Source: Ostreococcus lucimarinus
Taxonomy: Eukaryota
Direction: 5' to 3' (one strand)
Assembly (NCBI GenBank): GCA_000092065.1
Contig: CP000584.1
DNA length: 64,000 bases
Shown: one piece after another, positions 1 through 64,000 of the stretch
Numbering within the stretch: the first letter of the stretch is position 1
Layout of the letters: every line of letters begins with the position of its first letter
Made by a program: the position numbers and the translations under genes
Notes under the pieces: model-generated
Databases searched by the model: none
Told to the model about the DNA's origin: nothing
What the model saw: only the letters and a program-made list of their open reading frames with translations

Positions 1-233
1 AACAGTCACGCGCGATCGTCGTCGCGCGTCCCGCGGGTCGCGATCGCGCGGCGCGCGCGCGTCGTCGCGCGTCCCGCGACCGCGCGTCGGCCCGTCGCGA
101 TCGCGCGCGCGATGCGGCACGCGTTCGGCCGGCGCGCGCGCGCTCGCTCGAGGGCGTCGAGCGTCGCTCGCCGCTCTGACGCGGCGCGATCGCAGACGCG
201 CGGGATTCGCGCGCGCGAATAGGGTCTAGGGCG

Positions 234-1679
234 ATGGCGCGCCGAACGCGACCGACCGAATGCGAATCGACGCGCGCACACGACGACGCGCGGCGCGCGC
301 GCGACGCGCGACGACCGAGGGTCCGAGCGACGCTTTCGAGCGACGCGCGGCGCGCGCGCGACGCGCGACGGCGACGCGCGGCGATGGCGCGCGCGATGAC
401 GACGCGGGGCGCGGTGGCGACGGGGCTCGACGGACGCCGCGGCGACGCGAAGACGCGCGCGCGTCGGCGCGGGGGGGGGCGAACGGCGACCGCGCGAGGC
501 GGGACGGACGCGCGGACGCGCGAGGGGGCGGGAGGGACGCGGGCGCGAGGTTGGGAGGGGACGCGCGCGAGCGCGCGGGACGCGCGGACGGGCGAGGACG
601 CGGCGCGACGGGCGAGGACGCGGGCGGTGATCGGGGCGCGCGAGCGGTGGGGCGATGGCGCGCGCGGGCGAGGGTGGGGCGCGCGCGTCGAGAGCGCGGC
701 GTCGGACGCCGCGGTGGGCGAGGGCGAGCGAAAGCCGACGAAGGGGAAGGGGGTGTCGAATTTGTTGAAGCGAACCGTGAGCTCTCTCTTCATGGTCGCC
801 GTGGGCGGGGTGGTGATCTTCGCCGGTGGGTGGCCATGGGCGCTGGCGATGGCGCTCTTCAACGGCGCGTCGTGCGTGGAATACTTTGGAATGGTGCGAG
901 AGATGAATAAGGAGCTTCCGTATCCGCCGCCGGAGTGGTGCATTAATTTATGCGTCGCGGCGTGCGCTTCGTTACCAGTTCTCCTGCACGCCACGGGGGG
1001 TAAGATGACGTCCATCATCGTCGCCACGGTGATTTCGTTCACCGCGATCTGCGCCGCGCTCATCGTGAACGAAGAGTCCCACTTTAACGAGTTTACGTCG
1101 TCTCTGTTTGGCTTGATTTATTGCGGCTTCTTGCCGACGTTTTGGGTCAAGCTTCGCGGCATGAGCGGCGTCTCGCTAGCCACTCCGGACAGTTTGCTTC
1201 ATCACTGGCCCGCTTGGCTCGGTGGTCCGGGGATTTGGACCCTCGGCCTCGCGGCGACGATCACCATCGTGCTCTCCGTCGTGAGCGCGGACGTCGGGGC
1301 GTACGCGTTTGGCAAAAACTTTGGTAAAAACAAACTCACGGCGGTAAGCCCGAATAAGACGGTCGAAGGCGCGATCGGCGGGTTGTTGGCTTGCGCGGGG
1401 ACGTGCGCGGCTTTGTTTTCAGTCATGGGGTGGCCTGGAACCGCGTGGCAAGGCGCGTTTTTGGGCGTCACGGTGTTCTTCACCTCCGTCTTTGGCGATC
1501 TCCTCGAGAGCGTGATGAAGAGAAATGCGACGATGAAGGACAGTGGGAATCTGATTCCGGGTCACGGCGGCTTGCTCGATCGATTTGATTCGTACATTTT
1601 CACCGGGAGTGTGACGTACTTCTTTGTCATCGCCGTCCTCGGCGGTTTCCGAAGAGTCTTTTCGGTTGGATATTACTAA
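234..1679 (+). CDS. Phosphatidate cytidylyltransferase (CDP-diacylglycerol synthase). The first ~150 codons of the ORF are Arg/Ala-rich low complexity and may be 5'UTR, so the true start is uncertain.
   Basis: C-terminal CDS-family signature ESVMKRNATMKDSGNLIPGHGGLLDRFDSYIF. Several hydrophobic TM segments start near nt 780. Long uninterrupted ORF. Confidence 0.75.
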   Translation: MARRTRPTECESTRAHDDARRARDARRPRVRATLSSDARRARDARRRRAAMARAMTTRGAVATGLDGRRGDAKTRARRRGGGRTATARGGTDARTREGAGGTRARGWEGTRASARDARTGEDAARRARTRAVIGARERWGDGARGRGWGARVESAASDAAVGEGERKPTKGKGVSNLLKRTVSSLFMVAVGGVVIFAGGWPWALAMALFNGASCVEYFGMVREMNKELPYPPPEWCINLCVAACASLPVLLHATGGKMTSIIVATVISFTAICAALIVNEESHFNEFTSSLFGLIYCGFLPTFWVKLRGMSGVSLATPDSLLHHWPAWLGGPGIWTLGLAATITIVLSVVSADVGAYAFGKNFGKNKLTAVSPNKTVEGAIGGLLACAGTCAALFSVMGWPGTAWQGAFLGVTVFFTSVFGDLLESVMKRNATMKDSGNLIPGHGGLLDRFDSYIFTGSVTYFFVIAVLGGFRRVFSVGYY

Positions 1680-1811
1680 AGCGCGGCAAATACATCAAAT
1701 ACATCATCCATGGCGGCGTCCGTCGCGCCCGTCGCGAAGATGTCACACATCTAGACTCGTACTAATAACCCTATTGTAGTTGTAACATCCGACTAATAAC
1801 GAAAAGGACTT

Positions 1812-2564
1812 CTATCCCTTTCGCGGCGTCGCCTCGATGACAAACGTGGTGCCGAGATGGTGCGTCGATTTTTCCACAATTTCCAACCCCGCGTCTTCGA
1901 TTAGCTTCAAAATGTCCCTATTCCAGTAACATCCCCATCGTCGCGCGTGTGCATCGGCGAAATGATCCAGAATATTACTCAACCAGCCGTACTCGCTTCG
2001 TCCGTGCTCGAGCAACAACACCCGACCGCCGTCTCGCTTAACGACGCGCTTCATCTCTCGCAACGCCCCCACCGCGTCCTCGTAACTGCACAACCCAAAC
2101 GTATCCACCACGGTATCCACGCTTCCCGTCTTCACATTCATCCTTTGCGCGTCTCCTCGCGTCACGATCGCCTCTCGCACCGTCGTCCCGCCGTCGCGCG
2201 TCCGCAGCTTCGCGCGCGCCTCCTCCACCATCCCATCGCACGCGTCCATCGCCAGCAGCGTGCGCACTTTTTTCGGGTCATAATACGAAAAGTTCCTTCC
2301 CGTACCGCACGCCACCTCCAACACGTCGCCGCGGGCGCCGTACGCGAGCGACGCGCGCATGTTTTCGATGCCGGACCAGTATTCACTGGACCTCACGGCG
2401 TCGTCAAAGGTTTTCGCCTCGCGATCGTACGCCGCGTCGCGCGCGCGCGCGTCGACGCGCTCGCAATCGCACGCGCGTCCACCGAGCGCGGCACCGTAGC
2501 CGACGACGACGCCCGCGCACGCGACGCCGGTCGCGAACGCGGAGGCGACGAGGCGAGGAAACAT
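1812..2564 (-). CDS. Class I SAM-dependent methyltransferase (Methyltransf_11 / METTL7-like) with a hydrophobic N-terminal anchor. Start taken at the internal Met MFPRLVASAF.
   Basis: Motif I VLEVACGTGRNF and downstream VDTVVDTFGLCS...GGRVLLLEHG. The ORF upstream of the chosen Met is Arg-rich junk. Confidence 0.7.
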   Translation of the reverse strand: MFPRLVASAFATGVACAGVVVGYGAALGGRACDCERVDARARDAAYDREAKTFDDAVRSSEYWSGIENMRASLAYGARGDVLEVACGTGRNFSYYDPKKVRTLLAMDACDGMVEEARAKLRTRDGGTTVREAIVTRGDAQRMNVKTGSVDTVVDTFGLCSYEDAVGALREMKRVVKRDGGRVLLLEHGRSEYGWLSNILDHFADAHARRWGCYWNRDILKLIEDAGLEIVEKSTHHLGTTFVIEATPRKG

Positions 2565-3017
2565 CCGCGCGACGACGTGTGACGCCAGAGCGCCGCGCGG
2601 CGTCGACGCGACGACGCGCGACGACGCGCGACGACGCGCGACGACGCGCGACGCGCGATGTCGCGCAAGCGACCGCGCGCGACGCGCGATACGAGCGACG
2701 ACGACGCGCATCTCTCGACGGTGGTTCAAAAATCATCTTTGCAAACGGCGCGCGCGACGACGCGAAACGGCGCGAAGCGGGCGCGACGAGACGCGACGGG
2801 ACGAAAAGTGCGCGCGCGGGGGAAGTCGTCGACGGCGCCGTTGGCGCTGGCGGTGACGCACGATCGCGTGCGGACGCTGGAGGTGCGATGATTAGACGAT
2901 TGGGATGGGCGTTCGAGGCGACGGCGGCGCGCGGGTGCCCGGTTTGACGCGAGAGAACGCGCGCGCGCGAAGAGACTGACGAAGGCGCGCTGGCGTCGAG
3001 ATCGCGGACAGGAGCTA

Positions 3018-6000
3018 GTGGAGGAGATGTGCGCGCGAAGCGGGCGACCGCAGCCGGTGTTGCGGAGGGTTGGGGACGAGGGCGCGTACGCGAACGCGCT
3101 GTTACGATCGACGTACGCGTTCGCGCCGGATTCTGCGCCAACGTTTTCGGGTAGAGGAGGCGAGCGTAGGGGTGGTGTGATGGATACCGTGCGCGCAGCG
3201 ATCGAGCATTCATTTCGCGCGTCGGCGAATCCGCGGAATGTGTTGTGTAAGGGGATGTGCCGACGCGTTGAGCGACGTGACGGCGGCGTTCGAGGCGCGC
3301 TTTTGAGCGGTTCGACAGAGGTGAGCGTGCGGTGCTCGACGAGCGCGTACGAGGCGTTCAAGTCACCGGTATGGGAAACATTTTGTGATAGAGTGGGAGA
3401 CGACATGTTTCTGCACATTTTATTGTACTGCAGCGTGTTTGTGAGAGTCGGTACGGACAGAGACACGCCGTTGTTGCAGATTTGTGGCTACCCGATGAAT
3501 GACTCCTCGCGCAAGCGGGCCATAACGACCGCGATGGCTACGAGTAAGACGCGAGCGGGAATTCGACGCGAACGGAGGGCGCGAAAGCGACGCCAAGATG
3601 AAGAGGCGGCAGAGAATTGCGCGTTGGAGACCGATTCCACCATGCTTGAGTCGAAGTGCATGTCCGAAAAGCCGCTCACCGCGAACCCATTCATTTCGCA
3701 CATCGACGTGAAGGAAGTCATTCGATTGAGCGACGTCTATCGTTGTTCACAAGATGTCTCAGTCGACGGGGATGGCGAGACTAGTGGACTGACGAGCGAG
3801 GAGGTGACTTTGTCGCCTGCCTCGACGGAATATCTGCAAACGTCGAGAAAGCGCTCGAAGTCGTACAGAAAGCCGAGTTGGCTTCGTAAGCGTGAAGCGC
3901 GGCTGAACTCAACGCATGCTCAGAGTTTGCGGACGCGAGAAGTGAAGCAAATGACCGCCGGCAACATCGTGAATCGACAAAAGAATGCGAGTTTGGGTAA
4001 CGAGGTGAAACTTGCTGACGAGGTCTTCGATCGAGGGGTGTTCATGTTTCGTTCAAGCTTCACGAAGAAACCAGGCTTGCCGGCGACGCATACTCTGCGA
4101 TCGATCGGCTTGGGCGTCCGCGCATCAAGGCGCCTTTACCTGACGATATTTAAGGCAAAAAAGCTTACGAAGGCTACATCGAAGCACAAGACAGATCGCG
4201 CTTTGCGGCAGGCAAAGAGTACGTATAGAATTCCGCAAAAGCACCGCGACACACTTTTACCGACGTTGCGGGCGATGTTGGACAAGGTTCGATGTTGCCC
4301 ATTCACGAACATCCTCAACAAGCACGCTCCCATGCCGCGTGAGCTAATGGTCTCCACGAAACGAGTCGGTGAATTGAGTCAAGCGTCGCTGTTATCTGCG
4401 TATACGGCACCACGAAGAGTAGCCGCCTTTGTTTGGGAAGTCATTGAGCGCCTCGTGCCCGTCGAACTCTTGGGGTCGGTCCAAACACGAAAAAGCCTGT
4501 ACGGTTGCATTCGCCGAATTGTGTCGTTGCGAAGATACGAGCGGTTTACTTTGCATGAAGTCATGCAAGGCATCCGAACGGCAGACTTCAAGTGTTTCAA
4601 GGCGAAAACGACCAATGCGAGTAACGCAGGACAGGTGGAGGCGAGTCAGCGGAGAATGGTCACCAAATGGATCAGCTGGCTCGTGCAAGAGATGGTCTTC
4701 CCAATCATACGATGTCATTTCTACGCCACGGATACGCAAACACACAAAAATAGGATATTCTTTTACCGGAAAGGGATTTGGTCTCGGCTCGTCACCGCCA
4801 CACTACAAAGCTTGGAAGAAACGTCGTTCAAGCGCCTCACGGCGAAGGAAGTGACAGCGATGATGGATAGATCGAATGCGTCCAACTTGGGGTTTTCGAA
4901 CATGCGATTTTTACCGAAAGGCTCGGGGTTACGACCTCTAGCGACGCTGAACAAACCGACGACCTTTGTCGTCAAGGGCGGCGGGAAGAATTCAATGCGG
5001 TGGTTGAAGAAATTCGATGCGATAAACAGACGGTTGAAAGACGTGCAGGATATTCTCCACCACGAGACAGTTCGAGATCCGAACGTCTTAGGCGCAGCCG
5101 TCGGAGATTATAAGGCGGCTCTTCTTCGTCTTGGACCGTGTCTACGCGCGATTCGTCGCCAAAAGTTACTTGGACGGCGTCCTCAGGCGTACATTCTCGC
5201 GACTGACATTAAAGGCGCTTTCGATAATCTTCCGCTCGAATCTCTCGAGCGCGTGGCCTTGGACCTAATCTCAAGCTCATCATATCAAACGCTTCATTAT
5301 GCCGTCGTGAAACAAAACGGTGAGGCAAAATATAAAAAGTTGGTGTCTTCCCTTCCGACCGCGGCGAAAGGCGAAAGAGTGCCGGGACCTCTCGTGACTG
5401 AAGCGCAGCGCGTTTCGAACACCGGCGGTGCGGCGATTCTTGGTAGAGAGAGCAGAAACTCGATCGTCATTGACGCAGGATTCGCTAAGGAAATTTCCGA
5501 TGAAAACATAGTGCCGTTATTGCGCGCACATCTACGAGAAAACATCATCTCTGCGCGCGGCAAGTTCTTGTTACAAACCGTCGGAATCCCGCAGGGTTCG
5601 ATTGTATCTCCGCTTTTGTGCAGCCTATTTTACGGCCACCTCGAACACGAGTATGGATTATTGAGCGGTTTCTGTGGCGAGCAATCAACCGTGTGTCGAT
5701 GGATGGACGACATGCTTCTCGTCACCACCGATCTTGATCGGGCCAAAGCGTTCGTCGACATGTGTAAGAAAGGTTTCGAGGCGCACGGCTGCACTCTAAA
5801 CACCACAAAAACGCTTTCAAACTTCGACCACGGAGAAGACGTACGACAAAGGACATTTGTGAACGCGGATGGGCGAAGTTACATCCCGTGGTGCGGTATA
5901 TTAATCGATTGCCTAACGCTAGAAATAATGGTGGACTACTCGAGGTACTCGGGAGAATTCGTTCGAGAGTCGATGAATCTACCGCTCGGGCGCAAGGCGT

Positions 6001-6497
6001 GGACGCGTCTACCCGAACGCATTTGTGGCTTTTTGAAGCCAAAATGTGCGGCTATATTTTTCGACGAGAGTATCAACAGCAAAGTCACCGTGCGCGTCAA
6101 CGTCTACCAGCTCTTCCTCATGGCGGCGATGAAAACACACAGCTACGTCGCTGCGACGAGCGCGATTCCGGGATGCGAGCAAATCTCATCGCTTGCACTT
6201 TATCGCGCGATCAAGCACGCCGTTCGTTTCGGACAAATATTGATACAGCGTCAGAGTAGCAGCGCGCGCGCGCACTGCAGTAGCGTCGGGAGACTGCCGG
6301 ACTCGCACGTTGAATTTCTCGCTATCCAAGCCTTCTTGAAAGTCCTTCAACAAAAGCAGACGCGATACAAGCGAGTAATTCAGCTATTGAACTCGCGACT
6401 CACCTCACAAGGCATGAAACGAACGTGCAGAAACGGTCTGCTCACACAAGCGATGGAACCATCGCGAAACACGATTTTCACACATATTAGATTTTAG
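3018..6497 (+). CDS. TERT: Telomerase reverse transcriptase (catalytic subunit), single exon.
   Basis: T motif WLVQEMVFPIIRCHFYATDT followed by RIFFYRKGIWSRL...MRFLPKGSGLRPLATLNKP. RT motif B' QGIPQGSIVSPLLCSLFYGHLE. Motif C RWMDDMLLVTTD. Motif E IPWCGILID. Collinear with human TERT. Confidence 0.9.
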   Translation: MEEMCARSGRPQPVLRRVGDEGAYANALLRSTYAFAPDSAPTFSGRGGERRGGVMDTVRAAIEHSFRASANPRNVLCKGMCRRVERRDGGVRGALLSGSTEVSVRCSTSAYEAFKSPVWETFCDRVGDDMFLHILLYCSVFVRVGTDRDTPLLQICGYPMNDSSRKRAITTAMATSKTRAGIRRERRARKRRQDEEAAENCALETDSTMLESKCMSEKPLTANPFISHIDVKEVIRLSDVYRCSQDVSVDGDGETSGLTSEEVTLSPASTEYLQTSRKRSKSYRKPSWLRKREARLNSTHAQSLRTREVKQMTAGNIVNRQKNASLGNEVKLADEVFDRGVFMFRSSFTKKPGLPATHTLRSIGLGVRASRRLYLTIFKAKKLTKATSKHKTDRALRQAKSTYRIPQKHRDTLLPTLRAMLDKVRCCPFTNILNKHAPMPRELMVSTKRVGELSQASLLSAYTAPRRVAAFVWEVIERLVPVELLGSVQTRKSLYGCIRRIVSLRRYERFTLHEVMQGIRTADFKCFKAKTTNASNAGQVEASQRRMVTKWISWLVQEMVFPIIRCHFYATDTQTHKNRIFFYRKGIWSRLVTATLQSLEETSFKRLTAKEVTAMMDRSNASNLGFSNMRFLPKGSGLRPLATLNKPTTFVVKGGGKNSMRWLKKFDAINRRLKDVQDILHHETVRDPNVLGAAVGDYKAALLRLGPCLRAIRRQKLLGRRPQAYILATDIKGAFDNLPLESLERVALDLISSSSYQTLHYAVVKQNGEAKYKKLVSSLPTAAKGERVPGPLVTEAQRVSNTGGAAILGRESRNSIVIDAGFAKEISDENIVPLLRAHLRENIISARGKFLLQTVGIPQGSIVSPLLCSLFYGHLEHEYGLLSGFCGEQSTVCRWMDDMLLVTTDLDRAKAFVDMCKKGFEAHGCTLNTTKTLSNFDHGEDVRQRTFVNADGRSYIPWCGILIDCLTLEIMVDYSRYSGEFVRESMNLPLGRKAWTRLPERICGFLKPKCAAIFFDESINSKVTVRVNVYQLFLMAAMKTHSYVAATSAIPGCEQISSLALYRAIKHAVRFGQILIQRQSSSARAHCSSVGRLPDSHVEFLAIQAFLKVLQQKQTRYKRVIQLLNSRLTSQGMKRTCRNGLLTQAMEPSRNTIFTHIRF

Positions 6498-6573
6498 GAA
6501 CTCTTTCATAGTCAAACAAACATCTCCTGTACTCATCCTTCTACTGTACTCAACAACAACAAATGTAAACATC

Positions 6574-6578
6574 GTCGT
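6574..6578 (+). promoter_or_regulatory. TGTAA candidate polyadenylation signal, ~77 nt after the TERT stop.
   Basis: TGTAA is the poly(A) signal in chlorophyte algae. Similar motifs occur after the stops at 1781, 11259, 51841 and 59679. Confidence 0.35.
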
Positions 6579-6664
6579 AAATTTTGATTCGTGGTTCGTC
6601 GTAGTCGTCGTCGAATCGATCGACGGTAAAAAACATTGCGAAAGCGTGATTCGCGGTGAAGCGC

Positions 6665-7489
6665 CTAGTAGGCGCGTTGTTCGCCTTCGTGGGCGAATCG
6701 ACAAGACTCACCGCGGTCGCAGCGCCCCTTTTGCCAGTCGAAGCACACGCCACGCGGGCGATCACCACCGCGGTCGCCACCGTAGCCGCGATCACGATCG
6801 CCGCCCCAGCGATCGCCGCCGCGGTTGCCACCGTAGCCGCGATCGCCGCCGCCGCGGTACCCGCCGCCGCCGCCGCCGCCGTCTTCAGAGTGCGCGAAGC
6901 GGCACGAGTCGCCTCGATCGCATCGGTTTTCTCTCCAAGCGTAGCACACACCTCGCGGGCGGTCTTCGCGAGCGTACGGACGATCATCCCGTCGGTCGTA
7001 CCCGCCTCGGCGATCGCCGCCTCGGCGGTCGTCGTATCCGCCGCCGCCTCGCCCTCGCATCTCATCCGGGTTCTTTCTTCGCTCGTTCGCGATCTCGCAT
7101 CGAACTTCCCGTCCCATGATGTCCATTCCGGTCGCCTTTTCGACCGCATCGTCCGCCTCACCCTGAATCGCGTACTTCACGAACGCCAATCCTCGCTTGC
7201 GTCCCGTCTCGCGATCCTTCGGCATGTACACGTCGAGCACGTTTCCGTACGCCTGGAACTTATCCCGGATGTCGTCCTCGTGCGCGTCGAACGAGATGTT
7301 TCGCACGAGCACGGAGACTCCCGGCAAGTCGCGCGGGTTCGGCGGTTCGTCTCGGACCGGCGGCGGCGGTGCCCCGCGGTCGCCGTCCCCGTGATCGGCG
7401 GCGCCGCCCTCATCGGCGGCGGGTTCGTCGGCGACGCGACGAGGGTTATCCTCGTCGATCTCGCGCTGTTCGTTATCTTCGTCGGACAT
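6665..7489 (-). CDS. RNA-binding protein with one RRM, a Gly/Arg-rich (RGG) region and two CCCH zinc fingers. Start taken at MSDEDNEQ.
   Basis: RRM segment VSVLVRNISFDAHEDDIRDKFQAYGNVLDVYMPKDRETGRKRGLAFVKY. Zinc-finger segments RGVCYAWRENRCDRGDSCRFAH and RGVCFDWQKGRCDRGESCRFAH. Confidence 0.7.
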   Translation of the reverse strand: MSDEDNEQREIDEDNPRRVADEPAADEGGAADHGDGDRGAPPPPVRDEPPNPRDLPGVSVLVRNISFDAHEDDIRDKFQAYGNVLDVYMPKDRETGRKRGLAFVKYAIQGEADDAVEKATGMDIMGREVRCEIANERRKNPDEMRGRGGGGYDDRRGGDRRGGYDRRDDRPYAREDRPRGVCYAWRENRCDRGDSCRFAHSEDGGGGGGGYRGGGDRGYGGNRGGDRWGGDRDRGYGGDRGGDRPRGVCFDWQKGRCDRGESCRFAHEGEQRAY

Positions 7490-7803
7490 CGTTCGGGCGT
7501 GCGCGGCGCGCGAGGTCGTGGGCGTCGGACGCGGGCGTCGACGTGTGCGGCGCGATCGGGGAATCGCGGCGGATTCGCGATTTTCGAGACGATTCAATTC
7601 TCCCGGATCGGATGAGTCGGGTCGGGTCGGGCGCTGCGGCGAGACTCGATCAATACGCAATACAACACTATCAGAGACTAAAAAAGAGAACCTACAGTAA
7701 ATAAATATGAATGAAGACGCCGTGAGTGGTGACGACGCGCGCGCTTGCAAAGGCGGAAGATTGCGAGAAGTAAGTCGCCGGCGCGCTGAAGGAGTCAACT
7801 CGG

Positions 7804-9300
7804 TCAGAGGTGCATGGCTGAAGAAAAGTGAGGCGCCCAGCGCGATTGCTTGGCGGCGAGCTTAAGGGTGCGGAAAACTTCCGCATTGGCGGCCCAGAAA
7901 CTGACGGAATGTAACCCTAGACCGTTGGCTTTGGCGTAAGGCTTGACGACGTCTTCGCGAAACGCGCGAAGCTTGTGTCGAGGTACGCGCGGGCACAGGT
8001 GGTGCTCGGTTTGAAACTGTAAACCACCGTGGAACCAGTCGAGCCAGCGCGGGCAGTCGATGTCCAACGTCCCAGCGAGTTGCATGTTCACCCACTCGTC
8101 GTTTTCAGGTCGCCCTTCGAAGACGTCGCGCGAAAAATGCGAGAGGCAAATTTGCACGTGGATGACGCCGGCGACGGCGTGCGAGAGGAAGAAGAACGGC
8201 ACTTTGTGACCCACGGGTAACTGAGCGATGAGCGTGGTGAGCCACGTGGCGAACACACCAAGTGTTAAAAACTCCATCGCTCGGCTCCGCACGCGCTTCG
8301 CCTTGATCAAGAAGATCAACGTCTGCAAGTATAAGTTGATGCGAGCGACGGCCATAATTGGATAGAACGTGTAGTGCTGGAATCGAACGAGCGTCCTGGC
8401 GAGACGGTCGTACGTCATGCGTCTGCGGTGATACAGAGAGTACACCGAGCCAAAATATTTGTTGGAGACCGCGAACACGGGCATGTGCTGGATGTCGGGG
8501 TCGCATTCCAACGAGTTGCACGCGCAGTGGTGGACGTTGTGCGTCGCCATCCACCACGCGATGCCGACGCCGTTGAAGAGGTTTCCAACGCACCACCCGA
8601 TCATGGCGTCTTTTTTGCGATCATAAGTGATCGATGTGTGCCCAGCATCGTGGCCGATGAACATACTTTGCTGCCAAAACAAACCGAGCAAGACGGCGCC
8701 GAACATGTGCGTCTTGAAACCGGCGCCCGACGACAACACGCACGCCAACACGCCGCCGAAAAGCACGACCAATCTCGCGATGATGAAGGCGTAATCCGTG
8801 AGATCGCTCTTCAACAACTTCTCACTACCCTCCATCGCGTCCCTCATCCGACGAAACGCCTTTAAATGCGTCGGCGGCGCCGCGCTCTCGTCCACCAAGC
8901 GCCCGATTCGAAGCGTCTCCAAGCGCGCCAGCGCGCGCCGCTCCCCCCCGTGATACGCCATGAACGCGTCCGTCGCGTCTCTCCCCGCGTACTGCTCCAG
9001 AATCGTGCTCCCCCCCGGATGTTTCTCGACCCAAGACGTCGCGTCGTACACCCCATCGCCCACGACGAGCCAACAATCGCTCCCGACGTCGTGCGAGCGC
9101 ACGTCGGCGCGCGCGTACGTCGCCTCGCCTCGCCGCGTCTCCCCCCCGACGCCCGTCCCGACGTCCCGCGCCGCGCTCGCGTCGCCGCGATTCGCCCGTC
9201 GCGCGCCCTCGCCCTCCCGCGCCGTCGCGCGCGTCGCGCTCGCGTCCCCGCGTCGTCGCGCGCGCGCGCGACGCGAGAGGTCCACGCCGTCCCGCGGCAT
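7804..9300 (-). CDS. Front-end membrane desaturase (delta6/delta8 type) with an N-terminal cytochrome b5 domain.
   Basis: Cytochrome b5 motif HPGGSTILEQYAGRDATDAF. His boxes HDAGH, HNVHH and the front-end-specific QTEHHL (Gln replacing His). Confidence 0.8.
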   Translation of the reverse strand: MPRDGVDLSRRARARRRGDASATRATAREGEGARRANRGDASAARDVGTGVGGETRRGEATYARADVRSHDVGSDCWLVVGDGVYDATSWVEKHPGGSTILEQYAGRDATDAFMAYHGGERRALARLETLRIGRLVDESAAPPTHLKAFRRMRDAMEGSEKLLKSDLTDYAFIIARLVVLFGGVLACVLSSGAGFKTHMFGAVLLGLFWQQSMFIGHDAGHTSITYDRKKDAMIGWCVGNLFNGVGIAWWMATHNVHHCACNSLECDPDIQHMPVFAVSNKYFGSVYSLYHRRRMTYDRLARTLVRFQHYTFYPIMAVARINLYLQTLIFLIKAKRVRSRAMEFLTLGVFATWLTTLIAQLPVGHKVPFFFLSHAVAGVIHVQICLSHFSRDVFEGRPENDEWVNMQLAGTLDIDCPRWLDWFHGGLQFQTEHHLCPRVPRHKLRAFREDVVKPYAKANGLGLHSVSFWAANAEVFRTLKLAAKQSRWAPHFSSAMHL

Positions 9301-9771
9301 GTGCCTCGTCGACCCGTCTCGCGTCGCCGCGTCGCGCGTTTCCGACGCGAGACGGTTCGACGCGTTTCCGTCGCGCGTTTGCGAAGAATCCCGCGCCGTC
9401 GCCGCGTCGCGCTTTGTCGCGGTGCGACGCGCTTCCGGTCAACGCGCGTCGTCCGACCGCATCGTCGACGTCGCCCCCCTGGGGCCTCGCGACGAGATTT
9501 TTTCACCTTTTCTCGCCCCTGGGGCCCGCGAACAAAGGTGAAAAAATCTCGAGGCGCGCGCGCGAGTCCCGACTCGTCGACGGCGCGTGTAAACACTACT
9601 TATACCCCCCTGGTTTCGTTTCTTTCATTTACTTCACCGCATCTCTTAAATACGACGCATTCGAGCTTTTCGACGGCCACCCAGGACACGAAACCCCGTA
9701 CTCATACGAACACCACACCGCACGCGCGTGGACGCGCGCGCGCCGCACAATCAATCGCGCGCGCGCCCACC

Positions 9772-10074
9772 ATGCGCGCCTGCACGCCTCGCGCGTCGAG
9801 CGCGAACGCTCCAGGCGCGCAAAACGACGAACGACGCGCGACGCGCGCGAAGACGCACCGACGACCCGCGGTGGCGTCGCCGACGATCCTCGTTCAGGGC
9901 GGCAAGGATCCGGAGACGACCACGAATGGGCTGTCGAAGAAACGACGCGCGGTGATCGAGGACATGACGTCGTTCGCGGCGGGAGAACTGAGCGGACTGC
10001 TGAAGGACCCGGACACGAATTGGCAACCGCAAGATTGGCTGCCGAATCCGGAGTCGCCGGATTTCTTGGATCAG
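9772..10074 (+). CDS. Acyl-ACP (stearoyl-ACP) delta9 desaturase, exon 1: putative plastid transit peptide plus the conserved N-terminal segment.
   Basis: Frame of ORF 8866-10251 reads ...NWQPQDWLPNPESPDFLDQ, matching the plant SAD segment CWQPQDFLPDPASDGFDEQ. The exon ends at CAG|GTGCGAG. Confidence 0.6.
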
Positions 10075-10282
10075 GTGCGAGGGCGAGGGGGGGCGAGGGG
10101 ACGCGCGCGAGGGATGGTTTATCCGCGCGAGGGCGGTCGAGGGCGTTCGAACGAGACGCGACGCGGGACGCGCGAGGCGAGGTCGAGGCGCGCGCGAGAT
10201 GGGCGAGGGGGTGGGTGGAGGCGTGCGCGCGCGCGAAAACGCGGTGACTGACGAGCGCGCGAACGCGTCGCGATCGCGATAG
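10075..10282 (+). other. Spliceosomal intron (208 nt, phase 0) within the acyl-ACP desaturase gene.
   Basis: Donor GTGCGAG. Internal GGTGACTGACGAG branch-like motif. Acceptor GATAG. Splicing joins ...FLDQ to [23 protein letters not shown] as in plant SADs. Confidence 0.6.
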
Positions 10283-11161
10283 GTGGCGGAGATTCGTAAA
10301 CGCGCGGCGAACATCCCCGACGATCTCTTCGTCGTGCTCGTCGGCGATATGATCACCGAAGAGGCGTTGCCGACGTACATGAACATGTTGAACACGCTCG
10401 AAGGAACGAAGGATAACTCTGGCGCGGATGCTCACCCGTGGGCGGTGTGGACGCGCAAGTGGACGGCGGAGGAAAACCGTCACGGCGACCTCATGAACAA
10501 GTACTTGTGGATGACGGGTAAGGTGAACATGAAGCCGGTCGAGACCACGATCCAGAAGCTCATCGGCAGCGGCATGAACCCTAAGACGGACAACAACCCG
10601 TACCTCGGTTTCGTGTACACGTCTTTCCAAGAGCGCGCGACGAAAATTTCCCACGGGAACACGGCGCGCTTGGCCAAGGAGGCGGGCGATCCGGAGTTCG
10701 CGAAGATGTGCGGCATCATCGCCGCCGACGAAGGCCGCCACGAGATCGCGTACCAGCGCATCATCGATGAAGTATTGGCGCGCGATCCCGACGGTGCCGT
10801 CCTCGCGTACGCGGACATGATGGAGAAGCAAATCACCATGCCCGCGCACATGATGTGCGACGGCCAGCACAAGGCGCGAACCGGCCGCGACCTCTTCGTC
10901 GATTTCGCCGCCGTCGCGGAGCGCACGGGCGTGTACACCGGCCACGATTACGCCGATATCATGGATCACCTCAACAAGCGTTGGGACATCGCCAACATCA
11001 CGGGTTTGGGCGGCGAGGCGGCCGCCGCGCAAGAGTACTTGATGAAGCAACCCGCTCGCATCCGCAAGCTCGTCGCTTTCGCCGAGAAGAGGGCGGCGAA
11101 GAAGCCTCCGGCCAAGGAAACCTTCTCCTGGATTTACGATCGTCCCGTCGACATCAACTAA
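10283..11161 (+). CDS. Acyl-ACP delta9 desaturase, exon 2 (soluble di-iron desaturase core).
   Basis: [40 protein letters not shown] and [12 protein letters not shown] (the two EXXH di-iron motifs). Near-collinear with plant stearoyl-ACP desaturases. Confidence 0.9.
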
Positions 11162-11404
11162 ACAACCACCACCGTAGCGCGAGAAAGGCAATATAGCCTC
11201 CGCTTTTAGCTCTTGCCGTTGCGGCGTGTTGCTCGGTGCTCGACTATTCACGCTCAAATGTAAAAAGATTCAGATTCAATTCCCTACGCGATTCCCTGCG
11301 GCGCTTGATGGATGTGTATTATTATTGCACGCATCATTCCTCGAACCACGCGTCGAGCTCTACGCTAGAAACGACTCTGCGACTCGATCGCTCGTCGCGC
11401 ATCC

Positions 11405-12048
11405 TTAGTTTTCGCGCGTCGGCAAGACCGCCTCGATGGCCGTCCACACCTCGCTCATGTCCTTTGCCGCGTCGATTTTCGCGACGACGGGAGAGTAGTG
11501 CTCCAAAATGGGCTTCGTTTGCGAGTGGTACGCTTCGAGGCGCGTCACGAGCGCTTCTTTCGTGTCATCGCTGCGCTGCTCGAGCTGCTCGCCAGTCTCG
11601 TCGTCAAACATGCGCTTCGGCTTGGCTTGCTTACCCGGGCACGCCTTCAGGCTCTTCGGCGGGTTGAACGTGGCGTGATACGAGCGACCGCTCGCCTTGT
11701 GCACCCATCGGCCGCAGATGCGCTTCTCCAAAAGCGAGTCCGGGACCTCGAGCGAGACGACGACGTCCACCTTCTCGCCGCGCTTCGCCAGCATCTCATC
11801 CAGCTTCTTCGCCTGCTCGATCGTCCGCGGGAACCCATCCAAAATGAACCCACGCGCGCAATCCTTCGCCGCGATTCGATCGCGAATGATCGCCACGACG
11901 ATGTCGTCCGTCACCAATCCCCCCGAATCCATCGCCGCCTTCGCGCGTCTCCCGACATCCGTCCCCGCCGCCACCGCCGCGCGCAGCATGTCTCCCGTCG
12001 CGAGCTGCGGCACGCCGAGCTTCTCCGTGATCTTCGGCGCTTGCGTTC
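11405..12048 (-). CDS. Adenylate kinase, exon 2.
   Basis: After splicing it reads G|[29 protein letters not shown]...[14 protein letters not shown]...KRICGRWVH. The LID and core motifs are typical of adenylate kinase. Confidence 0.85.
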
Positions 12049-12165
12049 CTGCGTCGCGCGCGTCCGTCGCGTCCGTCAGTCACCGCGCGCGCGTCGTTCG
12101 CGTCGCGCGTCGATCGCCGTCGTCTCGCGTCGCCGACGCTCGCGTCTCTCGCGTCTCTCGCGCAC
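12049..12165 (-). other. Spliceosomal intron (117 nt, phase 1) in the adenylate kinase gene.
   Basis: Minus-strand donor GTGCGCGAG. Internal GGTGACTGACGGACG. Acceptor CGCAG. It restores the P-loop GPPGAGKG|TQ. Confidence 0.65.
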
Positions 12166-12241
12166 CCTTGCCCGCGCCCGGCGGTCCGAAGATGACGATC
12201 ACCGATCGCGGCGCGCCGCGCTTGCTCTGCCCGCCGCCCAT
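12166..12241 (-). CDS. Adenylate kinase, exon 1: MGGGQSKRGAPRSVIVIFGPPGAGKG.
   Basis: The reverse complement of 12166-12241 encodes a Met followed by the Walker A / P-loop that is missing from ORF 11405-12013. Confidence 0.65.
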
Positions 12242-12307
12242 CGCGCGGCGTCGCGTTCCGCGGCGTGCCGACGTCTGCCGACGTCACTCGTCGACGCTGA
12301 TTACGCG

Positions 12308-13387
12308 ATGCGGCGCGCGCTGCACGTCGCGCGCGTCGCCAAGGCGAAGAACCGCGACGCCGGACGGTCGATGCACTGGCGCGTGGGTAAGGGGAGCGAG
12401 TCCGCGAACGGCGCGGGCGAGGCGACGGCGCGCGGCGGGAAAGGAAGCTCGAAGACGACGCGGTCGCAGCGGACGAACAAGAGCTACAAGGTGTACGTCA
12501 GCGGACGACCGACGATCGACGACGTCGAACGGGCGTCGAGGGGGGAGAAGACGAAGTCCATGGGCGTGGTCGAGCGCGAGGCGCCGTACAGGCTGACGCG
12601 AGACGAGCGAGAGGCGTGGGAGCGAGCGAAACGGCGAGGAGGGCTGGAGACGCGAAGCGCGAGTCGAGACGGGCTCGCGAGACGACGGTTTCCGTTGGTG
12701 AACACGCATCGGGCGTACTGCGATGCGGTGGGGATGGTGTTCGTGTGCACGGAACAAGACGTGGGGGGGGGGGAGGATTGCGTGGTGGTGGACGTGTCGA
12801 CGCTGCGGGCGAGCGAGGACGGCGACGCGCGCGCGCGGTTGAGCGAGTTGGCGATCGCGTTGGGGGCGAGCGCGGAGGATTTGTGCGGCGACGAGGAACC
12901 GCTGATGGCGCAGATGCGATACGTGGCGGCCATGGAGGGGGGGTTCGAGCGCACGGCGCTGGTGGAAGTGTTGGAGGGAGACGCCGAAGCCGAGCCGGCG
13001 CCGAGCGAGAGCGAAATCGCGGCGGCGAGAGACGCCGTCTCGGCCGCGGCGGATCGCGTGCGCGAAATGAAAGATTCAGGGAAATCGAACGCGGATGATG
13101 ACGTGAAAGCTGGCGTGCGATGCCTCCTCGAGGCGAAGGCGAAGCTGGGAGCGATGGAGGCCGCCGCGGAGAAGACGTCGGCGGCCGCGAACGAGGCCGC
13201 GGAAGTGGATCTGGAGGCTGAATTAAAACGAATCGAAGAAGCGGCTCGGAGATCACTCGTCGAGTTACCCATTCACGGTTTGCCCGAACGATATATGCGG
13301 TTCAAGTGTCCTGATCGTCCAACGGCGAAGGCGCTCTCGAAAGCCATCGCAAAGGAGGATCTCGCGCCTTTGTTGCTCGAAGTCTAG
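12308..13387 (+). CDS. Hypothetical protein. The Ala/Glu-rich C-terminal half looks helical. No family recognised.
   Basis: 360-codon ORF with non-repetitive composition in its second half, ending ...ERYMRFKCPDRPTAKALSKAIAKEDLAPLLLEV. The antisense ORFs (12484-13272 -) are Pro/Arg/Ser low complexity. Start chosen at the first ATG outside adenylate kinase exon 1. Confidence 0.4.
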   Translation: MRRALHVARVAKAKNRDAGRSMHWRVGKGSESANGAGEATARGGKGSSKTTRSQRTNKSYKVYVSGRPTIDDVERASRGEKTKSMGVVEREAPYRLTRDEREAWERAKRRGGLETRSASRDGLARRRFPLVNTHRAYCDAVGMVFVCTEQDVGGGEDCVVVDVSTLRASEDGDARARLSELAIALGASAEDLCGDEEPLMAQMRYVAAMEGGFERTALVEVLEGDAEAEPAPSESEIAAARDAVSAAADRVREMKDSGKSNADDDVKAGVRCLLEAKAKLGAMEAAAEKTSAAANEAAEVDLEAELKRIEEAARRSLVELPIHGLPERYMRFKCPDRPTAKALSKAIAKEDLAPLLLEV

Positions 13388-13450
13388 GCAGCATCACGGT
13401 TTAGTTGCGGTACGCGCTCTGCTTTGCTATGTACAATGTATTTATTTGCT

Positions 13451-16144
13451 TTACTGTATTCCTCGCGCGACTCGCTGAGGCGCGATGTCACCAGGACCGA
13501 CGCCCTTGGAGGCGTAGTACTCGCTGAAATCGAGGCGGAACAACAAGAATTGCGTGTCCACGTGCGTTTGGAGTGGCAAAAGGTTCAAGAAACCGTCCAA
13601 TGCACGCGCGTAGTCGTCGCGCAAATTTGCCAGTCGACTCTGCGCCACGGCGACCTCGTCCTTATCGATAAAATCGCTCGCATTCGACTCCTCGCCGACG
13701 TATGTCCCCCATTGCTTGTTCTTCTCGCGCTCGGCGATGCGCTCTCGCGTCGCCGCCTTCTTCGCGACGACGTCTGCCGCCATGTCGAAAAGATCAGCTG
13801 CGACTTCGCGGAACGACATCATCACCTCAAAAAGTGCGTAAAGGGTCTGCAGAACTAGCTGCGACTTTGACCCGAGCAAAGCCTTTTGAACGACGGCGTC
13901 GAGGAATACGTCGTGCGCCGCGATGATTTCATCCAAATCGGAATGCTTGGCAAACTTCTCCTCGAGCTCGACCCACGAGGTCTCCAGCACCTCGAACATG
14001 ACGTAGTACTGAAAGTTAGAAATAAAGCTGTGCATCTCCCCTCGCAATGAATGACAGCTGCGTAGCATGTCAGCCAACGCCGCGCCAGACGTGCCCCCGC
14101 CGGCGGTTTCGCTTGACAACAAATGCGCTACCGTCGGTTTCATCATCTGCCACGTCCCACAGAGCGAATGTTCCACTCGCTTCAGACGCCACAGAAAGTT
14201 GAACACGCGCAAATACTTGCTCATCGCGTGTTCGGTGAATATCGTCGTCAAAGGCTGATTTACGACGTACTCGAGCGTGAAGACATCCCATCCCACTTCT
14301 TCGTTCAAGTGCGCCATCAAACGCACGCGTAAGCGATCGAGAAAGTCTGGAGAATCCGACTGGGCGCTACTGCTGCGCACGGCTTGTTCGAGCATACCGC
14401 TGAGCTTGAAGACACTCAATGAATTCGCGGGCTGCTCCAAGCTCGGACCCATCAAGTCCATCAAGCACTCGTGCAAATCCCCCTGGCCGAGCAACAAATA
14501 GCGCTTGAGCGCTTGACAATGCTCTCCGAGCTTGAAGCGTTCGAAGAGTACGCGACGCACCGTTCCGTCCACACGCTTTGCTGTCTCGCTAATCAACGTC
14601 GTCAAACCATCTGGATTCTCAAAGTCTAGCCCTCCAGCCTTTTCCACCGCGTTCAAGACGTCCGCGCGTTCGGGCGTCCAGCTCGAGTCGTCGCAGCATC
14701 TGCGAAGAAAGTTTATGCTCTTGCCGAGGCGAAGTATAGTTTTCCCCTGTTCGCGCGTGATGAACGAGGGCAGCATGTCCTCATCGAACGCATACTTTCG
14801 GCGCCATAAATCTTTATCCGAAATCGAGTGATCAACGCTCACGAAGAACTCGCACAATGGGTCTTCGAGCTCGCCGCTCACCGTCCATCGATGCACCATG
14901 CCCAAATACGGCGTCGCGCTCGCGCTCAAAACTCTTCGTACCAACGCGGTGGATGACGGGTCGCCGTGTTGAGAGTAGTTGTACATGGCCGCCAAAGCAG
15001 CGCCTCCTCGCTTGCCGTGCGTCGCGTCGACCAAAACCGCTAGCGTCCGTAACATCTTGAGAGGATCGGCGAGCCACACGAAGAGTCGACGCAGGGTGAG
15101 GTAACTGTCGCCGCCCTTCGCCGCGCCGTCGCCTCGTTCGAGGTAAGCCACGATCGGAATCTGCGCTTGAGCTTCTAATACCGCGATCAACTTGTAGTAA
15201 CTCGCAAGCTCGCGCTGAATCGCCGCTCTGAACGCCTGCCGCGTGCTGCCGTCGCCGTCGTCGACGTCGACGCCCGCCGTCCTGCCGTCGCCGAGCGCCG
15301 CCGAAACCTTCTTAAATAACCACCCTACTTCGGTGAGGCACTTGATCAAATTTCGTCGCCCGGCCGAGACGTTCACGTTCGGTGCCAGCGCGAACGCTTG
15401 TTGGGCCGGAGAAAACTTGATGAACTCGCCGTCGATGCCTTGACACGCGTACAGCACGTCTCGCACCAATTCGCGTTCGTCGCACTCCCCGCTCGCCGCG
15501 CGTTCAATCTCCAAAGTCCTGTACGCATCCGCGCGCCGACCGACGGCGTGCAACCCGAGCGCCCCTTTCTCACCGCCCGCGAGCGCGCGCGCGGCCTCGC
15601 CATCATCCAACCGTCTCGTCGCCGCCGCCGTCGCCGCGCCCGCGCGTTCGTCTCGCGTCAACGCCTTCGCCGCCGCGTCCAAATCCAACCGCCGCATCCC
15701 TCGCGCGCTCGCGCCCACCCCCCCGCCCGCTCCCCACGCGCCCTCCGCGTCCTCCGAGATCGCCAACAGCGTCCTGAGCACTCCCGCGCGTCGCGTCGAC
15801 CCGCTCGCGTCGCGCCTTCGCGCGCGTTCGCACGCCTCCGCCGCGCGCGCCGCCGCGTCCTCCCCCCGCCTCTCTCGCACCCTTCGCACGATCGCCCGCG
15901 CCACCGCCTCGCCGTCGTCCATCGCGTCCCTCACGGCCGTTCCCTCGCCCAGCGTCGACGCGAGCACGCGCGTCGCGACCCGGCGTCCCGCGTCCGCGCG
16001 TCGCGTCGCCTCGCGATCGTCCGTCGGCATCGCGTGCGTCGGCGTCGCGTTCGTCGGCATCGCGTTCGCGAGCGTTCGCTCGACGAGCGCTCGAACGAGC
16101 GCGGCGACATCGCGCGCGTCGTCGCGCGCGCGCGCGTCGGCCAT
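13451..16144 (-). CDS. Gamma-tubulin complex component (GCP2/GCP3-like, Spc97/Spc98 family).
   Basis: GRIP motifs YLLLGQGDLHECLMDLMGP and YLRVFNFLWRLKRVEHSL. The ~900-aa size is typical of GCP3. Confidence 0.8.
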   Translation of the reverse strand: MADARARDDARDVAALVRALVERTLANAMPTNATPTHAMPTDDREATRRADAGRRVATRVLASTLGEGTAVRDAMDDGEAVARAIVRRVRERRGEDAAARAAEACERARRRDASGSTRRAGVLRTLLAISEDAEGAWGAGGGVGASARGMRRLDLDAAAKALTRDERAGAATAAATRRLDDGEAARALAGGEKGALGLHAVGRRADAYRTLEIERAASGECDERELVRDVLYACQGIDGEFIKFSPAQQAFALAPNVNVSAGRRNLIKCLTEVGWLFKKVSAALGDGRTAGVDVDDGDGSTRQAFRAAIQRELASYYKLIAVLEAQAQIPIVAYLERGDGAAKGGDSYLTLRRLFVWLADPLKMLRTLAVLVDATHGKRGGAALAAMYNYSQHGDPSSTALVRRVLSASATPYLGMVHRWTVSGELEDPLCEFFVSVDHSISDKDLWRRKYAFDEDMLPSFITREQGKTILRLGKSINFLRRCCDDSSWTPERADVLNAVEKAGGLDFENPDGLTTLISETAKRVDGTVRRVLFERFKLGEHCQALKRYLLLGQGDLHECLMDLMGPSLEQPANSLSVFKLSGMLEQAVRSSSAQSDSPDFLDRLRVRLMAHLNEEVGWDVFTLEYVVNQPLTTIFTEHAMSKYLRVFNFLWRLKRVEHSLCGTWQMMKPTVAHLLSSETAGGGTSGAALADMLRSCHSLRGEMHSFISNFQYYVMFEVLETSWVELEEKFAKHSDLDEIIAAHDVFLDAVVQKALLGSKSQLVLQTLYALFEVMMSFREVAADLFDMAADVVAKKAATRERIAEREKNKQWGTYVGEESNASDFIDKDEVAVAQSRLANLRDDYARALDGFLNLLPLQTHVDTQFLLFRLDFSEYYASKGVGPGDIAPQRVARGIQ

Positions 16145-16424
16145 CGTCGCGCGCGCGGTCGTCTGTCGCCGCGCGCGGGCGTCCGCGGCCGTTGACGTCG
16201 TGTTTGGTCCGTGTTTGGTCCGTGTGTGTACGAGACCGACCGTCGCGAACTCTCGTAGAGCGGCGTCCGCGAGCGGTAGTACATAGCGACGAACCGCGCG
16301 ATAAAAGCGTCCGACGACGGAGCGTTTTCGTCGCGGCGCGAGCGTTACGCGACGGACGCCGCGGCGGGCGACGGCGGGCGACGCGCGACGACGCGCGGCA
16401 GACGCCAGCGCGAGGGCGCGTGCG

Positions 16425-18392
16425 ATGGACGGTCGGCGTCTCGCGCCGGCGGACGCGCGCGAGGCGCGCGAGACGGCGGACGCGCGCGAGACGGCGTGGA
16501 AGGTGGACGTGCGCGCGCTCGAGCGAGAGGCGCGTCGACGGCGCGCGACGGACGCGCGCGGAGGCGCGGACGCGGACGACGCGGACGCGGGCGACGACGG
16601 TGGGAAGGCGGGACGCGCGACGCCGTTGGCGGTGGTGTGTCAGGACGTGCGGTACGAGGTGAGGGATCGTAAGACGGGCGCGACGACGCGGTTGCTGGAC
16701 GACGTCAGCGCGGTGTTTCCTCCGGGGGGGGCGTCGGCGCTCATGGGTCCGTCGGGGGCGGGGAAGACGACGCTGCTGGACGTCATGAGCGGGAGGAAGA
16801 CGCAGGGACGCTTGCGCGGGCGCGTCGTCGTCGGTGCCGAGCCGGCGACGAAGGCGGCGTTGAAGACGTGCGCGGCGTACGTCGAGCAGTTTGATTGCTT
16901 GCTCGCGTCGTTGACGGTGCGAGAAACGTTGATGTATCAAGCCGAGTTAAAGCGAGGCGCGGAAGGTTTCGACGCCAAGGCGCGCGAGGAGCAAGTGAAT
17001 CGATTGATCGAAGACTTGCAGTTGGAAAAGTGCGCCGACGTCGTCGTCGGCAGCGCTTTGTCGCGAGGGATTTCCGGCGGGCAAGCAAAGCGCACGAACA
17101 TCGGCATAAGTTTGGTCACTCGTCCTCGTATTTTGTTCTTGGACGAGCCCACGAGCGGATTGGATTCGAAAACTTCGTACGATTTGATGCGAGTCATTCG
17201 AAAATTTTGCGACACCGCCGGAGTCACGGTCATCGCCACCATTCACTCGCCGAGCTCGGAGGCGTTTCGTCAATTCGATCGTCTGTTGATGCTGAAGAAT
17301 GGCAAAGTCACCTACGCGGGTCCATTATTCGGCGAAGAGGGCGCAGAGACGTACTTTTATTCGCTCGGGTTTTACTTTGATCCGAACGATAACTTTGCGG
17401 ATTTCTTAATCGCCACCGCGGGCGACGATTCGACGGATTTTGCCAGAGAGTTTACGGCGAGTTTTCATCACAAGCGTAATCGCGACGAAGTGCGCAAGTA
17501 CGTGCGAGAAGTGGTGAATCGGCGGGAAGCAGGCGACACGCGATCTCTGCTGCTCGCAAACGCCCCAAAACCTGTCGGTTTTGCGAGCGCCGTGCGCACG
17601 CTGTTAAAGTACCGCACGTCTCGAAATTACCGCGACGCGCAATTCGTCGGCGCGCGCTGCGCCGGGCACCTCATATTCGCCGCCGTCATGGCGACCATGT
17701 ACGCGGGCCAAGGAAAGGTCATGTCACTCGACGCCCAAATCAACGTCTCTAACATGCTGTTTATGAACAACGTCCTCCCCGCGTTCGCTGCGAGTGGATA
17801 CTTGCCTTCAATCTTGATGGAACGCCCACTTCTGTACCGCGAGCTCGACGACGGATGTTACCCACTCTTGGCGTACATCGCGTACAAAATCATCGAAGAA
17901 GCACTCGTGGCGCTCATTGTCTCACTCGTTGCGACTGCGATCTTATACAACGCCGCAGGTCTGCGAGGCAACTTCTTCGTCGATTGGCTCGCGTACTTTG
18001 GCATGCAACAATGCGGCGGCGCCGTCGCCTACCTCTGCGCCGCCGTCGCCCGCGACGTCGACGCCGCCAACGCCATCTTACCCGTGTACAACGTCCTTCA
18101 GGTCCTTTTCGCCGGTGTTTTACTCAACATCAACGACGTCCCGCGCGCTTGGACCTGGTGGCCACCGACGTTATTCGTTCGATACGGCTGGAAGGCGCAA
18201 ATGCTCAACCACTTCGCTCGCGTCGAGCCTCCCGTCTTTCTCGCCGACGACGGCTCCCTCGTCGGCGTCACCTCGTATTACGACGTCACCGGCACGACGT
18301 CGTCTAATCTCGGTTTCGTGTACTTGCTCTGGGCGTGTTGGCTCGTCGTCGCCGCCGTCTGCACCGCGAGCGTGCGCCACCAAAATCGTTAG
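16425..18392 (+). CDS. ABCG (white-brown-complex type) half-transporter, NBD followed by TMD.
   Basis: Walker A GPSGAGKTTLL. ABC signature ISGGQAKRTNIGISL. Walker B ILFLDEPTSGLDS. C-terminal multi-TM domain. Confidence 0.85.
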   Translation: MDGRRLAPADAREARETADARETAWKVDVRALEREARRRRATDARGGADADDADAGDDGGKAGRATPLAVVCQDVRYEVRDRKTGATTRLLDDVSAVFPPGGASALMGPSGAGKTTLLDVMSGRKTQGRLRGRVVVGAEPATKAALKTCAAYVEQFDCLLASLTVRETLMYQAELKRGAEGFDAKAREEQVNRLIEDLQLEKCADVVVGSALSRGISGGQAKRTNIGISLVTRPRILFLDEPTSGLDSKTSYDLMRVIRKFCDTAGVTVIATIHSPSSEAFRQFDRLLMLKNGKVTYAGPLFGEEGAETYFYSLGFYFDPNDNFADFLIATAGDDSTDFAREFTASFHHKRNRDEVRKYVREVVNRREAGDTRSLLLANAPKPVGFASAVRTLLKYRTSRNYRDAQFVGARCAGHLIFAAVMATMYAGQGKVMSLDAQINVSNMLFMNNVLPAFAASGYLPSILMERPLLYRELDDGCYPLLAYIAYKIIEEALVALIVSLVATAILYNAAGLRGNFFVDWLAYFGMQQCGGAVAYLCAAVARDVDAANAILPVYNVLQVLFAGVLLNINDVPRAWTWWPPTLFVRYGWKAQMLNHFARVEPPVFLADDGSLVGVTSYYDVTGTTSSNLGFVYLLWACWLVVAAVCTASVRHQNR

Positions 18393-18440
18393 CGCCAAAT
18401 GCAAAGCCAAGTTGTCCCCAGTCCTCACCTCGCGAACATG

Positions 18441-20369
18441 CGATCGCGCGCGTCGCCGTCGTCGCGCGTCGCCGCACCGCGCGCGTCGGCGAAGCGCCAC
18501 CGCGACGTTCGACGCACCGACGCGCGCGCGTCGCGCGCGTCGGCGCCGGCGCCGCGCGACGACGATGAAGACGTCGACGCGTCGACGTTCGATGCGTCGA
18601 CGTTCGACGCGTCGCGTCGCGCGCTGCTCGCGCTCGCCGCGTCGACGACGACGGTGATGGTCGGTGCGGACGTCGCGCGCGCGTCGCCCGTGCGGGCGTC
18701 GATGCGGATGGCGGATCGAGGGCCGGTGGCGCGCGCGGCGCCGCGACCGCCGTGCGGGCCGGGATACGCGACGCTGCGCGACGCGGGAACGTATCGAGGA
18801 TTGGCCACGGTCGATCGCGAGGGACGCGGTCTGCGAGGGTTGTTGCCACCGAACGTCGTCGAGGACGACGTGGAGGTGCGCCGGGCGAGGGAAGCGCTCG
18901 GGCAGTGCGACGGCGCGTTCGAGTCGTACAAGCAGTTGGTGGCGCTGCAGACGACGGACGAGCGGACTTTTTATAAATTGTTGCGATCGGACACCGAGCG
19001 GTTGCTGCCGCTGTTGTACACGCCCACGGTCGGCGAGGCGTGTCTGAGATTCGGGACGCTGATACAACGACCGATGGGGGTGTGGGTAAGCTCGGACGAC
19101 GCGGGGAACGTGCGGGAATTGATGCGCAATTGGCCGCGCGACGACGTGAAAATCGCCGTGATCACGGATGGGGAGAGAATTTTAGGGCTCGGAGATCAAG
19201 GAGCGAACGGGATGGGAATTAGCGCGGGAAAGAGCATGGTGTACGCCGCATGTGGAGTGCCGCCGAGTGCGCTGTTGCCGATTCAGATTGACACCGGTAC
19301 AAACAACAAGACGTTGCTCGACGATCCGTTGTACATCGGGCTCAAACGCGAGCGCGACCGCTCCCAGGCCTACGACGCGCTCTTGGATGAAGTCGTCGTT
19401 TCGATTCGCGAGCGATTCGGTCCGAACACGATCATACACTGGGAAGACTTCGCGCCGAGGAACGCGTTCAGGGTATTGAAAAAGTATTACTCCGCGCCCG
19501 ATGTCGTGACGTACAATGACGACATCCAAGGCACCGCAGCGGTTACGGTGAGCGGGATATTGGCGTCGGTGCGAGCGCTAGAGAGAGGTGGTGACGTCAC
19601 TCAGCAGCGCGTATTGTTCTTTGGCGCTGGACAGGCGAATATCGGCGCCGCTGAACTCTTCGTCCTCGCGTTGACGAAGCGCGGCGTCGCGGAAGCCGAC
19701 GCTAGGAAACGGGTGTGGCTGTTTGATTCAAAAGGCCTCGTCGTGCGCTCGCGCGCGTCGCAGCTGAGTGATGACAAATTGCCTTTTGCACAAGACGCGA
19801 GGGAGGAAACTGACCTCGCATCAGCGATCGAAAGCATCAAGCCGACGGTGTTGGTCGGCGCCGCCGCGGTGCCCGGGGCGTTTACTCAAAAAGTCGTCAA
19901 GTCGATGAGCAAACTCAACGACCAACCGATCATTTTCGCGCTCTCCAACCCGACGTCCAAGGCTGAGTGCACCGCCGAGCAGGCGTACGCGTGGAGCAAC
20001 GGCCGAGCGATATTCGCGAGCGGCACCCGATTTCCGCCGGTGCGATTCTCGGCTGAAAAGACGTTCGCCCCCGGATTCGCCAACAACGCCTTCATCTTCC
20101 CACCCATCGCCCTCGCCACCATCGTCAGCGGCGCGAAACAAGTCACTCCAGACATGTTTCTCACCGCCGCCGAAGCCTTGGCCGAATCCGTCGACGCCAA
20201 CCTCTTCGCCGTCGGCGCCGTCTACCCGCCCGTCGATCGCATCGCCTCCTCCGCCGTCGCCGTCGCCGCGCGCGTCGCTCGCGCCGTCGACCCATCCATC
20301 GATCTCGACACCTGGCGCGCCCGCGTCCAGGACTACATCGCATCCAACGATTTATTCGATAGCCTGTAA
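18441..20369 (+). CDS. NAD(P)-dependent malic enzyme, probably plastid-targeted. The ORF opens at 18399, only 7 nt after the ABCG stop, so the true start is uncertain.
   Basis: LYTPTVGEACLRFGTLIQRPMGVWVS. NAD(P)-binding GAGQANIGAAEL. Full collinearity with malic enzymes. Ser/Arg/Ala-rich N-terminus. Confidence 0.85.
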   Translation, partial: RSRASPSSRVAAPRASAKRHRDVRRTDARASRASAPAPRDDDEDVDASTFDASTFDASRRALLALAASTTTVMVGADVARASPVRASMRMADRGPVARAAPRPPCGPGYATLRDAGTYRGLATVDREGRGLRGLLPPNVVEDDVEVRRAREALGQCDGAFESYKQLVALQTTDERTFYKLLRSDTERLLPLLYTPTVGEACLRFGTLIQRPMGVWVSSDDAGNVRELMRNWPRDDVKIAVITDGERILGLGDQGANGMGISAGKSMVYAACGVPPSALLPIQIDTGTNNKTLLDDPLYIGLKRERDRSQAYDALLDEVVVSIRERFGPNTIIHWEDFAPRNAFRVLKKYYSAPDVVTYNDDIQGTAAVTVSGILASVRALERGGDVTQQRVLFFGAGQANIGAAELFVLALTKRGVAEADARKRVWLFDSKGLVVRSRASQLSDDKLPFAQDAREETDLASAIESIKPTVLVGAAAVPGAFTQKVVKSMSKLNDQPIIFALSNPTSKAECTAEQAYAWSNGRAIFASGTRFPPVRFSAEKTFAPGFANNAFIFPPIALATIVSGAKQVTPDMFLTAAEALAESVDANLFAVGAVYPPVDRIASSAVAVAARVARAVDPSIDLDTWRARVQDYIASNDLFDSL

Positions 20370-20522
20370 TCGTGCTTTCGCGCTCGCGTTCTCCCCTCGC
20401 CCTTCGTCGACGCGCGTCCCGTCCCGCTCGCGGGTTATCCACTCACTCCGGTCGCCATCGACGTCGCGTCCAAGCCGCGTCGCGCCGCACTTCACCGCGC
20501 GTTCGCGACCGGCGCGGCGACG

Positions 20523-20545
20523 ATGCGCGCGGGACCGCGCGCGAC

Positions 20546-20584
<39 letters not shown>

Positions 20585-22169
20585 GCGGCGTCGGCGCGCG
20601 CGCGTCGACGCGACGCCGAGCCCGCGCGGCGACGTCGACGCGAGCTCGAGCGCGCGCGAGCGCGCGACGGCGCGCGACGACGGCGTCGTGCGCACGCGCG
20701 TCGTGCGCGAGCGAGGGAGCGAGACGCCGAGAGAGGCGCGCGCGAGCGCGAGCGCGGAGGGGAGGAGGACGACGAATCGCGAGGCGCCGCGCGGCGCGAC
20801 GGGCGGCGGCGCGCGAGCGCGACGACGACGCGCGACGACGACGAAGGAGACGCGCGATGGCGTCGTCGACGCGACGATGACGACAGAAGGCGCGCCAGGG
20901 AGCGAACGCGGCGCTGGAGGGAGGGATCGACAGACGAAGAAGGAACGCGCGAGGACGCGCTGGGCGGACGCGCGGTCGCGAGCGAGAGGGACGTCGATGG
21001 GTCAAGATGAACGTATGAGCGTCGAGGACGAGCGAAATCTCGGGCGGGCGATACAGGCGTTGTTGCGAATCGAGCGCGAGGCGGAGATTTTGCGAGATGA
21101 GGCGGCGGCGACGAGGATTCAAGCGACGGAGGCGCTGGGCGCGGTCGAGGCGTTGGCGCTGCGAGAGAAAGCGGCCAAGCAGTCCAAGCGTCTGTTCGAA
21201 GACACGCTCGCGTTGCGATTAGAGTACGACAGCCCGGCGGCGATGAGAGCTGCGGAGCGCGAGGGGAAGATGGCGCGGAAGAGGCTCGTGACGGCGAACA
21301 TGGCCTTTGCAGCGAGCATCGCGCGAAAGCTGTACGATAGAATTCCCGCCATGGAAAAGGCGGGGATGAGTAGGCAAGACATGGTTCACGAGGGCGCCAC
21401 CGGTCTCGTTCGCGCGAGTGAGCTATTCGATCCTTCAAAAGGATTCAGATTCACGACGTACGCTCACGCATGGGTTCGTCAGGCCATCGTACGCGGCGTG
21501 CACGCCAACGGCAGAACGATTCGCGTCCCTTCGCACGCTCACGTTCTCAAGAAGGCGGCTTACGAAAAGCAGCTCGAGATGCAAAGCGAACTCGGTCGCA
21601 GCGCGACGAAAGAAGAAATTGCCGACTCTTCGTCGCGCTTCACCGTGGAGATGCTGGAGAAGTTCAAGGATTTGAGCATGGATCCTCTCAGCCTGGACGC
21701 GAACGCCTCGCAGGAAACGGACGAACTCGATCTCGCAAGCCCCGACGACGCCGCCGAACTCGGTCCATCCGATGCCGTGGCGCGGGAGATTGAGAGGGAT
21801 TTCCTTCGAAACGAGATCAGAGCGAGTTTGGACCGACTACCCGCGCCGCAAGCGTACGTCCTCCGACGCCGTTTCGGTCTCATCGGCGACGGTCCGATGA
21901 CGCTCGCCGAAATCGGCGCCGCGCTCAACAAGACCGGTGAAGGTGTCCGCTACCTCGAGAAGAAAGCGCTCGAAAACCTCAAACGACAAGATGGTATCAC
22001 TGTCGATGGCGTCACCGTCTCGCTCGCACAGCATTTGGATACGTCCAACGACGCGAGGGCGTCGATGGCGACGGCGCCCGCGAAACCAAAACGCAGACGC
22101 GCCAAGACCAAGACCACGACGATCGCGCCGTCCGCGCTCGATCTCGTGCGCTCGATCGATTTAGCATAG
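20523..22169 (+). CDS. Sigma-70 family RNA polymerase sigma factor (nuclear-encoded plastid SIG). The N-terminal start is uncertain.
   Basis: Region 2.4 TYAHAWVRQAIVRGV. Region 3. Region 4.2 MTLAEIGAALNKTGEGVRYLEKKALENLK. Confidence 0.8.
20548..20580 (+). repeat. (CGTCGG)5 hexanucleotide microsatellite inside the sigma-factor ORF N-terminus, encoding (VG)n.
   Basis: Direct reading: cgtcggcgtcggcgtcggcgtcggcgtcgg. Confidence 0.85.
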
Positions 22170-22314
22170 CATAGATGGTCTCGCTCGGAGCGCTTCGAGC
22201 TGAGACGCGCAACACATAGTCCATTTTTTTAACGCATTCTTCGCAGAGCCGCGCGCGCTCGCAAAACAACCGACGAGTGGATAACAACCTCCTCATTCCC
22301 ACACACGCGTTCCC

Positions 22315-22866
22315 ATGCGCGTCCTCGCCGTCGCGCCCGCGGTCGGGCCCGCGCGCGCGACGAAGGCGTCCGCGCCGACGCGCCGCGCCGCGCTCGCGAT
22401 GTTCCTCGCCCCCTCGCTCACCGTCGTCGCTCGAAACGACGCCGCGATGGCGAAGACTGATTACGAAACCGACGCCAAAGCCGTGCTCGACGCGCAGCGC
22501 AAGCTTCTGCGCGACGGCAAGGGCGACGCGTACGCGACGTACCGCAAAGCCGCGGACGAGTTTTTCGCGACGTACAAGTTTGATCACAAAGGACACACGA
22601 ATTCGTTTTCGCAGACGACGAACCTGGACGTCATCGTCGAGACGCAGCGCGAATATTTAGACGCGAAGGGATTGAAGTGGGATAAAACGCAAGTACCACC
22701 GTCGAGCAGTAACAAAGGAGCGATGCTCGATGCGTATCTGGCGAACGGAGAGCGATGCTTGGTGAAGGAGGCGTACCCGCCTTTTGGCGAGATTCGCAAA
22801 GACGAGTCGATGCTCGCTGAATGGAAGGCGATCGAGTGCACGCAAGGTTTGGTGAAGCCGAAGTAG
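22315..22866 (+). CDS. Small hypothetical protein with a twin-arginine-type signal (RRAALAMFLAPSLTVVA, cleavage near ARNDAA). Putative thylakoid-lumen protein.
   Basis: 183-codon ORF with mature-protein-like composition: Lys/Asp-rich and not Arg-rich. Confidence 0.45.
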   Translation: MRVLAVAPAVGPARATKASAPTRRAALAMFLAPSLTVVARNDAAMAKTDYETDAKAVLDAQRKLLRDGKGDAYATYRKAADEFFATYKFDHKGHTNSFSQTTNLDVIVETQREYLDAKGLKWDKTQVPPSSSNKGAMLDAYLANGERCLVKEAYPPFGEIRKDESMLAEWKAIECTQGLVKPK

Positions 22867-22919
22867 GAAAAAGACACATGTTTGTTATCGTACATAGTTT
22901 GTGTCGATCTATATCATCG

Positions 22920-23876
22920 TCACACGTGACGCTTGTCACCCTTGCTCGCCGCGGACTTTTTCGCGTTCTCCGCGTTGTACACCGGGAGGCGGATGTCGTA
23001 CGTGTCCGCCGCCACGCGAAGACCGATACCTGCGCTTACGCCCGCGATGATCCGCAAAGACGGCGGCGCACCGGCTTGACGCGCGATGATGTACGCCAAC
23101 GCCCCGGTGGCGGCGGTCGTGGCGTAGATATCGGCGTACGAGTGAAAGATTCTCGTTGGCCGTTGAACTAAAATATCGCGCACGATGCCCCCAAACGTAG
23201 CCGTCATAATTCCGCACAACACCTGCGCAATCATAGGTACGCCCGCGCGTATGCCATTTTGCGTGCCGATGACGCAAAAAGCCCCGACTCCCAACGCATC
23301 GCTCGCCTCGATCCAATAATCATCATCGGTAAATCCAAACTGTTTCTTCGCGCTCTCCCAGCCGCAAAACGTCGCCAACGCCGTGCCCGCCGCGATCCAC
23401 AAGTACTCCTGCTCCTCCATCCAAAACGCCCGCCGTCCTTGACCGAGCAAAATATCTCTCACCGTACCCCCGCCCACCGCGGTGATGGTGCCGACCGCGG
23501 TGCATCCGAACGCGTCCATCCCGCTCGCCGCCGCGAGCAGGCTCCCCGTCATCGCGAACGAGCTCGTGCCAAAGTAATCCGCCAACCGTAGCGCGCCTGG
23601 GACGGTGAAGTTCGGATAGCGAGGCATACCGTCTGGATGTACCGTAGGGGCGCCCACCTGCGCATCCGCGGCGAACGAGCGCGCGTGCGCGCGCGTCCGC
23701 GGTCGTGTGTTCGCGAGCGATGACTTCACGCGTCCCGACGCGTCGAAAGATTTGCACGCGCCCGTGTTGAGCGACGCGCGCGCCGTGGACACCGCCGACG
23801 CGGAAGCAGATGACGCGAACGATGCGCGAGCGAATCCCGCGGACGCGAGGTCAGCGAGACGCTTGCGAGTGGACAT
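22920..23876 (-). CDS. Membrane protein with two UPF0126 (YadS 'glycine transporter') domains.
   Basis: Duplicated segments GTITAVGGGTVRDILLGQ and GIMTATFGGIVRDILVQR inside hydrophobic helices. Confidence 0.65.
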   Translation of the reverse strand: MSTRKRLADLASAGFARASFASSASASAVSTARASLNTGACKSFDASGRVKSSLANTRPRTRAHARSFAADAQVGAPTVHPDGMPRYPNFTVPGALRLADYFGTSSFAMTGSLLAAASGMDAFGCTAVGTITAVGGGTVRDILLGQGRRAFWMEEQEYLWIAAGTALATFCGWESAKKQFGFTDDDYWIEASDALGVGAFCVIGTQNGIRAGVPMIAQVLCGIMTATFGGIVRDILVQRPTRIFHSYADIYATTAATGALAYIIARQAGAPPSLRIIAGVSAGIGLRVAADTYDIRLPVYNAENAKKSAASKGDKRHV

Positions 23877-24069
23877 GACGAGCGGCGCTGTGCGGGCGGG
23901 ACGGGGCCAGCGCGAACGAACGACGCGAACGCGATCGGATTCGACAAGGCAAGATGCGCGCTATGGCGGTGATTAAATCAATTCTAGCGAAATAAATGTC
24001 AACGGTCGTGCGCACGCAGCGGCGAGAATCGAGCCTCGCGATTCAATAGGCGTGAAACGTTATTACGTT

Positions 24070-24777
24070 TCACGCCTCGTCCACGTTGACGCCGAGCAAG
24101 GTCACCTTGAAGAACACGTCCGCTCCCGCGAAGGGGTGATTGGCGTCCAAAACAACTTTCTCGGCGTCCATCGCGCGCACCACCGCGGGTTGCCCGTTGA
24201 CGAGAGTCACCGTCAATCCTTCGACCAAACCTCCCTTATCCGACCACTCGGCGCGCAAGCGCGCGATTTCCTCGTGATTCGCCGGCACGCTAAATAACAA
24301 GTTCGGATCGTAATCACCCCCGCTCGCGCTCACCACCGCACTATTTCCAACGTTCAGCTTCCGCACCGCCTCATCGAACGCCTTAAACAGCGGATTTCCC
24401 ATGACGTCGCTCGCGCCGACCTCAAACGTCACCGCCTCCGTCGCCGCCGCGTCTTGCAAAACCTCCCCTTCCCCAGTCTCCACGCCGAACTGAATCTTCA
24501 CGATGTCACCGGTCACGGGAAACCCTTCGCTCGCGTCCGCGCGCGCGTCTTCGTGCACGCTCATGCGCGTGGCGAAGCCCTTTTGACCTTTTCGCACGTC
24601 TTGGAGAATGGTGCCGATGAAATCGACGTCAGGCATCTCAAACGTCTCGTCCTCCGCGCTCGCGCGACGCCGCGCCGCGCGCCCGCGCGCCGACGCCGCG
24701 CGCATCGAGCGCTTCCCCGTCGTCGTCGCGCGCGGCGCCCGGACGCGCGCGGCGCTCGACGTCGTCGTCGCGAACAT
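24070..24777 (-). CDS. FKBP-type peptidyl-prolyl cis-trans isomerase (SlyD-like), probably organelle-targeted. Start uncertain (alternatives at 24705 or 24636).
   Basis: C-terminal GLTVTLVNGQPAVVRAMDAEKVVLDANHPFAGADVFFKVTLLGV. Ser/Thr/Arg-rich presequence. Confidence 0.7.
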   Translation of the reverse strand: MFATTTSSAARVRAPRATTTGKRSMRAASARGRAARRRASAEDETFEMPDVDFIGTILQDVRKGQKGFATRMSVHEDARADASEGFPVTGDIVKIQFGVETGEGEVLQDAAATEAVTFEVGASDVMGNPLFKAFDEAVRKLNVGNSAVVSASGGDYDPNLLFSVPANHEEIARLRAEWSDKGGLVEGLTVTLVNGQPAVVRAMDAEKVVLDANHPFAGADVFFKVTLLGVNVDEA

Positions 24778-24829
24778 GCCGAGCGTCGAGCAGTGCGGCC
24801 TCGCGCGGCAGAGCGCGCCTCGCGGCGGC

Positions 24830-25423
24830 ATGCCGTCGCGCGTGGCGCGCGTCATCGACGCGCTCGACGCGCTCGACGCCGACGTCGAGTTCACGCGCCC
24901 CGGGGACGTGGACGCCGCGCGGTTTTGCGACGTCATGGATGCCATGCTCGAAGTCATCGCCGCGCTCGGCTTCGCGTTCGAGCTCGCGAAGGCGGACGTA
25001 TCGAAGAACGTGCGACGGATTCGAGACGTGGTTCGGGCGCGCGGCGAGGCGCGGGCGTCGCTGTTCGAGGCGATCGCGCGCGACCGCGAGGCGGGCGGAC
25101 GGGTCTGGGTGCCGGCGCTCTGGTTGCGGCGGTTCGGCGGCTTCGTCGTGGGTTTGCTCGGGGAACTCACGCGAGACGCGAGCTTGGATCTCCGGACGTG
25201 CGGGGCGAGGTCGTACGAGCGCGCGCTGAAGCCGTATCACGGGTTCGCGTTGCGAGGGGTTTTCGCGGCGGCGTTGGCGATGCCGCCGAGCAGAGCGCAG
25301 TTCTGCGCTGTGGCTGGGAGCGAGGAGGAGATGCGCGCGTGTGTGGCGAAGTTTGCGCCCGTCATGGACGCGCTCGACGGATTCTTAACGGCGGAAGGGT
25401 TGAACGACCCGACTCCGGTGTAA
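24830..25423 (+). CDS. Glycolipid transfer protein (GLTP/ACD11 family).
   Basis: FCDVMDAMLEVIAALGFAFELAKADVSKNVRRI. ...VWVPALWLRRFGGFVVGLL. YERALKPYHGFALRGVFAAAL. These are collinear with GLTP-fold motifs. Confidence 0.65.
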   Translation: MPSRVARVIDALDALDADVEFTRPGDVDAARFCDVMDAMLEVIAALGFAFELAKADVSKNVRRIRDVVRARGEARASLFEAIARDREAGGRVWVPALWLRRFGGFVVGLLGELTRDASLDLRTCGARSYERALKPYHGFALRGVFAAALAMPPSRAQFCAVAGSEEEMRACVAKFAPVMDALDGFLTAEGLNDPTPV

Positions 25424-25497
25424 AATATTTGCGCTCAAAGCGCGTTAGAGTAGAAGTGTATTTGAAGAGCGGAACGTTTGGTTCGATTGCAAGGATT

Positions 25498-26625
25498 TTA
25501 ATCATCCATAGTGTTGTACATGGAGAAGTCTGGCATCGATGCCGATGATACCAGACCCTTCTTCATTTTTCGCATAGATGGCGGCGCGCGCAAGCCCTTG
25601 TCAAGGCCAAGCTCAGCGATTTTATCGCGTTCTTCTTCGGCTTCGCGTGCGTCGTCGTCGTCCGACTGGCCCGCGGCTTCTCGAATCTTTGATAAATCCG
25701 GCACAGAGCTAACCTTGACGAACTTGCCCTTGACTCGCGGGCGGTTGTCAGCGCATGCTTTGCGCGATTGATACCGAATCACCTTGTTGAAGTTTCGATT
25801 CTTCCTCTTTTCCTTCCATCGTTTCAATCGCTCGAGACGCGTCTGCGGCTGCGGTAACCCGGCGTACGTATCCGATCCCGAAGGTGGGCCTTCTGGAATC
25901 GAGCGTAACGCGTCAGCCATCGCAGAATGTCCATTCGCATCCCCTGCGCCGCTCGATGCGACCGTCTGATTGTCCAAATCGCTCTCGGGTTCGCGTTTGA
26001 CAGCCACCGCGCTCAGCTTCCCCGCGAGAGATTCAAAACCCATATCGCTAGACTCAGGCGATGGCGAGCCGAACGCGCCGTACGATGGATTCAATTCTAA
26101 AAACCGCACCGCAGAATCGTCCAAAATTGGACCTAAAAAGCCGCTCGACGAGGCATACTCGCCGACCCGACGTAACGCCTCGATTTCGCTCTTCGACATC
26201 CCCACCGAGTCGCTATACTTGCTTCCCGATCGCTCCCCGTCGATTTCTCGATTCACCACCCCATCCTTCGCCGCATCTTCATCATCGAGCGGGTCCCTCA
26301 AGAAGCTCTCCGGATCGATCCCATCAGCGTCAAGCTCGCCCAAATTCTCGTCCCAAAACGCTCCGTCCAACGTTTCCACCGGAAACGACGACGACGGCAT
26401 CATGGGATTACTCAAATACTCATCGCATATCCCGATCACATCATCCGTCGTCACCTCAACGTCATCGCCGTCGCCGTACGCATCGCTCATCCGTCTCGAA
26501 TCCGCATCCTCCGCGCCGTGCGCGCCGACCCCTCGCCCGTTCGTCCCGAGCGCCGTGCGCTCGTGCTTACTCGCGATCGCGTTCGCCGCGTGCACGCGCG
26601 CATCGCACGCATCGCACAGGTACGC
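25498..26625 (-). CDS. CONSTANS-like B-box/CCT protein, exon 2 (second half of the B-box, acidic middle region, C-terminal CCT domain).
   Basis: AYLCDACDARVHAANAIASKHERT (B-box C-terminal half). CCT domain RLERLKRWKEKRKNRNFNKVIRYQSRKACADNRPRVKGKFVK. Confidence 0.8.
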   Translation of the reverse strand, partial: AYLCDACDARVHAANAIASKHERTALGTNGRGVGAHGAEDADSRRMSDAYGDGDDVEVTTDDVIGICDEYLSNPMMPSSSFPVETLDGAFWDENLGELDADGIDPESFLRDPLDDEDAAKDGVVNREIDGERSGSKYSDSVGMSKSEIEALRRVGEYASSSGFLGPILDDSAVRFLELNPSYGAFGSPSPESSDMGFESLAGKLSAVAVKREPESDLDNQTVASSGAGDANGHSAMADALRSIPEGPPSGSDTYAGLPQPQTRLERLKRWKEKRKNRNFNKVIRYQSRKACADNRPRVKGKFVKVSSVPDLSKIREAAGQSDDDDAREAEEERDKIAELGLDKGLRAPPSMRKMKKGLVSSASMPDFSMYNTMDD

Positions 26626-26858
26626 CTGCGTCACCGTCGTTCGCACCACCGTCAGTCGTCGCGCGCGTCTTCGCGCGCGCTTTCGTCGCCGCGCGTCGTC
26701 CGAACGTCCCCGTTCGTCGTCGTCGTCTTATCGTTATCCGAAGCGCCATCCTCTCCGACCGCGCCTCGCCGCCGCGCGTCGCGCGCGCGCGTCCCGCGCG
26801 TCGTCGACGCGTCGCGAGCGCGTCGTCTCCCGGTCACCGCGCGCGCCGTCGCGCGCAC
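26626..26858 (-). other. Spliceosomal intron (233 nt, phase 0) in the CONSTANS-like gene.
   Basis: Minus-strand donor GAG|GTGCGCGCGAC. Internal CGACTGACGGTG. Acceptor GACGCAG|GCG. It fuses the two halves into a canonical B-box. Confidence 0.6.
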
Positions 26859-26999
26859 CTCGTCCTGCGCGCAGTACCAACTCGCCGCGCGCCGCGCGCC
26901 TTCGGGACACGATTCGCACGCGGCGCCCGTCGCGTCGCGCGTCGCGTCCTCGGCGCGCGCGCGATCGGACGCGCTCGCGCGCGCGTCGCTCGGCGCCAT
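26859..26999 (-). CDS. CONSTANS-like protein, exon 1 (MAPSDAR...ACESCPEGARRAASWYCAQDE, the N-terminal half of the B-box).
   Basis: CxxCx8-9YCxxD pattern in the frame of ORF 26652-26999. Joined to exon 2 it gives C-x2-C-x9-YC-x2-D-x-A-x-LC-x2-CD-x3-H-x-AN-x5-H-x-R. Confidence 0.6.
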
Positions 27000-27320
27000 G
27001 CGTCGCGCGAGCGCCGTGCGCGCGCGTGTGCGCGGCGCGCGCGGCGCGCGCGCGCGTAACGACTCGAGACCCGGGAGTCGGGCATCGGCGCGCGGTCCGA
27101 CCGACCGCCGAGCCGAGTCATCAACTCAATCCATCGCGGCGAACCAGGATGCGCCGCCTGCACTCGTCGCCGCGCGCGCCGACGCCGACGAAGCGTAGCG
27201 AACGTCGTGAACGTCGTTAACGTCGCGCTCCGCGCCCCCGCGCGCCGTCGTCGCGGCCCCGGTTCGACGTCGCGACGCGCGACGCGCGCGAACAGTTGAC
27301 GGTTAAGAAAAAGTCGCGCT

Positions 27321-30300
27321 TTGGCGGCGATGCGCGCCCGGTTCGCGCGCGGCGCGTCGATGTCGGCGCTTCTGCTCGCGCTGTGCGCTTTGGCGTCGCT
27401 CTTAGGCGTCGCTCGGGGCGGTGGTTCGCCGTCGCCGTCCCCCGTGCACTGTTCGGCGAGGTGGATCGACGTCAACAAAGGGGGCTGCCCAAGCTGCGGA
27501 CCAGGCACGTATAGTAAGCGATACCAAATCGATCGCGATCCCGCGTACGATGGACGACGGTGTCCTCATGTCAACGGGCATGTGTCTTATGGACATGATT
27601 GCGAGGCACCGCCATGTCCGCCGCCGCCGCCATCGCCGCCGCCGCCGTCGCCACCGCCGCCGCCGCCGGGACAGTTTGTTCCCGTGCAGGTATCCATCAA
27701 CGATCCCGTGCCGAGAGTGTCAGATGCGTACGACTTTCACATTCTCACCTCACATCCTTCGTGCGATTCACAAAACGATTGTTTTGAGAGTCACATCGAG
27801 ACGGACGTGAGCGAGCATCACGTCGGACTCAGGTGCGACGTCACCGTGCAAAAGAAGGACCAAGTTTGTGCGACATTCGGTCGTCACATGCCTTGCAGGC
27901 TGTGGAATGACTTTTATCCAACAACTTTAACCCTCACGGATGAGCATGGTGACATCGTCGAAGGCGATTACGTCATTGAGTATGAATGCTACTTTGAACT
28001 CGCAAACGGCGAGCTCGTACCTGAGCCGACCAAGGTGAAGAAGACGCTGCACGAGTTCAGCGTATCCAAAGGGTGCGATTTGAAAATGAATTTGAATCGA
28101 GATTCCAAAGCAGAGCTCGCGGCGTATCTCCTCAGTGGCGCCGATGAATTCAATATCGCTGACTGCTCGAGTTTGAAGAGTATTTACGCCGCGAAGGAGG
28201 CCGTGTTCCGTATTTTCGATTCAAACCCGACAGATGGCCGACTCGATCACGAAGAAATCCTCATCGGTGTTGAGGCACACAGCATGGATACACAGATAGT
28301 GAATCATTGGAAGGACATCGTCGACGCTGAGGGTGGCGATGGACTGTTCCTCACACTTTCGAACTTCATGTCGGCAGACATCGCGCCTCGCGGTTGTCAA
28401 TCCGGCGCCGGTGACGTCGTGACGTTCACGGAGGCGACGTATCCAACGAGTGATCCTGGACGTGAAACGGGATCCAGGCAATGCGGAGAGATGGCGGGAT
28501 CTATGAAGACCACGTGGTCGTTTCCTCGATCAATGCAACTCGGCGATTGGTCGTGCGTATACATCGACGGGCTTTTGTACAGTCAATTGCTCGCCCAAAC
28601 GAGCCGAAACGCCGTATCGATGCAGAACAGCGTGACAGATATTCGCCCTGTCATTGGCTCTTTTCATGATGCAGAGCAATCTCTCGCTGCGCATTTCACG
28701 TTCGCAGGCGTGTCAAACGCAAGGCTGATTTCTTCAGAATCGCCGCGGGCGGATGGCCAAGAAGTGGTTCCAACCCTCTCCATCGATGATACGTATACAG
28801 GTAGTCTGCGAGTCTTCACGGCTTCTCAACACGGTAAACACGGGGCGTGCCTGAACAGCTGCCAAGGTTGTACCTTCCATTCGTACAAGTACATTGGGGA
28901 ACCGTTCAAGAATGATTTTGCCGTGTCGATGCAAATATTCATTCCTACACAGCTTTCGAGCAATTCTGGCTTTCGGAAGAAGTCGGAACCTCTCATGAGC
29001 TTCACTTCAGATGCATCTGGTAGTATGCAGCACAGCATCAAGTTACGATTGGGCACGGCACTCTCGAAGTTTTCACTTCAATTTATACATGAAAAAGTAA
29101 ACAGCGTGACGGGTCATCGAGATGAGCTATCAGAGCCCATTCCTCTGGGTGCGTTTGGACGCTGGACGTCAATTGGATTTTCTTTCCACCCAAAAGATGG
29201 TCTCACGTTGTACAGGTTCAGCGTTGAGGGAGGTAGGGTAACACATGAAATCAAGGTGCCGAGCAATAACGATGAGTGGAAATCGAGACTGCGAGACACG
29301 TTGCATTTGATGCACCGTCGTGAATTTTTCAAAGAGAACCGAATAGAATACGACGATCTTCGCGTGTACACTGGCCGAGTAAAGAACAACACATTCATAG
29401 ACGCGTATAAGTGCGACGCGTTGGGTGCTCAGTGTGCACCTCGAGCACACGCAACGCCAAACTCACGTCGCGTCGTATGTGTCATGCTGGATGTCCACGA
29501 CAGTAGTGGAGGAGACGCCCGTGCGCCGTATTCCTGCACCGGTGCCCTGTACTACGACGGCGGCGCCATTGAAGTGCGCGCGAAAATGGATCTCACTGGA
29601 GTCGCATTCGAATTCCGCGACACGGCTTGGCACGAATCATCTTTTGAAATCTTGCGACGCACGCACGATCCAAGTGGCGATAACGCGTTTGATACAGTCG
29701 TACTCGTTGACGGTGGTTTGAACGGCTGTGCGTCGATGTTTTCGTCGATTACGTATCTCGACCGAGAGGCTGGTCAGCAGCCCAACTCTCGCTGGCAGTA
29801 CAAGATCAAAACAAAGACGGACGATGTCGATGTAAGCTTTTTGTCGCTCACTACTCATTTTAAAACGCCTTGGATTGGTCAAATTGTGGGCGAAGTGATG
29901 GCCGGTAAGTCGGTTGTTCCTGTTGGCGAAGTCCGCATTTGCGCAGACTTCGTGAAGCCCAACGGTACTTTTCTGATGTATCGCAGTCACAATCACTCTA
30001 ATCTGGCTTTGCACATGCCCGTCGTTCACACATCTAATCTCACTATCTCAGCAGAACAACAGGCGCATCGAGCTACGGACGGCTTACACTTGAAGCCTGA
30101 CTCGATTCGTGTCGCAAGAGGACAGTATTTGCGCGTCAACCTCGACTATTGGAGCGCAATACAAGAGGTCGAAGTGTGCACCGCAACCGGAGAGAACAAT
30201 TTCAGAACTTTCGTGCGGGAGTTCGATCCGGGATACTCTGTGAATCACGGTCACGAGTGCAAATTACGAGAAACTAACGCAACCCAAACTTTCAGCGCAT

Positions 30301-33300
30301 CGCGCGTGACTTGCTTCTTCTTCACCTGTCGGGGCTCAAAGCTTACGACATTGCATGGTCAGTTCGTAACCGCAGCCGTCGAAGAAGGCGACGACGTGAG
30401 AATGACGCAAATTCGTGTTGTTGGTCAGCGTGGCAGATGCACGTTCACGGCGATAAGTGATGACGATGGGCGCTATGCAATCGATGTACTCGATCGCTCC
30501 GGGAACGTCCCCGTCAAGGCGAATATGCTCATCGGCGCGTATAAGGAAGAAGTTTTTGGTGAAGAATTCGAAGTTCCCCTCCTGGATACGAGCGATTCAG
30601 ATGGCGATGATGATTCGCTAAACGTTCCGACGCGAGTGTTACTCGTACTTCGTCGAAAGAACAGTTCGCTTGCGGCGCGTCTCGGGCATGAAGTCCCGGA
30701 TTACAGCAGCTCCTACTACGACGGCGAAACGCATCAGTATCTGGATCAACATGGATATAGTCCACCGTATGGCAGCTCCTACTACGACGGCGAAACGCAT
30801 CAGTATCCGGATCAACATGGATACAGTCCACCGTTCGGCAACACGCCATATGTGCACACTATTTACGATAACGCCTACGATTCAGGCGTTCCTGCCGCCA
30901 AAGTAGAGTTCCAAAGTTTGACGAATTTACGTCTGGAAAACACAACTCTTATGAAGAAAGATGGAGTTGCTGATGGTTGGAATGCAGGGGGGTCCTCGAA
31001 TCAGTCAATGTTTAATGTCACGGGTCGTTTTACTGGAATGGACGCGGTTGAGGGTATCAGGGTCGAATGCTCCTGCGATGATGGCGAATATGTCGTTGGT
31101 TTGAGCTACGCAGAGCACATAGCTAACTTTTCCAAAGCAGCGACCGAATTTGCCATTCACTGTCGTGGTAAAGGCTATGAGCCAGCCATCATTTCAGGTG
31201 GTCGCTCTTACGCAAATTCAAATAACTATCGGATGGCCATGGAGACGAGACCATCGCATCACATGACGGATCTATACGATGTGTACCAGTCAACTGACAT
31301 CACATCTTCGCCACCCATCTCCACGGCGAATGATTTCTCATATGCAGCAGCGCAGAGGCGACTACTGGCTCCAACGAGTTCGTACCCTGCAAGAAGCCCG
31401 ACGTCAAACGAGTATCCAACGACGAGCCCGACGCCAAGCAGTCAATTATTGAACTCTTATCCTCAGTCGTATGATGCGCAAACGAATGAGTATCCTCAGT
31501 CGTATGATGCGACGACGTCTACTTATTTTCCACCCTACCACATCGATGACTATCTCGATCGAGGCTATCGTTCAAACATGTGTATGAAGAAGACATTCAC
31601 CATTAAACTTACACGCAGTGGGCGTGTTTTGTTTTATGAAACGCAAGGCCATTGGCTGTACGATCATCCGGTGCAGCATGAAAATTTTCACCATACTCAG
31701 ACGTGGCAAACTGGTGGACAGTCGCCGCCGTACGGCTACACGGAGCAAACGCCACCGTACGGCTACGCGGAGCAAACGCCGCCGTACTCTGCGCGCGACA
31801 AGTCTTCCCTGGGCGCACATGCCGACGTTTCGCACACGGGCCAAGCTTTGCATGAGTACCATGAACCTGCTCAACTCATAGTACCGGTCGCGTACGCAGA
31901 AAGAGCACACAGCCCCTTGTTTGTGCGAATGGTGGTAATTTCACAAAATGTGACGCTGAGCGACGCCGACATACGTTGGACAGTGCCGACTCCCTCACCG
32001 CCGCCATCACCGCCACCATCACCACCGCCACCGTCACCACCGCCATCACCACCACCACCGCCGCCGCCGCCGTCCCCGCCGCCGCCGCCGCCTTCACCGC
32101 CGCCGCCGCCGCCGTCGCCACCGCCGTCGCCGCCGTCGCCGCCGCCGCCGCCCCCTGCGAAAGCTATCAGAGGTAACAGCGTCGATTGGACGGTGAAGAA
32201 GAACGTCGATAGTACCTCATCGGGGGGAGTTTTCTTGGTCGGATGGAATTCGAAGGGTGCTGCAGTGAGCGCGCGGGCGATCCATTCGTCCTCAAATGTC
32301 ACTCGAGGGATATCTGCAACTTTGGAACGTGGGCCTTATTCAATGGGTCACACTTGCGTAGGTCTGACGAGCTCTGCGGATCGCGAGACGGTTGATAGTT
32401 CTAACATCGATTTCGCCATGTGTTGCGAATGGGGTTATCTTGGTGTTTTTGAAAAGGGATCGCGCAAATGGCGTGCTAGTGGAAACTTGCAGGATAGTTG
32501 TTCACAAACGGACACGCTACAAATCGTCGTGAACGATGGGGATGGCGCGATCGAGTACTTCAAGAATCGGCGTCGCGTGTATACCAGTCAACGGACACCT
32601 CAGTATCCGCTTCACGCAGACGCTGAAGTCTATTTCGGAAGACTGGGTGAAGTTGTTTGGATTGAACGAATTCCATCACCGCCTCCTTCTCCTCCTCCAC
32701 CGCCTTCACCGCCGCCGCCACCATCACCGCCCCCGCCGCCCCCGCCTTCACCGCCGCCATTGCATCAGTTTACATCCGCGGATGTAGATCCACGCATCAA
32801 CACGGCCGCGGCTATTCCGCACATCACACGCGAGGAGTTCGAGGATTTCATCGAAAATATAACAGGCTTCCCTAATTTGGGACACGCCATCGTGATGGAT
32901 GAAATCTGGCAGTATATCGACGACGACGGGGACGGTGTTTTGAGTGAGATTGAGTTCCAGCACGCGTCTTACAAAATGCACACTCACGAGCTGTACGTTG
33001 ATCCCATCATCGTCTACCCCAGCCGCTCGATAAAACATCGCTACGGCTTCAAGGTTTCCAAATCAGTCAGGAGTGATTCTAGTGCCTGCGTGGGTGACGC
33101 CGTATCTTACGACGGTCCCTCTGCGTCGCTTGGTTCGTGCGAATTGACTTCGGAGAAGGAGCCTGTAGAGATTACATTATGGGGAAATGGTTTTGCTGGC
33201 ACACCGTCGACGACCACTATTTACAGCTTGGGAGCTTCCAAGAATGGAGACACTACGTACATCGCGAGCGCGCGCGTTTCTGTCGGCACCTGGTTCACGT

Positions 33301-36300
33301 ACAACGTGTGTGCGGTGATAAAGTTTCGCGTGATAAAGAAAGATGGTCAGTGCTCGATCGTCGTTGACCAAGTTCATAAGATGTGGCCAAGCCTGGTGTC
33401 TTCGAAATGTGGCATCACGCCACCCATCTATGACAGATGGAGCCGCTACATGGTTGCATCCGTTGCGACGTCGGCGACGAACGGCTTTGCTGGCATGAAA
33501 TCTTCTATGTTCAAGAGCTGCGCTGCGAGTTGTGAGAATGCGATTCTACTTCGACACAATAAAACTGTGCCGTACAATACATCTGAGTGGCGAAATTATT
33601 ACGAGTCTCTAGTAAAACGAGACATGGAGCCGACTACTCACGTCGACTGCTCTCACCGAGAAGACATGGTTGTGCTCGGCAGAGAAGAGGACACGCTCGC
33701 CATGCCCATGGTGCTCTCATCCATGGCTAGGAAGCAATGGCTTCTTGACCTCGATTCGGCGCGGCGAAAGCAGAGTACCAGTGAGAATGTCACCAAATTG
33801 CTCGGCACCATGCACTCCAATTTTGCCATCAGTTCAGATTTATGGCTGCCGGATATTGTACACGTGTTTGACAAAATTCCAAAGCCTGAAAATGCTTCTT
33901 CGGGTCCATCCAAGGAGGATGAAATTCACGTGGTGGATAACGATCTCGGGAATTCTTTCTCAAACTTTGCGCGTATAGAAGTAAACCGACTCCAACTTGA
34001 ACACAAGCGCATTGGAGAAAAAACATTTACAGATGACACCGCCGCTGTGGTCAAAGGCGCTATTCTTTTCCCACAGCATCTCACGGGCGGCAGTCCAAAC
34101 TGTGGATTGTTTGAAGCCATGATTCGTGTTTACGACGTGGAAGAAGACGGCGAGCCAGATGTATACTTGACTGAAGAAGATGGCTCGTTCGAGATGGCTT
34201 TAACGCGTGGAAAGACCTTCAGAATTGAAGCCTTTTATGAAGGACACACCATTTGCTACGCCGGAAGTCAGCCTCAAGACGCGACGTCACCCAATGGCTA
34301 TGATTTCGAAGGAGGACAGCAGGCGTGTGTCAAGACGACCCACACGCTCGCTCGTGTCGGCGATGGCAACTTTTTATACTTTACAGATATTACGCGCGGA
34401 AATATTGACCTTGGTTTGTATGCGGGAGAATGCGAAGAAAGGTACACGGGCGAAGATGTCAAGTTTAGGGTAACGCCCGTCAACGGCTGTCATAAACCCG
34501 TCATCGTTTCCGAAACCGACATCAACGAGCGATGGCATACGATTGAGGATATCCTACCGGAAGGCCAGCAGGTTGGCGACAACGCCCGCGTGTGGAAATT
34601 CGCGGCGATGGATTACTCCATCACGCTAGCGAGTGGTTCCGACATCAGTAGAGTTACCGAAAAAGCGTGTCCAGACGAGGCATGCCCAGATTACTGGGAT
34701 GGATGTCAAGTCGAGCCAGACGACATGCGTCAATTTTTCCGCAATCGAAACTCACTCGAAAGACTTGCGCTGATGAGAGATGAATTTGCGTGGAATTCCA
34801 TCAGGTACAAGTATCACGGATATATCTGCGCACAAATAATGGACATTCCTCGAATCACTGATAACGAGCTCAGACTCGAGACTTGCGTAGGCAACTTAAC
34901 TTCCGGAATGTTGACAGAGAAGCATTTACTGGGTTCGTCTGATCACGACACAATCAGCGTCGCCGCTGACAAATCGTTGAGGGTGAAGGTGTTTGAACTT
35001 CACGATCTCACACCGAATGCCGCAGATGCCCCATTTAAATGCACAAAGTTTCCAAATACGCAAAGTCGCACGGGAAACACGAAATTTTCCGTTCGACAGA
35101 CTGTCACAAATGAAGAAGATAACGTGTGTCATCCAAATCGCGGGGGTGGGCCCCTGTGCGATTTTGAAGTTAATATATCAACGGCTGACGTCGGCAAACT
35201 CATCTTTCCGACGGAAGAAGATACGGATCAGGAAACTACCCAAATGGTCATTGCCGCGGGGTATCCAAACCTTGCAAACCCGTATCGACGAGAAGTCACG
35301 ATCACTGTGACACGCGACGATACACCCTTGGACGGTGGTCTTGGGCGATCGCTGCAAGCAACGATGACGCGAGTACTTATCCCATTGGGCTCCAAGCCAC
35401 GAGGAGGATTTGACACGGGAGATGACACCTTGTGGGCGACAGTGCCTATTGATGGATTGGTATACACAGTGGTGCACGATCCGCCAGGTGGTAATTCTGT
35501 AGCCGAGCTGCAATCTGGATCTGAGATTACGATTCAGTGGGAAATCGCTTCAGCTCGCTCTGTGAAAGTTGGCAGATCGATCGAGCTCAACCTCGGTTTC
35601 GCAGGTAAAACTACGTTTGATCTAGGCTTTAACGCCGGTTACACCGCAGAGGCTGCTACAAAATCGAGCGTTCTCACGTTGGAGACGGAGAAAGATTTCG
35701 GACACAAAGAATCTGGTCCACACTTCACCGCGAAGGCGACGTCCGAAGAAGTGTGGGAGACGACGGTTACGATGGATCGACACATCCGGAGCAGCGACGA
35801 TGAAGGCACACCTGGACGTCCGGGCGACGTCATTTTAGGAGGTGGTATCGAACTCGTGTACAAGGTATCAGATACGCTCGACGTAGGTACTGTTGACGAC
35901 TGCTTAACTACGGGTGTTGGTATAACCTGGTTACCGCGTCGACCAACCTCTTACGTGTTCAACGTCTTTTCCATCGAGTCTCAAGTGCTGCCGAATCTCT
36001 ACTTTCTGTATACTGTCGCCAAGTCTGGCGAAAATACGGCGAAGACACCGTCAGATAGAATCGTCAAGGATGGATCGGGTATGCGATATGAGTGCGCGTC
36101 ATCGCCGTGCTCTAACTCAGAAATGAATCAACATTGGGCAAGCTACATACTGAGACGAATCCATACGTGGAAGCGAACGTTGCTTTGGTCCTCGCCCGAA
36201 GTTTACTGGATGCCAAAGGGTGCGAGTTATGAAAAGAACTACAAAGCATACGATCGCATCAATGAACCGTACATCGATTCACGTTCCCTCTTTGAACGGC

Positions 36301-39300
36301 GCATGTCATCCGCGTTGGCACAGCGTGATTCCAAGCGTGATCCATCGATTCTGAGGGTTGCATTCGAGCTGAGTAAAATGTGGTACGAGCAATCCCTCCT
36401 CAGTGTGGGTGACAGAGGCATGCTTCGTTCGAAACCTCACATCCCTGCTTTATTTCTCACTGCAGGACTGGAAATTCCGAGACTAGCACCATTTCTCGAA
36501 AATTCACGAGCAGCGTCTTTTGCTTCGATCGCGTACCCACGTTCGTCAAAGGGTGCGTGGTCATTCGATGAAGTGGTAAATGACCAAACAAACATCGGAA
36601 TGTACTCTTTTGGGATGAACGAAGTCGCCGCTCGTGACCTCGATGCGCAGGTCAAGAAGTGCGACGGTGTACTGTGCGAGACCAGTGGAGAATTCGACGC
36701 CGCACCACATGACGTGTTGTACGGAGGATCACTGAACGCCATGGGTGAGACCGGCGACCTTCGCGCCACGGACCCTTCGCGCTTAATGGCGTCTCTTACT
36801 GGGACTCCTGGTCCAACCGGAATGCTTCAAAAGGATGCCGTCGCGAGCGGCGGAGAAGAGGAGACGATATACTTAACTTTTGGTGGTGGTGGACATGCGT
36901 TGGAATTCTCTTTCAGCGCAAAGGAGTCCATCAACCGCGATGCATTCGCGTACTCGCTTGACTTTGATGCAAGCGCCGAAAACACAAACAACATGAAGTT
37001 CTCGGGCTCACCAATACCCACCATCGAGTTTAATCGAGCGACAGACATCGCCAGAACGCTGTCCACGGATCGTATCTTTGCGTGGAACAAGTACGGAACG
37101 ATGACGACGGTGTATTCTCTCGCGGATCCAGATTATGGCGATAAATTTGTTCTGAAAGTCGGAAGCGATGCGCGATTCGGCACACCGCTCTTCATGACAA
37201 TGGGCGGTAGATCCATGTGTCCCGGCGAATTGACGACGATGTGGCGCGAATCGGGAAATATCATTGAAAGACCTCGTTCGTTATCCTTTGGTACGCTCCC
37301 GCTGAACCCAGGAGAGCGCGCTGTTCACGAAATAACTATTCAGAATGAATCTCCATACAGAGAAGCCCGACCGCTGTATTTACGTATCGTTGATGGACAC
37401 TCAGAGTCGTTACGATCGCTGGTGCGCGCAGCGCTGAACATCATCAAGGATGATGAATCAGCTTCGGCACAACATGTAGCCACAGTTGTCACGAACACTG
37501 CTGCAAACTCAGTAGCTTCGGCATCCCTGTCCATGGCCACTGTCATAGAGAAAGTTGAAGAGGCAGCTGGCAGCGGCGACGCGACTGCCCTGAGTGTTAT
37601 GCAAGTCGTCGTCGCCGAAGTCGAGAGCGTCAGTAAATCGGCTATGACGCCGTTACAGGATGTAGAGATTACCGTGAACGGCAAGAAGGTGGTACCTGTC
37701 GCTGAGTGGCTTCCTTTGAAGCATGTCATCGGCGATGCTCTTGAATCACAACGGACCGTTCACAAGACTGTGTTCAACTTGGGTTTCAAGCCAACGGAAA
37801 CCTCGCATCCTATCATTGAACACATTCAAGTTGAAATTGGATCTCTGTGCGAAATGCAAATCTCATATGATGGAGCTGGTCTGTATCGCGATCCAATCGC
37901 CGTCAAGGCTCAACTTGAAAAGATGCGATGGGAATCCAAGTGTCCGAGCGTGACGTTTTCCAAGTCCACCGTCATTGACAGTGAAATCACGCGCGCAAAC
38001 GCGACTGCGCCGCCGCTTCGTTTGGTGGTGGTCAATCCCGATTCTGGAAACTTGTGGGATCCTAGCAGCGCCAGTAGACTCGAAAAGGTTGTCGTACAGT
38101 ACAGACCGCTTTCGGGTGGCGAATGGATTACTGCGAAGGAGGATCATGTGAAGTACAAAGACGACTCGTACAAGAAAAATCTCATCTGCGAACATTCTCG
38201 AACGAGCGGATGCACGTGGGACTGGGATTTGAACAACAAATACGACAAGTTACTCAGCGGATACAAGGACGGTGCGTACGAGGTTCGCGTTAAAAACTTT
38301 TGCTCGGGCGGTGACGCTTTCGCCGCGACCGAGGTGCACGAGTACGTCGGCGATAAGACGCTATTACTCTTCACGGATACGAAAAACCCGCTCGTCGAGC
38401 AGCACGTGTCGTCACCCGCGGCGCGCACCGTCACCATCGTGTACGCGGAGGAAATCGATTGCGCAGATCCACCGACCTTCGAAGTGGCGCAAACTCACGA
38501 CGAATCCTGCGTCGCCGTCGCGGGCGATGGCACAGTCAGCGCGGCTATCATTCGTGAGTCTTACGAGCAAACGTGCCTCAACACCGGCGTTCAAGGAAAG
38601 TGGATGATGCAATATCCCAACAATGAGGATGCTCCGAATCCTGGATTGTACAGAGTCACCGTCAGAGACATACGTGACAAAGCCGGTAACCCTTTCGTCG
38701 GCGATTTGACGATAAACTACGTCGTGGGTGACGTCGTCGATGACTGTGACATTTTGAAAGCATCCAAAGATGACCTCACCCCGCTCATCGGTTTGGGAAA
38801 TTTCGCCGATGTTCAAGGCAATACCATCTGGGGGGTGTACTCTAAAAATATCGACTGTCGCTCGCAGCGAGTCACCATCACGAAGAGTTTTGATCAATCG
38901 TGCCGATCCACGAGCACAGAAATTGGCACAACCAACTTCACGCTTGCGTGCGTGAACGTCGGCGGAACGGGACAATGGATCATGAAATATCCTGAAGATC
39001 TGGAATCTGGAGTTTACACCGTGCGAGTTCAAGGCGTGAAAGATCGCACTGGTCACGAAGCGTCTTCTTTCATTCGCAAGTTTACAACGCTTCATAACTC
39101 GGATGGAACGTTGAACGAATGCGACGACGCGTCCGCCTCTTTTGCCATCGGACTTGGGCGGATGCGTCGTCGACGTCTCGCTCCGAGCGCGTCCGCGACA
39201 AAGACGTCCACAAACTTGATTCTGTCCGATCTCGCCATCGTCGTGTTCGCTATCTGCGCGCTCGTGATGATCATCAAGAAAAGAATCGCGCTGCCCGCGG

Positions 39301-39371
39301 ATGAGAGTGAGCTGCGCGAACGCGAAGCCTTCGACAAGGTGGACATTCCGCGCTATGGTTCATCTTTGTGA
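27321..39371 (+). CDS. Giant single-exon gene encoding a 4016-aa secreted, C-terminally membrane-anchored protein. It has an N-terminal signal peptide, Cys-rich and extensin-like PPSPPP modules, an EF-hand loop and internal duplications. No family assignment is possible from sequence alone.
   Basis: A 12,051-nt uninterrupted ORF is vanishingly unlikely by chance. Signal peptide MAAMRARFARGASMSALLLALCALASLLGVARG. PPSPPP blocks at 27617-27672, 31990-32157 and 32675-32760. EF-hand loop DDDGDGVLSEIEFQHA (~32921-32962). TM anchor LILSDLAIVVFAICALVMIIKKR (~39211-39280) with a short tail. Confidence 0.85.
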   Translation: MAAMRARFARGASMSALLLALCALASLLGVARGGGSPSPSPVHCSARWIDVNKGGCPSCGPGTYSKRYQIDRDPAYDGRRCPHVNGHVSYGHDCEAPPCPPPPPSPPPPSPPPPPPGQFVPVQVSINDPVPRVSDAYDFHILTSHPSCDSQNDCFESHIETDVSEHHVGLRCDVTVQKKDQVCATFGRHMPCRLWNDFYPTTLTLTDEHGDIVEGDYVIEYECYFELANGELVPEPTKVKKTLHEFSVSKGCDLKMNLNRDSKAELAAYLLSGADEFNIADCSSLKSIYAAKEAVFRIFDSNPTDGRLDHEEILIGVEAHSMDTQIVNHWKDIVDAEGGDGLFLTLSNFMSADIAPRGCQSGAGDVVTFTEATYPTSDPGRETGSRQCGEMAGSMKTTWSFPRSMQLGDWSCVYIDGLLYSQLLAQTSRNAVSMQNSVTDIRPVIGSFHDAEQSLAAHFTFAGVSNARLISSESPRADGQEVVPTLSIDDTYTGSLRVFTASQHGKHGACLNSCQGCTFHSYKYIGEPFKNDFAVSMQIFIPTQLSSNSGFRKKSEPLMSFTSDASGSMQHSIKLRLGTALSKFSLQFIHEKVNSVTGHRDELSEPIPLGAFGRWTSIGFSFHPKDGLTLYRFSVEGGRVTHEIKVPSNNDEWKSRLRDTLHLMHRREFFKENRIEYDDLRVYTGRVKNNTFIDAYKCDALGAQCAPRAHATPNSRRVVCVMLDVHDSSGGDARAPYSCTGALYYDGGAIEVRAKMDLTGVAFEFRDTAWHESSFEILRRTHDPSGDNAFDTVVLVDGGLNGCASMFSSITYLDREAGQQPNSRWQYKIKTKTDDVDVSFLSLTTHFKTPWIGQIVGEVMAGKSVVPVGEVRICADFVKPNGTFLMYRSHNHSNLALHMPVVHTSNLTISAEQQAHRATDGLHLKPDSIRVARGQYLRVNLDYWSAIQEVEVCTATGENNFRTFVREFDPGYSVNHGHECKLRETNATQTFSASRVTCFFFTCRGSKLTTLHGQFVTAAVEEGDDVRMTQIRVVGQRGRCTFTAISDDDGRYAIDVLDRSGNVPVKANMLIGAYKEEVFGEEFEVPLLDTSDSDGDDDSLNVPTRVLLVLRRKNSSLAARLGHEVPDYSSSYYDGETHQYLDQHGYSPPYGSSYYDGETHQYPDQHGYSPPFGNTPYVHTIYDNAYDSGVPAAKVEFQSLTNLRLENTTLMKKDGVADGWNAGGSSNQSMFNVTGRFTGMDAVEGIRVECSCDDGEYVVGLSYAEHIANFSKAATEFAIHCRGKGYEPAIISGGRSYANSNNYRMAMETRPSHHMTDLYDVYQSTDITSSPPISTANDFSYAAAQRRLLAPTSSYPARSPTSNEYPTTSPTPSSQLLNSYPQSYDAQTNEYPQSYDATTSTYFPPYHIDDYLDRGYRSNMCMKKTFTIKLTRSGRVLFYETQGHWLYDHPVQHENFHHTQTWQTGGQSPPYGYTEQTPPYGYAEQTPPYSARDKSSLGAHADVSHTGQALHEYHEPAQLIVPVAYAERAHSPLFVRMVVISQNVTLSDADIRWTVPTPSPPPSPPPSPPPPSPPPSPPPPPPPPSPPPPPPSPPPPPPSPPPSPPSPPPPPPAKAIRGNSVDWTVKKNVDSTSSGGVFLVGWNSKGAAVSARAIHSSSNVTRGISATLERGPYSMGHTCVGLTSSADRETVDSSNIDFAMCCEWGYLGVFEKGSRKWRASGNLQDSCSQTDTLQIVVNDGDGAIEYFKNRRRVYTSQRTPQYPLHADAEVYFGRLGEVVWIERIPSPPPSPPPPPSPPPPPSPPPPPPPSPPPLHQFTSADVDPRINTAAAIPHITREEFEDFIENITGFPNLGHAIVMDEIWQYIDDDGDGVLSEIEFQHASYKMHTHELYVDPIIVYPSRSIKHRYGFKVSKSVRSDSSACVGDAVSYDGPSASLGSCELTSEKEPVEITLWGNGFAGTPSTTTIYSLGASKNGDTTYIASARVSVGTWFTYNVCAVIKFRVIKKDGQCSIVVDQVHKMWPSLVSSKCGITPPIYDRWSRYMVASVATSATNGFAGMKSSMFKSCAASCENAILLRHNKTVPYNTSEWRNYYESLVKRDMEPTTHVDCSHREDMVVLGREEDTLAMPMVLSSMARKQWLLDLDSARRKQSTSENVTKLLGTMHSNFAISSDLWLPDIVHVFDKIPKPENASSGPSKEDEIHVVDNDLGNSFSNFARIEVNRLQLEHKRIGEKTFTDDTAAVVKGAILFPQHLTGGSPNCGLFEAMIRVYDVEEDGEPDVYLTEEDGSFEMALTRGKTFRIEAFYEGHTICYAGSQPQDATSPNGYDFEGGQQACVKTTHTLARVGDGNFLYFTDITRGNIDLGLYAGECEERYTGEDVKFRVTPVNGCHKPVIVSETDINERWHTIEDILPEGQQVGDNARVWKFAAMDYSITLASGSDISRVTEKACPDEACPDYWDGCQVEPDDMRQFFRNRNSLERLALMRDEFAWNSIRYKYHGYICAQIMDIPRITDNELRLETCVGNLTSGMLTEKHLLGSSDHDTISVAADKSLRVKVFELHDLTPNAADAPFKCTKFPNTQSRTGNTKFSVRQTVTNEEDNVCHPNRGGGPLCDFEVNISTADVGKLIFPTEEDTDQETTQMVIAAGYPNLANPYRREVTITVTRDDTPLDGGLGRSLQATMTRVLIPLGSKPRGGFDTGDDTLWATVPIDGLVYTVVHDPPGGNSVAELQSGSEITIQWEIASARSVKVGRSIELNLGFAGKTTFDLGFNAGYTAEAATKSSVLTLETEKDFGHKESGPHFTAKATSEEVWETTVTMDRHIRSSDDEGTPGRPGDVILGGGIELVYKVSDTLDVGTVDDCLTTGVGITWLPRRPTSYVFNVFSIESQVLPNLYFLYTVAKSGENTAKTPSDRIVKDGSGMRYECASSPCSNSEMNQHWASYILRRIHTWKRTLLWSSPEVYWMPKGASYEKNYKAYDRINEPYIDSRSLFERRMSSALAQRDSKRDPSILRVAFELSKMWYEQSLLSVGDRGMLRSKPHIPALFLTAGLEIPRLAPFLENSRAASFASIAYPRSSKGAWSFDEVVNDQTNIGMYSFGMNEVAARDLDAQVKKCDGVLCETSGEFDAAPHDVLYGGSLNAMGETGDLRATDPSRLMASLTGTPGPTGMLQKDAVASGGEEETIYLTFGGGGHALEFSFSAKESINRDAFAYSLDFDASAENTNNMKFSGSPIPTIEFNRATDIARTLSTDRIFAWNKYGTMTTVYSLADPDYGDKFVLKVGSDARFGTPLFMTMGGRSMCPGELTTMWRESGNIIERPRSLSFGTLPLNPGERAVHEITIQNESPYREARPLYLRIVDGHSESLRSLVRAALNIIKDDESASAQHVATVVTNTAANSVASASLSMATVIEKVEEAAGSGDATALSVMQVVVAEVESVSKSAMTPLQDVEITVNGKKVVPVAEWLPLKHVIGDALESQRTVHKTVFNLGFKPTETSHPIIEHIQVEIGSLCEMQISYDGAGLYRDPIAVKAQLEKMRWESKCPSVTFSKSTVIDSEITRANATAPPLRLVVVNPDSGNLWDPSSASRLEKVVVQYRPLSGGEWITAKEDHVKYKDDSYKKNLICEHSRTSGCTWDWDLNNKYDKLLSGYKDGAYEVRVKNFCSGGDAFAATEVHEYVGDKTLLLFTDTKNPLVEQHVSSPAARTVTIVYAEEIDCADPPTFEVAQTHDESCVAVAGDGTVSAAIIRESYEQTCLNTGVQGKWMMQYPNNEDAPNPGLYRVTVRDIRDKAGNPFVGDLTINYVVGDVVDDCDILKASKDDLTPLIGLGNFADVQGNTIWGVYSKNIDCRSQRVTITKSFDQSCRSTSTEIGTTNFTLACVNVGGTGQWIMKYPEDLESGVYTVRVQGVKDRTGHEASSFIRKFTTLHNSDGTLNECDDASASFAIGLGRMRRRRLAPSASATKTSTNLILSDLAIVVFAICALVMIIKKRIALPADESELREREAFDKVDIPRYGSSL
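30708..30839 (+). repeat. In-frame 2 x 66-nt tandem duplication inside the giant gene (SSYYDGETHQY[L/P]DQHGYSPP[Y/F]G).
   Basis: Two adjacent near-identical 66-mers differing at ~4 positions. Similar short PPYGY(T/A)EQT and NEYPQSYDA(Q/T)T repeats follow at ~31440-31800. Confidence 0.85.
31990..32157 (+). repeat. Low-complexity (CCGCCGYCR)n tract encoding (S)PPPSPPPP extensin/HRGP-like repeats. Similar tracts lie at 27617-27672 and 32675-32760.
   Basis: Direct reading: ccgccgccatcaccgccaccatcacc...ccgccgccgccgccccct. Confidence 0.8.
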
Positions 39372-39858
39372 TTCCACCGCGCGAATTGACCGTCGGCGAC
39401 AAAGTCGAGAAACCGACGAACCTACGTCGCCGTCACTTTTTGACAATTTTGATTTACTCCTTTTCTCTATGTTCGAGTCGCCGCCGTTCGACCTCGCGTC
39501 TCGCCTCCTTCGCGCGCCGTCGCCCCGGGAGTCACCGCCGTCGTTTGGCGAAATCTCGCGCCGTCGAGCGTTTTGAGCGTTTTTCGCCGCGCGCGACCGC
39601 CTCGACCGCCGCGCCCTCGGCCGCGCGAGCGCGCGACGCGCGGCGAGGGCGACATGGCGGCGACGCGCGAGGACGACGGCGACGTTGAGGCGCGGCTGCG
39701 CGCGCGCTGGGCGGCGGACGGACGCAAAAACCCCGACGTCGAGGACGCGCTGCGGCGCGTGGGGATCGCGAAGGCGCGCGAGCGACGGTGCGTCCGCGCC
39801 GCGCGGGCGACGACGACGACGGCGACGAGCGATGCGCGAACGACACTAACGCTCGTTT

Positions 39859-41631
39859 ATGCGACGCAGGGCGATGATGGCGCGAGCAAAGAATGTGGAG
39901 TTGCGCTCGAGCGAGGACGTCGGCGCGGCGAAGACGTACGAGGAGGCGGCGCCGCGCGCGGACACGCCGCCCAAGCGCGAACGGAGCGTGGAGGCGGCGA
40001 GTGAGTCGGCGGCGGACGAAGAGGCAACGCGTAAAGAAGCGATGCTCATCGAAACGTTCGATTCATCGCGGGCACCGAGGGGCCGAGGCGAAGGCGTCGC
40101 GGGGTCTCGTCGAGCGACGCCGAACGCGTCGATTGACGAACGCGCGCCAGGCGCGGGATTGCGGCTGAAAGGGAACGAAGCGATGAAGTGCGGCGATTTT
40201 GCACTCGCACAGGCGTTATACGGCGAAGCGCTGGATGCCGCGCGAGAAGAGGATGCGCATCTTCGAGCGGTGGTGTTTTGTAATCGCGCGTTGGCGTTTC
40301 ACAAGATGAACGAATACGATGCCGCGTTGTGCGACGCCAAGTGCGCGGAAGAGCTCGCGCCGACTTGGAGTAAACCCAAGCATAGACTCGCTGAGGCGTG
40401 TTTACGCCTGGGGTCGTACACTCTCGCCGTCACATACGCGCGTCTGGGCGAAAAACTCCAGTTCGAGGAGGGCGATTTCAGCAAATCGTTTCGCGACGTG
40501 CTGGACGAAATCGCGATTTGCGCCGCGGAGGACGGGTCCGTCGCCGGGTTTGACGGCAAATTAATTTACGTCCGAAGCGCGGGCGAAGACGCATGGCTCG
40601 GACGAGAGGCTCCTTTGAACGCGGCTTTCGATGAGCTAGAAGGCGAAGTCGCGGATCCTATGTTTGGTGGCGGCTCGGCGAAGGACGCGAATTCGATGAA
40701 ACCCGTGCACGCGAGGTCACTTCCGGAGGCAATTTCTAAAGCAAACGACGGTGACCGCATACTCTTACTGCGTGGCGTTCACAACGGGCTCGGAACCGTG
40801 GTTGAGATTGACAAGCGCGTGCTCATACGAGGCGAAGGCGCGCTTCGAGACACGACGTGCGATTGCCGAAACAACGCGGCGTTATTTCGCATCAAGCGTC
40901 CGTGCGTGATTCAAAATCTCGACATCGATTTCACAGGGTTTAGCGAGGCGATTCGCATCAAGGGAGATTCGCGCGTGAACGCGTTGATCGAGAATTGCGT
41001 GATCAGATCGAGCGGCGGCGACTGCGTTGCGGTCGGTGGCAAATCTGCGCCGACATTTCGCAACTGCTCAATCACGGGAAAATTGAGCGGCGTTCGCTCG
41101 TACGCCCAAGCAACGCCGACGTTTATCGATTGCAACATCACGCGCTCGGGATTACAGGGCGTGCTCGCCATGAAGGAATCACGAGTCATCATGCACGGCT
41201 GCGCGGTGCAAAACAACGAAGAAGACGGCGTCGTCGTCATGGAACAGTCCAACGTGGTGATGAGCAAATGCGTCGTACAAGACAACAAAGGCCCGGGCGT
41301 GGACGTTTCGAATACGGCAAAGGTTGTCGTGAACGATTGCGACATCGACGCCAATGTCGGCGGACTGTGGCTGTGGGACCATTCGTGCGCGCACGTCGCC
41401 GCGTCCAGCGTGAACGGGGGCAAATCTCACGCCGTGCTCGTCGACGTCAACGCTCGCGCGAATTGTCGCAGAACCAAAATCATCGGCGTCGTGCACGCGT
41501 CGGAGACGGGCGCGCGGGGCGTTCGGGGCGAAGGCACCGTCGTCGAGACGTTGGAAACGCCCACGTCGCTTCCCCAAGAAGCCAAAGGCGCGTTCAAGCA
41601 CGACCCGTGCGGCTTTTCACGAAAACAATAA
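39859..41631 (+). CDS. Protein with N-terminal TPR repeats and a C-terminal right-handed parallel beta-helix (PbH1) repeat region.
   Basis: TPR segment GLRLKGNEAMKCGDFALAQALYGEALDAAREED...CNRALAFHKMNEYDAALCDAKCAEELAP. Repeated beta-helix rungs NCVIRSSGGDCVAV / NCSITGKLSGV / DCNITRSGLQGV / GCAVQNNEEDGVVV / KCVVQDNKGPGVDV / DCDIDANVGGLWL. Confidence 0.7.
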   Translation: MRRRAMMARAKNVELRSSEDVGAAKTYEEAAPRADTPPKRERSVEAASESAADEEATRKEAMLIETFDSSRAPRGRGEGVAGSRRATPNASIDERAPGAGLRLKGNEAMKCGDFALAQALYGEALDAAREEDAHLRAVVFCNRALAFHKMNEYDAALCDAKCAEELAPTWSKPKHRLAEACLRLGSYTLAVTYARLGEKLQFEEGDFSKSFRDVLDEIAICAAEDGSVAGFDGKLIYVRSAGEDAWLGREAPLNAAFDELEGEVADPMFGGGSAKDANSMKPVHARSLPEAISKANDGDRILLLRGVHNGLGTVVEIDKRVLIRGEGALRDTTCDCRNNAALFRIKRPCVIQNLDIDFTGFSEAIRIKGDSRVNALIENCVIRSSGGDCVAVGGKSAPTFRNCSITGKLSGVRSYAQATPTFIDCNITRSGLQGVLAMKESRVIMHGCAVQNNEEDGVVVMEQSNVVMSKCVVQDNKGPGVDVSNTAKVVVNDCDIDANVGGLWLWDHSCAHVAASSVNGGKSHAVLVDVNARANCRRTKIIGVVHASETGARGVRGEGTVVETLETPTSLPQEAKGAFKHDPCGFSRKQ

Positions 41632-41676
41632 TCTCACATTCCTCCGCAATCCATCGCCCGCGTTCGCGCGCGCCGC

Positions 41677-42258
41677 CTATTCGTCCCCGAAATCGAACCC
41701 GCCGCTCTCGACGAGTCGCGCTTCGTCGTCCGTCGCCGTCGCCGTCGTCCCCGCGTCGACGTCGATCCTCGCGCGACGTCGTTCGCGCGTCGCGTCTCCC
41801 TCCTCTCGCGCGCGCGTCCGCCTCCGCGCGTCGTCCTCGCGAATCGCGCGCTTCGCCTCCGCGGTTCTCGCCCTCGCCTTCGCGTTCGCGTCGTCGCGTT
41901 CTCGCCGCGCGTCGTCTCGCGCCCTCTCGTTCGCCCTCGCGCTTTCGATCGCCCTCGCGCACGTCTCCGCGAGTCCTTCCCCTCCCGCCCGTCGCGTCCT
42001 CGCCGATTCCTCGCCCCCGTACGCGCGCGCCGCGCCGTCGCCCGCGCGTCCGCGCGACCACGCCGTGTGCGTCGGTTCGCCGTCGCGCGCGGTCGGCATC
42101 GTCGCGCCGCGAAACCCGTGTCGCGCGAGCGCCTCCATCGACACCGCCGCGCGTCGCGCCGTCGCGCCTTTCGTCGTTTTTTCTTCCCCGTCGTCGTCGT
42201 CGTCGTCGTCGTCGTCGCTCGACGTCGCGCCGAGCGCGTCCATGAATTTCGCCGGCAT
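41677..42258 (-). CDS. Hypothetical highly charged (Asp/Glu/Arg/Ala-rich) protein starting MPAKFMDALGATSSDDDDDDDDDGEEK. Whether it is really coding is uncertain.
   Basis: 193-codon ORF with a poly-Asp run and a C-terminus ...LVESGGFDFGDE. It sits in a zone of heavy GC-driven ORF overlap. Confidence 0.3.
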   Translation of the reverse strand: MPAKFMDALGATSSDDDDDDDDDGEEKTTKGATARRAAVSMEALARHGFRGATMPTARDGEPTHTAWSRGRAGDGAARAYGGEESARTRRAGGEGLAETCARAIESARANERARDDARRERDDANAKARARTAEAKRAIREDDARRRTRAREEGDATRERRRARIDVDAGTTATATDDEARLVESGGFDFGDE

Positions 42259-42510
42259 GCGCGCGGCGACCGACCGCGACCGCGCGACTGTGTTTGCAGT
42301 CCCGATACACATTTCGCGAATCGTCGCGCGCACGCGATGCGTTAAATACGGTTAAATACGGCGCGACGGCGACGCGAGCTCCGGCGCGCGCGGCGACCGA
42401 CCGCGACCGCGCGACTGTGTTTGCAGTCCCGATACACATTTCGCGAATCGTCGCGCGCACGCGATGCGTTAAATACGGCGCGACGGCGACGCGAGCTCCG
42501 GCGCGCGCGC
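42252..42510. repeat. Tandem direct duplication of a ~117-nt unit. The first copy carries an extra 10-nt TTAAATACGG duplication, giving a 127-nt period.
   Basis: cggcgaccgaccgcgaccgcgcgactgtgtttgcagtcccgatacacatttcgcgaatcgtcgcgcgcacgcgatgcgttaaatacggcgcgacggcgacgcgagctccggcgcgcgc occurs twice, back-to-back, starting near 42264 and 42391. Confidence 0.85.
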
Positions 42511-42736
42511 GCTGACGTGGCGAACCGAAACGGCGCCGTCGTCGCCGCACACCTCGACGGCGCGCGCGACGCGACGGCGCGCGACGCCGGCGCGACGGAC
42601 GACGGCGCGCGCGCGGGCGGGCGAATCGACCGCGCGCGCGATTCGCGACGCGCGACCGGGCGCGCGAGGACGACGCGCGTCGCGCGAGGACGACGCGCGA
42701 GGACGACGCGGGACGTGCTGACGCGGCGTCGCGGCG

Positions 42737-43411
42737 ATGGCGACGCTCGCGCGCGTGCCGCGCGCGCGGAGCGGCACGGAACTGAGCGGGATGGAGGCGA
42801 AGAGCGCGAAAACGACGTCGACGACGACGCAGACGGGCGCGAGCGGGGCAGGGGCGACGCGAGGGAAGGGAAGGCGAAGCTGCGTGAAGGCGGCGCGCGG
42901 GCGCGGGACGGCGAAGCGACGCGGACCGCGCGTCGCGTTCGCGCGCGAGGTGTGCGAGGTGATCGGACGCGCGGATGCGGACGTCGATCGAACGCCCAGG
43001 GGTGAACCGTCGAAGTGTTCGTCGTGTGGATTGCACGTCGTCGGGTACTCGTTCGAGTGTTTGGCGTGCGCGGGGGCGGGCGCGGGGAACGACGGCGGCG
43101 CGTACGCGCTGTGCGCGATGTGCTTTACGGCGCACGCGCACTTGACGGCGGCGCCGGAGTTGGCGCGAGCGCACGGGATCACGTATTTGATTCACAAACA
43201 CGCGCCGTCTGTGTTCGTCAGAGGCGGGGACGACGATCAGATGATGCTCGATGAGATTTTGCGAGATCGTCGCGAGCTCATGGTCAACGGCGGCGCGCCG
43301 CCCGAGCGCGAAGCCTCGACCGGGGACCTCGAGCGGTGTTTTGAACGCGAGCGTCAGCCGAGCGCGGGGAGCGACGAATCGGAGGATGTTTTGCAGTATT
43401 GTCCCGTGTGA
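42737..43411 (+). CDS. Hypothetical protein with a ZZ-type zinc-finger-like Cys/His cluster.
   Basis: KCSSCGLHVVGYSFECLACAG...YALCAMCFTAHAH fits CxxC-x7-G-x4-CxxC...(Y)xLCxxC-x4-HxH. The rest is low complexity. Confidence 0.4.
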   Translation: MATLARVPRARSGTELSGMEAKSAKTTSTTTQTGASGAGATRGKGRRSCVKAARGRGTAKRRGPRVAFAREVCEVIGRADADVDRTPRGEPSKCSSCGLHVVGYSFECLACAGAGAGNDGGAYALCAMCFTAHAHLTAAPELARAHGITYLIHKHAPSVFVRGGDDDQMMLDEILRDRRELMVNGGAPPEREASTGDLERCFERERQPSAGSDESEDVLQYCPV

Positions 43412-43482
43412 TCATCTCGCGCGAGGCTGATGTTTTGTTGTACTTTTAGACCTCATTCTTTTCTCAATATCACAGACTAGTG

Positions 43483-44889
43483 TCACTTCTTCTTCGCCGC
43501 CTCGCGACCTCGAGCGATGGCGAGATCAAACATCCGTTTCAAGTCTGCGTTATCACCGTCGACTTGCAAACCCTCAAAAAACGCTAACGCGGCGTCTTCG
43601 TACTCCTCTAACTCTAGCGCGGCCTCGCCCTCGCGGTACCACGCCTTGATGAACATCGGATCGAGCGTCCTCGACGCGCGCGCGTCGTCCCTCGCGCCTT
43701 CGTATTTCTTGAGCTTTAGACGCGCCGCCGCGCGATTCGCCCACGTCTTCGCGCACGAACCATCCTGTTCGAGGGATGACGAGTACTCCGTTTCTGCCTC
43801 TTCGAATTTCCCCGCCACGAACGCTTCGTTACCCGCACGTTTCGTCTTCGCCGCCGCCTCGGCGTCTCGCGTGACGAATCGTTCCGAGGTCGACGCTGGC
43901 GCCTCGCCGGCGTCGACGCCACTGTCTCTTTGCATCGCGCTCAGTTTCGCGGCGACGCGCGCGATGATGGCATCCGTCGTCCACTCGCCCTCGTCATCGG
44001 GCGTCGTCACGGGTAGCAACACGTCGACGACGACGCGCCTCTTCGTCGCCGCGGCGGCGTGAATCGCCTTCATGCCTCCCGAATCCGCCTTGTCGGCGTC
44101 GGCGCCGCCCTTCAACAGCGCCTTCACCATCGCCTCCGAGCACGTCTCCGTCGCGGGATGCGCGGCGGCGATGTGCAACGCCGTCATACTCCCCTCCGGT
44201 CCCGCGTTCACGTTCGCGCCGGCGTCAATCAACACCTCCACGCTCTTCAAATCTCCCGAAGCGCACGCGAGCGCCGTCGCCGCGACGCCGCCCTCGAGCG
44301 CGACGTCACACCTCGCCCCGTGCTTCAACAGCGTCTCCAGCATCCCCGAGCACCCTCTCATCGCCGCCACCAGCAACGGCGTCCCCACGTTCGCGCACCG
44401 CTGTTCGATCGCCTCCGATATCGTCAGCCCGTACGTCCCGCTCGCGAGCGTCCGCAGCGCCTCCTCGCAGCGCGTCGCGTCCGCGCCGATCCCTTTCGCG
44501 TGCGCCCCCATGACGATCTGATGCATCGCTCCCGCCCCAGATTTCGTTAATTTCCTCGCGTCCGCTCCCAGGCTCACCAGCGTCTTCACGCACTCGACGT
44601 GTCCGAGCGCCGCCGCCGTCGTGAGCGCGGTGAAGCCCTCGGCGTCGGGCGCGTCGGCGTCGCACCCGAGCTCGCACACCAGCGCCTTGAGCACGCCGAC
44701 GTCCCCTCGCGCCGCCGCGACGTGCGCGCAAGACCGTCCATCGCCGTCGACGATCGTCGCGACCGCGGACGCGCCGTGCGCGAACGCCGTGGACGCCGCG
44801 CGGACGTCGTCGGCGCCGCCGAGCTGAATGGCGCGCATGAGCGTCTGCAGCGCCTCGACGTCGTTCGTCGCGGGCGCGCGACGCGACAT
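43483..44889 (-). CDS. Ankyrin-repeat protein with C-terminal TPR repeats. Start taken at [14 protein letters not shown].
   Basis: Repeated ankyrin units GxTALxxAAxxGHxxxVKxLVxxGAD (e.g. [43 protein letters not shown]...[12 protein letters not shown]). TPR-like [24 protein letters not shown]...[19 protein letters not shown]. Confidence 0.75.
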
Positions 44890-45294
44890 GGCGCGCGACG
44901 CGACGAACGACGATTGACGACTCCGCGCGCGCGCGCGCGAGGGCGGGACGCGCGGGCGAGCGACGCAATGGCGACGCGATGGCGTCGGCGACCGAACGGC
45001 ATTCGCCGCGCGGCATTCGCCGACGCCGCGCGTCGAACGATCGCGCGCGCGAGGCGCGGACGCGACGCGCGGACGCGTCCGCGACGCGCGCGCGCGCGTC
45101 GAGCGCGCGCGAGAGACGCGGCGAGGAGGCATCGACGGGACGACGCGCGAGGCGTTGAATCATTCCGACGCATTCGCGGTGATATCTCTCGCGCGCGCGC
45201 GTGCGAGCGACGGCGGACGGCGCGAGGGGGCGACGAGCGTCGAGCGTCGACGCGAGGCGCGATCGAGGGGCGCGGGCGCGCGGGCGCGAGTGCG

Positions 45295-46212
45295 ATGAGT
45301 CACGAGCTCGACGGGTGGATCGCGGCGCTGCGCAAATGCGAGCCATTGGAGGAAGACGACGTCAAGCGATTGTGTCAGATGGCGATCGAGATCTTGGTGG
45401 AAGAGTCGAACGTGCAGACGATCGATTCGCCGGTGACGATATGCGGGGACATTCACGGGCAGTTTTACGATTTGTTGGAACTGTTTAAAGTCGGCGGCGA
45501 CTGCCCGGATACAAACTATTTGTTCATGGGGGACTTCGTCGATCGCGGGTTTTACAGCGTGGAGACGTTTTTGTTGCTCCTGGCGCTGAAGGTGAGGTAC
45601 CCGGATCGAATGTATCTCATTCGGGGGAATCACGAGTGTCGACAGATCACGCAGGTGTACGGGTTTTACGACGAGTGTTTGCGCAAATACGGGAGCGTCA
45701 ACGTGTGGCGATATTGCACGGATGTGTTCGATTACCTTTCGTTGTCTGCGCTCATAGATAACAAGATATTTTGCGTGCACGGGGGGTTGTCCCCGAGCAT
45801 CACGACGATCGATCAGATTCGAACGATCGATCGTAAACAAGAGGTGCCGCACGAAGGCGCGATGTGCGATTTGCTTTGGAGCGACCCCGAGGACGTCTCC
45901 GGCTGGGGGCTTTCCCCTCGAGGGGCGGGGTATTTGTTCGGCGACGACGTGTGCACGTCGTTCACACAGACGAATAGCGTAGACATGATCGCGCGAGCGC
46001 ATCAGCTCGTGATGGAGGGGTACAAGTGGATGTTTAACAAACGGCTCGTCACTGTGTGGTCGGCGCCGAATTACTGCTACCGCTGCGGCAACGTCGCGGC
46101 CATCTTAGAACTGGACGAAAACCTGGCGCACGACTTCAAGGTTTTCGAGGCGGCACCGCAAGAGGCGCGCGGGGTGCCGGCGAAGAGGGCGACGCCCGAT
46201 TACTTCCTGTAA
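45295..46212 (+). CDS. PPP4C: Serine/threonine protein phosphatase 4 catalytic subunit (PPP family, PP4c/PPX).
   Basis: Near-identical to PP4c across its full length: [16 protein letters not shown]...[16 protein letters not shown]...[14 protein letters not shown]...[21 protein letters not shown]...[20 protein letters not shown]...DYFL. Confidence 0.9.
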
Positions 46213-46238
46213 TGGTATTTAGAAATTTCACGCCGACG

Positions 46239-47096
46239 CTACCGTTTTCGGCAAAAGCTCAAGCCGTCGCCGACGGGAATCATACTATAACTCACGCGTT
46301 CGTCCCCGGCGACGAACTCGTTGAACGCGCGAATGGCCTCGGTCTGTTTATCGTTCACCTCGGCGTCGGCGACTTTACCGTACCACAGCACGTTGTCCAC
46401 GATTATCAAACCGCCCGGCCGCACGAGCTCGAGCAGCGCCTCGTAATACTCCCTATACGCGCGTTTATCGGCATCTATGAACCCTAAATCGAACGACCCC
46501 GCCCCGTGCGCGTCCAACAACTCCCTCACGCTCTCCTTCGCGTCGCCAAACTTCTCCTTTACGATCCCCTCGACCCCCGCGCGCGCCCAATACCGTCTCG
46601 CCGTCGCCAGCGCTTCCTCGCTCTTATCGCACGCGTACAGCGCTCCCTCGCCTCGCATCGCGAGCGCCATCGCGATCGAGCTGTACCCGGTGTACGTGCC
46701 GATCTCGACGACGCGCCGCGCGCCGATCATCTCCACCGCGAGCGCCAGCAGCGCGCCCTGCTCCGGCGCCACCTGCATGCGCGCGCCGCGCAGCGCGCTC
46801 GTCTCCTCTCGCAGCGCGCGCAGCACCGCGGGCTCGCGCGTGTGACGCAGCACGTACGCGTACAGGTCATCGCTCATCACCAGCGGCGCCGTGTTCCACG
46901 GCCCCGTCGACGACGACGACGCGCTCGACGACGACGCGCGCGCGAGGACGGGACGTCGACCGGCGGCGGCGGCGACGACGCGCGCGCGCGACGCGCGCGA
47001 CGGCGACGCGCGCGACGACGCGGGCGGCGACGCGAACGAGCGCCGCGTCGCCGCGCGCGCCGCGCGGTGCATCGCGCGCGTCGCGCGCGTCGTCAT
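46239..47096 (-). CDS. Cation-dependent class I O-methyltransferase (caffeoyl-CoA OMT-like, Methyltransf_3) with a Ser/Arg/Ala-rich presequence. Start taken at MTTRATRAM.
   Basis: VVEIGTYTGYSSIAMALAM...DLGFIDADKRAYREYYEALLELVRPGGLIIVDNVLWYGKV. Confidence 0.8.
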   Translation of the reverse strand: MTTRATRAMHRAARAATRRSFASPPASSRASPSRASRARVVAAAAGRRPVLARASSSSASSSSTGPWNTAPLVMSDDLYAYVLRHTREPAVLRALREETSALRGARMQVAPEQGALLALAVEMIGARRVVEIGTYTGYSSIAMALAMRGEGALYACDKSEEALATARRYWARAGVEGIVKEKFGDAKESVRELLDAHGAGSFDLGFIDADKRAYREYYEALLELVRPGGLIIVDNVLWYGKVADAEVNDKQTEAIRAFNEFVAGDERVSYSMIPVGDGLSFCRKR

Positions 47097-47406
47097 TCGC
47101 GCGCGCGAGTGCGCCGACGCCGACGCGACGCGCGCCGAAACGCCTCGGCGAAAACGCACGGACGCGACCGCACAGCGCGACCGATGGCGACGGACGGCGC
47201 GCGCGGCGGCGGCGCGACGGCGACGGACGCGAAAAAAAACGATGGACGCACGATTTGGTCGTACAGGGACGAGTGCCAGACGTGGCGCAACTACGACGCG
47301 TCGAAGGGGTTGCGATACACGCGAGAATCGATCGATGCGGTGCGTTCGAAGACGTCGCGCGCGCGATGGTCGGAACGACGCGACTGACGGCGCGCGAACG
47401 ACGCAG

Positions 47407-47808
47407 ATGACGCGCGCGCACGAGTCGTTCGGGGAGCTGACGAAAGACTTGGACATGGACATCGATGATCCGGGGGAGCGGGCGTTGAATATTTTGAGAA
47501 GGGAACGCGCGGATCCGACGAGGCCGCCGGACGAGCCGACGCCGTTGCGGTTGAAACCGTTCGACGCCTCGCCGGGAGACGAGACGTGCGTGGTGAAGTA
47601 TACGTTTAGAAATGAACTCACGACGATCGGGGAGGTCGTCGAGGAGTTGGCGGAGATGCTGGGATTGATGCCGTGCGCGGTGTCGCTCGTGCACGCGGGG
47701 CGCGAGCTCGGGCCGCTCGAGCACACGTTGACCGATTGCGGTGTTTGCGCGAATTACGTGGTGTACTGGCGCGTGAAAAATGGCATCGCGGTGGTGACCA
47801 CCGCGTGA
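47407..47808 (+). CDS. Small hypothetical protein with a ubiquitin-like (beta-grasp) C-terminal segment. An upstream exon is possible.
   Basis: CVVKYTFRNELTTIGEVVEELAEMLGLMPCAVSLVHAGRELGPLEHTLTDCGVCANYVVYWRVK. The upstream part of the ORF is Arg-rich antisense to the OMT gene. Confidence 0.35.
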   Translation: MTRAHESFGELTKDLDMDIDDPGERALNILRRERADPTRPPDEPTPLRLKPFDASPGDETCVVKYTFRNELTTIGEVVEELAEMLGLMPCAVSLVHAGRELGPLEHTLTDCGVCANYVVYWRVKNGIAVVTTA

Positions 47809-47860
47809 TGTAATTTATCGTACTGAGCTAGCGTGCTACGTCTACGTTCCTAATGCGTTG

Positions 47861-49090
47861 CTAATCGCGCTTCTTCCCGGCGCGGCGAAACCGCGCGACG
47901 CTTCGCGCCACTTGCGTCGACAAGAGCGTCTGCGTGCACGCGTACACCAGAGTGATGGCGTAGTAGAAATTTGCGTTCGCAACCCGAGTGTGTATCCACA
48001 TGTACCACGTCAAAGGGCTCAACAGAGCGACGTACAAGAAACCTCCCGCGATGACGGCGCCGTACTTGACGTACACCAACGGATTTCCACGATCGTCCAT
48101 GGCGACGACGGAGAGCAGGGAAACGTACGTCACGAAATCGTTCGCGGTCGGATACGGCGCGCACGTCGAGATGGCTATCAAACACAACGTCATGGCGACG
48201 AGAGGATCGTCTGCGAACCCAAGCGTCAGCGGCGCGGACAGGGCCAGCGGAATCGCGTTCAGAGCGACGACGTAAAACAGACGAAACTGATCAAACATCG
48301 TCGTGAATAGATACCAATGCAACCCAAGATTCGGCGTTTGATCTTCGCTCATCACCGCGAACGTCACCGCGGCGCGCCACCACTTCGGAAAATCGTCCCC
48401 CATCGCGACGAAGGACGCCGCGGCGGCGACCGCAAACGCGCCCGCGAACCGCCCCGCGCTCACCACCGCTCGACCTCCTCGACTTTTCACCGCGCGCGCG
48501 CTCGTCCACATCAGCGCCGGTGCGAGCGCGACGTAATGCGGGTTCAGTTGCGCCGCCAACGCGAACGCGACGCCCGCGACGACGTCGTTCCCGAGCGTCG
48601 CCGCCAACGCGCTCGCGTACGCGCACGCCCGCGTCGCCGTCGCCGTCGTCCGCGCCAAGCGCGCCATCGCGTGCAGCGGATTCATCGCATACATCGCGTA
48701 CACTCGTCTCACTTTCCCCTCGTCGCGCGTCACGCCGCACGCGAGCGCGCACAGCGCCGCCGCCGCCAACGCGTCCGCCGCCGTCGTCGCCAAGTCCAAT
48801 CCGAATCCACCCCCGAGCGCGCCCGCCGCCGCCACCGTCCACGGGTGCCCGTGAAACGCGCTCCCGTCGTACGCCGACGCGCCCAGCGCGCGCGCCGCGT
48901 GCGCGCCCTCGAGCGTCTTTCGCACCGCGTCCGTCGCCGCGCTCAGCTCGATGCGTTTGCTCAGCGCGTCGCGCGCGAACGGCGCCACCGCGCTCGCGAC
49001 GCCGACGCACGCGCCGTAAATCGCGACGTGCGCGACGAAGGCGCACCGCGCCGCCCTCCAGCGCGCGCGCGCGGCGTCGCGCGACGCCAT
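47861..49090 (-). CDS. PIGU: GPI transamidase subunit PIG-U (CDC91-like). Start taken at MASRDAARARW and is uncertain by 1-2 nt.
   Basis: DQTPNLGLHWYLFTTMFDQFRLFYVVALNAIPLAL...YPTANDFVTYVSLLSVV and WYMWIHTRVANANFYYAITLVYACTQTLL are collinear with human PIG-U ([20 protein letters not shown]... / [20 protein letters not shown]...). Confidence 0.8.
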   Translation of the reverse strand: MASRDAARARWRAARCAFVAHVAIYGACVGVASAVAPFARDALSKRIELSAATDAVRKTLEGAHAARALGASAYDGSAFHGHPWTVAAAGALGGGFGLDLATTAADALAAAALCALACGVTRDEGKVRRVYAMYAMNPLHAMARLARTTATATRACAYASALAATLGNDVVAGVAFALAAQLNPHYVALAPALMWTSARAVKSRGGRAVVSAGRFAGAFAVAAAASFVAMGDDFPKWWRAAVTFAVMSEDQTPNLGLHWYLFTTMFDQFRLFYVVALNAIPLALSAPLTLGFADDPLVAMTLCLIAISTCAPYPTANDFVTYVSLLSVVAMDDRGNPLVYVKYGAVIAGGFLYVALLSPLTWYMWIHTRVANANFYYAITLVYACTQTLLSTQVARSVARFRRAGKKRD

Positions 49091-49172
49091 CGCGCGACGA
49101 CGCCGTGGTTTGACGCCGTGACGTCGACGCCGCGCGACAACGCGACGCGACGCGACGACGACGACGCGACGG

Positions 49173-51812
49173 ATGATGACGATCGCGCGCGGCGCGCGCG
49201 CGAGCGGATGCGCGACCGCGCGGCGCGCGCTGCGGCAGCGGGATCGCGCGCGCGGCGCGGTCGGCGCGCGCGCGCGCGGCGATGATTTCATCGCGACGCT
49301 GCGGCGGCGACGCGCGCGGGCGACGACGACGACGACGACGCGCGCGACGCCGACGGCGCGGCTCGCGGGCGTGATCGACGTGAAACGCGTGACGGAAGTC
49401 GCGGGCACGGCGGCGCTGGAGGTGTCGAAGAGCGTGCGCATGCGAGGCGTGGAGGCGCCGGATGTGGATAAATCGTACGTCGCGCGGTCGAGCGCGTTGG
49501 AGATGGACGAGGACGGATTGCCGCTGGTGTACGATAAAGCACAGATTCAAAAGTACTGGGATAAGCAAGGCGGGGCGTTGCAACGACGATGGGGGGAGTT
49601 TTTAAGCCTGAGCGTGCCGTTTTTGACGAAAGTGGCGACGCTCGCCATCACGGGCGGAAGCGCCGAGTTGAGCAAAAACGACAGAGCGTTGGCGAAGGAT
49701 GCGAGGATAATCATCGAAAAGCTTGGACCGACGTACATCAAGGCGGGGCAGATGATGAGCGTGAGACCGGACGTGTTGCCGCAGGCGGCGCTGGACGAGT
49801 TGGCGGTGTTGCAAGATTCGGTCAAGGCGTTCGAGACGTCGGTCGCCATCGATACCATAGAGAGTGAGCTCGGCGGGCCTTTGGCTGAATTCTTCGATGA
49901 AATTAGCGAAACACCCGTCGCGGCGGCGTCGCTGGCGCAAGTGTATCGCGCGAAACTGAAGGGCAAGGATGAGTACGTCGCTGTCAAAGTGCAACGGCCT
50001 AAGATTTTGGACACCGTGTCGAAGGACTTGTACGTGTTGCGTCGCGCGGCGGAGGTGTATCAAGGCTTGATTGAGCGTTTCGCGCCGCAACAGCGCACGG
50101 ATTACGTCGGTTTATTGAACGAATGGGCGGTCGGCTTTTACACCGAGCTTGATTTCTTGAACGAAGCTGCGAATCAGCAAAAGCTGCGCGACCTGTTGAT
50201 GCAAGAGGAAGTCAAGGACATTTACGTGCCAGAGGTGAAACACGAGCTTTGCACGCGTCGTATCCTCGTAACTGAATGGATGGACGGCGTCAAACTGAGC
50301 GATTGCCCGCCAGAAGAGATTCGCGAGTTGGTCGGCATCGGTCAAGAGTGTTTCCTCGTGCAGCTTTTGCAAGTTGGCTTCTTTCACAGCGATCCGCACC
50401 CTGGAAATTTGATGAAGCTCAACGATCCGTCCAAGGGCAAGCTGGCGCTTTTGGATTTTGGACTCGTGGCTTCTATTCAACAAGAAGACATGGACACCAT
50501 GGTGAGCTCGATCATTCACTTGGCGAACAAGGATTACCCAAGTCTGGTCGACGACTTCATCAATCTTAAAATTTTACCGACGGACTGCGACCGGGCCAAG
50601 GTCGTGCCGTTGATGGATAAAGCGCTGTCACCGTACGTCAAGGGTGGTGGTGCGAAAAAGTACGAAGCTGAACTGAAGCGCATGTACAACATGGATGGAT
50701 CGTTGAGTTCCACCGCCGGGGGATTTCAAGCGATGACGCAGGATTTGTTGACGGTGTTGAACGACATCCCGTTCTCGATTCCGCCGTATTTCGCACTCCT
50801 CGGACGCGCTGTCGTGACGCTCGAGGGCATCGCGCTTCTGGGCAACCCGGATTATAGGCTCGTGATGGAGGCGTACCCATTCGTCGCTCGAAAGTTGCTT
50901 CGCGAAGACCGTCCGGAGGCGCAGCGGGCGTTGCAGGAGGTGTTGTATGCCTCGACGCAAGGCGGTGGGAGCATTTTGCAAGGACGTCGACTCGCAGTGA
51001 TGTTGAACAGCGCAATGGGCATCGTGGCGAAGAGCGAAGACGTGTTTGTCGATTTAGAAACCATTCCGGAAGACGCCGCGACGCTGGACCAATCGTTGAA
51101 GTATTTACTTCAGCCGCAAGCGGCGAGCTTACGGAACTTGCTCGAGCGTGAGGCGGAGACTGCGGCTGATTTGCTCTTGCGCCAGTCGCTGCGAAAGGGC
51201 GCGACGCGCCTCTTCGCGCAATTGCCGAAGCCGCCATCCTGGTTGCCGTTCGCGAGCTCGCTGCCGAATCCGCTCGATATCAGTGGGCCAGTATTGTTAC
51301 CGGTCCGCGGAAGCTCCACGCCAGCGCCGGCTTTCGCGTCGCCGGGGCAGTTATTGGACCTCGCCGCGCCACAGCTCGATCTCGAAGAGGAGGTGTTTGC
51401 GATCTCCCTCGGGGATTTGGCCGCCGGTCTGATTGGTAAAGATGCGGCGACGGTATTGACCGGTGATGCGTTCCTCGAGCCGGAGGCCATCGCGGCGCTG
51501 TTCTTGAGCATCATCGCCACGGGCGAGTTACCCATCGGTAGCAGTCAAGAGGTGCGACAGTTGGCGGCAAACGCTCGCGATTCGCTTCGCCGCGTCACTC
51601 CAGAAGGCGAAGAGAGCGAAGAGCAAAGCTTCGAAGACTTGATCGCCGCCGTGCAGAGGCTCGATGAGAACGAGCGCGAGGTCTTGCAGGCCACTACCTC
51701 GCGAGTCATCTCTCGTGTGTACGATAAGTTCTGCGATCGCCTCGTGCCACTGACGGGCGGCGCTCCCGTGGCCGTCGACGAAGTGTCGTCGGTGGCTTTG
51801 AACGCGCGATGA
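49173..51812 (+). CDS. ABC1/UbiB-family atypical protein kinase (ABC1K, plastoglobule/organelle type) with a long C-terminal extension.
   Basis: LGPTYIKAGQMMSVRPDVLP, AAASLAQVYRAKLKGKDEYVAVKVQRP, FFHSDPHPGNLM, LLDFGLV. Confidence 0.85.
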   Translation: MMTIARGARASGCATARRALRQRDRARGAVGARARGDDFIATLRRRRARATTTTTTRATPTARLAGVIDVKRVTEVAGTAALEVSKSVRMRGVEAPDVDKSYVARSSALEMDEDGLPLVYDKAQIQKYWDKQGGALQRRWGEFLSLSVPFLTKVATLAITGGSAELSKNDRALAKDARIIIEKLGPTYIKAGQMMSVRPDVLPQAALDELAVLQDSVKAFETSVAIDTIESELGGPLAEFFDEISETPVAAASLAQVYRAKLKGKDEYVAVKVQRPKILDTVSKDLYVLRRAAEVYQGLIERFAPQQRTDYVGLLNEWAVGFYTELDFLNEAANQQKLRDLLMQEEVKDIYVPEVKHELCTRRILVTEWMDGVKLSDCPPEEIRELVGIGQECFLVQLLQVGFFHSDPHPGNLMKLNDPSKGKLALLDFGLVASIQQEDMDTMVSSIIHLANKDYPSLVDDFINLKILPTDCDRAKVVPLMDKALSPYVKGGGAKKYEAELKRMYNMDGSLSSTAGGFQAMTQDLLTVLNDIPFSIPPYFALLGRAVVTLEGIALLGNPDYRLVMEAYPFVARKLLREDRPEAQRALQEVLYASTQGGGSILQGRRLAVMLNSAMGIVAKSEDVFVDLETIPEDAATLDQSLKYLLQPQAASLRNLLEREAETAADLLLRQSLRKGATRLFAQLPKPPSWLPFASSLPNPLDISGPVLLPVRGSSTPAPAFASPGQLLDLAAPQLDLEEEVFAISLGDLAAGLIGKDAATVLTGDAFLEPEAIAALFLSIIATGELPIGSSQEVRQLAANARDSLRRVTPEGEESEEQSFEDLIAAVQRLDENEREVLQATTSRVISRVYDKFCDRLVPLTGGAPVAVDEVSSVALNAR

Positions 51813-51899
51813 ACACGCACATTGCTTTTTAGGACACCTGTGTAAGATATATATAAGCGAAAGTCGATTCTTTAATTAAATCCTACCGAGCTACTGATA

Positions 51900-53237
51900 T
51901 CAGCTTTGGTGCAATTGCGCGAAGTAATCCTTGTACAGACCTTCGCGAATGGACATGAAGCCGGCGATGTATCGCTTGTACTGCTGCAAGCGCGCGAGCT
52001 CCTTCTTCGTGAGCAACGTATGCAATCGCCACACGACGTGCTTGATGTATTGGATCACGAAATAAGTTATCAAACTCGCACTCAAGGAGTACGCACCGCC
52101 GTGCTTGATACCAGACCAACGAATTTGCCCTTCTCGCGGGAGCAAGCCCTCGAGTTGCGGGACGCGCGGAAGAAGCGTTCTCAAGCCGTGGGCGATGACG
52201 GGCGTCGCACAAATCTCCAAAGCCGCGACGTAAATAGACAAGAACAAGAACACCCACCCGAGGAGCATCAGCGCGATCCCACGGAGCGATCGTTTCAAGT
52301 TATCCTTCTTGTTCAATTCGTTCGTTTTAATAACTTGATCGATGCGATCTTCGATGCGCGTGCAATCCTCCTTCATCGTCGTCAGGTTTTTCTGCACCGT
52401 CAAACGAATCGCTCTATCGATGTCTTCACACACCTCCTCGATAGCGTTCGGAATTGGGACGGTCAAATCGTCTCGTGGCAGATAAATCGTCGGTAATTTG
52501 AACGCGTGCGAATTCTTAATTCGCGAGCTCAAGTTTTGCGTAATCTGAATCAAAACCCGCTGTCGATCGTGCTCCTTCTCTACCTGGTCCGCCTTCGACA
52601 TGTAATACGCCAGCTTGTCCGCGTGGTTCTCATTCAACGCCTCGATGACCTTCATCGTGCGCTTACACAGCGCCTGACCGATCGGGTCAAAGAACACCAA
52701 AATTAAGTCAACGTGGTCGGCGAGCGACTCGATGACTTTCGCCACGTCAAACGGGTAGCACATATCGCCATCCACCAACCCCGGCGAGTCCACGATGTCG
52801 ACGCAACTAAAGTTTTTCTCCTTACTCGTCGAAATCTCGGTAAAAATGTTCGCATTCAAACCCTCGACGTTCTGCACGCCTTCCAAATAATCGTAAAACG
52901 CGAACGTCGCGTCTCCCTTCAGCGTCTCCCGCTTCCTTCCGCTCGTCACGAACGTGAACCCACGCGTCTCGATCGCAACCCCCGTGGTTTGCACGCTCTC
53001 TCCGATGTACCAATTTATGAACGAGCTCTTCCCCGCGGAGTGATTCCCGATGATCATCGCGCTCACCTTCTTCCTCGGCTTGAAGCACTTCACCCTGAGC
53101 AGCGCGTCGTTCGCGATGTCGAGCAACCCGATCGACGTTCGCGACGTCGACGACCCAGCCCCCGGGCTCGGTCCTCGTTCGTACAATTCGTGTATGCTCT
53201 TCAGGATGCGCTCCTGCGCGTCGTCGCGGCGTCGCAT
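51900..53237 (-). CDS. EHD/sarcalumenin-like dynamin-family GTPase with no recognisable EH domain. Start taken at MRRRDDAQERILKSIHELY.
   Basis: P-loop IGNHSAGKSSFINWYIG. ...IVDSPGLVDGD...LILVFFDPIGQA...YYMSKADQV is collinear with the EHD G-domain (GQYSTGKTTFI...IIDTPGILSG...ILLLFDAHKLD...VVLNKADQI). Confidence 0.7.
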   Translation of the reverse strand: MRRRDDAQERILKSIHELYERGPSPGAGSSTSRTSIGLLDIANDALLRVKCFKPRKKVSAMIIGNHSAGKSSFINWYIGESVQTTGVAIETRGFTFVTSGRKRETLKGDATFAFYDYLEGVQNVEGLNANIFTEISTSKEKNFSCVDIVDSPGLVDGDMCYPFDVAKVIESLADHVDLILVFFDPIGQALCKRTMKVIEALNENHADKLAYYMSKADQVEKEHDRQRVLIQITQNLSSRIKNSHAFKLPTIYLPRDDLTVPIPNAIEEVCEDIDRAIRLTVQKNLTTMKEDCTRIEDRIDQVIKTNELNKKDNLKRSLRGIALMLLGWVFLFLSIYVAALEICATPVIAHGLRTLLPRVPQLEGLLPREGQIRWSGIKHGGAYSLSASLITYFVIQYIKHVVWRLHTLLTKKELARLQQYKRYIAGFMSIREGLYKDYFAQLHQS

Positions 53238-53582
53238 CGTCGCCGTCGTCGTCGTCAGTCGTCTCGGTCGCGTCGCTCGCGCGTCGTCGCGTCGCTTTTC
53301 GCGTCGTTTTCGCCCCACGCACGTTCGGCGACATCGCCAGCGCGCCGGCATCGTTCGAGGTGTTCACTCGCTTCGCTTTGCCCGCGCTCATGCTCGCCGC
53401 GCGCGCGTCCGCGCGTCGTCGTCTGCGGTCGCGCGCGTCGCGTCGTCCCAGCCGTTGGTCGGCGGGACAAGATGATGCGCGACGCGCGCGTCCGCACAGC
53501 GCATCGCGCGAGCTCGCGAGCGCGACGCGGGCGAGAGAAACGCGCGCGGAGGACGTCGCGGCGCGCGCGCGCGCGAGCCGCG

Positions 53583-53589
53583 ATGTCGA

Positions 53590-53625
<36 letters not shown>

Positions 53626-54239
53626 ACGACGTGTTGGACGCGCGCGAAACGCTGGCGGACGGAGGTAAACGCCTCGCGCGCGCGCTCAGGGGACCGTTCG
53701 CGCGCGCGCAGCCGCACTGGAAGTCGTTCGCGCAGTTGACGTTCGCGTGTCCGACCGCGTCGGAGGTGCCGGGGCGGATGAAGAAGAATTTGCAACAGTT
53801 TGGATACTGCTACGTCAGCCTGGCGGCGGCGCTGGCGGCGTATAACGCGCTCTCGCGCGCGCTCCTCGCGGTGATGCTCGCGGGAGCGTTCATCGGACAT
53901 CATTACGTCACGCGCGTTCGACGGGCGCCGATCGAGATCGGTGGGCGAGTCTTCGGCGCGAAGACGCAGGGCGTCGCGTGCGCGGCGGCGACGGCGATTT
54001 TCTTTTGGAAGTTTATCACCGACGTGTTTTTCAGCGCCGCGTCCGTGGCGCTCGCGTTCGCGGCCGCGCACGCGGTGATGCGCGTGCCGGAACCGAAGAC
54101 GGACGAGGACGAGGGCGAGATTCCGTTGTTGCGCGATTTCGCCGCCGCGTACAGGGAGAGCGGCGCCGACGACTACGTCCCGCCGCAAGTCTCATCCACG
54201 GTTCGCGGTCTGTTCGCCTCCGTCTTCGCGCGCAAGTGA
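53583..54239 (+). CDS. PRA1 (prenylated Rab acceptor 1 / Yip3) family membrane protein.
   Basis: MKKNLQQFGYCYVSLAAALAAYNALSRALLAVMLAGAFIGHHYV...QGVACAAATAIFFWKFITDVFFSAASVALAFAAAHAV. The upstream part of ORF 52713-54239 is antisense to the GTPase gene. Confidence 0.75.
53592..53621 (+). repeat. (GCGGGC)5 microsatellite encoding (AG)5 at the PRA1 N-terminus.
   Basis: Direct reading: gcgggcgcgggcgcgggcgcgggcgcgggc. Confidence 0.85.
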
Positions 54240-54360
54240 GGCGAGCGATGTCGCACCAATATAAACGACGCGCGCGTCGGCGCACCGCGCCGCGTCCCGC
54301 GCGTCTCGTGTAACTAATAAAAATCCCAGCGGCTCGACGCTTCGTCCGCACTCGTCGCCG

Positions 54361-54966
54361 ATGCGCGCGAACGCCGACACTCGACTGGCGTACGCGCGCG
54401 TCGAGCTCGTGCCGTATCGCGCCGAACACGTCGAGCGTTACCACGCGTGGATGTCCGACGAGCACCTCCTGGAAGCCACGGCGAGCGAGCGCCTGAGCGC
54501 GGACGAAGAGCTCGCCATGCAGCGCGAGTGGGCGCGCGACGAGCGAAAGTGCACCTTCATCGTCCGCGACGCCGCGACGCACGCGATGATCGGCGACTGC
54601 AACCTCTTCTTCAACGACCACGACGACGACAGGGCGTGCGAGATCGAGATAATGATCGCCGAGCGCGCGTTCAGGCGGCGCGGGCTCGCGCGCGAGACGC
54701 TCGAGGCGTTCACCGCGTACGGCGCGTGTTCGCTCGGCGTCACCACCTTCGTCGCGAAGATCGGGTTCGGCAACGACGCGTCGAACGCGTTGTTTAAATC
54801 GTTCGGTTTCGTCGAGCGGAGTCGAAGCGAGGTGTTCGAGGAGACGACGTACGCGCTGCGCGCTCGCGACGCCGCCGACGCGCCGACGCCGCGGTTCGCC
54901 GACGCGTGGGCGCGAACGACGCGCGATTCCTACGACGCCTTCGAGGCGGCGCGCGCCGTAAAATAA
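54361..54966 (+). CDS. GNAT N-acetyltransferase, NAT9-like.
   Basis: VELVPYRAEHVERYHAWMSDEHLLEATASERLSADEELAMQREWARDERKCTFIV...EIEIMIAERAFRRRGLARETL...KIGFGNDASNALFKSFGF is collinear with human NAT9. Confidence 0.8.
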   Translation: MRANADTRLAYARVELVPYRAEHVERYHAWMSDEHLLEATASERLSADEELAMQREWARDERKCTFIVRDAATHAMIGDCNLFFNDHDDDRACEIEIMIAERAFRRRGLARETLEAFTAYGACSLGVTTFVAKIGFGNDASNALFKSFGFVERSRSEVFEETTYALRARDAADAPTPRFADAWARTTRDSYDAFEAARAVK

Positions 54967-55088
54967 CATGACCGCGAGCCGTTTCGCGCGCGCGCGATAG
55001 ACGTAGCGATAGATGTAGCGATCAGCGATAGACGTAGCCGAGCGCCGCGTCGCCGTCTCGGTCGGTCGGTCGTCACTCGCGCGCGCGC

Positions 55089-55571
55089 ATGGACAGACTC
55101 GCGCCGCCCGCGCGGCGCGCGCACGTCCTCGCGTGCGGACGCGTCGCGTACGAGTGGGAGCAAACGCTGGACGCGGTGTCGGTGTACGTGCGCGCGCCGC
55201 CGGGCGCGCGCGGGCGCGACTTGGACGTCGCGCTCGAGCCGACGCGCGCGCGCGTCGGCGTCAAGGGAAACGCGCCGTACATGGAGCACGAGCTCTGGGC
55301 GCGCGTCAAGGCGAGCGAATCCACGTGGACGCTCGCGGACGGCGAGCTCGCGTTGACGCTGGTGAAGGCGACGCGAGGCGAGGCGTGGCGGTCGCCGTTC
55401 GCGGCGCACGGCGACGCGAGCGACGCGAAGGAAGACGAGCGAGATAAGCAGCGGTTGATGCTGGAGCGGTTTCAGGCGGAGAATCCTGGATTCGATTTCA
55501 GCGACGCGAGCTTTAACGGGCAGACGGTGCCGGACGCGTCGACGTTCATGGGAGGGTGCGGCGGCGGGTGA
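55089..55571 (+). CDS. CS-domain (p23/NudC-domain) protein, NudCD2-like.
   Basis: YEWEQTLDAVSVYVRAPPG...DLDVALEPTRARVGVKG...ESTWTLADGELALTL and NudC-type tail LERFQAENPGFDFSDASFNG. Confidence 0.65.
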   Translation: MDRLAPPARRAHVLACGRVAYEWEQTLDAVSVYVRAPPGARGRDLDVALEPTRARVGVKGNAPYMEHELWARVKASESTWTLADGELALTLVKATRGEAWRSPFAAHGDASDAKEDERDKQRLMLERFQAENPGFDFSDASFNGQTVPDASTFMGGCGGG

Positions 55572-55596
55572 GCGACGCGCGGCACAACGAGACGCG

Positions 55597-56508
55597 ATGG
55601 CGCCCGCGGTGGATGATTACGACGAATCCTACGACGCGCTCGATGACGCGCTGAATGAAGAGTTATCCGCCATCGAGAGCGATTTGATACGTCTGAACTC
55701 GCGGTCGTGGCCGAAACCAGAGGATGGGGAAGACGCGCGCGGGGCGCGTCGGTTTCGCGACGGCGCCGAAGCCGAGCGCGCGGAAGTCGTCGTGCTCGAC
55801 GACGAAGACGGGACCGTGGAGGCGGCCGCGTGGATGACGCGCGCCGAGGATGCCATGGTGCGTGGCGCGCGCGAAGACGGCGCGGTGTCGACGAGGACGG
55901 CGTCGGGGTCGTTCGCGCGCGCCGAGACGAGACGCGACGCCGACGCCGATGAACGAGACTTTCAAACGGACCCGCGTCGCGCGAGATGGACTTTGGCGTT
56001 CTTGCTCGTCTGTCTCTCGCTGTCGTTCGTCGCGTTTGCGTTTAAGCGCGGCGAAGACGGACTGTTGAGCCCGATGCGCGTCGTGGAAAAGTTGGCGTAT
56101 CGCGGCGCGACGAATCGAATCGTCGCGTACTACGATCCGGCGCGCGTCGTCGAGATGCAGCGAAAATGGATCGAGACCCTCATGGATGAAAAGGTGCTCC
56201 TTATCGAGAGATTACGTCGCGCGCGACGCATCGCTGACGAAAACCGCGAATCAGCGCTCGCGTGGCGGCGCGCGTACGTCGACTGTCGCGCCAACAAAAA
56301 CGCCTTCGCCGAGCCGAAGCCAATCGTCGCGAAGCCGCACGACGCCACCTCGTGGTCTCCCGCGTGGTCGTGGTACGCCCATCCTCGATCAAAGTCGACC
56401 GTAAAAACCGTGAACGTGATCCGTCGGTTTTGTCCGATCGTCGCGGAACTCCGACTCCGACGAATCGTCGAGTGGATGGCTCGCCGACTCGTCTCGACGA
56501 AACGATAG
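55597..56508 (+). CDS. Hypothetical protein with an acidic N-terminus and one predicted TM helix (WTLAFLLVCLSLSFVAFAF).
   Basis: 303-codon ORF of ordinary composition. No motif recognised. Confidence 0.4.
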   Translation: MAPAVDDYDESYDALDDALNEELSAIESDLIRLNSRSWPKPEDGEDARGARRFRDGAEAERAEVVVLDDEDGTVEAAAWMTRAEDAMVRGAREDGAVSTRTASGSFARAETRRDADADERDFQTDPRRARWTLAFLLVCLSLSFVAFAFKRGEDGLLSPMRVVEKLAYRGATNRIVAYYDPARVVEMQRKWIETLMDEKVLLIERLRRARRIADENRESALAWRRAYVDCRANKNAFAEPKPIVAKPHDATSWSPAWSWYAHPRSKSTVKTVNVIRRFCPIVAELRLRRIVEWMARRLVSTKR

Positions 56509-56651
56509 ATGGCGCGTCTTGCCCGCGCGCACGAACGAGCAACGCAAGAACCCATCGCAGACAATGTAACGCAACGCAACGCAGTCACGCACGCATTCAC
56601 CGTTCGTCTACCGATCTACTCAACTACTCTTATTACACATCGACGTTCGCG

Positions 56652-57104
56652 TCAGTTCGTCACCGCCGTCGCCACGATTTTCCCTTGCGTCTCCAAAATC
56701 CCCTCCACGTCCGCCTCCCTGACCCGTCCCTCGGCGACTAGCGCGTGTAACCTCGCCGAGAGCCTTCGCACGCACGCGTCGCGCGCCCCTCGCACCGTGC
56801 CTCCGCAGTGCGTCACCGCGAACGCCGCTCGCCGTCCTCGAAACCCCTCCATCGTCGTCACCGCCCCTCGCACCGCGCGCGCCCGCTCGCGATCGCATCG
56901 CACGACGCACACCCCCGTCATCGCGTCCGCGTATCGCACGCTCAGCGCCGCCACCGCGCGCCCCGCGCCGACGTCGCCAAAGTTTTCCTTGACGGCGTCC
57001 CGAATGGCGTCCAGTAAATCCCTCTCCTTGCGCGCGTCCTCCATCGCGCGCCCGTCGTTGTGCGCGATCTCGACGACCAAGTAGCGGTTCTTGAACCTCA
57101 CCAT
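56652..57104 (-). CDS. POP5: RNase P/MRP protein subunit POP5 (Rpp14/Pop5 family).
   Basis: Hallmark N-terminus MVRFKNRYLVVEI. ~150 aa with a characteristic basic C-terminal half. Confidence 0.8.
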   Translation of the reverse strand: MVRFKNRYLVVEIAHNDGRAMEDARKERDLLDAIRDAVKENFGDVGAGRAVAALSVRYADAMTGVCVVRCDRERARAVRGAVTTMEGFRGRRAAFAVTHCGGTVRGARDACVRRLSARLHALVAEGRVREADVEGILETQGKIVATAVTN

Positions 57105-57206
57105 GGCGCGGCGTCGCGCGAGGCGCGCGCGACGCGGTGTGGCGACGATCGTCTCGTCGATTGTCGTCGCCCGCGGCGGCATTGACGCGCGCGCGAGGGC
57201 GTCGCG

Positions 57207-59675
57207 ATGTACGCCACCGCGAGCGCCAACTCGGACGTCGTGCGGAACAGATCGTTCGCGTCGCACTCGCGCTCGCACAGCGCGGAGCCGCTGGACGTCG
57301 AGGGCGGACGCGGCGCGCGCGAAAAGACGCAACGAAATGAATTCAGCGCGCATCCGAACGGCATTCATAATCGCGTGCAGCGCGCGATCCAGCGCGACGC
57401 GAAGGCGCTGACGAACGCGGCGATCGTCGCGGCGGTCGTGTGCTTCTTGCTGGCGTGGCGCGCGTCGTGGACGGCGGCGAGCGTGTTCGTCGCGTGCGCG
57501 GGGTCGTTGGCGTTCGCGGGACACCTGGCGCGGTGGACGCTGGCGGTGGACGAGGGAAGCGAGGACATGCGCGCGGTGAGCGATGCGATTCGAGACGGTG
57601 CGGATGGATTCTTCGCGACGCAATACGGATTGATCAGTCGATTGGCGGGCGTGGTGGCGGGGTCGATCTTTTTCGTGTACTTGTTCCGAGCGACGACGCC
57701 CGAACAGCAAGAGGCGGGCGTCGGCGCGTTTACGATGGCGACGCTCACGACTGTGAGTTTTGTGAGCGGTGCGGTGTGTAGTGGAGTGAGTGGATACGTT
57801 GGAATGTGGGTGAGCGTGCGGGCGAACGTGCGCGTCGCGAGCAGCGCGAGACACGGGGCGCGAGAGGCGCTCACGGTGGCGCTGCGCGCGGGCGGATTCG
57901 CGGCGTTGATCGTCGTCGGCATGACGGTGCTGGGGGTGACGATCTTGTTTTCGGTATTTTCGTTCATCTTCAGCGTCGGTCGCGACGGTGGCATGGATGT
58001 GCATGAAATTCCTCTCATGCTCGTCGGATACGGCTTCGGCGCGTCCTTCGTCGCGCTCTTCGCGCAGTTGGGCGGCGGTATCTACACCAAAGCCGCCGAC
58101 GTCGGCGCCGATTTGGTCGGCAAAGTTGAGCAGGGCATTCCCGAAGACGACCCAAGAAATCCTGCGGTGATCGCGGATTTGGTCGGCGATAACGTCGGCG
58201 ACTGTTCAGCGCGCGGGGCGGACCTGTTCGAGTCCATCGCCGCCGAAGTCATCTCGGCGATGATTTTGGGCGCCACCATGGCCAAGAGCGCGGGCATCGA
58301 AGACTCCACCGGTTTCATCATGTTTCCACTCGTCATTCACGCGATGGACTGCATCGTGAGCGCGTGCGGTATCATGTCGATAAGCGAAACGTCTACTCGT
58401 CGTGAGGATCCTTACAAAGTTCTCAAGGGTGGGTACAACGTCGCCATTTCGCTCGCCGTCGTCGGATTTGGCGTGGCGTGTCGCGTCATGCTCGTCTCGG
58501 ACAAACATCCAGGAGCGTGGTTTTCCTTTTACATGTGTGGGCTGATCGGTATCGCGTGCGCGTATGCTTTCGTGTTCATCGCGCAGTACTACACCGATTA
58601 CAAGTTCCCGCCCGTACGTCACATCGCCGAAGCGTCGACAACCGGTCACGGCACGAACATCATCGCCGGCATTGGCGTCGGCATGGAATCCACGGCGGTG
58701 CCCGTAATCGTGATCTCGATCGCCATCATCTCCGCGTACTGGTGCGGCAACGCGAGTGGTATCACGGACGCTAATGGTAAAGCGATCGGTGGGCTGTTTG
58801 GCACCGCTGTGGCGACCATGGGTATGTTATCGACGGCGGCGTACGTGCTCACTATGGACGTCTTCGGGCCGATTGCCGACAACGCCGGTGGCATCGTCGA
58901 AATGTCGGATCAACCCGAAAGCGTTCGCGATATTTGCGACGAACTTGATGCCGTCGGAAATACGACTAAGGCTACGACGAAAGGTTACGCCATCGGTTCC
59001 GCTGCCCTGGCGTCCTTCTTGTTATTTTCGGCCTTTATGGATGAAGTCACCGCGTTCACGGGGAAGCCTTTCAATCAAGTTGACATTGCGATTCCAGAAG
59101 TCTTCGTCGCCGGCCTGCTCGGTGCCGCACTCGTCTATCTATTCTCCGCGTGGTCCATCACCGCAGTTGGACGATCTGCGCAAGAAGTCGTGCGAGAAGT
59201 GAGACGGCAGTTTGCCGAACGTCCGGGTATCATGACGGGCGAAGAGAAGCCAGATTACGCTCGATGCGTCGCCATAGTCGCCCAGAGCGCGTTGCGCGAG
59301 ATGGTTCGACCTGGCGCGCTCGCAGTTTTGAGCCCAGTTGTGGTTGGCATCGTATTCAAAAACCTTGGCGCGGCGACAGCGCAAGAGCTGCTCGGCGTCA
59401 AAGCGGTCGCCGCGTTCTTGATGTTCGCCACCGTCGCCGGTATTTTGATGGCGCTCTTCTTGAACACAGCGGGAGGGGCTTGGGATAACGCCAAAAAATA
59501 CATCGAGACCGGGGCGCACGGTGGCAAAGGAAGCGAAGCACACAAAGCGGCGGTCTCAGGAGATACGGTTGGCGATCCGTTCAAAGACACCGCCGGACCA
59601 AGCATACACGTGTTGATAAAGATGCTCGCGACGATTACTCTAGTCATGGCTCCGATGTTCCTCGACGCCGTTTAA
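57207..59675 (+). CDS. Membrane-bound H+-translocating inorganic pyrophosphatase (V-PPase). It carries the GNTTKA (Lys) variant associated with K+-independent type II enzymes.
   Basis: GGGIYTKAADVGADLVGKVEQGIPEDDPRNPAVIADLVGDNVGDCSARGADLFESIAAE. ...AVGNTTKATTKGYAIGSAALA. 14-16 TM helices. Confidence 0.9.
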   Translation: MYATASANSDVVRNRSFASHSRSHSAEPLDVEGGRGAREKTQRNEFSAHPNGIHNRVQRAIQRDAKALTNAAIVAAVVCFLLAWRASWTAASVFVACAGSLAFAGHLARWTLAVDEGSEDMRAVSDAIRDGADGFFATQYGLISRLAGVVAGSIFFVYLFRATTPEQQEAGVGAFTMATLTTVSFVSGAVCSGVSGYVGMWVSVRANVRVASSARHGAREALTVALRAGGFAALIVVGMTVLGVTILFSVFSFIFSVGRDGGMDVHEIPLMLVGYGFGASFVALFAQLGGGIYTKAADVGADLVGKVEQGIPEDDPRNPAVIADLVGDNVGDCSARGADLFESIAAEVISAMILGATMAKSAGIEDSTGFIMFPLVIHAMDCIVSACGIMSISETSTRREDPYKVLKGGYNVAISLAVVGFGVACRVMLVSDKHPGAWFSFYMCGLIGIACAYAFVFIAQYYTDYKFPPVRHIAEASTTGHGTNIIAGIGVGMESTAVPVIVISIAIISAYWCGNASGITDANGKAIGGLFGTAVATMGMLSTAAYVLTMDVFGPIADNAGGIVEMSDQPESVRDICDELDAVGNTTKATTKGYAIGSAALASFLLFSAFMDEVTAFTGKPFNQVDIAIPEVFVAGLLGAALVYLFSAWSITAVGRSAQEVVREVRRQFAERPGIMTGEEKPDYARCVAIVAQSALREMVRPGALAVLSPVVVGIVFKNLGAATAQELLGVKAVAAFLMFATVAGILMALFLNTAGGAWDNAKKYIETGAHGGKGSEAHKAAVSGDTVGDPFKDTAGPSIHVLIKMLATITLVMAPMFLDAV

Positions 59676-59769
59676 AAGTGTAATTTAATAAGTGCTGCTG
59701 AAATTAAAGGGGAGTGCTGTACGTTGCTCGTCGAGAAAATTTGAATGATCAGTTATTGGTTGCGAGCGC

Positions 59770-60663
59770 TTACGCGCCGCGACCGATTTGCGCGGCTTGA
59801 CCTTGCATCAAGCCCATGCGAATATCGCGGGACGCCTCCGCGACGGCGCCCGGACCGGAAGGCACAAAAATGGTCGAGTTGCCGCCTTGCGTGCCGACTT
59901 CCTTCATGGTGTCAAAGTACTGCGTCATCATCATCATCTCCAAAACGTCTTTGCTTGAGATACCATCCACAGATTCTTGGAAGTCAACCACGGATTCGCG
60001 CAAACCGGCGATGATGGCTTGACGTTGACGCGCCATCCCCGTACCCGCGAGATACTTGGACTCCGCATCGGCTTCGGCAGCCTTGACGACCATGATCTTA
60101 TCCGCCTCGGCGCGATCTTGCGCCGCGACTCTCGCGCGCTGCGCGGCGTTGATCTCGTTCATCGCCTGTTTGACTCGCGCGTCCGGCGCGATGTCCGTCA
60201 CGAGCGTGTTCATGATTTGATACCCGAATCCCTCCATCGACTTGCTCAGCAACTCCTTCACGCTCTGCGCGATCTCTTCCTTGCTCTCGAACACGTCGTC
60301 CAACTTGATCCTCGGCACCGTCGATCGCACGACGTCGAACACGTACGACCGAATCTGCGCCTTGGAATCCGTCAGTTTGTAAAACGCGTCGTACAATCGC
60401 GTCTCGTCCATCGACAGCACCTGATACTGCGTGCTCACGACGATCGTCACGAACACGTTATCCTTCGTCTTCGTCTCCACGCTCACGTCCAGCGACTGCA
60501 CGCGCGTCGACACCGTCCCCGCGACCGCCTGCCCGATGAACGGGTTCACGAAGTGGCACCCCTCGCGCGCGAAGAACGCAAACTTCCCGCACTGCTGGAT
60601 CACCTGCACCGTGCCCGTGGGCACGCACGTGAAGCAGCAGCACCCCGTGGGGCCGGCCGTCAT
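59770..60663 (-). CDS. Hypersensitive-induced-reaction (HIR) / band-7 SPFH-domain protein with an N-terminal Cys cluster (MTAGPTGCCCFTC).
   Basis: VQVIQQCGKFAFFAREGCHFVNPFIGQAVAGTVSTRVQSLDVSVETKTKDNVFVTIVVSTQYQV is collinear with plant HIR proteins. Confidence 0.85.
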   Translation of the reverse strand: MTAGPTGCCCFTCVPTGTVQVIQQCGKFAFFAREGCHFVNPFIGQAVAGTVSTRVQSLDVSVETKTKDNVFVTIVVSTQYQVLSMDETRLYDAFYKLTDSKAQIRSYVFDVVRSTVPRIKLDDVFESKEEIAQSVKELLSKSMEGFGYQIMNTLVTDIAPDARVKQAMNEINAAQRARVAAQDRAEADKIMVVKAAEADAESKYLAGTGMARQRQAIIAGLRESVVDFQESVDGISSKDVLEMMMMTQYFDTMKEVGTQGGNSTIFVPSGPGAVAEASRDIRMGLMQGQAAQIGRGA

Positions 60664-60755
60664 GTCGGTCGTCGTCGTCGTCGCGCGGCGATGTGCGTCG
60701 TCGTCGCGATGCGATGGCGCGCGAGATCGCCACGTGGCTTTTTTAAAAAATAAAA

Positions 60756-60814
60756 CTGTTTGCGCATATAAAAAGTATAAAAAGCCTTTTTATACTTTTT
60801 ATATGCGCAAACAG
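60756..60814. promoter_or_regulatory. AT-rich perfect inverted repeat (29-nt arms around a single C) with a TATAAAA box on each arm. Candidate bidirectional core promoter between the divergent HIR gene (-, ATG 60663) and the 60868 gene (+).
   Basis: ctgtttgcgcatataaaaagtataaaaag-c-ctttttatactttttatatgcgcaaacag. Flanked by tttttaaaaaataaaa. Everything around it is about two-thirds GC. Confidence 0.5.
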
Positions 60815-60867
60815 TCCGACGCTCTTTTCGACACCGCGCCGCTGGGCACGCCGGACAGCGACACACG

Positions 60868-61938
60868 ATGGCGACGGCGCGCGCGACCGCGGGCGCGCCG
60901 GCGCGCGCGACGACGGCGCGCTGGATCGCGACGCGATCGCGCGCGACGCGCGCGACGCGCGGGACCCGCGGCCGCGCGCGCGCGACGCCGAACGACGGCG
61001 AAGCGCACGCGGCGTACCTGCGAGACGTCGCGGCGACGCGCGCGCCGGCGGAGCTCGAGGCGCTCGCGCGCGTGCTCGACGCGCTGGGGTGCGAAACGAT
61101 CGCGCCGAACGCGCGGCGAGGGATCCACCCGCTGGTGATGCCGCTGGCGAGGACGCGCGAGGGAGGGGTGATCGGACTCATGGTGACCGAGGACGACGGC
61201 GAGGCGACGCCGGTGGTCGAGGTGCGGGACGGCGCGCACGCGACGATGCTGGCGAAGAGCGCGAGGGATTACGTGCACAGAGCGATCGTCGAGGAGGAAG
61301 CGATGAGCGATGAGCAGACGACGACGGTGGCGGCGGCGGCGGGCGCGGTGGGGGTGAGCCTGCACGCGCACGGGGCGTTTAAGACGTCGGGGAAGGAGTT
61401 CGACGTGTACGTGACGACGCAAATCGGGAAGTTTCCGTCGTCCATGGAGGGGCTGGTTCGGAGACACTTGAAACGAAACGACGAACAGTCGGCGTTGATC
61501 ACGTGTGATCTGTACAAGGCGACGTTCGGCGATTGGGGGGCGCCGCACGTGTTCATCTCTGATTTATATTCCAAATTAGGACGCGACGAGGAGGCGCGAG
61601 ACGCCGCGCGACAGGCGTTGCAAACGCCGTGGTCCACCATCGGCGGCAGAGACGCCATCACGCGAATGATTGACGTCGCCGGGTGGTCTGGTAAGACCGT
61701 GGCAGAGATCAAAGAAGTCCTAGAGAGCCGACGCGGTCCATCCGCGGCGGCGTTCGACGGCCCGAAGAGCGAAAAGCAACTCGCGCGCGAAGAGGGCGAG
61801 CTCTTGCTCGACCAAATCGCCGCGGGTGAGATCGAATCCTCGACCGTCAATCAGCGTTTGGCGGAGTGTTACATGAACGCCGGCAAGCCCGCGCTCGCGA
61901 AGTTCATCATGTGCGGCGCGGGGATGCCGGCGCTGTGA
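60868..61938 (+). CDS. Hypothetical protein, possibly organelle-targeted (Ala/Arg/Thr-rich N-terminus).
   Basis: 356-codon ORF. The second half has ordinary globular composition (e.g. FDVYVTTQIGKFPSSMEGLVRRHLKRNDEQSALITCDLYKATFGDWGAPHVFISDLYSKLG). No family recognised. Confidence 0.45.
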   Translation: MATARATAGAPARATTARWIATRSRATRATRGTRGRARATPNDGEAHAAYLRDVAATRAPAELEALARVLDALGCETIAPNARRGIHPLVMPLARTREGGVIGLMVTEDDGEATPVVEVRDGAHATMLAKSARDYVHRAIVEEEAMSDEQTTTVAAAAGAVGVSLHAHGAFKTSGKEFDVYVTTQIGKFPSSMEGLVRRHLKRNDEQSALITCDLYKATFGDWGAPHVFISDLYSKLGRDEEARDAARQALQTPWSTIGGRDAITRMIDVAGWSGKTVAEIKEVLESRRGPSAAAFDGPKSEKQLAREEGELLLDQIAAGEIESSTVNQRLAECYMNAGKPALAKFIMCGAGMPAL

Positions 61939-61991
61939 GCGCCGATAGCGAGCATTGGAATTTAATATCGAACCCCACAACGCGACTCAAC

Positions 61992-62582
61992 ATGATGCTC
62001 CGATCGCACGACGACGACGACGACCACGTCCGAAAGACGCTCGACGAGGCCGAAGACGACGCAGTCGAAGAATTTTTCACGCGTTGCCCGCGACTGACGC
62101 CACCGCGCGGACGAGGACGGACTCGCGCGCGCGACCGCGACGGTTGGCCTTCTGGCGCCGCCGCGCGCGCAAAGGGCGCGCGGTGTGCGACACCACACCC
62201 GACGGCGACGGCGTCGAGATTTTCGCACGGTACCGGCGATGAGATCGATTACGACGTCGTGCGCGTGAAGGCGTTCGCGGTGACACCGCCGGGCTGTTCT
62301 CCGCCAACGTCTCGTCGTCGATATCGCTCGGCGTCGTCCGACGACGACAACGACGAGAACCAGAGTCCGAAGGACGAACTTCGACGACTCAAGCGTCGAG
62401 GCGCTGAACGCGCCGAGAGACTGTTACACAGTGTGTCTCCCGTGAGGTTATCGCGAAAGCGACAGGCGCTCGAACAGGTTGAAGAAATTCGACGCCGCCA
62501 AGATAAAGTCATCGACGATATGGGTGTGTTGCTCGCGAAGATGCACTCGCTAAAGGTCGCGTCAAGTCGATCGAGCCCGTGA
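61992..62582 (+). CDS. Hypothetical acidic/basic low-complexity protein with a C-terminal helical segment. Weak.
   Basis: Poly-Asp run. ELRRLKRRGAERAERLL...QALEQVEEIRRRQDKVIDDMGVLLAKMHSL. Confidence 0.25.
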   Translation: MMLRSHDDDDDHVRKTLDEAEDDAVEEFFTRCPRLTPPRGRGRTRARDRDGWPSGAAARAKGARCATPHPTATASRFSHGTGDEIDYDVVRVKAFAVTPPGCSPPTSRRRYRSASSDDDNDENQSPKDELRRLKRRGAERAERLLHSVSPVRLSRKRQALEQVEEIRRRQDKVIDDMGVLLAKMHSLKVASSRSSP

Positions 62583-62651
62583 TGCGAGACGATCGACGCG
62601 ATATGATACGAACTGAACTACGTGATTCGATTATATGTACACTTTTGAACT

Positions 62652-63833
62652 CTACCCCGCGAGCGCCTCGTCGTCGGCGACGGTCATGGTCGCGTCCTCG
62701 GGCTCTTGCTTTAAAGTTTTCTTCGCCGTTGCGAGGGTTTTCTTCGCCACCGTGGACAATTGAGACGCCGACGGTTTCCCCGGTCGTTTCTTTGTGCTTT
62801 TCGCTTTCGTTTTCTGCGCCAACGGTGCCTCCGGCTCCATGGGAACGTCGATGACGACTTCAATCTTTGGTTCGATCGGCGCCGCCGCCGCCGCGTCGGG
62901 CTCCTCGGGCGCGGGCTTCGGTTTCGGCGGCAAGGGCGGATACCGCGCGCGCACCTTCTTAAACGCTTCGATCGTCGCGTACGGCATTCCAGTCACGGGA
63001 TCCTTATACTTTGCCGGCAAACCGGTGATGACGCACTTGTCCTTGTGCGCCGGAGTCGGCTTGTTTTGCCGCAACGGTTCGGGCGTCTCGGCGCCGCGCG
63101 CGAGCTCAATCATCGTCGCCCCCTCGTCGACTTTCGCCGAGCTGCGATACACCAACGATGGTCCTTCATACGCGTTCGAGACCGTCGGCGCCTTTTTCTT
63201 CATCTCCGCCTCCAGCGTGAGTAAACGTTCCAAATCAATCAAATTCCAATACTCCGTCTCCTTCGCCTCCTCGAGCAACTCCTCCTGCGTCCACGTCCTG
63301 TGTTCAACCTTTTGCCGCTCTTGCGCCGGTTTCGACGCGCGCTCCGCGCGCATTCGTTCGCTCCGCTCCAAAATCGCTTGCGCCGTCGACCGTTTCGATT
63401 TCCGCATCTCAAAATCCCCTCCCGCCGCCGCCGCCGCCGTCGTCGCCCTCGCCCCCCGCGCGTTCGCGTCGCCGCGCCCGTCCCCCACCGCCGCCGCCTC
63501 CCCCCCCTCGCCCGTCCCTCCTCCCCCCGCCCCTCGCGCATCCTTCCCTCGCCTTTCCGGCGCCTTCAGCGTCCTCTTCGCGCGTTCTCTCGCCACTCGC
63601 ACCTCTCCCTCGCTCTCGCTCGACTCGCTCTCGTCGAAGTCGTCCTCGAACACGTCCTCCGGCTCCTCCTCGCTCTCGTACGCGTCGTCCCCGCTCTCCT
63701 CCGCCAGCGCGTCTTGGTTCCAGAACGCCTCATCCGCGCTGTCCTCGTCCTCGAGCAGCGTCGCGAGCCGTCGTCCGCGCGTCGATCGCGACGGCAGCGC
63801 CGAGACGTACCGCGGCGCGTCCGCCGCGCCCAT
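62652..63833 (-). CDS. YL1/Vps72-family nuclear protein (SWR1/SRCAP chromatin-remodelling complex subunit) with the YL1 C-terminal domain.
   Basis: Acidic N-terminus LLEDEDSADEAFW...ESEEEPEDVFEDDFDESE. C-terminal KCVITGLPAKYKDPVTGMPYATIEAFKKVRARY. Confidence 0.7.
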   Translation of the reverse strand: MGAADAPRYVSALPSRSTRGRRLATLLEDEDSADEAFWNQDALAEESGDDAYESEEEPEDVFEDDFDESESSESEGEVRVARERAKRTLKAPERRGKDARGAGGGGTGEGGEAAAVGDGRGDANARGARATTAAAAAGGDFEMRKSKRSTAQAILERSERMRAERASKPAQERQKVEHRTWTQEELLEEAKETEYWNLIDLERLLTLEAEMKKKAPTVSNAYEGPSLVYRSSAKVDEGATMIELARGAETPEPLRQNKPTPAHKDKCVITGLPAKYKDPVTGMPYATIEAFKKVRARYPPLPPKPKPAPEEPDAAAAAPIEPKIEVVIDVPMEPEAPLAQKTKAKSTKKRPGKPSASQLSTVAKKTLATAKKTLKQEPEDATMTVADDEALAG

Positions 63834-64000
63834 CGTCGCGCGCGCGTCGCGCGTCGCGCGTCGCGGCGTCGCGTCGCTCGAATCGCCGCGCACGGCGCCG
63901 ATCCGCGCGCACGCGCGCGCGTCGCGAATCCGCGCGTCGCGACGTCGCGTCGCGAATCCGCGTCGTCCAATGCCGCCGACGACGCGCGCGCGACACGACG

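What the first reader, a model, noticed from the sequence alone, without database searches (positions are those of the whole stretch)
60756..60814. Perfect AT-rich palindrome with mirrored TATA boxes between two divergent genes
It is a 59-nt element with 29-nt perfectly complementary arms, ctgtttgcgcatataaaaagtataaaaag / ctttttatactttttatatgcgcaaacag, each arm reading GCGCATATAAAAAGTATAAAAAG towards one of the two flanking divergent genes. It is embedded in an AT island (tttttaaaaaataaaa) in otherwise ~2/3-GC DNA. The ATGs lie ~95-110 nt away on either side. The geometry fits a symmetric bidirectional core promoter. A cruciform-forming element, a replication-origin-like site or the foldback of a tiny MITE are alternatives.
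Basis: seen in the sequence. Interest (0 to 1): 0.6.

Follow-up and report, generated by a model that had tools for sequence, protein, structure and literature searches.

The report
Young palindromic TATA element, Ostreococcus promoter
A real, single-copy 61-bp perfect palindrome lies in the short promoter spacer between two back-to-back genes of the tiny marine alga Ostreococcus lucimarinus; it is a recent, still-polymorphic inverted duplication of an older TATA-containing promoter element and most likely serves as a two-way core promoter, which makes it an evolutionary curiosity rather than a new kind of system.

Summary
Window 60755-60815 is a perfect palindrome with 30-nt arms and one central C. 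Simulated sequence gives arms of at most 9-12 nt. The window is nuclear DNA of the green alga Ostreococcus lucimarinus. The element lies in the 204-bp spacer between divergent genes: HIR (Band 7/SPFH, minus strand) and PAB (chloroplast ATPase biogenesis, plus strand). Its four TATAAAA motifs are the only ones in any promoter-side spacer of the 64 kb.

It is not a dispersed repeat or MITE: it occupies one locus, has no target-site duplication, and related DNA carries a single arm at the same site. Of 13 near-identical contigs, 8 have the perfect palindrome, 4 carry uncompensated changes, and one has a single arm. A sister lineage (92% identical) and three other Ostreococcus-like lineages lack the second arm. 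All sampled lineages retain an intact or degenerate copy of the adjacent G-box GCCACGTGGC.

Most likely one template-switch-type insertion of 48 nt mirrored an existing promoter element. That placed a forward TATA about 33 bp from the mirrored outer end on each strand, which fits a symmetric two-way TATA core promoter. No transcription start data could be reached, so function remains inferred. Interest is modest.

The parts
60786..60815 (-). PAB-proximal arm, the ancestral copy. On the minus strand it reads ACTGTTTGCGCATATAAAAAGTATAAAAAG, with two TATAAAAA motifs facing HIR that start at 60803 and 60794.
   Evidence: The arm is continuous with the PAB-side flank in the single-arm allele L028 and in the sister lineage L082-86. 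Its outer half, ACTGTTTRYRCATA, lies 48-53 nt from the PAB ATG in the window, L011 and L082.
60785..60785 (.). Single central base (C) of the palindrome.
   Evidence: It is changed by a small indel in contig L009.
60755..60784 (+). HIR-proximal arm, the derived perfect reverse-complement copy. It carries two TATAAAAA motifs facing PAB at 60767-60774 and 60776-60783.
   Evidence: It is absent from L028, L082-87, L011, L080/81 and L014.
60739..60754 (.). A/T run TTTTTTAAAAAATAAA between the G-box and the palindrome. It is part of the 48-nt segment (60738-60785, or equivalently 60744-60791) that is missing in L028. That segment is bounded by the direct repeat CTTTTT at 60738-60743 and 60786-60791.
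60729..60738 (.). Palindromic G-box GCCACGTGGC, the cis-element retained across the sampled lineages in this spacer.
   Evidence: It is intact in the window type and as GCCACGTGG(C) in L011, L014 and L080/81. It is degenerate in L028 (GCCACCCGGC) and in the sister lineage (GCCGCGCGGC in L082-86, GCCACGCGGC in L087). Related GCCA-N2-3-TGGC palindromes lie upstream of HIR in Micromonas-like and Bathycoccus contigs.
60721..60728 (-). Decayed ACGT box. It reads GATCTCGC on the minus strand, where L028 and other lineages have GACGTCAC.
60803..60805 (+). Upstream ATG inside the right arm. It is out of frame with PAB, and its frame stays open to 61138.
   Evidence: ORF 60431..61138 is in the same frame. 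I infer that the PAB transcription start lies downstream of it.
60765..60767 (-). Mirror-image upstream ATG inside the left arm. It is out of frame with HIR, and its frame ends at a TGA that overlaps the HIR ATG.
   Evidence: minus-strand ORF 60660..61181 is in the same frame. I infer that the HIR transcription start lies downstream of it.
59770..60663 (-). HIR gene (hypersensitive-induced-response, Band 7/SPFH protein, 297 aa).
   Evidence: Pfam Band_7, E = 1.9e-32. The protein is identical to O. lucimarinus CCE9901 XP_001417563.1.
60868..61938 (+). PAB gene (protein in chloroplast ATPase biogenesis, 356 aa, with an Ala/Arg/Thr-rich N-terminal extension).
   Evidence: Precomputed Pfam hits PAB_middle and PAB_C on the same gene in L001-L009; translation.

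Best explanation
The 61-bp palindrome is a single-copy, evolutionarily young inverted duplication inside the shared promoter spacer of the divergent HIR and PAB genes of Ostreococcus lucimarinus.

Origin. An older promoter element of about 30 bp, ACTGTTTGCGCATATAAAAAGTATAAAAAG, sat about 50 nt upstream of the PAB start codon and directly abutted a G-box. A 48-nt insertion then added a perfect reverse-complement copy of it plus a short A/T run. The most likely cause is a single replication template-switch or fold-back event.

Function. The resulting AT-rich island most likely acts as the TATA-type core of a bidirectional promoter, with the retained G-box as its regulatory site. After the duplication each strand has a forward TATAAAAAG whose inner copy lies about 33 bp upstream of the mirrored outer end (GCGCAAACAGT) of the opposite arm. 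This predicts transcription starts near 60806-60813 on the plus strand for PAB and near 60764-60757 on the minus strand for HIR.

The perfect symmetry is a by-product of how the element arose, not something selection maintains.

Shown: existence, uniqueness, position, polymorphism, phylogenetic distribution and derived state. Inferred: the mutational mechanism, TBP use of the TATA motifs and the start sites.
For: Reality and rarity
- 30-nt perfect arms against 9-12 nt in simulations.
- The arm occurs nowhere else in the window.

Organism and context
- The HIR protein is identical to O. lucimarinus XP_001417563.1.
- The divergent HIR/PAB pair, with H+-PPase and other neighbours, recurs in many metagenome contigs.

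Promoter context
- In a rough ORF-based gene map, convergent spacers are AT-rich (GC 0.34-0.52) and the other divergent spacers are GC-rich (0.60-0.78). This spacer is 0.53.
- The four TATAAAA motifs here are the only ones in any promoter-side spacer of the 64 kb.
- Plant TATA boxes lie at -40 to -21, occur in about 16-20% of genes, and are linked to stimulus-responsive genes (PMC2576244).

Single copy
- A scan of 241 million metagenome records with ACTGTTTRYRCATATAAAAA found O. lucimarinus-like DNA only at this locus (L028, L029, L046).

Young and derived
- Among 13 contigs, mostly more than 99% identical to the window, 8 have the perfect palindrome.
- L004 and L029 have the outer 10 nt of one arm replaced.
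- L008 has one uncompensated A>C change.
- L009 has a centre indel.
- L028 has only one arm.
- The sister lineage L082-87 (92% nt identity) has ACTGTTTGCGCATA, then an A-run abutting the G-box remnant, as L028 does. It has no second arm.
- L011 has a single arm. L080/81 and L014 have none. All keep the G-box.

Mechanism precedent
- Template switching can create a perfect reverse-complement repeat in one event (PMC8794818; PMC5453318).

Geometry
- The inner TATA at 60776 lies 33 and 37 nt upstream of the CA dinucleotides at 60808/9 and 60812/13. The minus strand mirrors this.
- Out-of-frame upstream ATGs at 60803 (+) and 60767 (-) lie just before the predicted starts.
Against: - No 5'-end data for either gene could be reached, so use of the TATA motifs and the start sites are inferred only.
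- The palindrome is dispensable. L028 and all related lineages keep both genes intact without it, and two lineages (L014, L080/81) have no TATA at all at this promoter.
- The forward TATA of the ancestral arm points at HIR, yet its spacing is conserved relative to PAB. Which gene it originally served is therefore ambiguous.
- The retained G-box and ACGT box lie between the arm and HIR, where a TATA-driven HIR transcript would start. That is unusual placement.
- The 48-nt difference from L028 is flanked by a 6-nt direct repeat (AAAAAG), which also fits a deletion in L028. Polarity rests on outgroup comparison only.
- About 17 nt of the insertion (the A/T run) are not explained by a simple copy of the arm.
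Confidence: 0.5

Rival explanations
1. Neutral mutational scar. The second arm is a recent template-switch insertion that drifted to high frequency and does nothing. The promoter runs on the G-box and the GC-rich flanks, as in related lineages that lack any TATA.
For: - The palindrome is absent from every other lineage and from one conspecific haplotype, with both genes intact.
- Uncompensated changes segregate in it (L004/L029, L008, L009).
- The other divergent promoter spacers in the window have no TATA.
- L014 and L080/81 have the same gene pair without any AT element.
Against: - The perfect form is the majority allele (8 of 13 contigs).
- It creates canonical TATA-to-start spacing on both strands.
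- Its outer half (ACTGTTTRYRCATA) is kept at a fixed distance from PAB in three lineages, so at least the ancestral arm looks functional.
Confidence: 0.3
2. Structural switch. Negative supercoiling generated between the two divergent transcription units extrudes the palindrome as a cruciform, which modulates factor binding or promoter output.
For: - Perfect 30-bp arms with an AT-rich centre and a 1-nt spacer.
- A strong single-strand hairpin of -30.1 kcal/mol, z = -11.8.
- A position between divergent genes, where the twin-domain model (established knowledge) predicts negative supercoiling.
Against: - There is no direct evidence.
- Symmetry-breaking variants segregate without compensation.
- Related lineages do without it.
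- No other promoter spacer in the window has a comparable perfect palindrome.
Confidence: 0.07
3. Foldback transposon or MITE remnant, or another dispersed repeat, inserted into the spacer.
For: - Terminal inverted symmetry.
- A sub-threshold Rfam hit to MIR1120, 35 bits against a gathering score of 86. From my own knowledge that family is MITE-derived.
Against: - It occupies a single locus in O. lucimarinus-like DNA across a scan of 241 million records.
- It has no target-site duplication: the flanks are TAAA and CCGA.
- One arm pre-exists at the same position in L028, L082-87 and L011, so the element arose in place.
- The viral collection gives only unrelated AT-rich phage matches.
Confidence: 0.02
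4. Replication-origin-like site: an AT-rich palindrome between divergent genes, as in herpesvirus oriL.
For: Only the general resemblance of an AT-rich palindrome in GC-rich DNA between divergent genes.
Against: - This is a eukaryotic nuclear locus with no known sequence-defined origins.
- The element is polymorphic and lineage-specific.
- Nothing else origin-like was seen nearby.
Confidence: 0.03
5. Transcribed RNA hairpin, either a miRNA-like precursor or a translational block in a 5' UTR.
For: Perfect 30-bp stem. Weak Rfam miRNA-hairpin hits at E = 8.7e-5, far below gathering score.
Against: - The scores are less than half the gathering threshold.
- The element lies between two 5' ends.
- A full hairpin plus the upstream ATGs in either 5' UTR would impair translation of the downstream gene.
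- From my own knowledge, Ostreococcus is reported to lack canonical RNAi components. I did not test this here.
Confidence: 0.02

Closest known systems
Bidirectional promoters with oppositely oriented TATA boxes, for example divergent histone gene pairs in green algae and yeasts (from my own knowledge), and bidirectional gene pairs in plants and O. tauri (PMC4035068)
   Same: Two divergently transcribed genes lie about 200 bp apart and share one short spacer. TATA consensus motifs are present on both strands, and a shared upstream-type element (the G-box) lies in the spacer.
   Different: Here the two TATA-bearing halves are a perfect 30-nt reverse-complement pair. They face inward, so each forward TATA sits in the arm farther from its gene, and the predicted transcripts overlap at their 5' ends. 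The arrangement is species-specific and polymorphic rather than conserved. Transcription starts are unmapped.
Perfect inverted repeats created by replication template-switch mutations (PMC8794818, PMC5453318)
   Same: A perfect reverse-complement copy lies immediately adjacent to its source. It appears in one lineage, while outgroups and one conspecific haplotype keep the single-copy state.
   Different: The insertion also carries about 17 nt of A/T run that are not a copy of the arm, and it is flanked by a 6-nt direct repeat. The four switch points could not be reconstructed unambiguously.
Plant G-box (CACGTG) plus TATA promoters of light- and stress-regulated genes
   Same: A palindromic GCCACGTGGC lies next to the TATA element upstream of a stress-associated gene family (HIR). 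The G-box is intact in four lineages and degenerate in L028 and the sister lineage.
   Different: The G-box lies on the gene-proximal side of the ancestral TATA with respect to HIR. No binding factor or regulation has been tested in Ostreococcus for this locus.
MITE or foldback elements and the miRNA hairpins derived from them (Rfam MIR1120/1122)
   Same: A short, AT-rich, perfect hairpin-forming sequence.
   Different: It is single-copy, has no target-site duplication and arose in place from a resident sequence. The Rfam score of 35 bits is far below the gathering score of 86.

Membership tests
Bidirectional (divergent) RNA polymerase II promoter | Two protein-coding genes in head-to-head orientation with start codons less than 1 kb apart | tested here: met
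   The HIR ATG is at 60663 (-) and the PAB ATG at 60868 (+), giving a 204-bp spacer. The same arrangement is seen in L001-L009, L011-14 and L080-86.
Bidirectional (divergent) RNA polymerase II promoter | Transcription start sites of both genes map within or next to the shared element | not testable with these tools
   No 5'-end or RNA-seq data were reachable. The predicted starts at 60806-60813 (+) and 60764-60757 (-) are inference from spacing.
TATA-box core promoter | TATAWAW consensus about 25-35 bp upstream of the transcription start, bound by TBP | tested here: inconclusive
   The consensus is present four times, twice per strand, and is unique among promoter-side spacers of the window. 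Its position relative to the real starts, and TBP binding, were not tested.
MITE / foldback transposable element | Multiple dispersed copies in the genome | tested here: not met
   The arm 20-mer was found in O. lucimarinus-like DNA only at this locus, in the window and in the metagenome scan.
MITE / foldback transposable element | Target-site duplication flanking terminal inverted repeats, with an empty site in relatives | tested here: not met
   The flanks TAAA and CCGA are not a duplication. Relatives have one arm already at the site rather than an empty site.
Template-switch-generated inverted repeat | Perfect reverse-complement copy adjacent to its source, with the ancestral state lacking the copy | tested here: met
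   100% complementarity. The single-arm state is seen in L028, in the sister lineage L082-87 and in L011.
Template-switch-generated inverted repeat | The whole change is explained by one four-point switch event | tested here: inconclusive
   30-31 of the 48 inserted nt are the reverse-complement copy. The A/T run and the flanking AAAAAG repeat need extra assumptions.
miRNA precursor (Rfam MIR1120, mir-4922) | Score at or above the family gathering threshold | tested here: not met
   35.3 bits against 86, and 28.9 against 82.
Sequence-defined replication origin | Initiator binding sites or mapped initiation | not testable with these tools
   No origin data were available, and no positive evidence was seen.

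The most novel reading that the evidence does not exclude
A single template-switch mutation converted a one-sided promoter element into a self-contained, perfectly symmetric TATA-initiator core. In that core each arm's TATA box drives initiation in the opposite arm. The palindrome-present and palindrome-absent polymorphism in wild O. lucimarinus populations would then change the expression or 5' ends of HIR and PAB, possibly with supercoiling-dependent cruciform extrusion. That would be a natural, datable example of the birth of a bidirectional core promoter.
Probability: 0.12. Interest if true: 0.55.

Novelty: new member of a known kind. Interest (0 to 1): 0.28.

Why it matters
If the promoter reading is right, this locus is a compact natural experiment. 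Conspecific haplotypes carry zero, partial or full mirroring of a TATA element in a 200-bp spacer, in a transformable picoalga genus whose promoters are otherwise mostly TATA-less and GC-rich. It could show how one replication error creates or rewires a two-way core promoter. It could also show how much TATA orientation matters in vivo. Otherwise it is an ordinary single-locus curiosity with no genome-wide significance.

Tried and rejected
1. Bacterial, phage or archaeal readings. I rejected these once the flanking proteins proved to be plant-type HIR and PAB and the HIR protein matched O. lucimarinus exactly.

2. Dispersed repeat or MITE. The window search, the metagenome scan and the viral scan gave only this locus plus unrelated AT-rich chance hits. 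The exceptions are two other Mamiellales-like promoters that carry the 20-mer as a single copy.

3. Known RNA family. Rfam in E-value mode gave only sub-threshold miRNA-hairpin matches.

4. Transcription-start evidence. I hoped short transcript-like contigs would mark 5' ends. The look-up returns the longest contigs first. L087, which starts inside the conserved half of the arm, is a 1.3-kb contig of unknown type, so no inference was drawn from it.

5. Upstream regions in the lineage whose HIR is about 91% identical. L010, L064, L065 and L066 are truncated at or near the ATG and were uninformative.

6. Literature. No paper in the library describes this element or maps Ostreococcus TATA boxes or transcription starts. 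Piganeau et al. 2009 on phylogenetic footprinting in Ostreococcus was cited by another paper but is not held.

7. Dating gain and loss of the arm with a PPase tree. The Ostreococcus-like lineages are nearly equidistant, so the tree does not resolve it. The L028 row in that tree is unreliable because my coordinates were off-frame.

8. Constraint or instability from population variation. With about 0.2-0.4% divergence among haplotypes, finding 5 of 13 contigs altered within 61 nt is not clearly different from expectation, so I make no claim either way.

Full report
**1. The observation**

The repeat finder extends it by one base on each side. The arms are 60755-60784 and 60786-60815, 30 nt each and 100% complementary, with a single C (60785) between them.

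- The 23-mer GCGCATATAAAAAGTATAAAAAG occurs only at these two places in the 64 kb, even with three mismatches allowed. Shuffles give zero matches.
- In 20 first-order Markov simulations of the window the longest perfect palindrome arm was 9-12 nt. The second-best real one has 13-nt arms.
- As single-stranded DNA the element folds at -30.1 kcal/mol, z = -11.8 against shuffles.
- The AT run TTTTTTAAAAAATAAA lies at 60739-60754.

The palindrome edges are 92 nt from the left gene's ATG (60663, minus strand) and 53 nt from the right gene's ATG (60868, plus strand). The geometry is therefore not symmetric.

**2. What the DNA is**

The left ORF (59770-60663, minus strand) is a Band 7/SPFH protein of the plant HIR type (Pfam E = 1.9e-32). 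It is identical over all 297 residues to XP_001417563.1 of Ostreococcus lucimarinus CCE9901.

The right ORF (60868-61938, plus strand) carries the PAB_middle and PAB_C domains in precomputed hits on identical genes. It has an Ala/Arg/Thr-rich N-terminal extension typical of a plastid transit peptide.

The window is therefore nuclear DNA of a picoeukaryotic green alga, not a prokaryote or a virus.

The same locus was recovered from many marine metagenome assemblies: YL1 gene, small ORF, PAB, then in the opposite direction HIR, then H+-PPase and Rpp14.

**3. Context within the window**

I built a rough ORF-based gene map that ignores introns.

- Convergent spacers, where 3' ends meet, are AT-rich (GC 0.34-0.52).
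- The other divergent, promoter-side spacers are GC-rich (0.60-0.78).
- The HIR/PAB spacer is the exception at 0.53.

TATAAA[AT] occurs ten times in the window. Six occurrences are inside coding ORFs. The other four are the two per strand inside this palindrome. So this is the only promoter-side spacer in 64 kb with canonical TATA motifs. The architecture is not a general feature of this genome's divergent promoters.

**4. Copy number and mobile-element test**

I scanned the metagenome collection with ACTGTTTRYRCATATAAAAA, the outer two-thirds of the arm, made degenerate to catch a related species. The scan gave 49 stretches.

- Three are this locus in O. lucimarinus-like DNA: L046, L029 and L028.
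- Eight belong to two other GC-rich, Mamiellales-like promoter regions, with a single copy each.
- The rest are unrelated AT-rich DNA (GC 0.11-0.46), as expected by chance in a collection of that size.

A viral scan gave only AT-rich phage hits. The flanks of the palindrome (TAAA and CCGA) are not a target-site duplication. Rfam gave only sub-threshold miRNA-hairpin hits: 35 bits against a gathering score of 86.

**5. Variation within the species**

Thirteen sequences cover the element. Full-length identity to the window is 99.6-99.8% for L001-L009, 99.2-99.3% for the short contigs L029 and L046, and 99.0% overall for L028.

| State of the element | Sequences |
|---|---|
| Perfect palindrome | window, L001-3, L005-7, L046 (8) |
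| Outer 10 nt of the HIR-side arm and part of the A/T run replaced (GCGCAAACAGTTTTATTTT to AAAATATATTTTTC), leaving 20-nt arms | L004, L029 |
| One uncompensated A>C in a TATA motif | L008 |
| Small indel at the centre | L009 |
| Single arm only | L028 |

L028 is 99.5% identical to the window over 10 kb but only 97% over the 2.6 kb next to the element. It reads ...ACTGTTTGCGCATATAAAAAGTATAAAAAG|CCACCCGGCGACGTCAC... and so lacks 48 nt: the second arm plus the A/T run. The missing segment is bounded by the direct repeat AAAAAG.

Both genes are intact in every allele. Perfect symmetry is the majority state but is neither fixed nor compensated when broken.

**6. Comparison across lineages**

| Lineage | Relation to the window | State of the spacer |
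|---|---|---|
| L082-L086, L087 (sister lineage) | 92% nt identity over 6.9 kb; HIR differs by 4 residues | ACTGTTTGCGCATA-CGGGAAAAAC-GCC(G/A)CGCGGCG-ATTACGTCAC. The outer half of the arm is kept 50 nt from the PAB ATG. There is no TATA and no second arm. The A-run abuts the G-box remnant as in L028. |
| L011-13 | HIR 83% identical | Single arm ACTGTTTATACATATAAAAATACATATAG, 48 nt from the PAB ATG, then 11 nt, then GCCACGTGGC |
| L080/81 | PPase protein about 86% identical | No arm: GGTCGAAAAACC\|GCCACGTGG |
| L014 | PPase cluster contains an O. mediterraneus entry | No AT element; GCCACGTGGC and GACGTCAC present |

Three conclusions follow.

- (i) The G-box is the element kept in all sampled lineages. 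It is intact in four and degenerate in L028 and the sister lineage.
- (ii) ACTGTTTRYRCATA is an older element at a fixed 48-53 nt from PAB, but at a variable 75-230 nt from HIR.
- (iii) The second arm exists only in the main O. lucimarinus haplotype group.

Two outgroups share L028's junction, so the single-arm state is ancestral and the palindrome is a derived 48-nt insertion. It is younger than the roughly 8% split from the sister lineage.

A deletion in L028 between the AAAAAG repeats cannot be fully excluded. It would require the palindrome to have been lost or never gained everywhere else as well.

**7. Origin**

The textbook product of a replication template-switch or fold-back event is a perfect reverse-complement copy immediately next to its source that appears in one lineage. 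Such an event can create a perfect hairpin stem in a single mutation (PMC8794818; PMC5453318).

About 17 nt of the insertion (TTTATTTTTTAAAAAAG) are not a copy of the arm. The final AAAAAG could reflect re-entry 6 nt upstream of the departure point. I could not reconstruct the switch points unambiguously.

**8. How it most likely works (inference)**

The element is the only AT-rich, TATA-bearing tract in a promoter spacer of this region. It sits next to a retained G-box and upstream of HIR. From my own knowledge, HIR belongs to a stress-associated gene family. TATA promoters in plants are enriched among stimulus-responsive genes and lie at -40 to -21 (PMC2576244).

After the duplication, the inner forward TATA on the plus strand starts at 60776. 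That is 33 and 37 nt upstream of the CA dinucleotides at 60808/9 and 60812/13 in GCGCAAACAGT, the conserved outer end of the ancestral arm. The mirror image holds on the minus strand (60794 to about 60762/60758).

This predicts starts near 60806-60813 for PAB and 60764-60757 for HIR. The 5' UTRs would be about 55-62 nt and 94-101 nt, and the two transcripts would overlap at their 5' ends by about 40-55 nt.

Each arm contains an out-of-frame ATG (60803-60805 on the plus strand, 60767-60765 on the minus strand) that would open an ORF overlapping the gene's start codon. Both lie just upstream of the predicted starts. This fits initiation from the inner TATA and argues against transcripts that contain the whole hairpin.

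TBP binds TATA boxes with only a weak orientation preference (established knowledge; not tested here). In the single-arm state, one TATA tract may already have served both directions.

**9. Caveats**

- No transcription start data were obtainable.
- Two lineages run the same gene pair with no TATA at all, and one conspecific haplotype lacks the second arm. The palindrome is therefore dispensable, and its second arm may be neutral.
- The two main haplotypes also differ in their ACGT-core sites. The window type has CACGTG with a decayed GATCTC(A/G)C. L028 has CACCCG with an intact GACGTCAC. The promoter as a whole is turning over.
- I see no evidence for cruciform function or origin activity, and no means to test either here.

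**10. Comparison with what is known, and verdict**

The element behaves like a TATA-containing bidirectional promoter and like a template-switch-generated inverted repeat. Both are known kinds.

- It meets the positional definition of a bidirectional promoter.
- It meets the ancestral-state definition of a template-switch repeat.
- It fails the defining tests of a MITE and of the Rfam miRNA families.

Its unusual aspects are the perfect 30-nt mirroring of a double TATA element, the inward-facing arrangement and its polymorphism in wild populations. I rate it a new member of a known kind, with modest interest (0.28). The main value is as a natural allelic series for testing how a core promoter becomes two-way.

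Noticed in passing
window 27330-39371 (+): A single 4013-codon ORF spans the low-GC stretch of the window (GC about 0.51 against about 0.64 elsewhere). It has an N-terminal signal-like sequence, a proline/serine-rich stretch and a C-terminal hydrophobic anchor. It has no Pfam hit at E <= 1e-5. It looks like a giant surface protein of unknown family with atypical composition.
   Followed up: partly
window 60729-60738; L070 about 2125-2134; L067 about 2120-2130; L073 about 2178-2188: A palindromic GCCA-N2-3-TGGC site, usually preceded by an A-run, lies upstream of HIR across Mamiellales even where the upstream neighbour differs. Ostreococcus has GCCACGTGGC, Micromonas-like contigs have GCCAGGTGGC and GCCAGTCTGGC, and Bathycoccus has GCCAGCCTGGC. 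GACGTCA(C) follows it in the Bathycoccus contig L073, one Micromonas-like contig (L070), L014 and L028; L067 has none. This looks like a conserved HIR promoter module.
   Followed up: partly
window 60721-60738 versus L028 73-92: Two conspecific haplotypes carry alternative ACGT-core sites 10 nt apart. The window type has CACGTG intact and GACGTCAC decayed to GATCTC(A/G)C. L028 has CACGTG decayed to CACCCG and GACGTCAC intact. This may be compensatory binding-site turnover.
   Followed up: no
L054 8757-8776 (also L015, L021, L035, L038, L060); L036 4527-4546 (also L056): The 20-mer ACTGTTTRYRCATATAAAAA recurs as a single copy in two non-orthologous, GC-rich, Mamiellales-like promoter regions. 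One lies between a myo-inositol-1-phosphate synthase gene and an LHC-like gene; there an 11-nt mirrored pair TATATTTTATA/TATAAAAAATA flanks it. The other lies between a P2X-receptor gene and an unknown membrane-protein gene, with the TATA 84 nt from that gene's ATG. My rough estimate of the chance expectation in a 13-Mb, 60%-GC genome is about 1e-5. It may therefore be a recurrent extended TATA motif.
   Followed up: partly
window 24048-24077: The second-longest perfect palindrome in the window is AGGCGTGAAACGT-TATT-ACGTTTCACGCCT (13-nt arms, 4-nt loop). It overlaps the stop codon of the minus-strand ORF 24070-24957.
   Followed up: no
window 9476-9556: An imperfect AT-containing palindrome (29-nt arms, 86% complementary, GATTTTTTCACCTTT / AAAGGTGAAAAAATC) lies in the tandem spacer 9301-9750. 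Direct repeats of CCCCTGGGGCC accompany it.
   Followed up: no
window, all spacers: Convergent (3'-end) spacers are consistently AT-rich (GC 0.34-0.52) and short (53-243 bp). Divergent spacers are GC-rich. In this genome AT islands mark gene ends rather than gene starts.
   Followed up: partly
L028 1-2637 versus 2622-12772: The single-arm haplotype is 97.0% identical to the window over the 2.6 kb next to the element (HIR and part of the H+-PPase gene) but 99.5% over the following 10 kb. This suggests an old or introgressed haplotype block around this promoter.
   Followed up: no
L011 2747-2762 / 2807-2822: In the related lineage with one arm, a weak second AT-rich arm (75% complementary over 16 nt) lies on the far side of the G-box. 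A loose quasi-palindrome around the G-box may therefore predate the perfect one. The match is weak and low-complexity.
   Followed up: no
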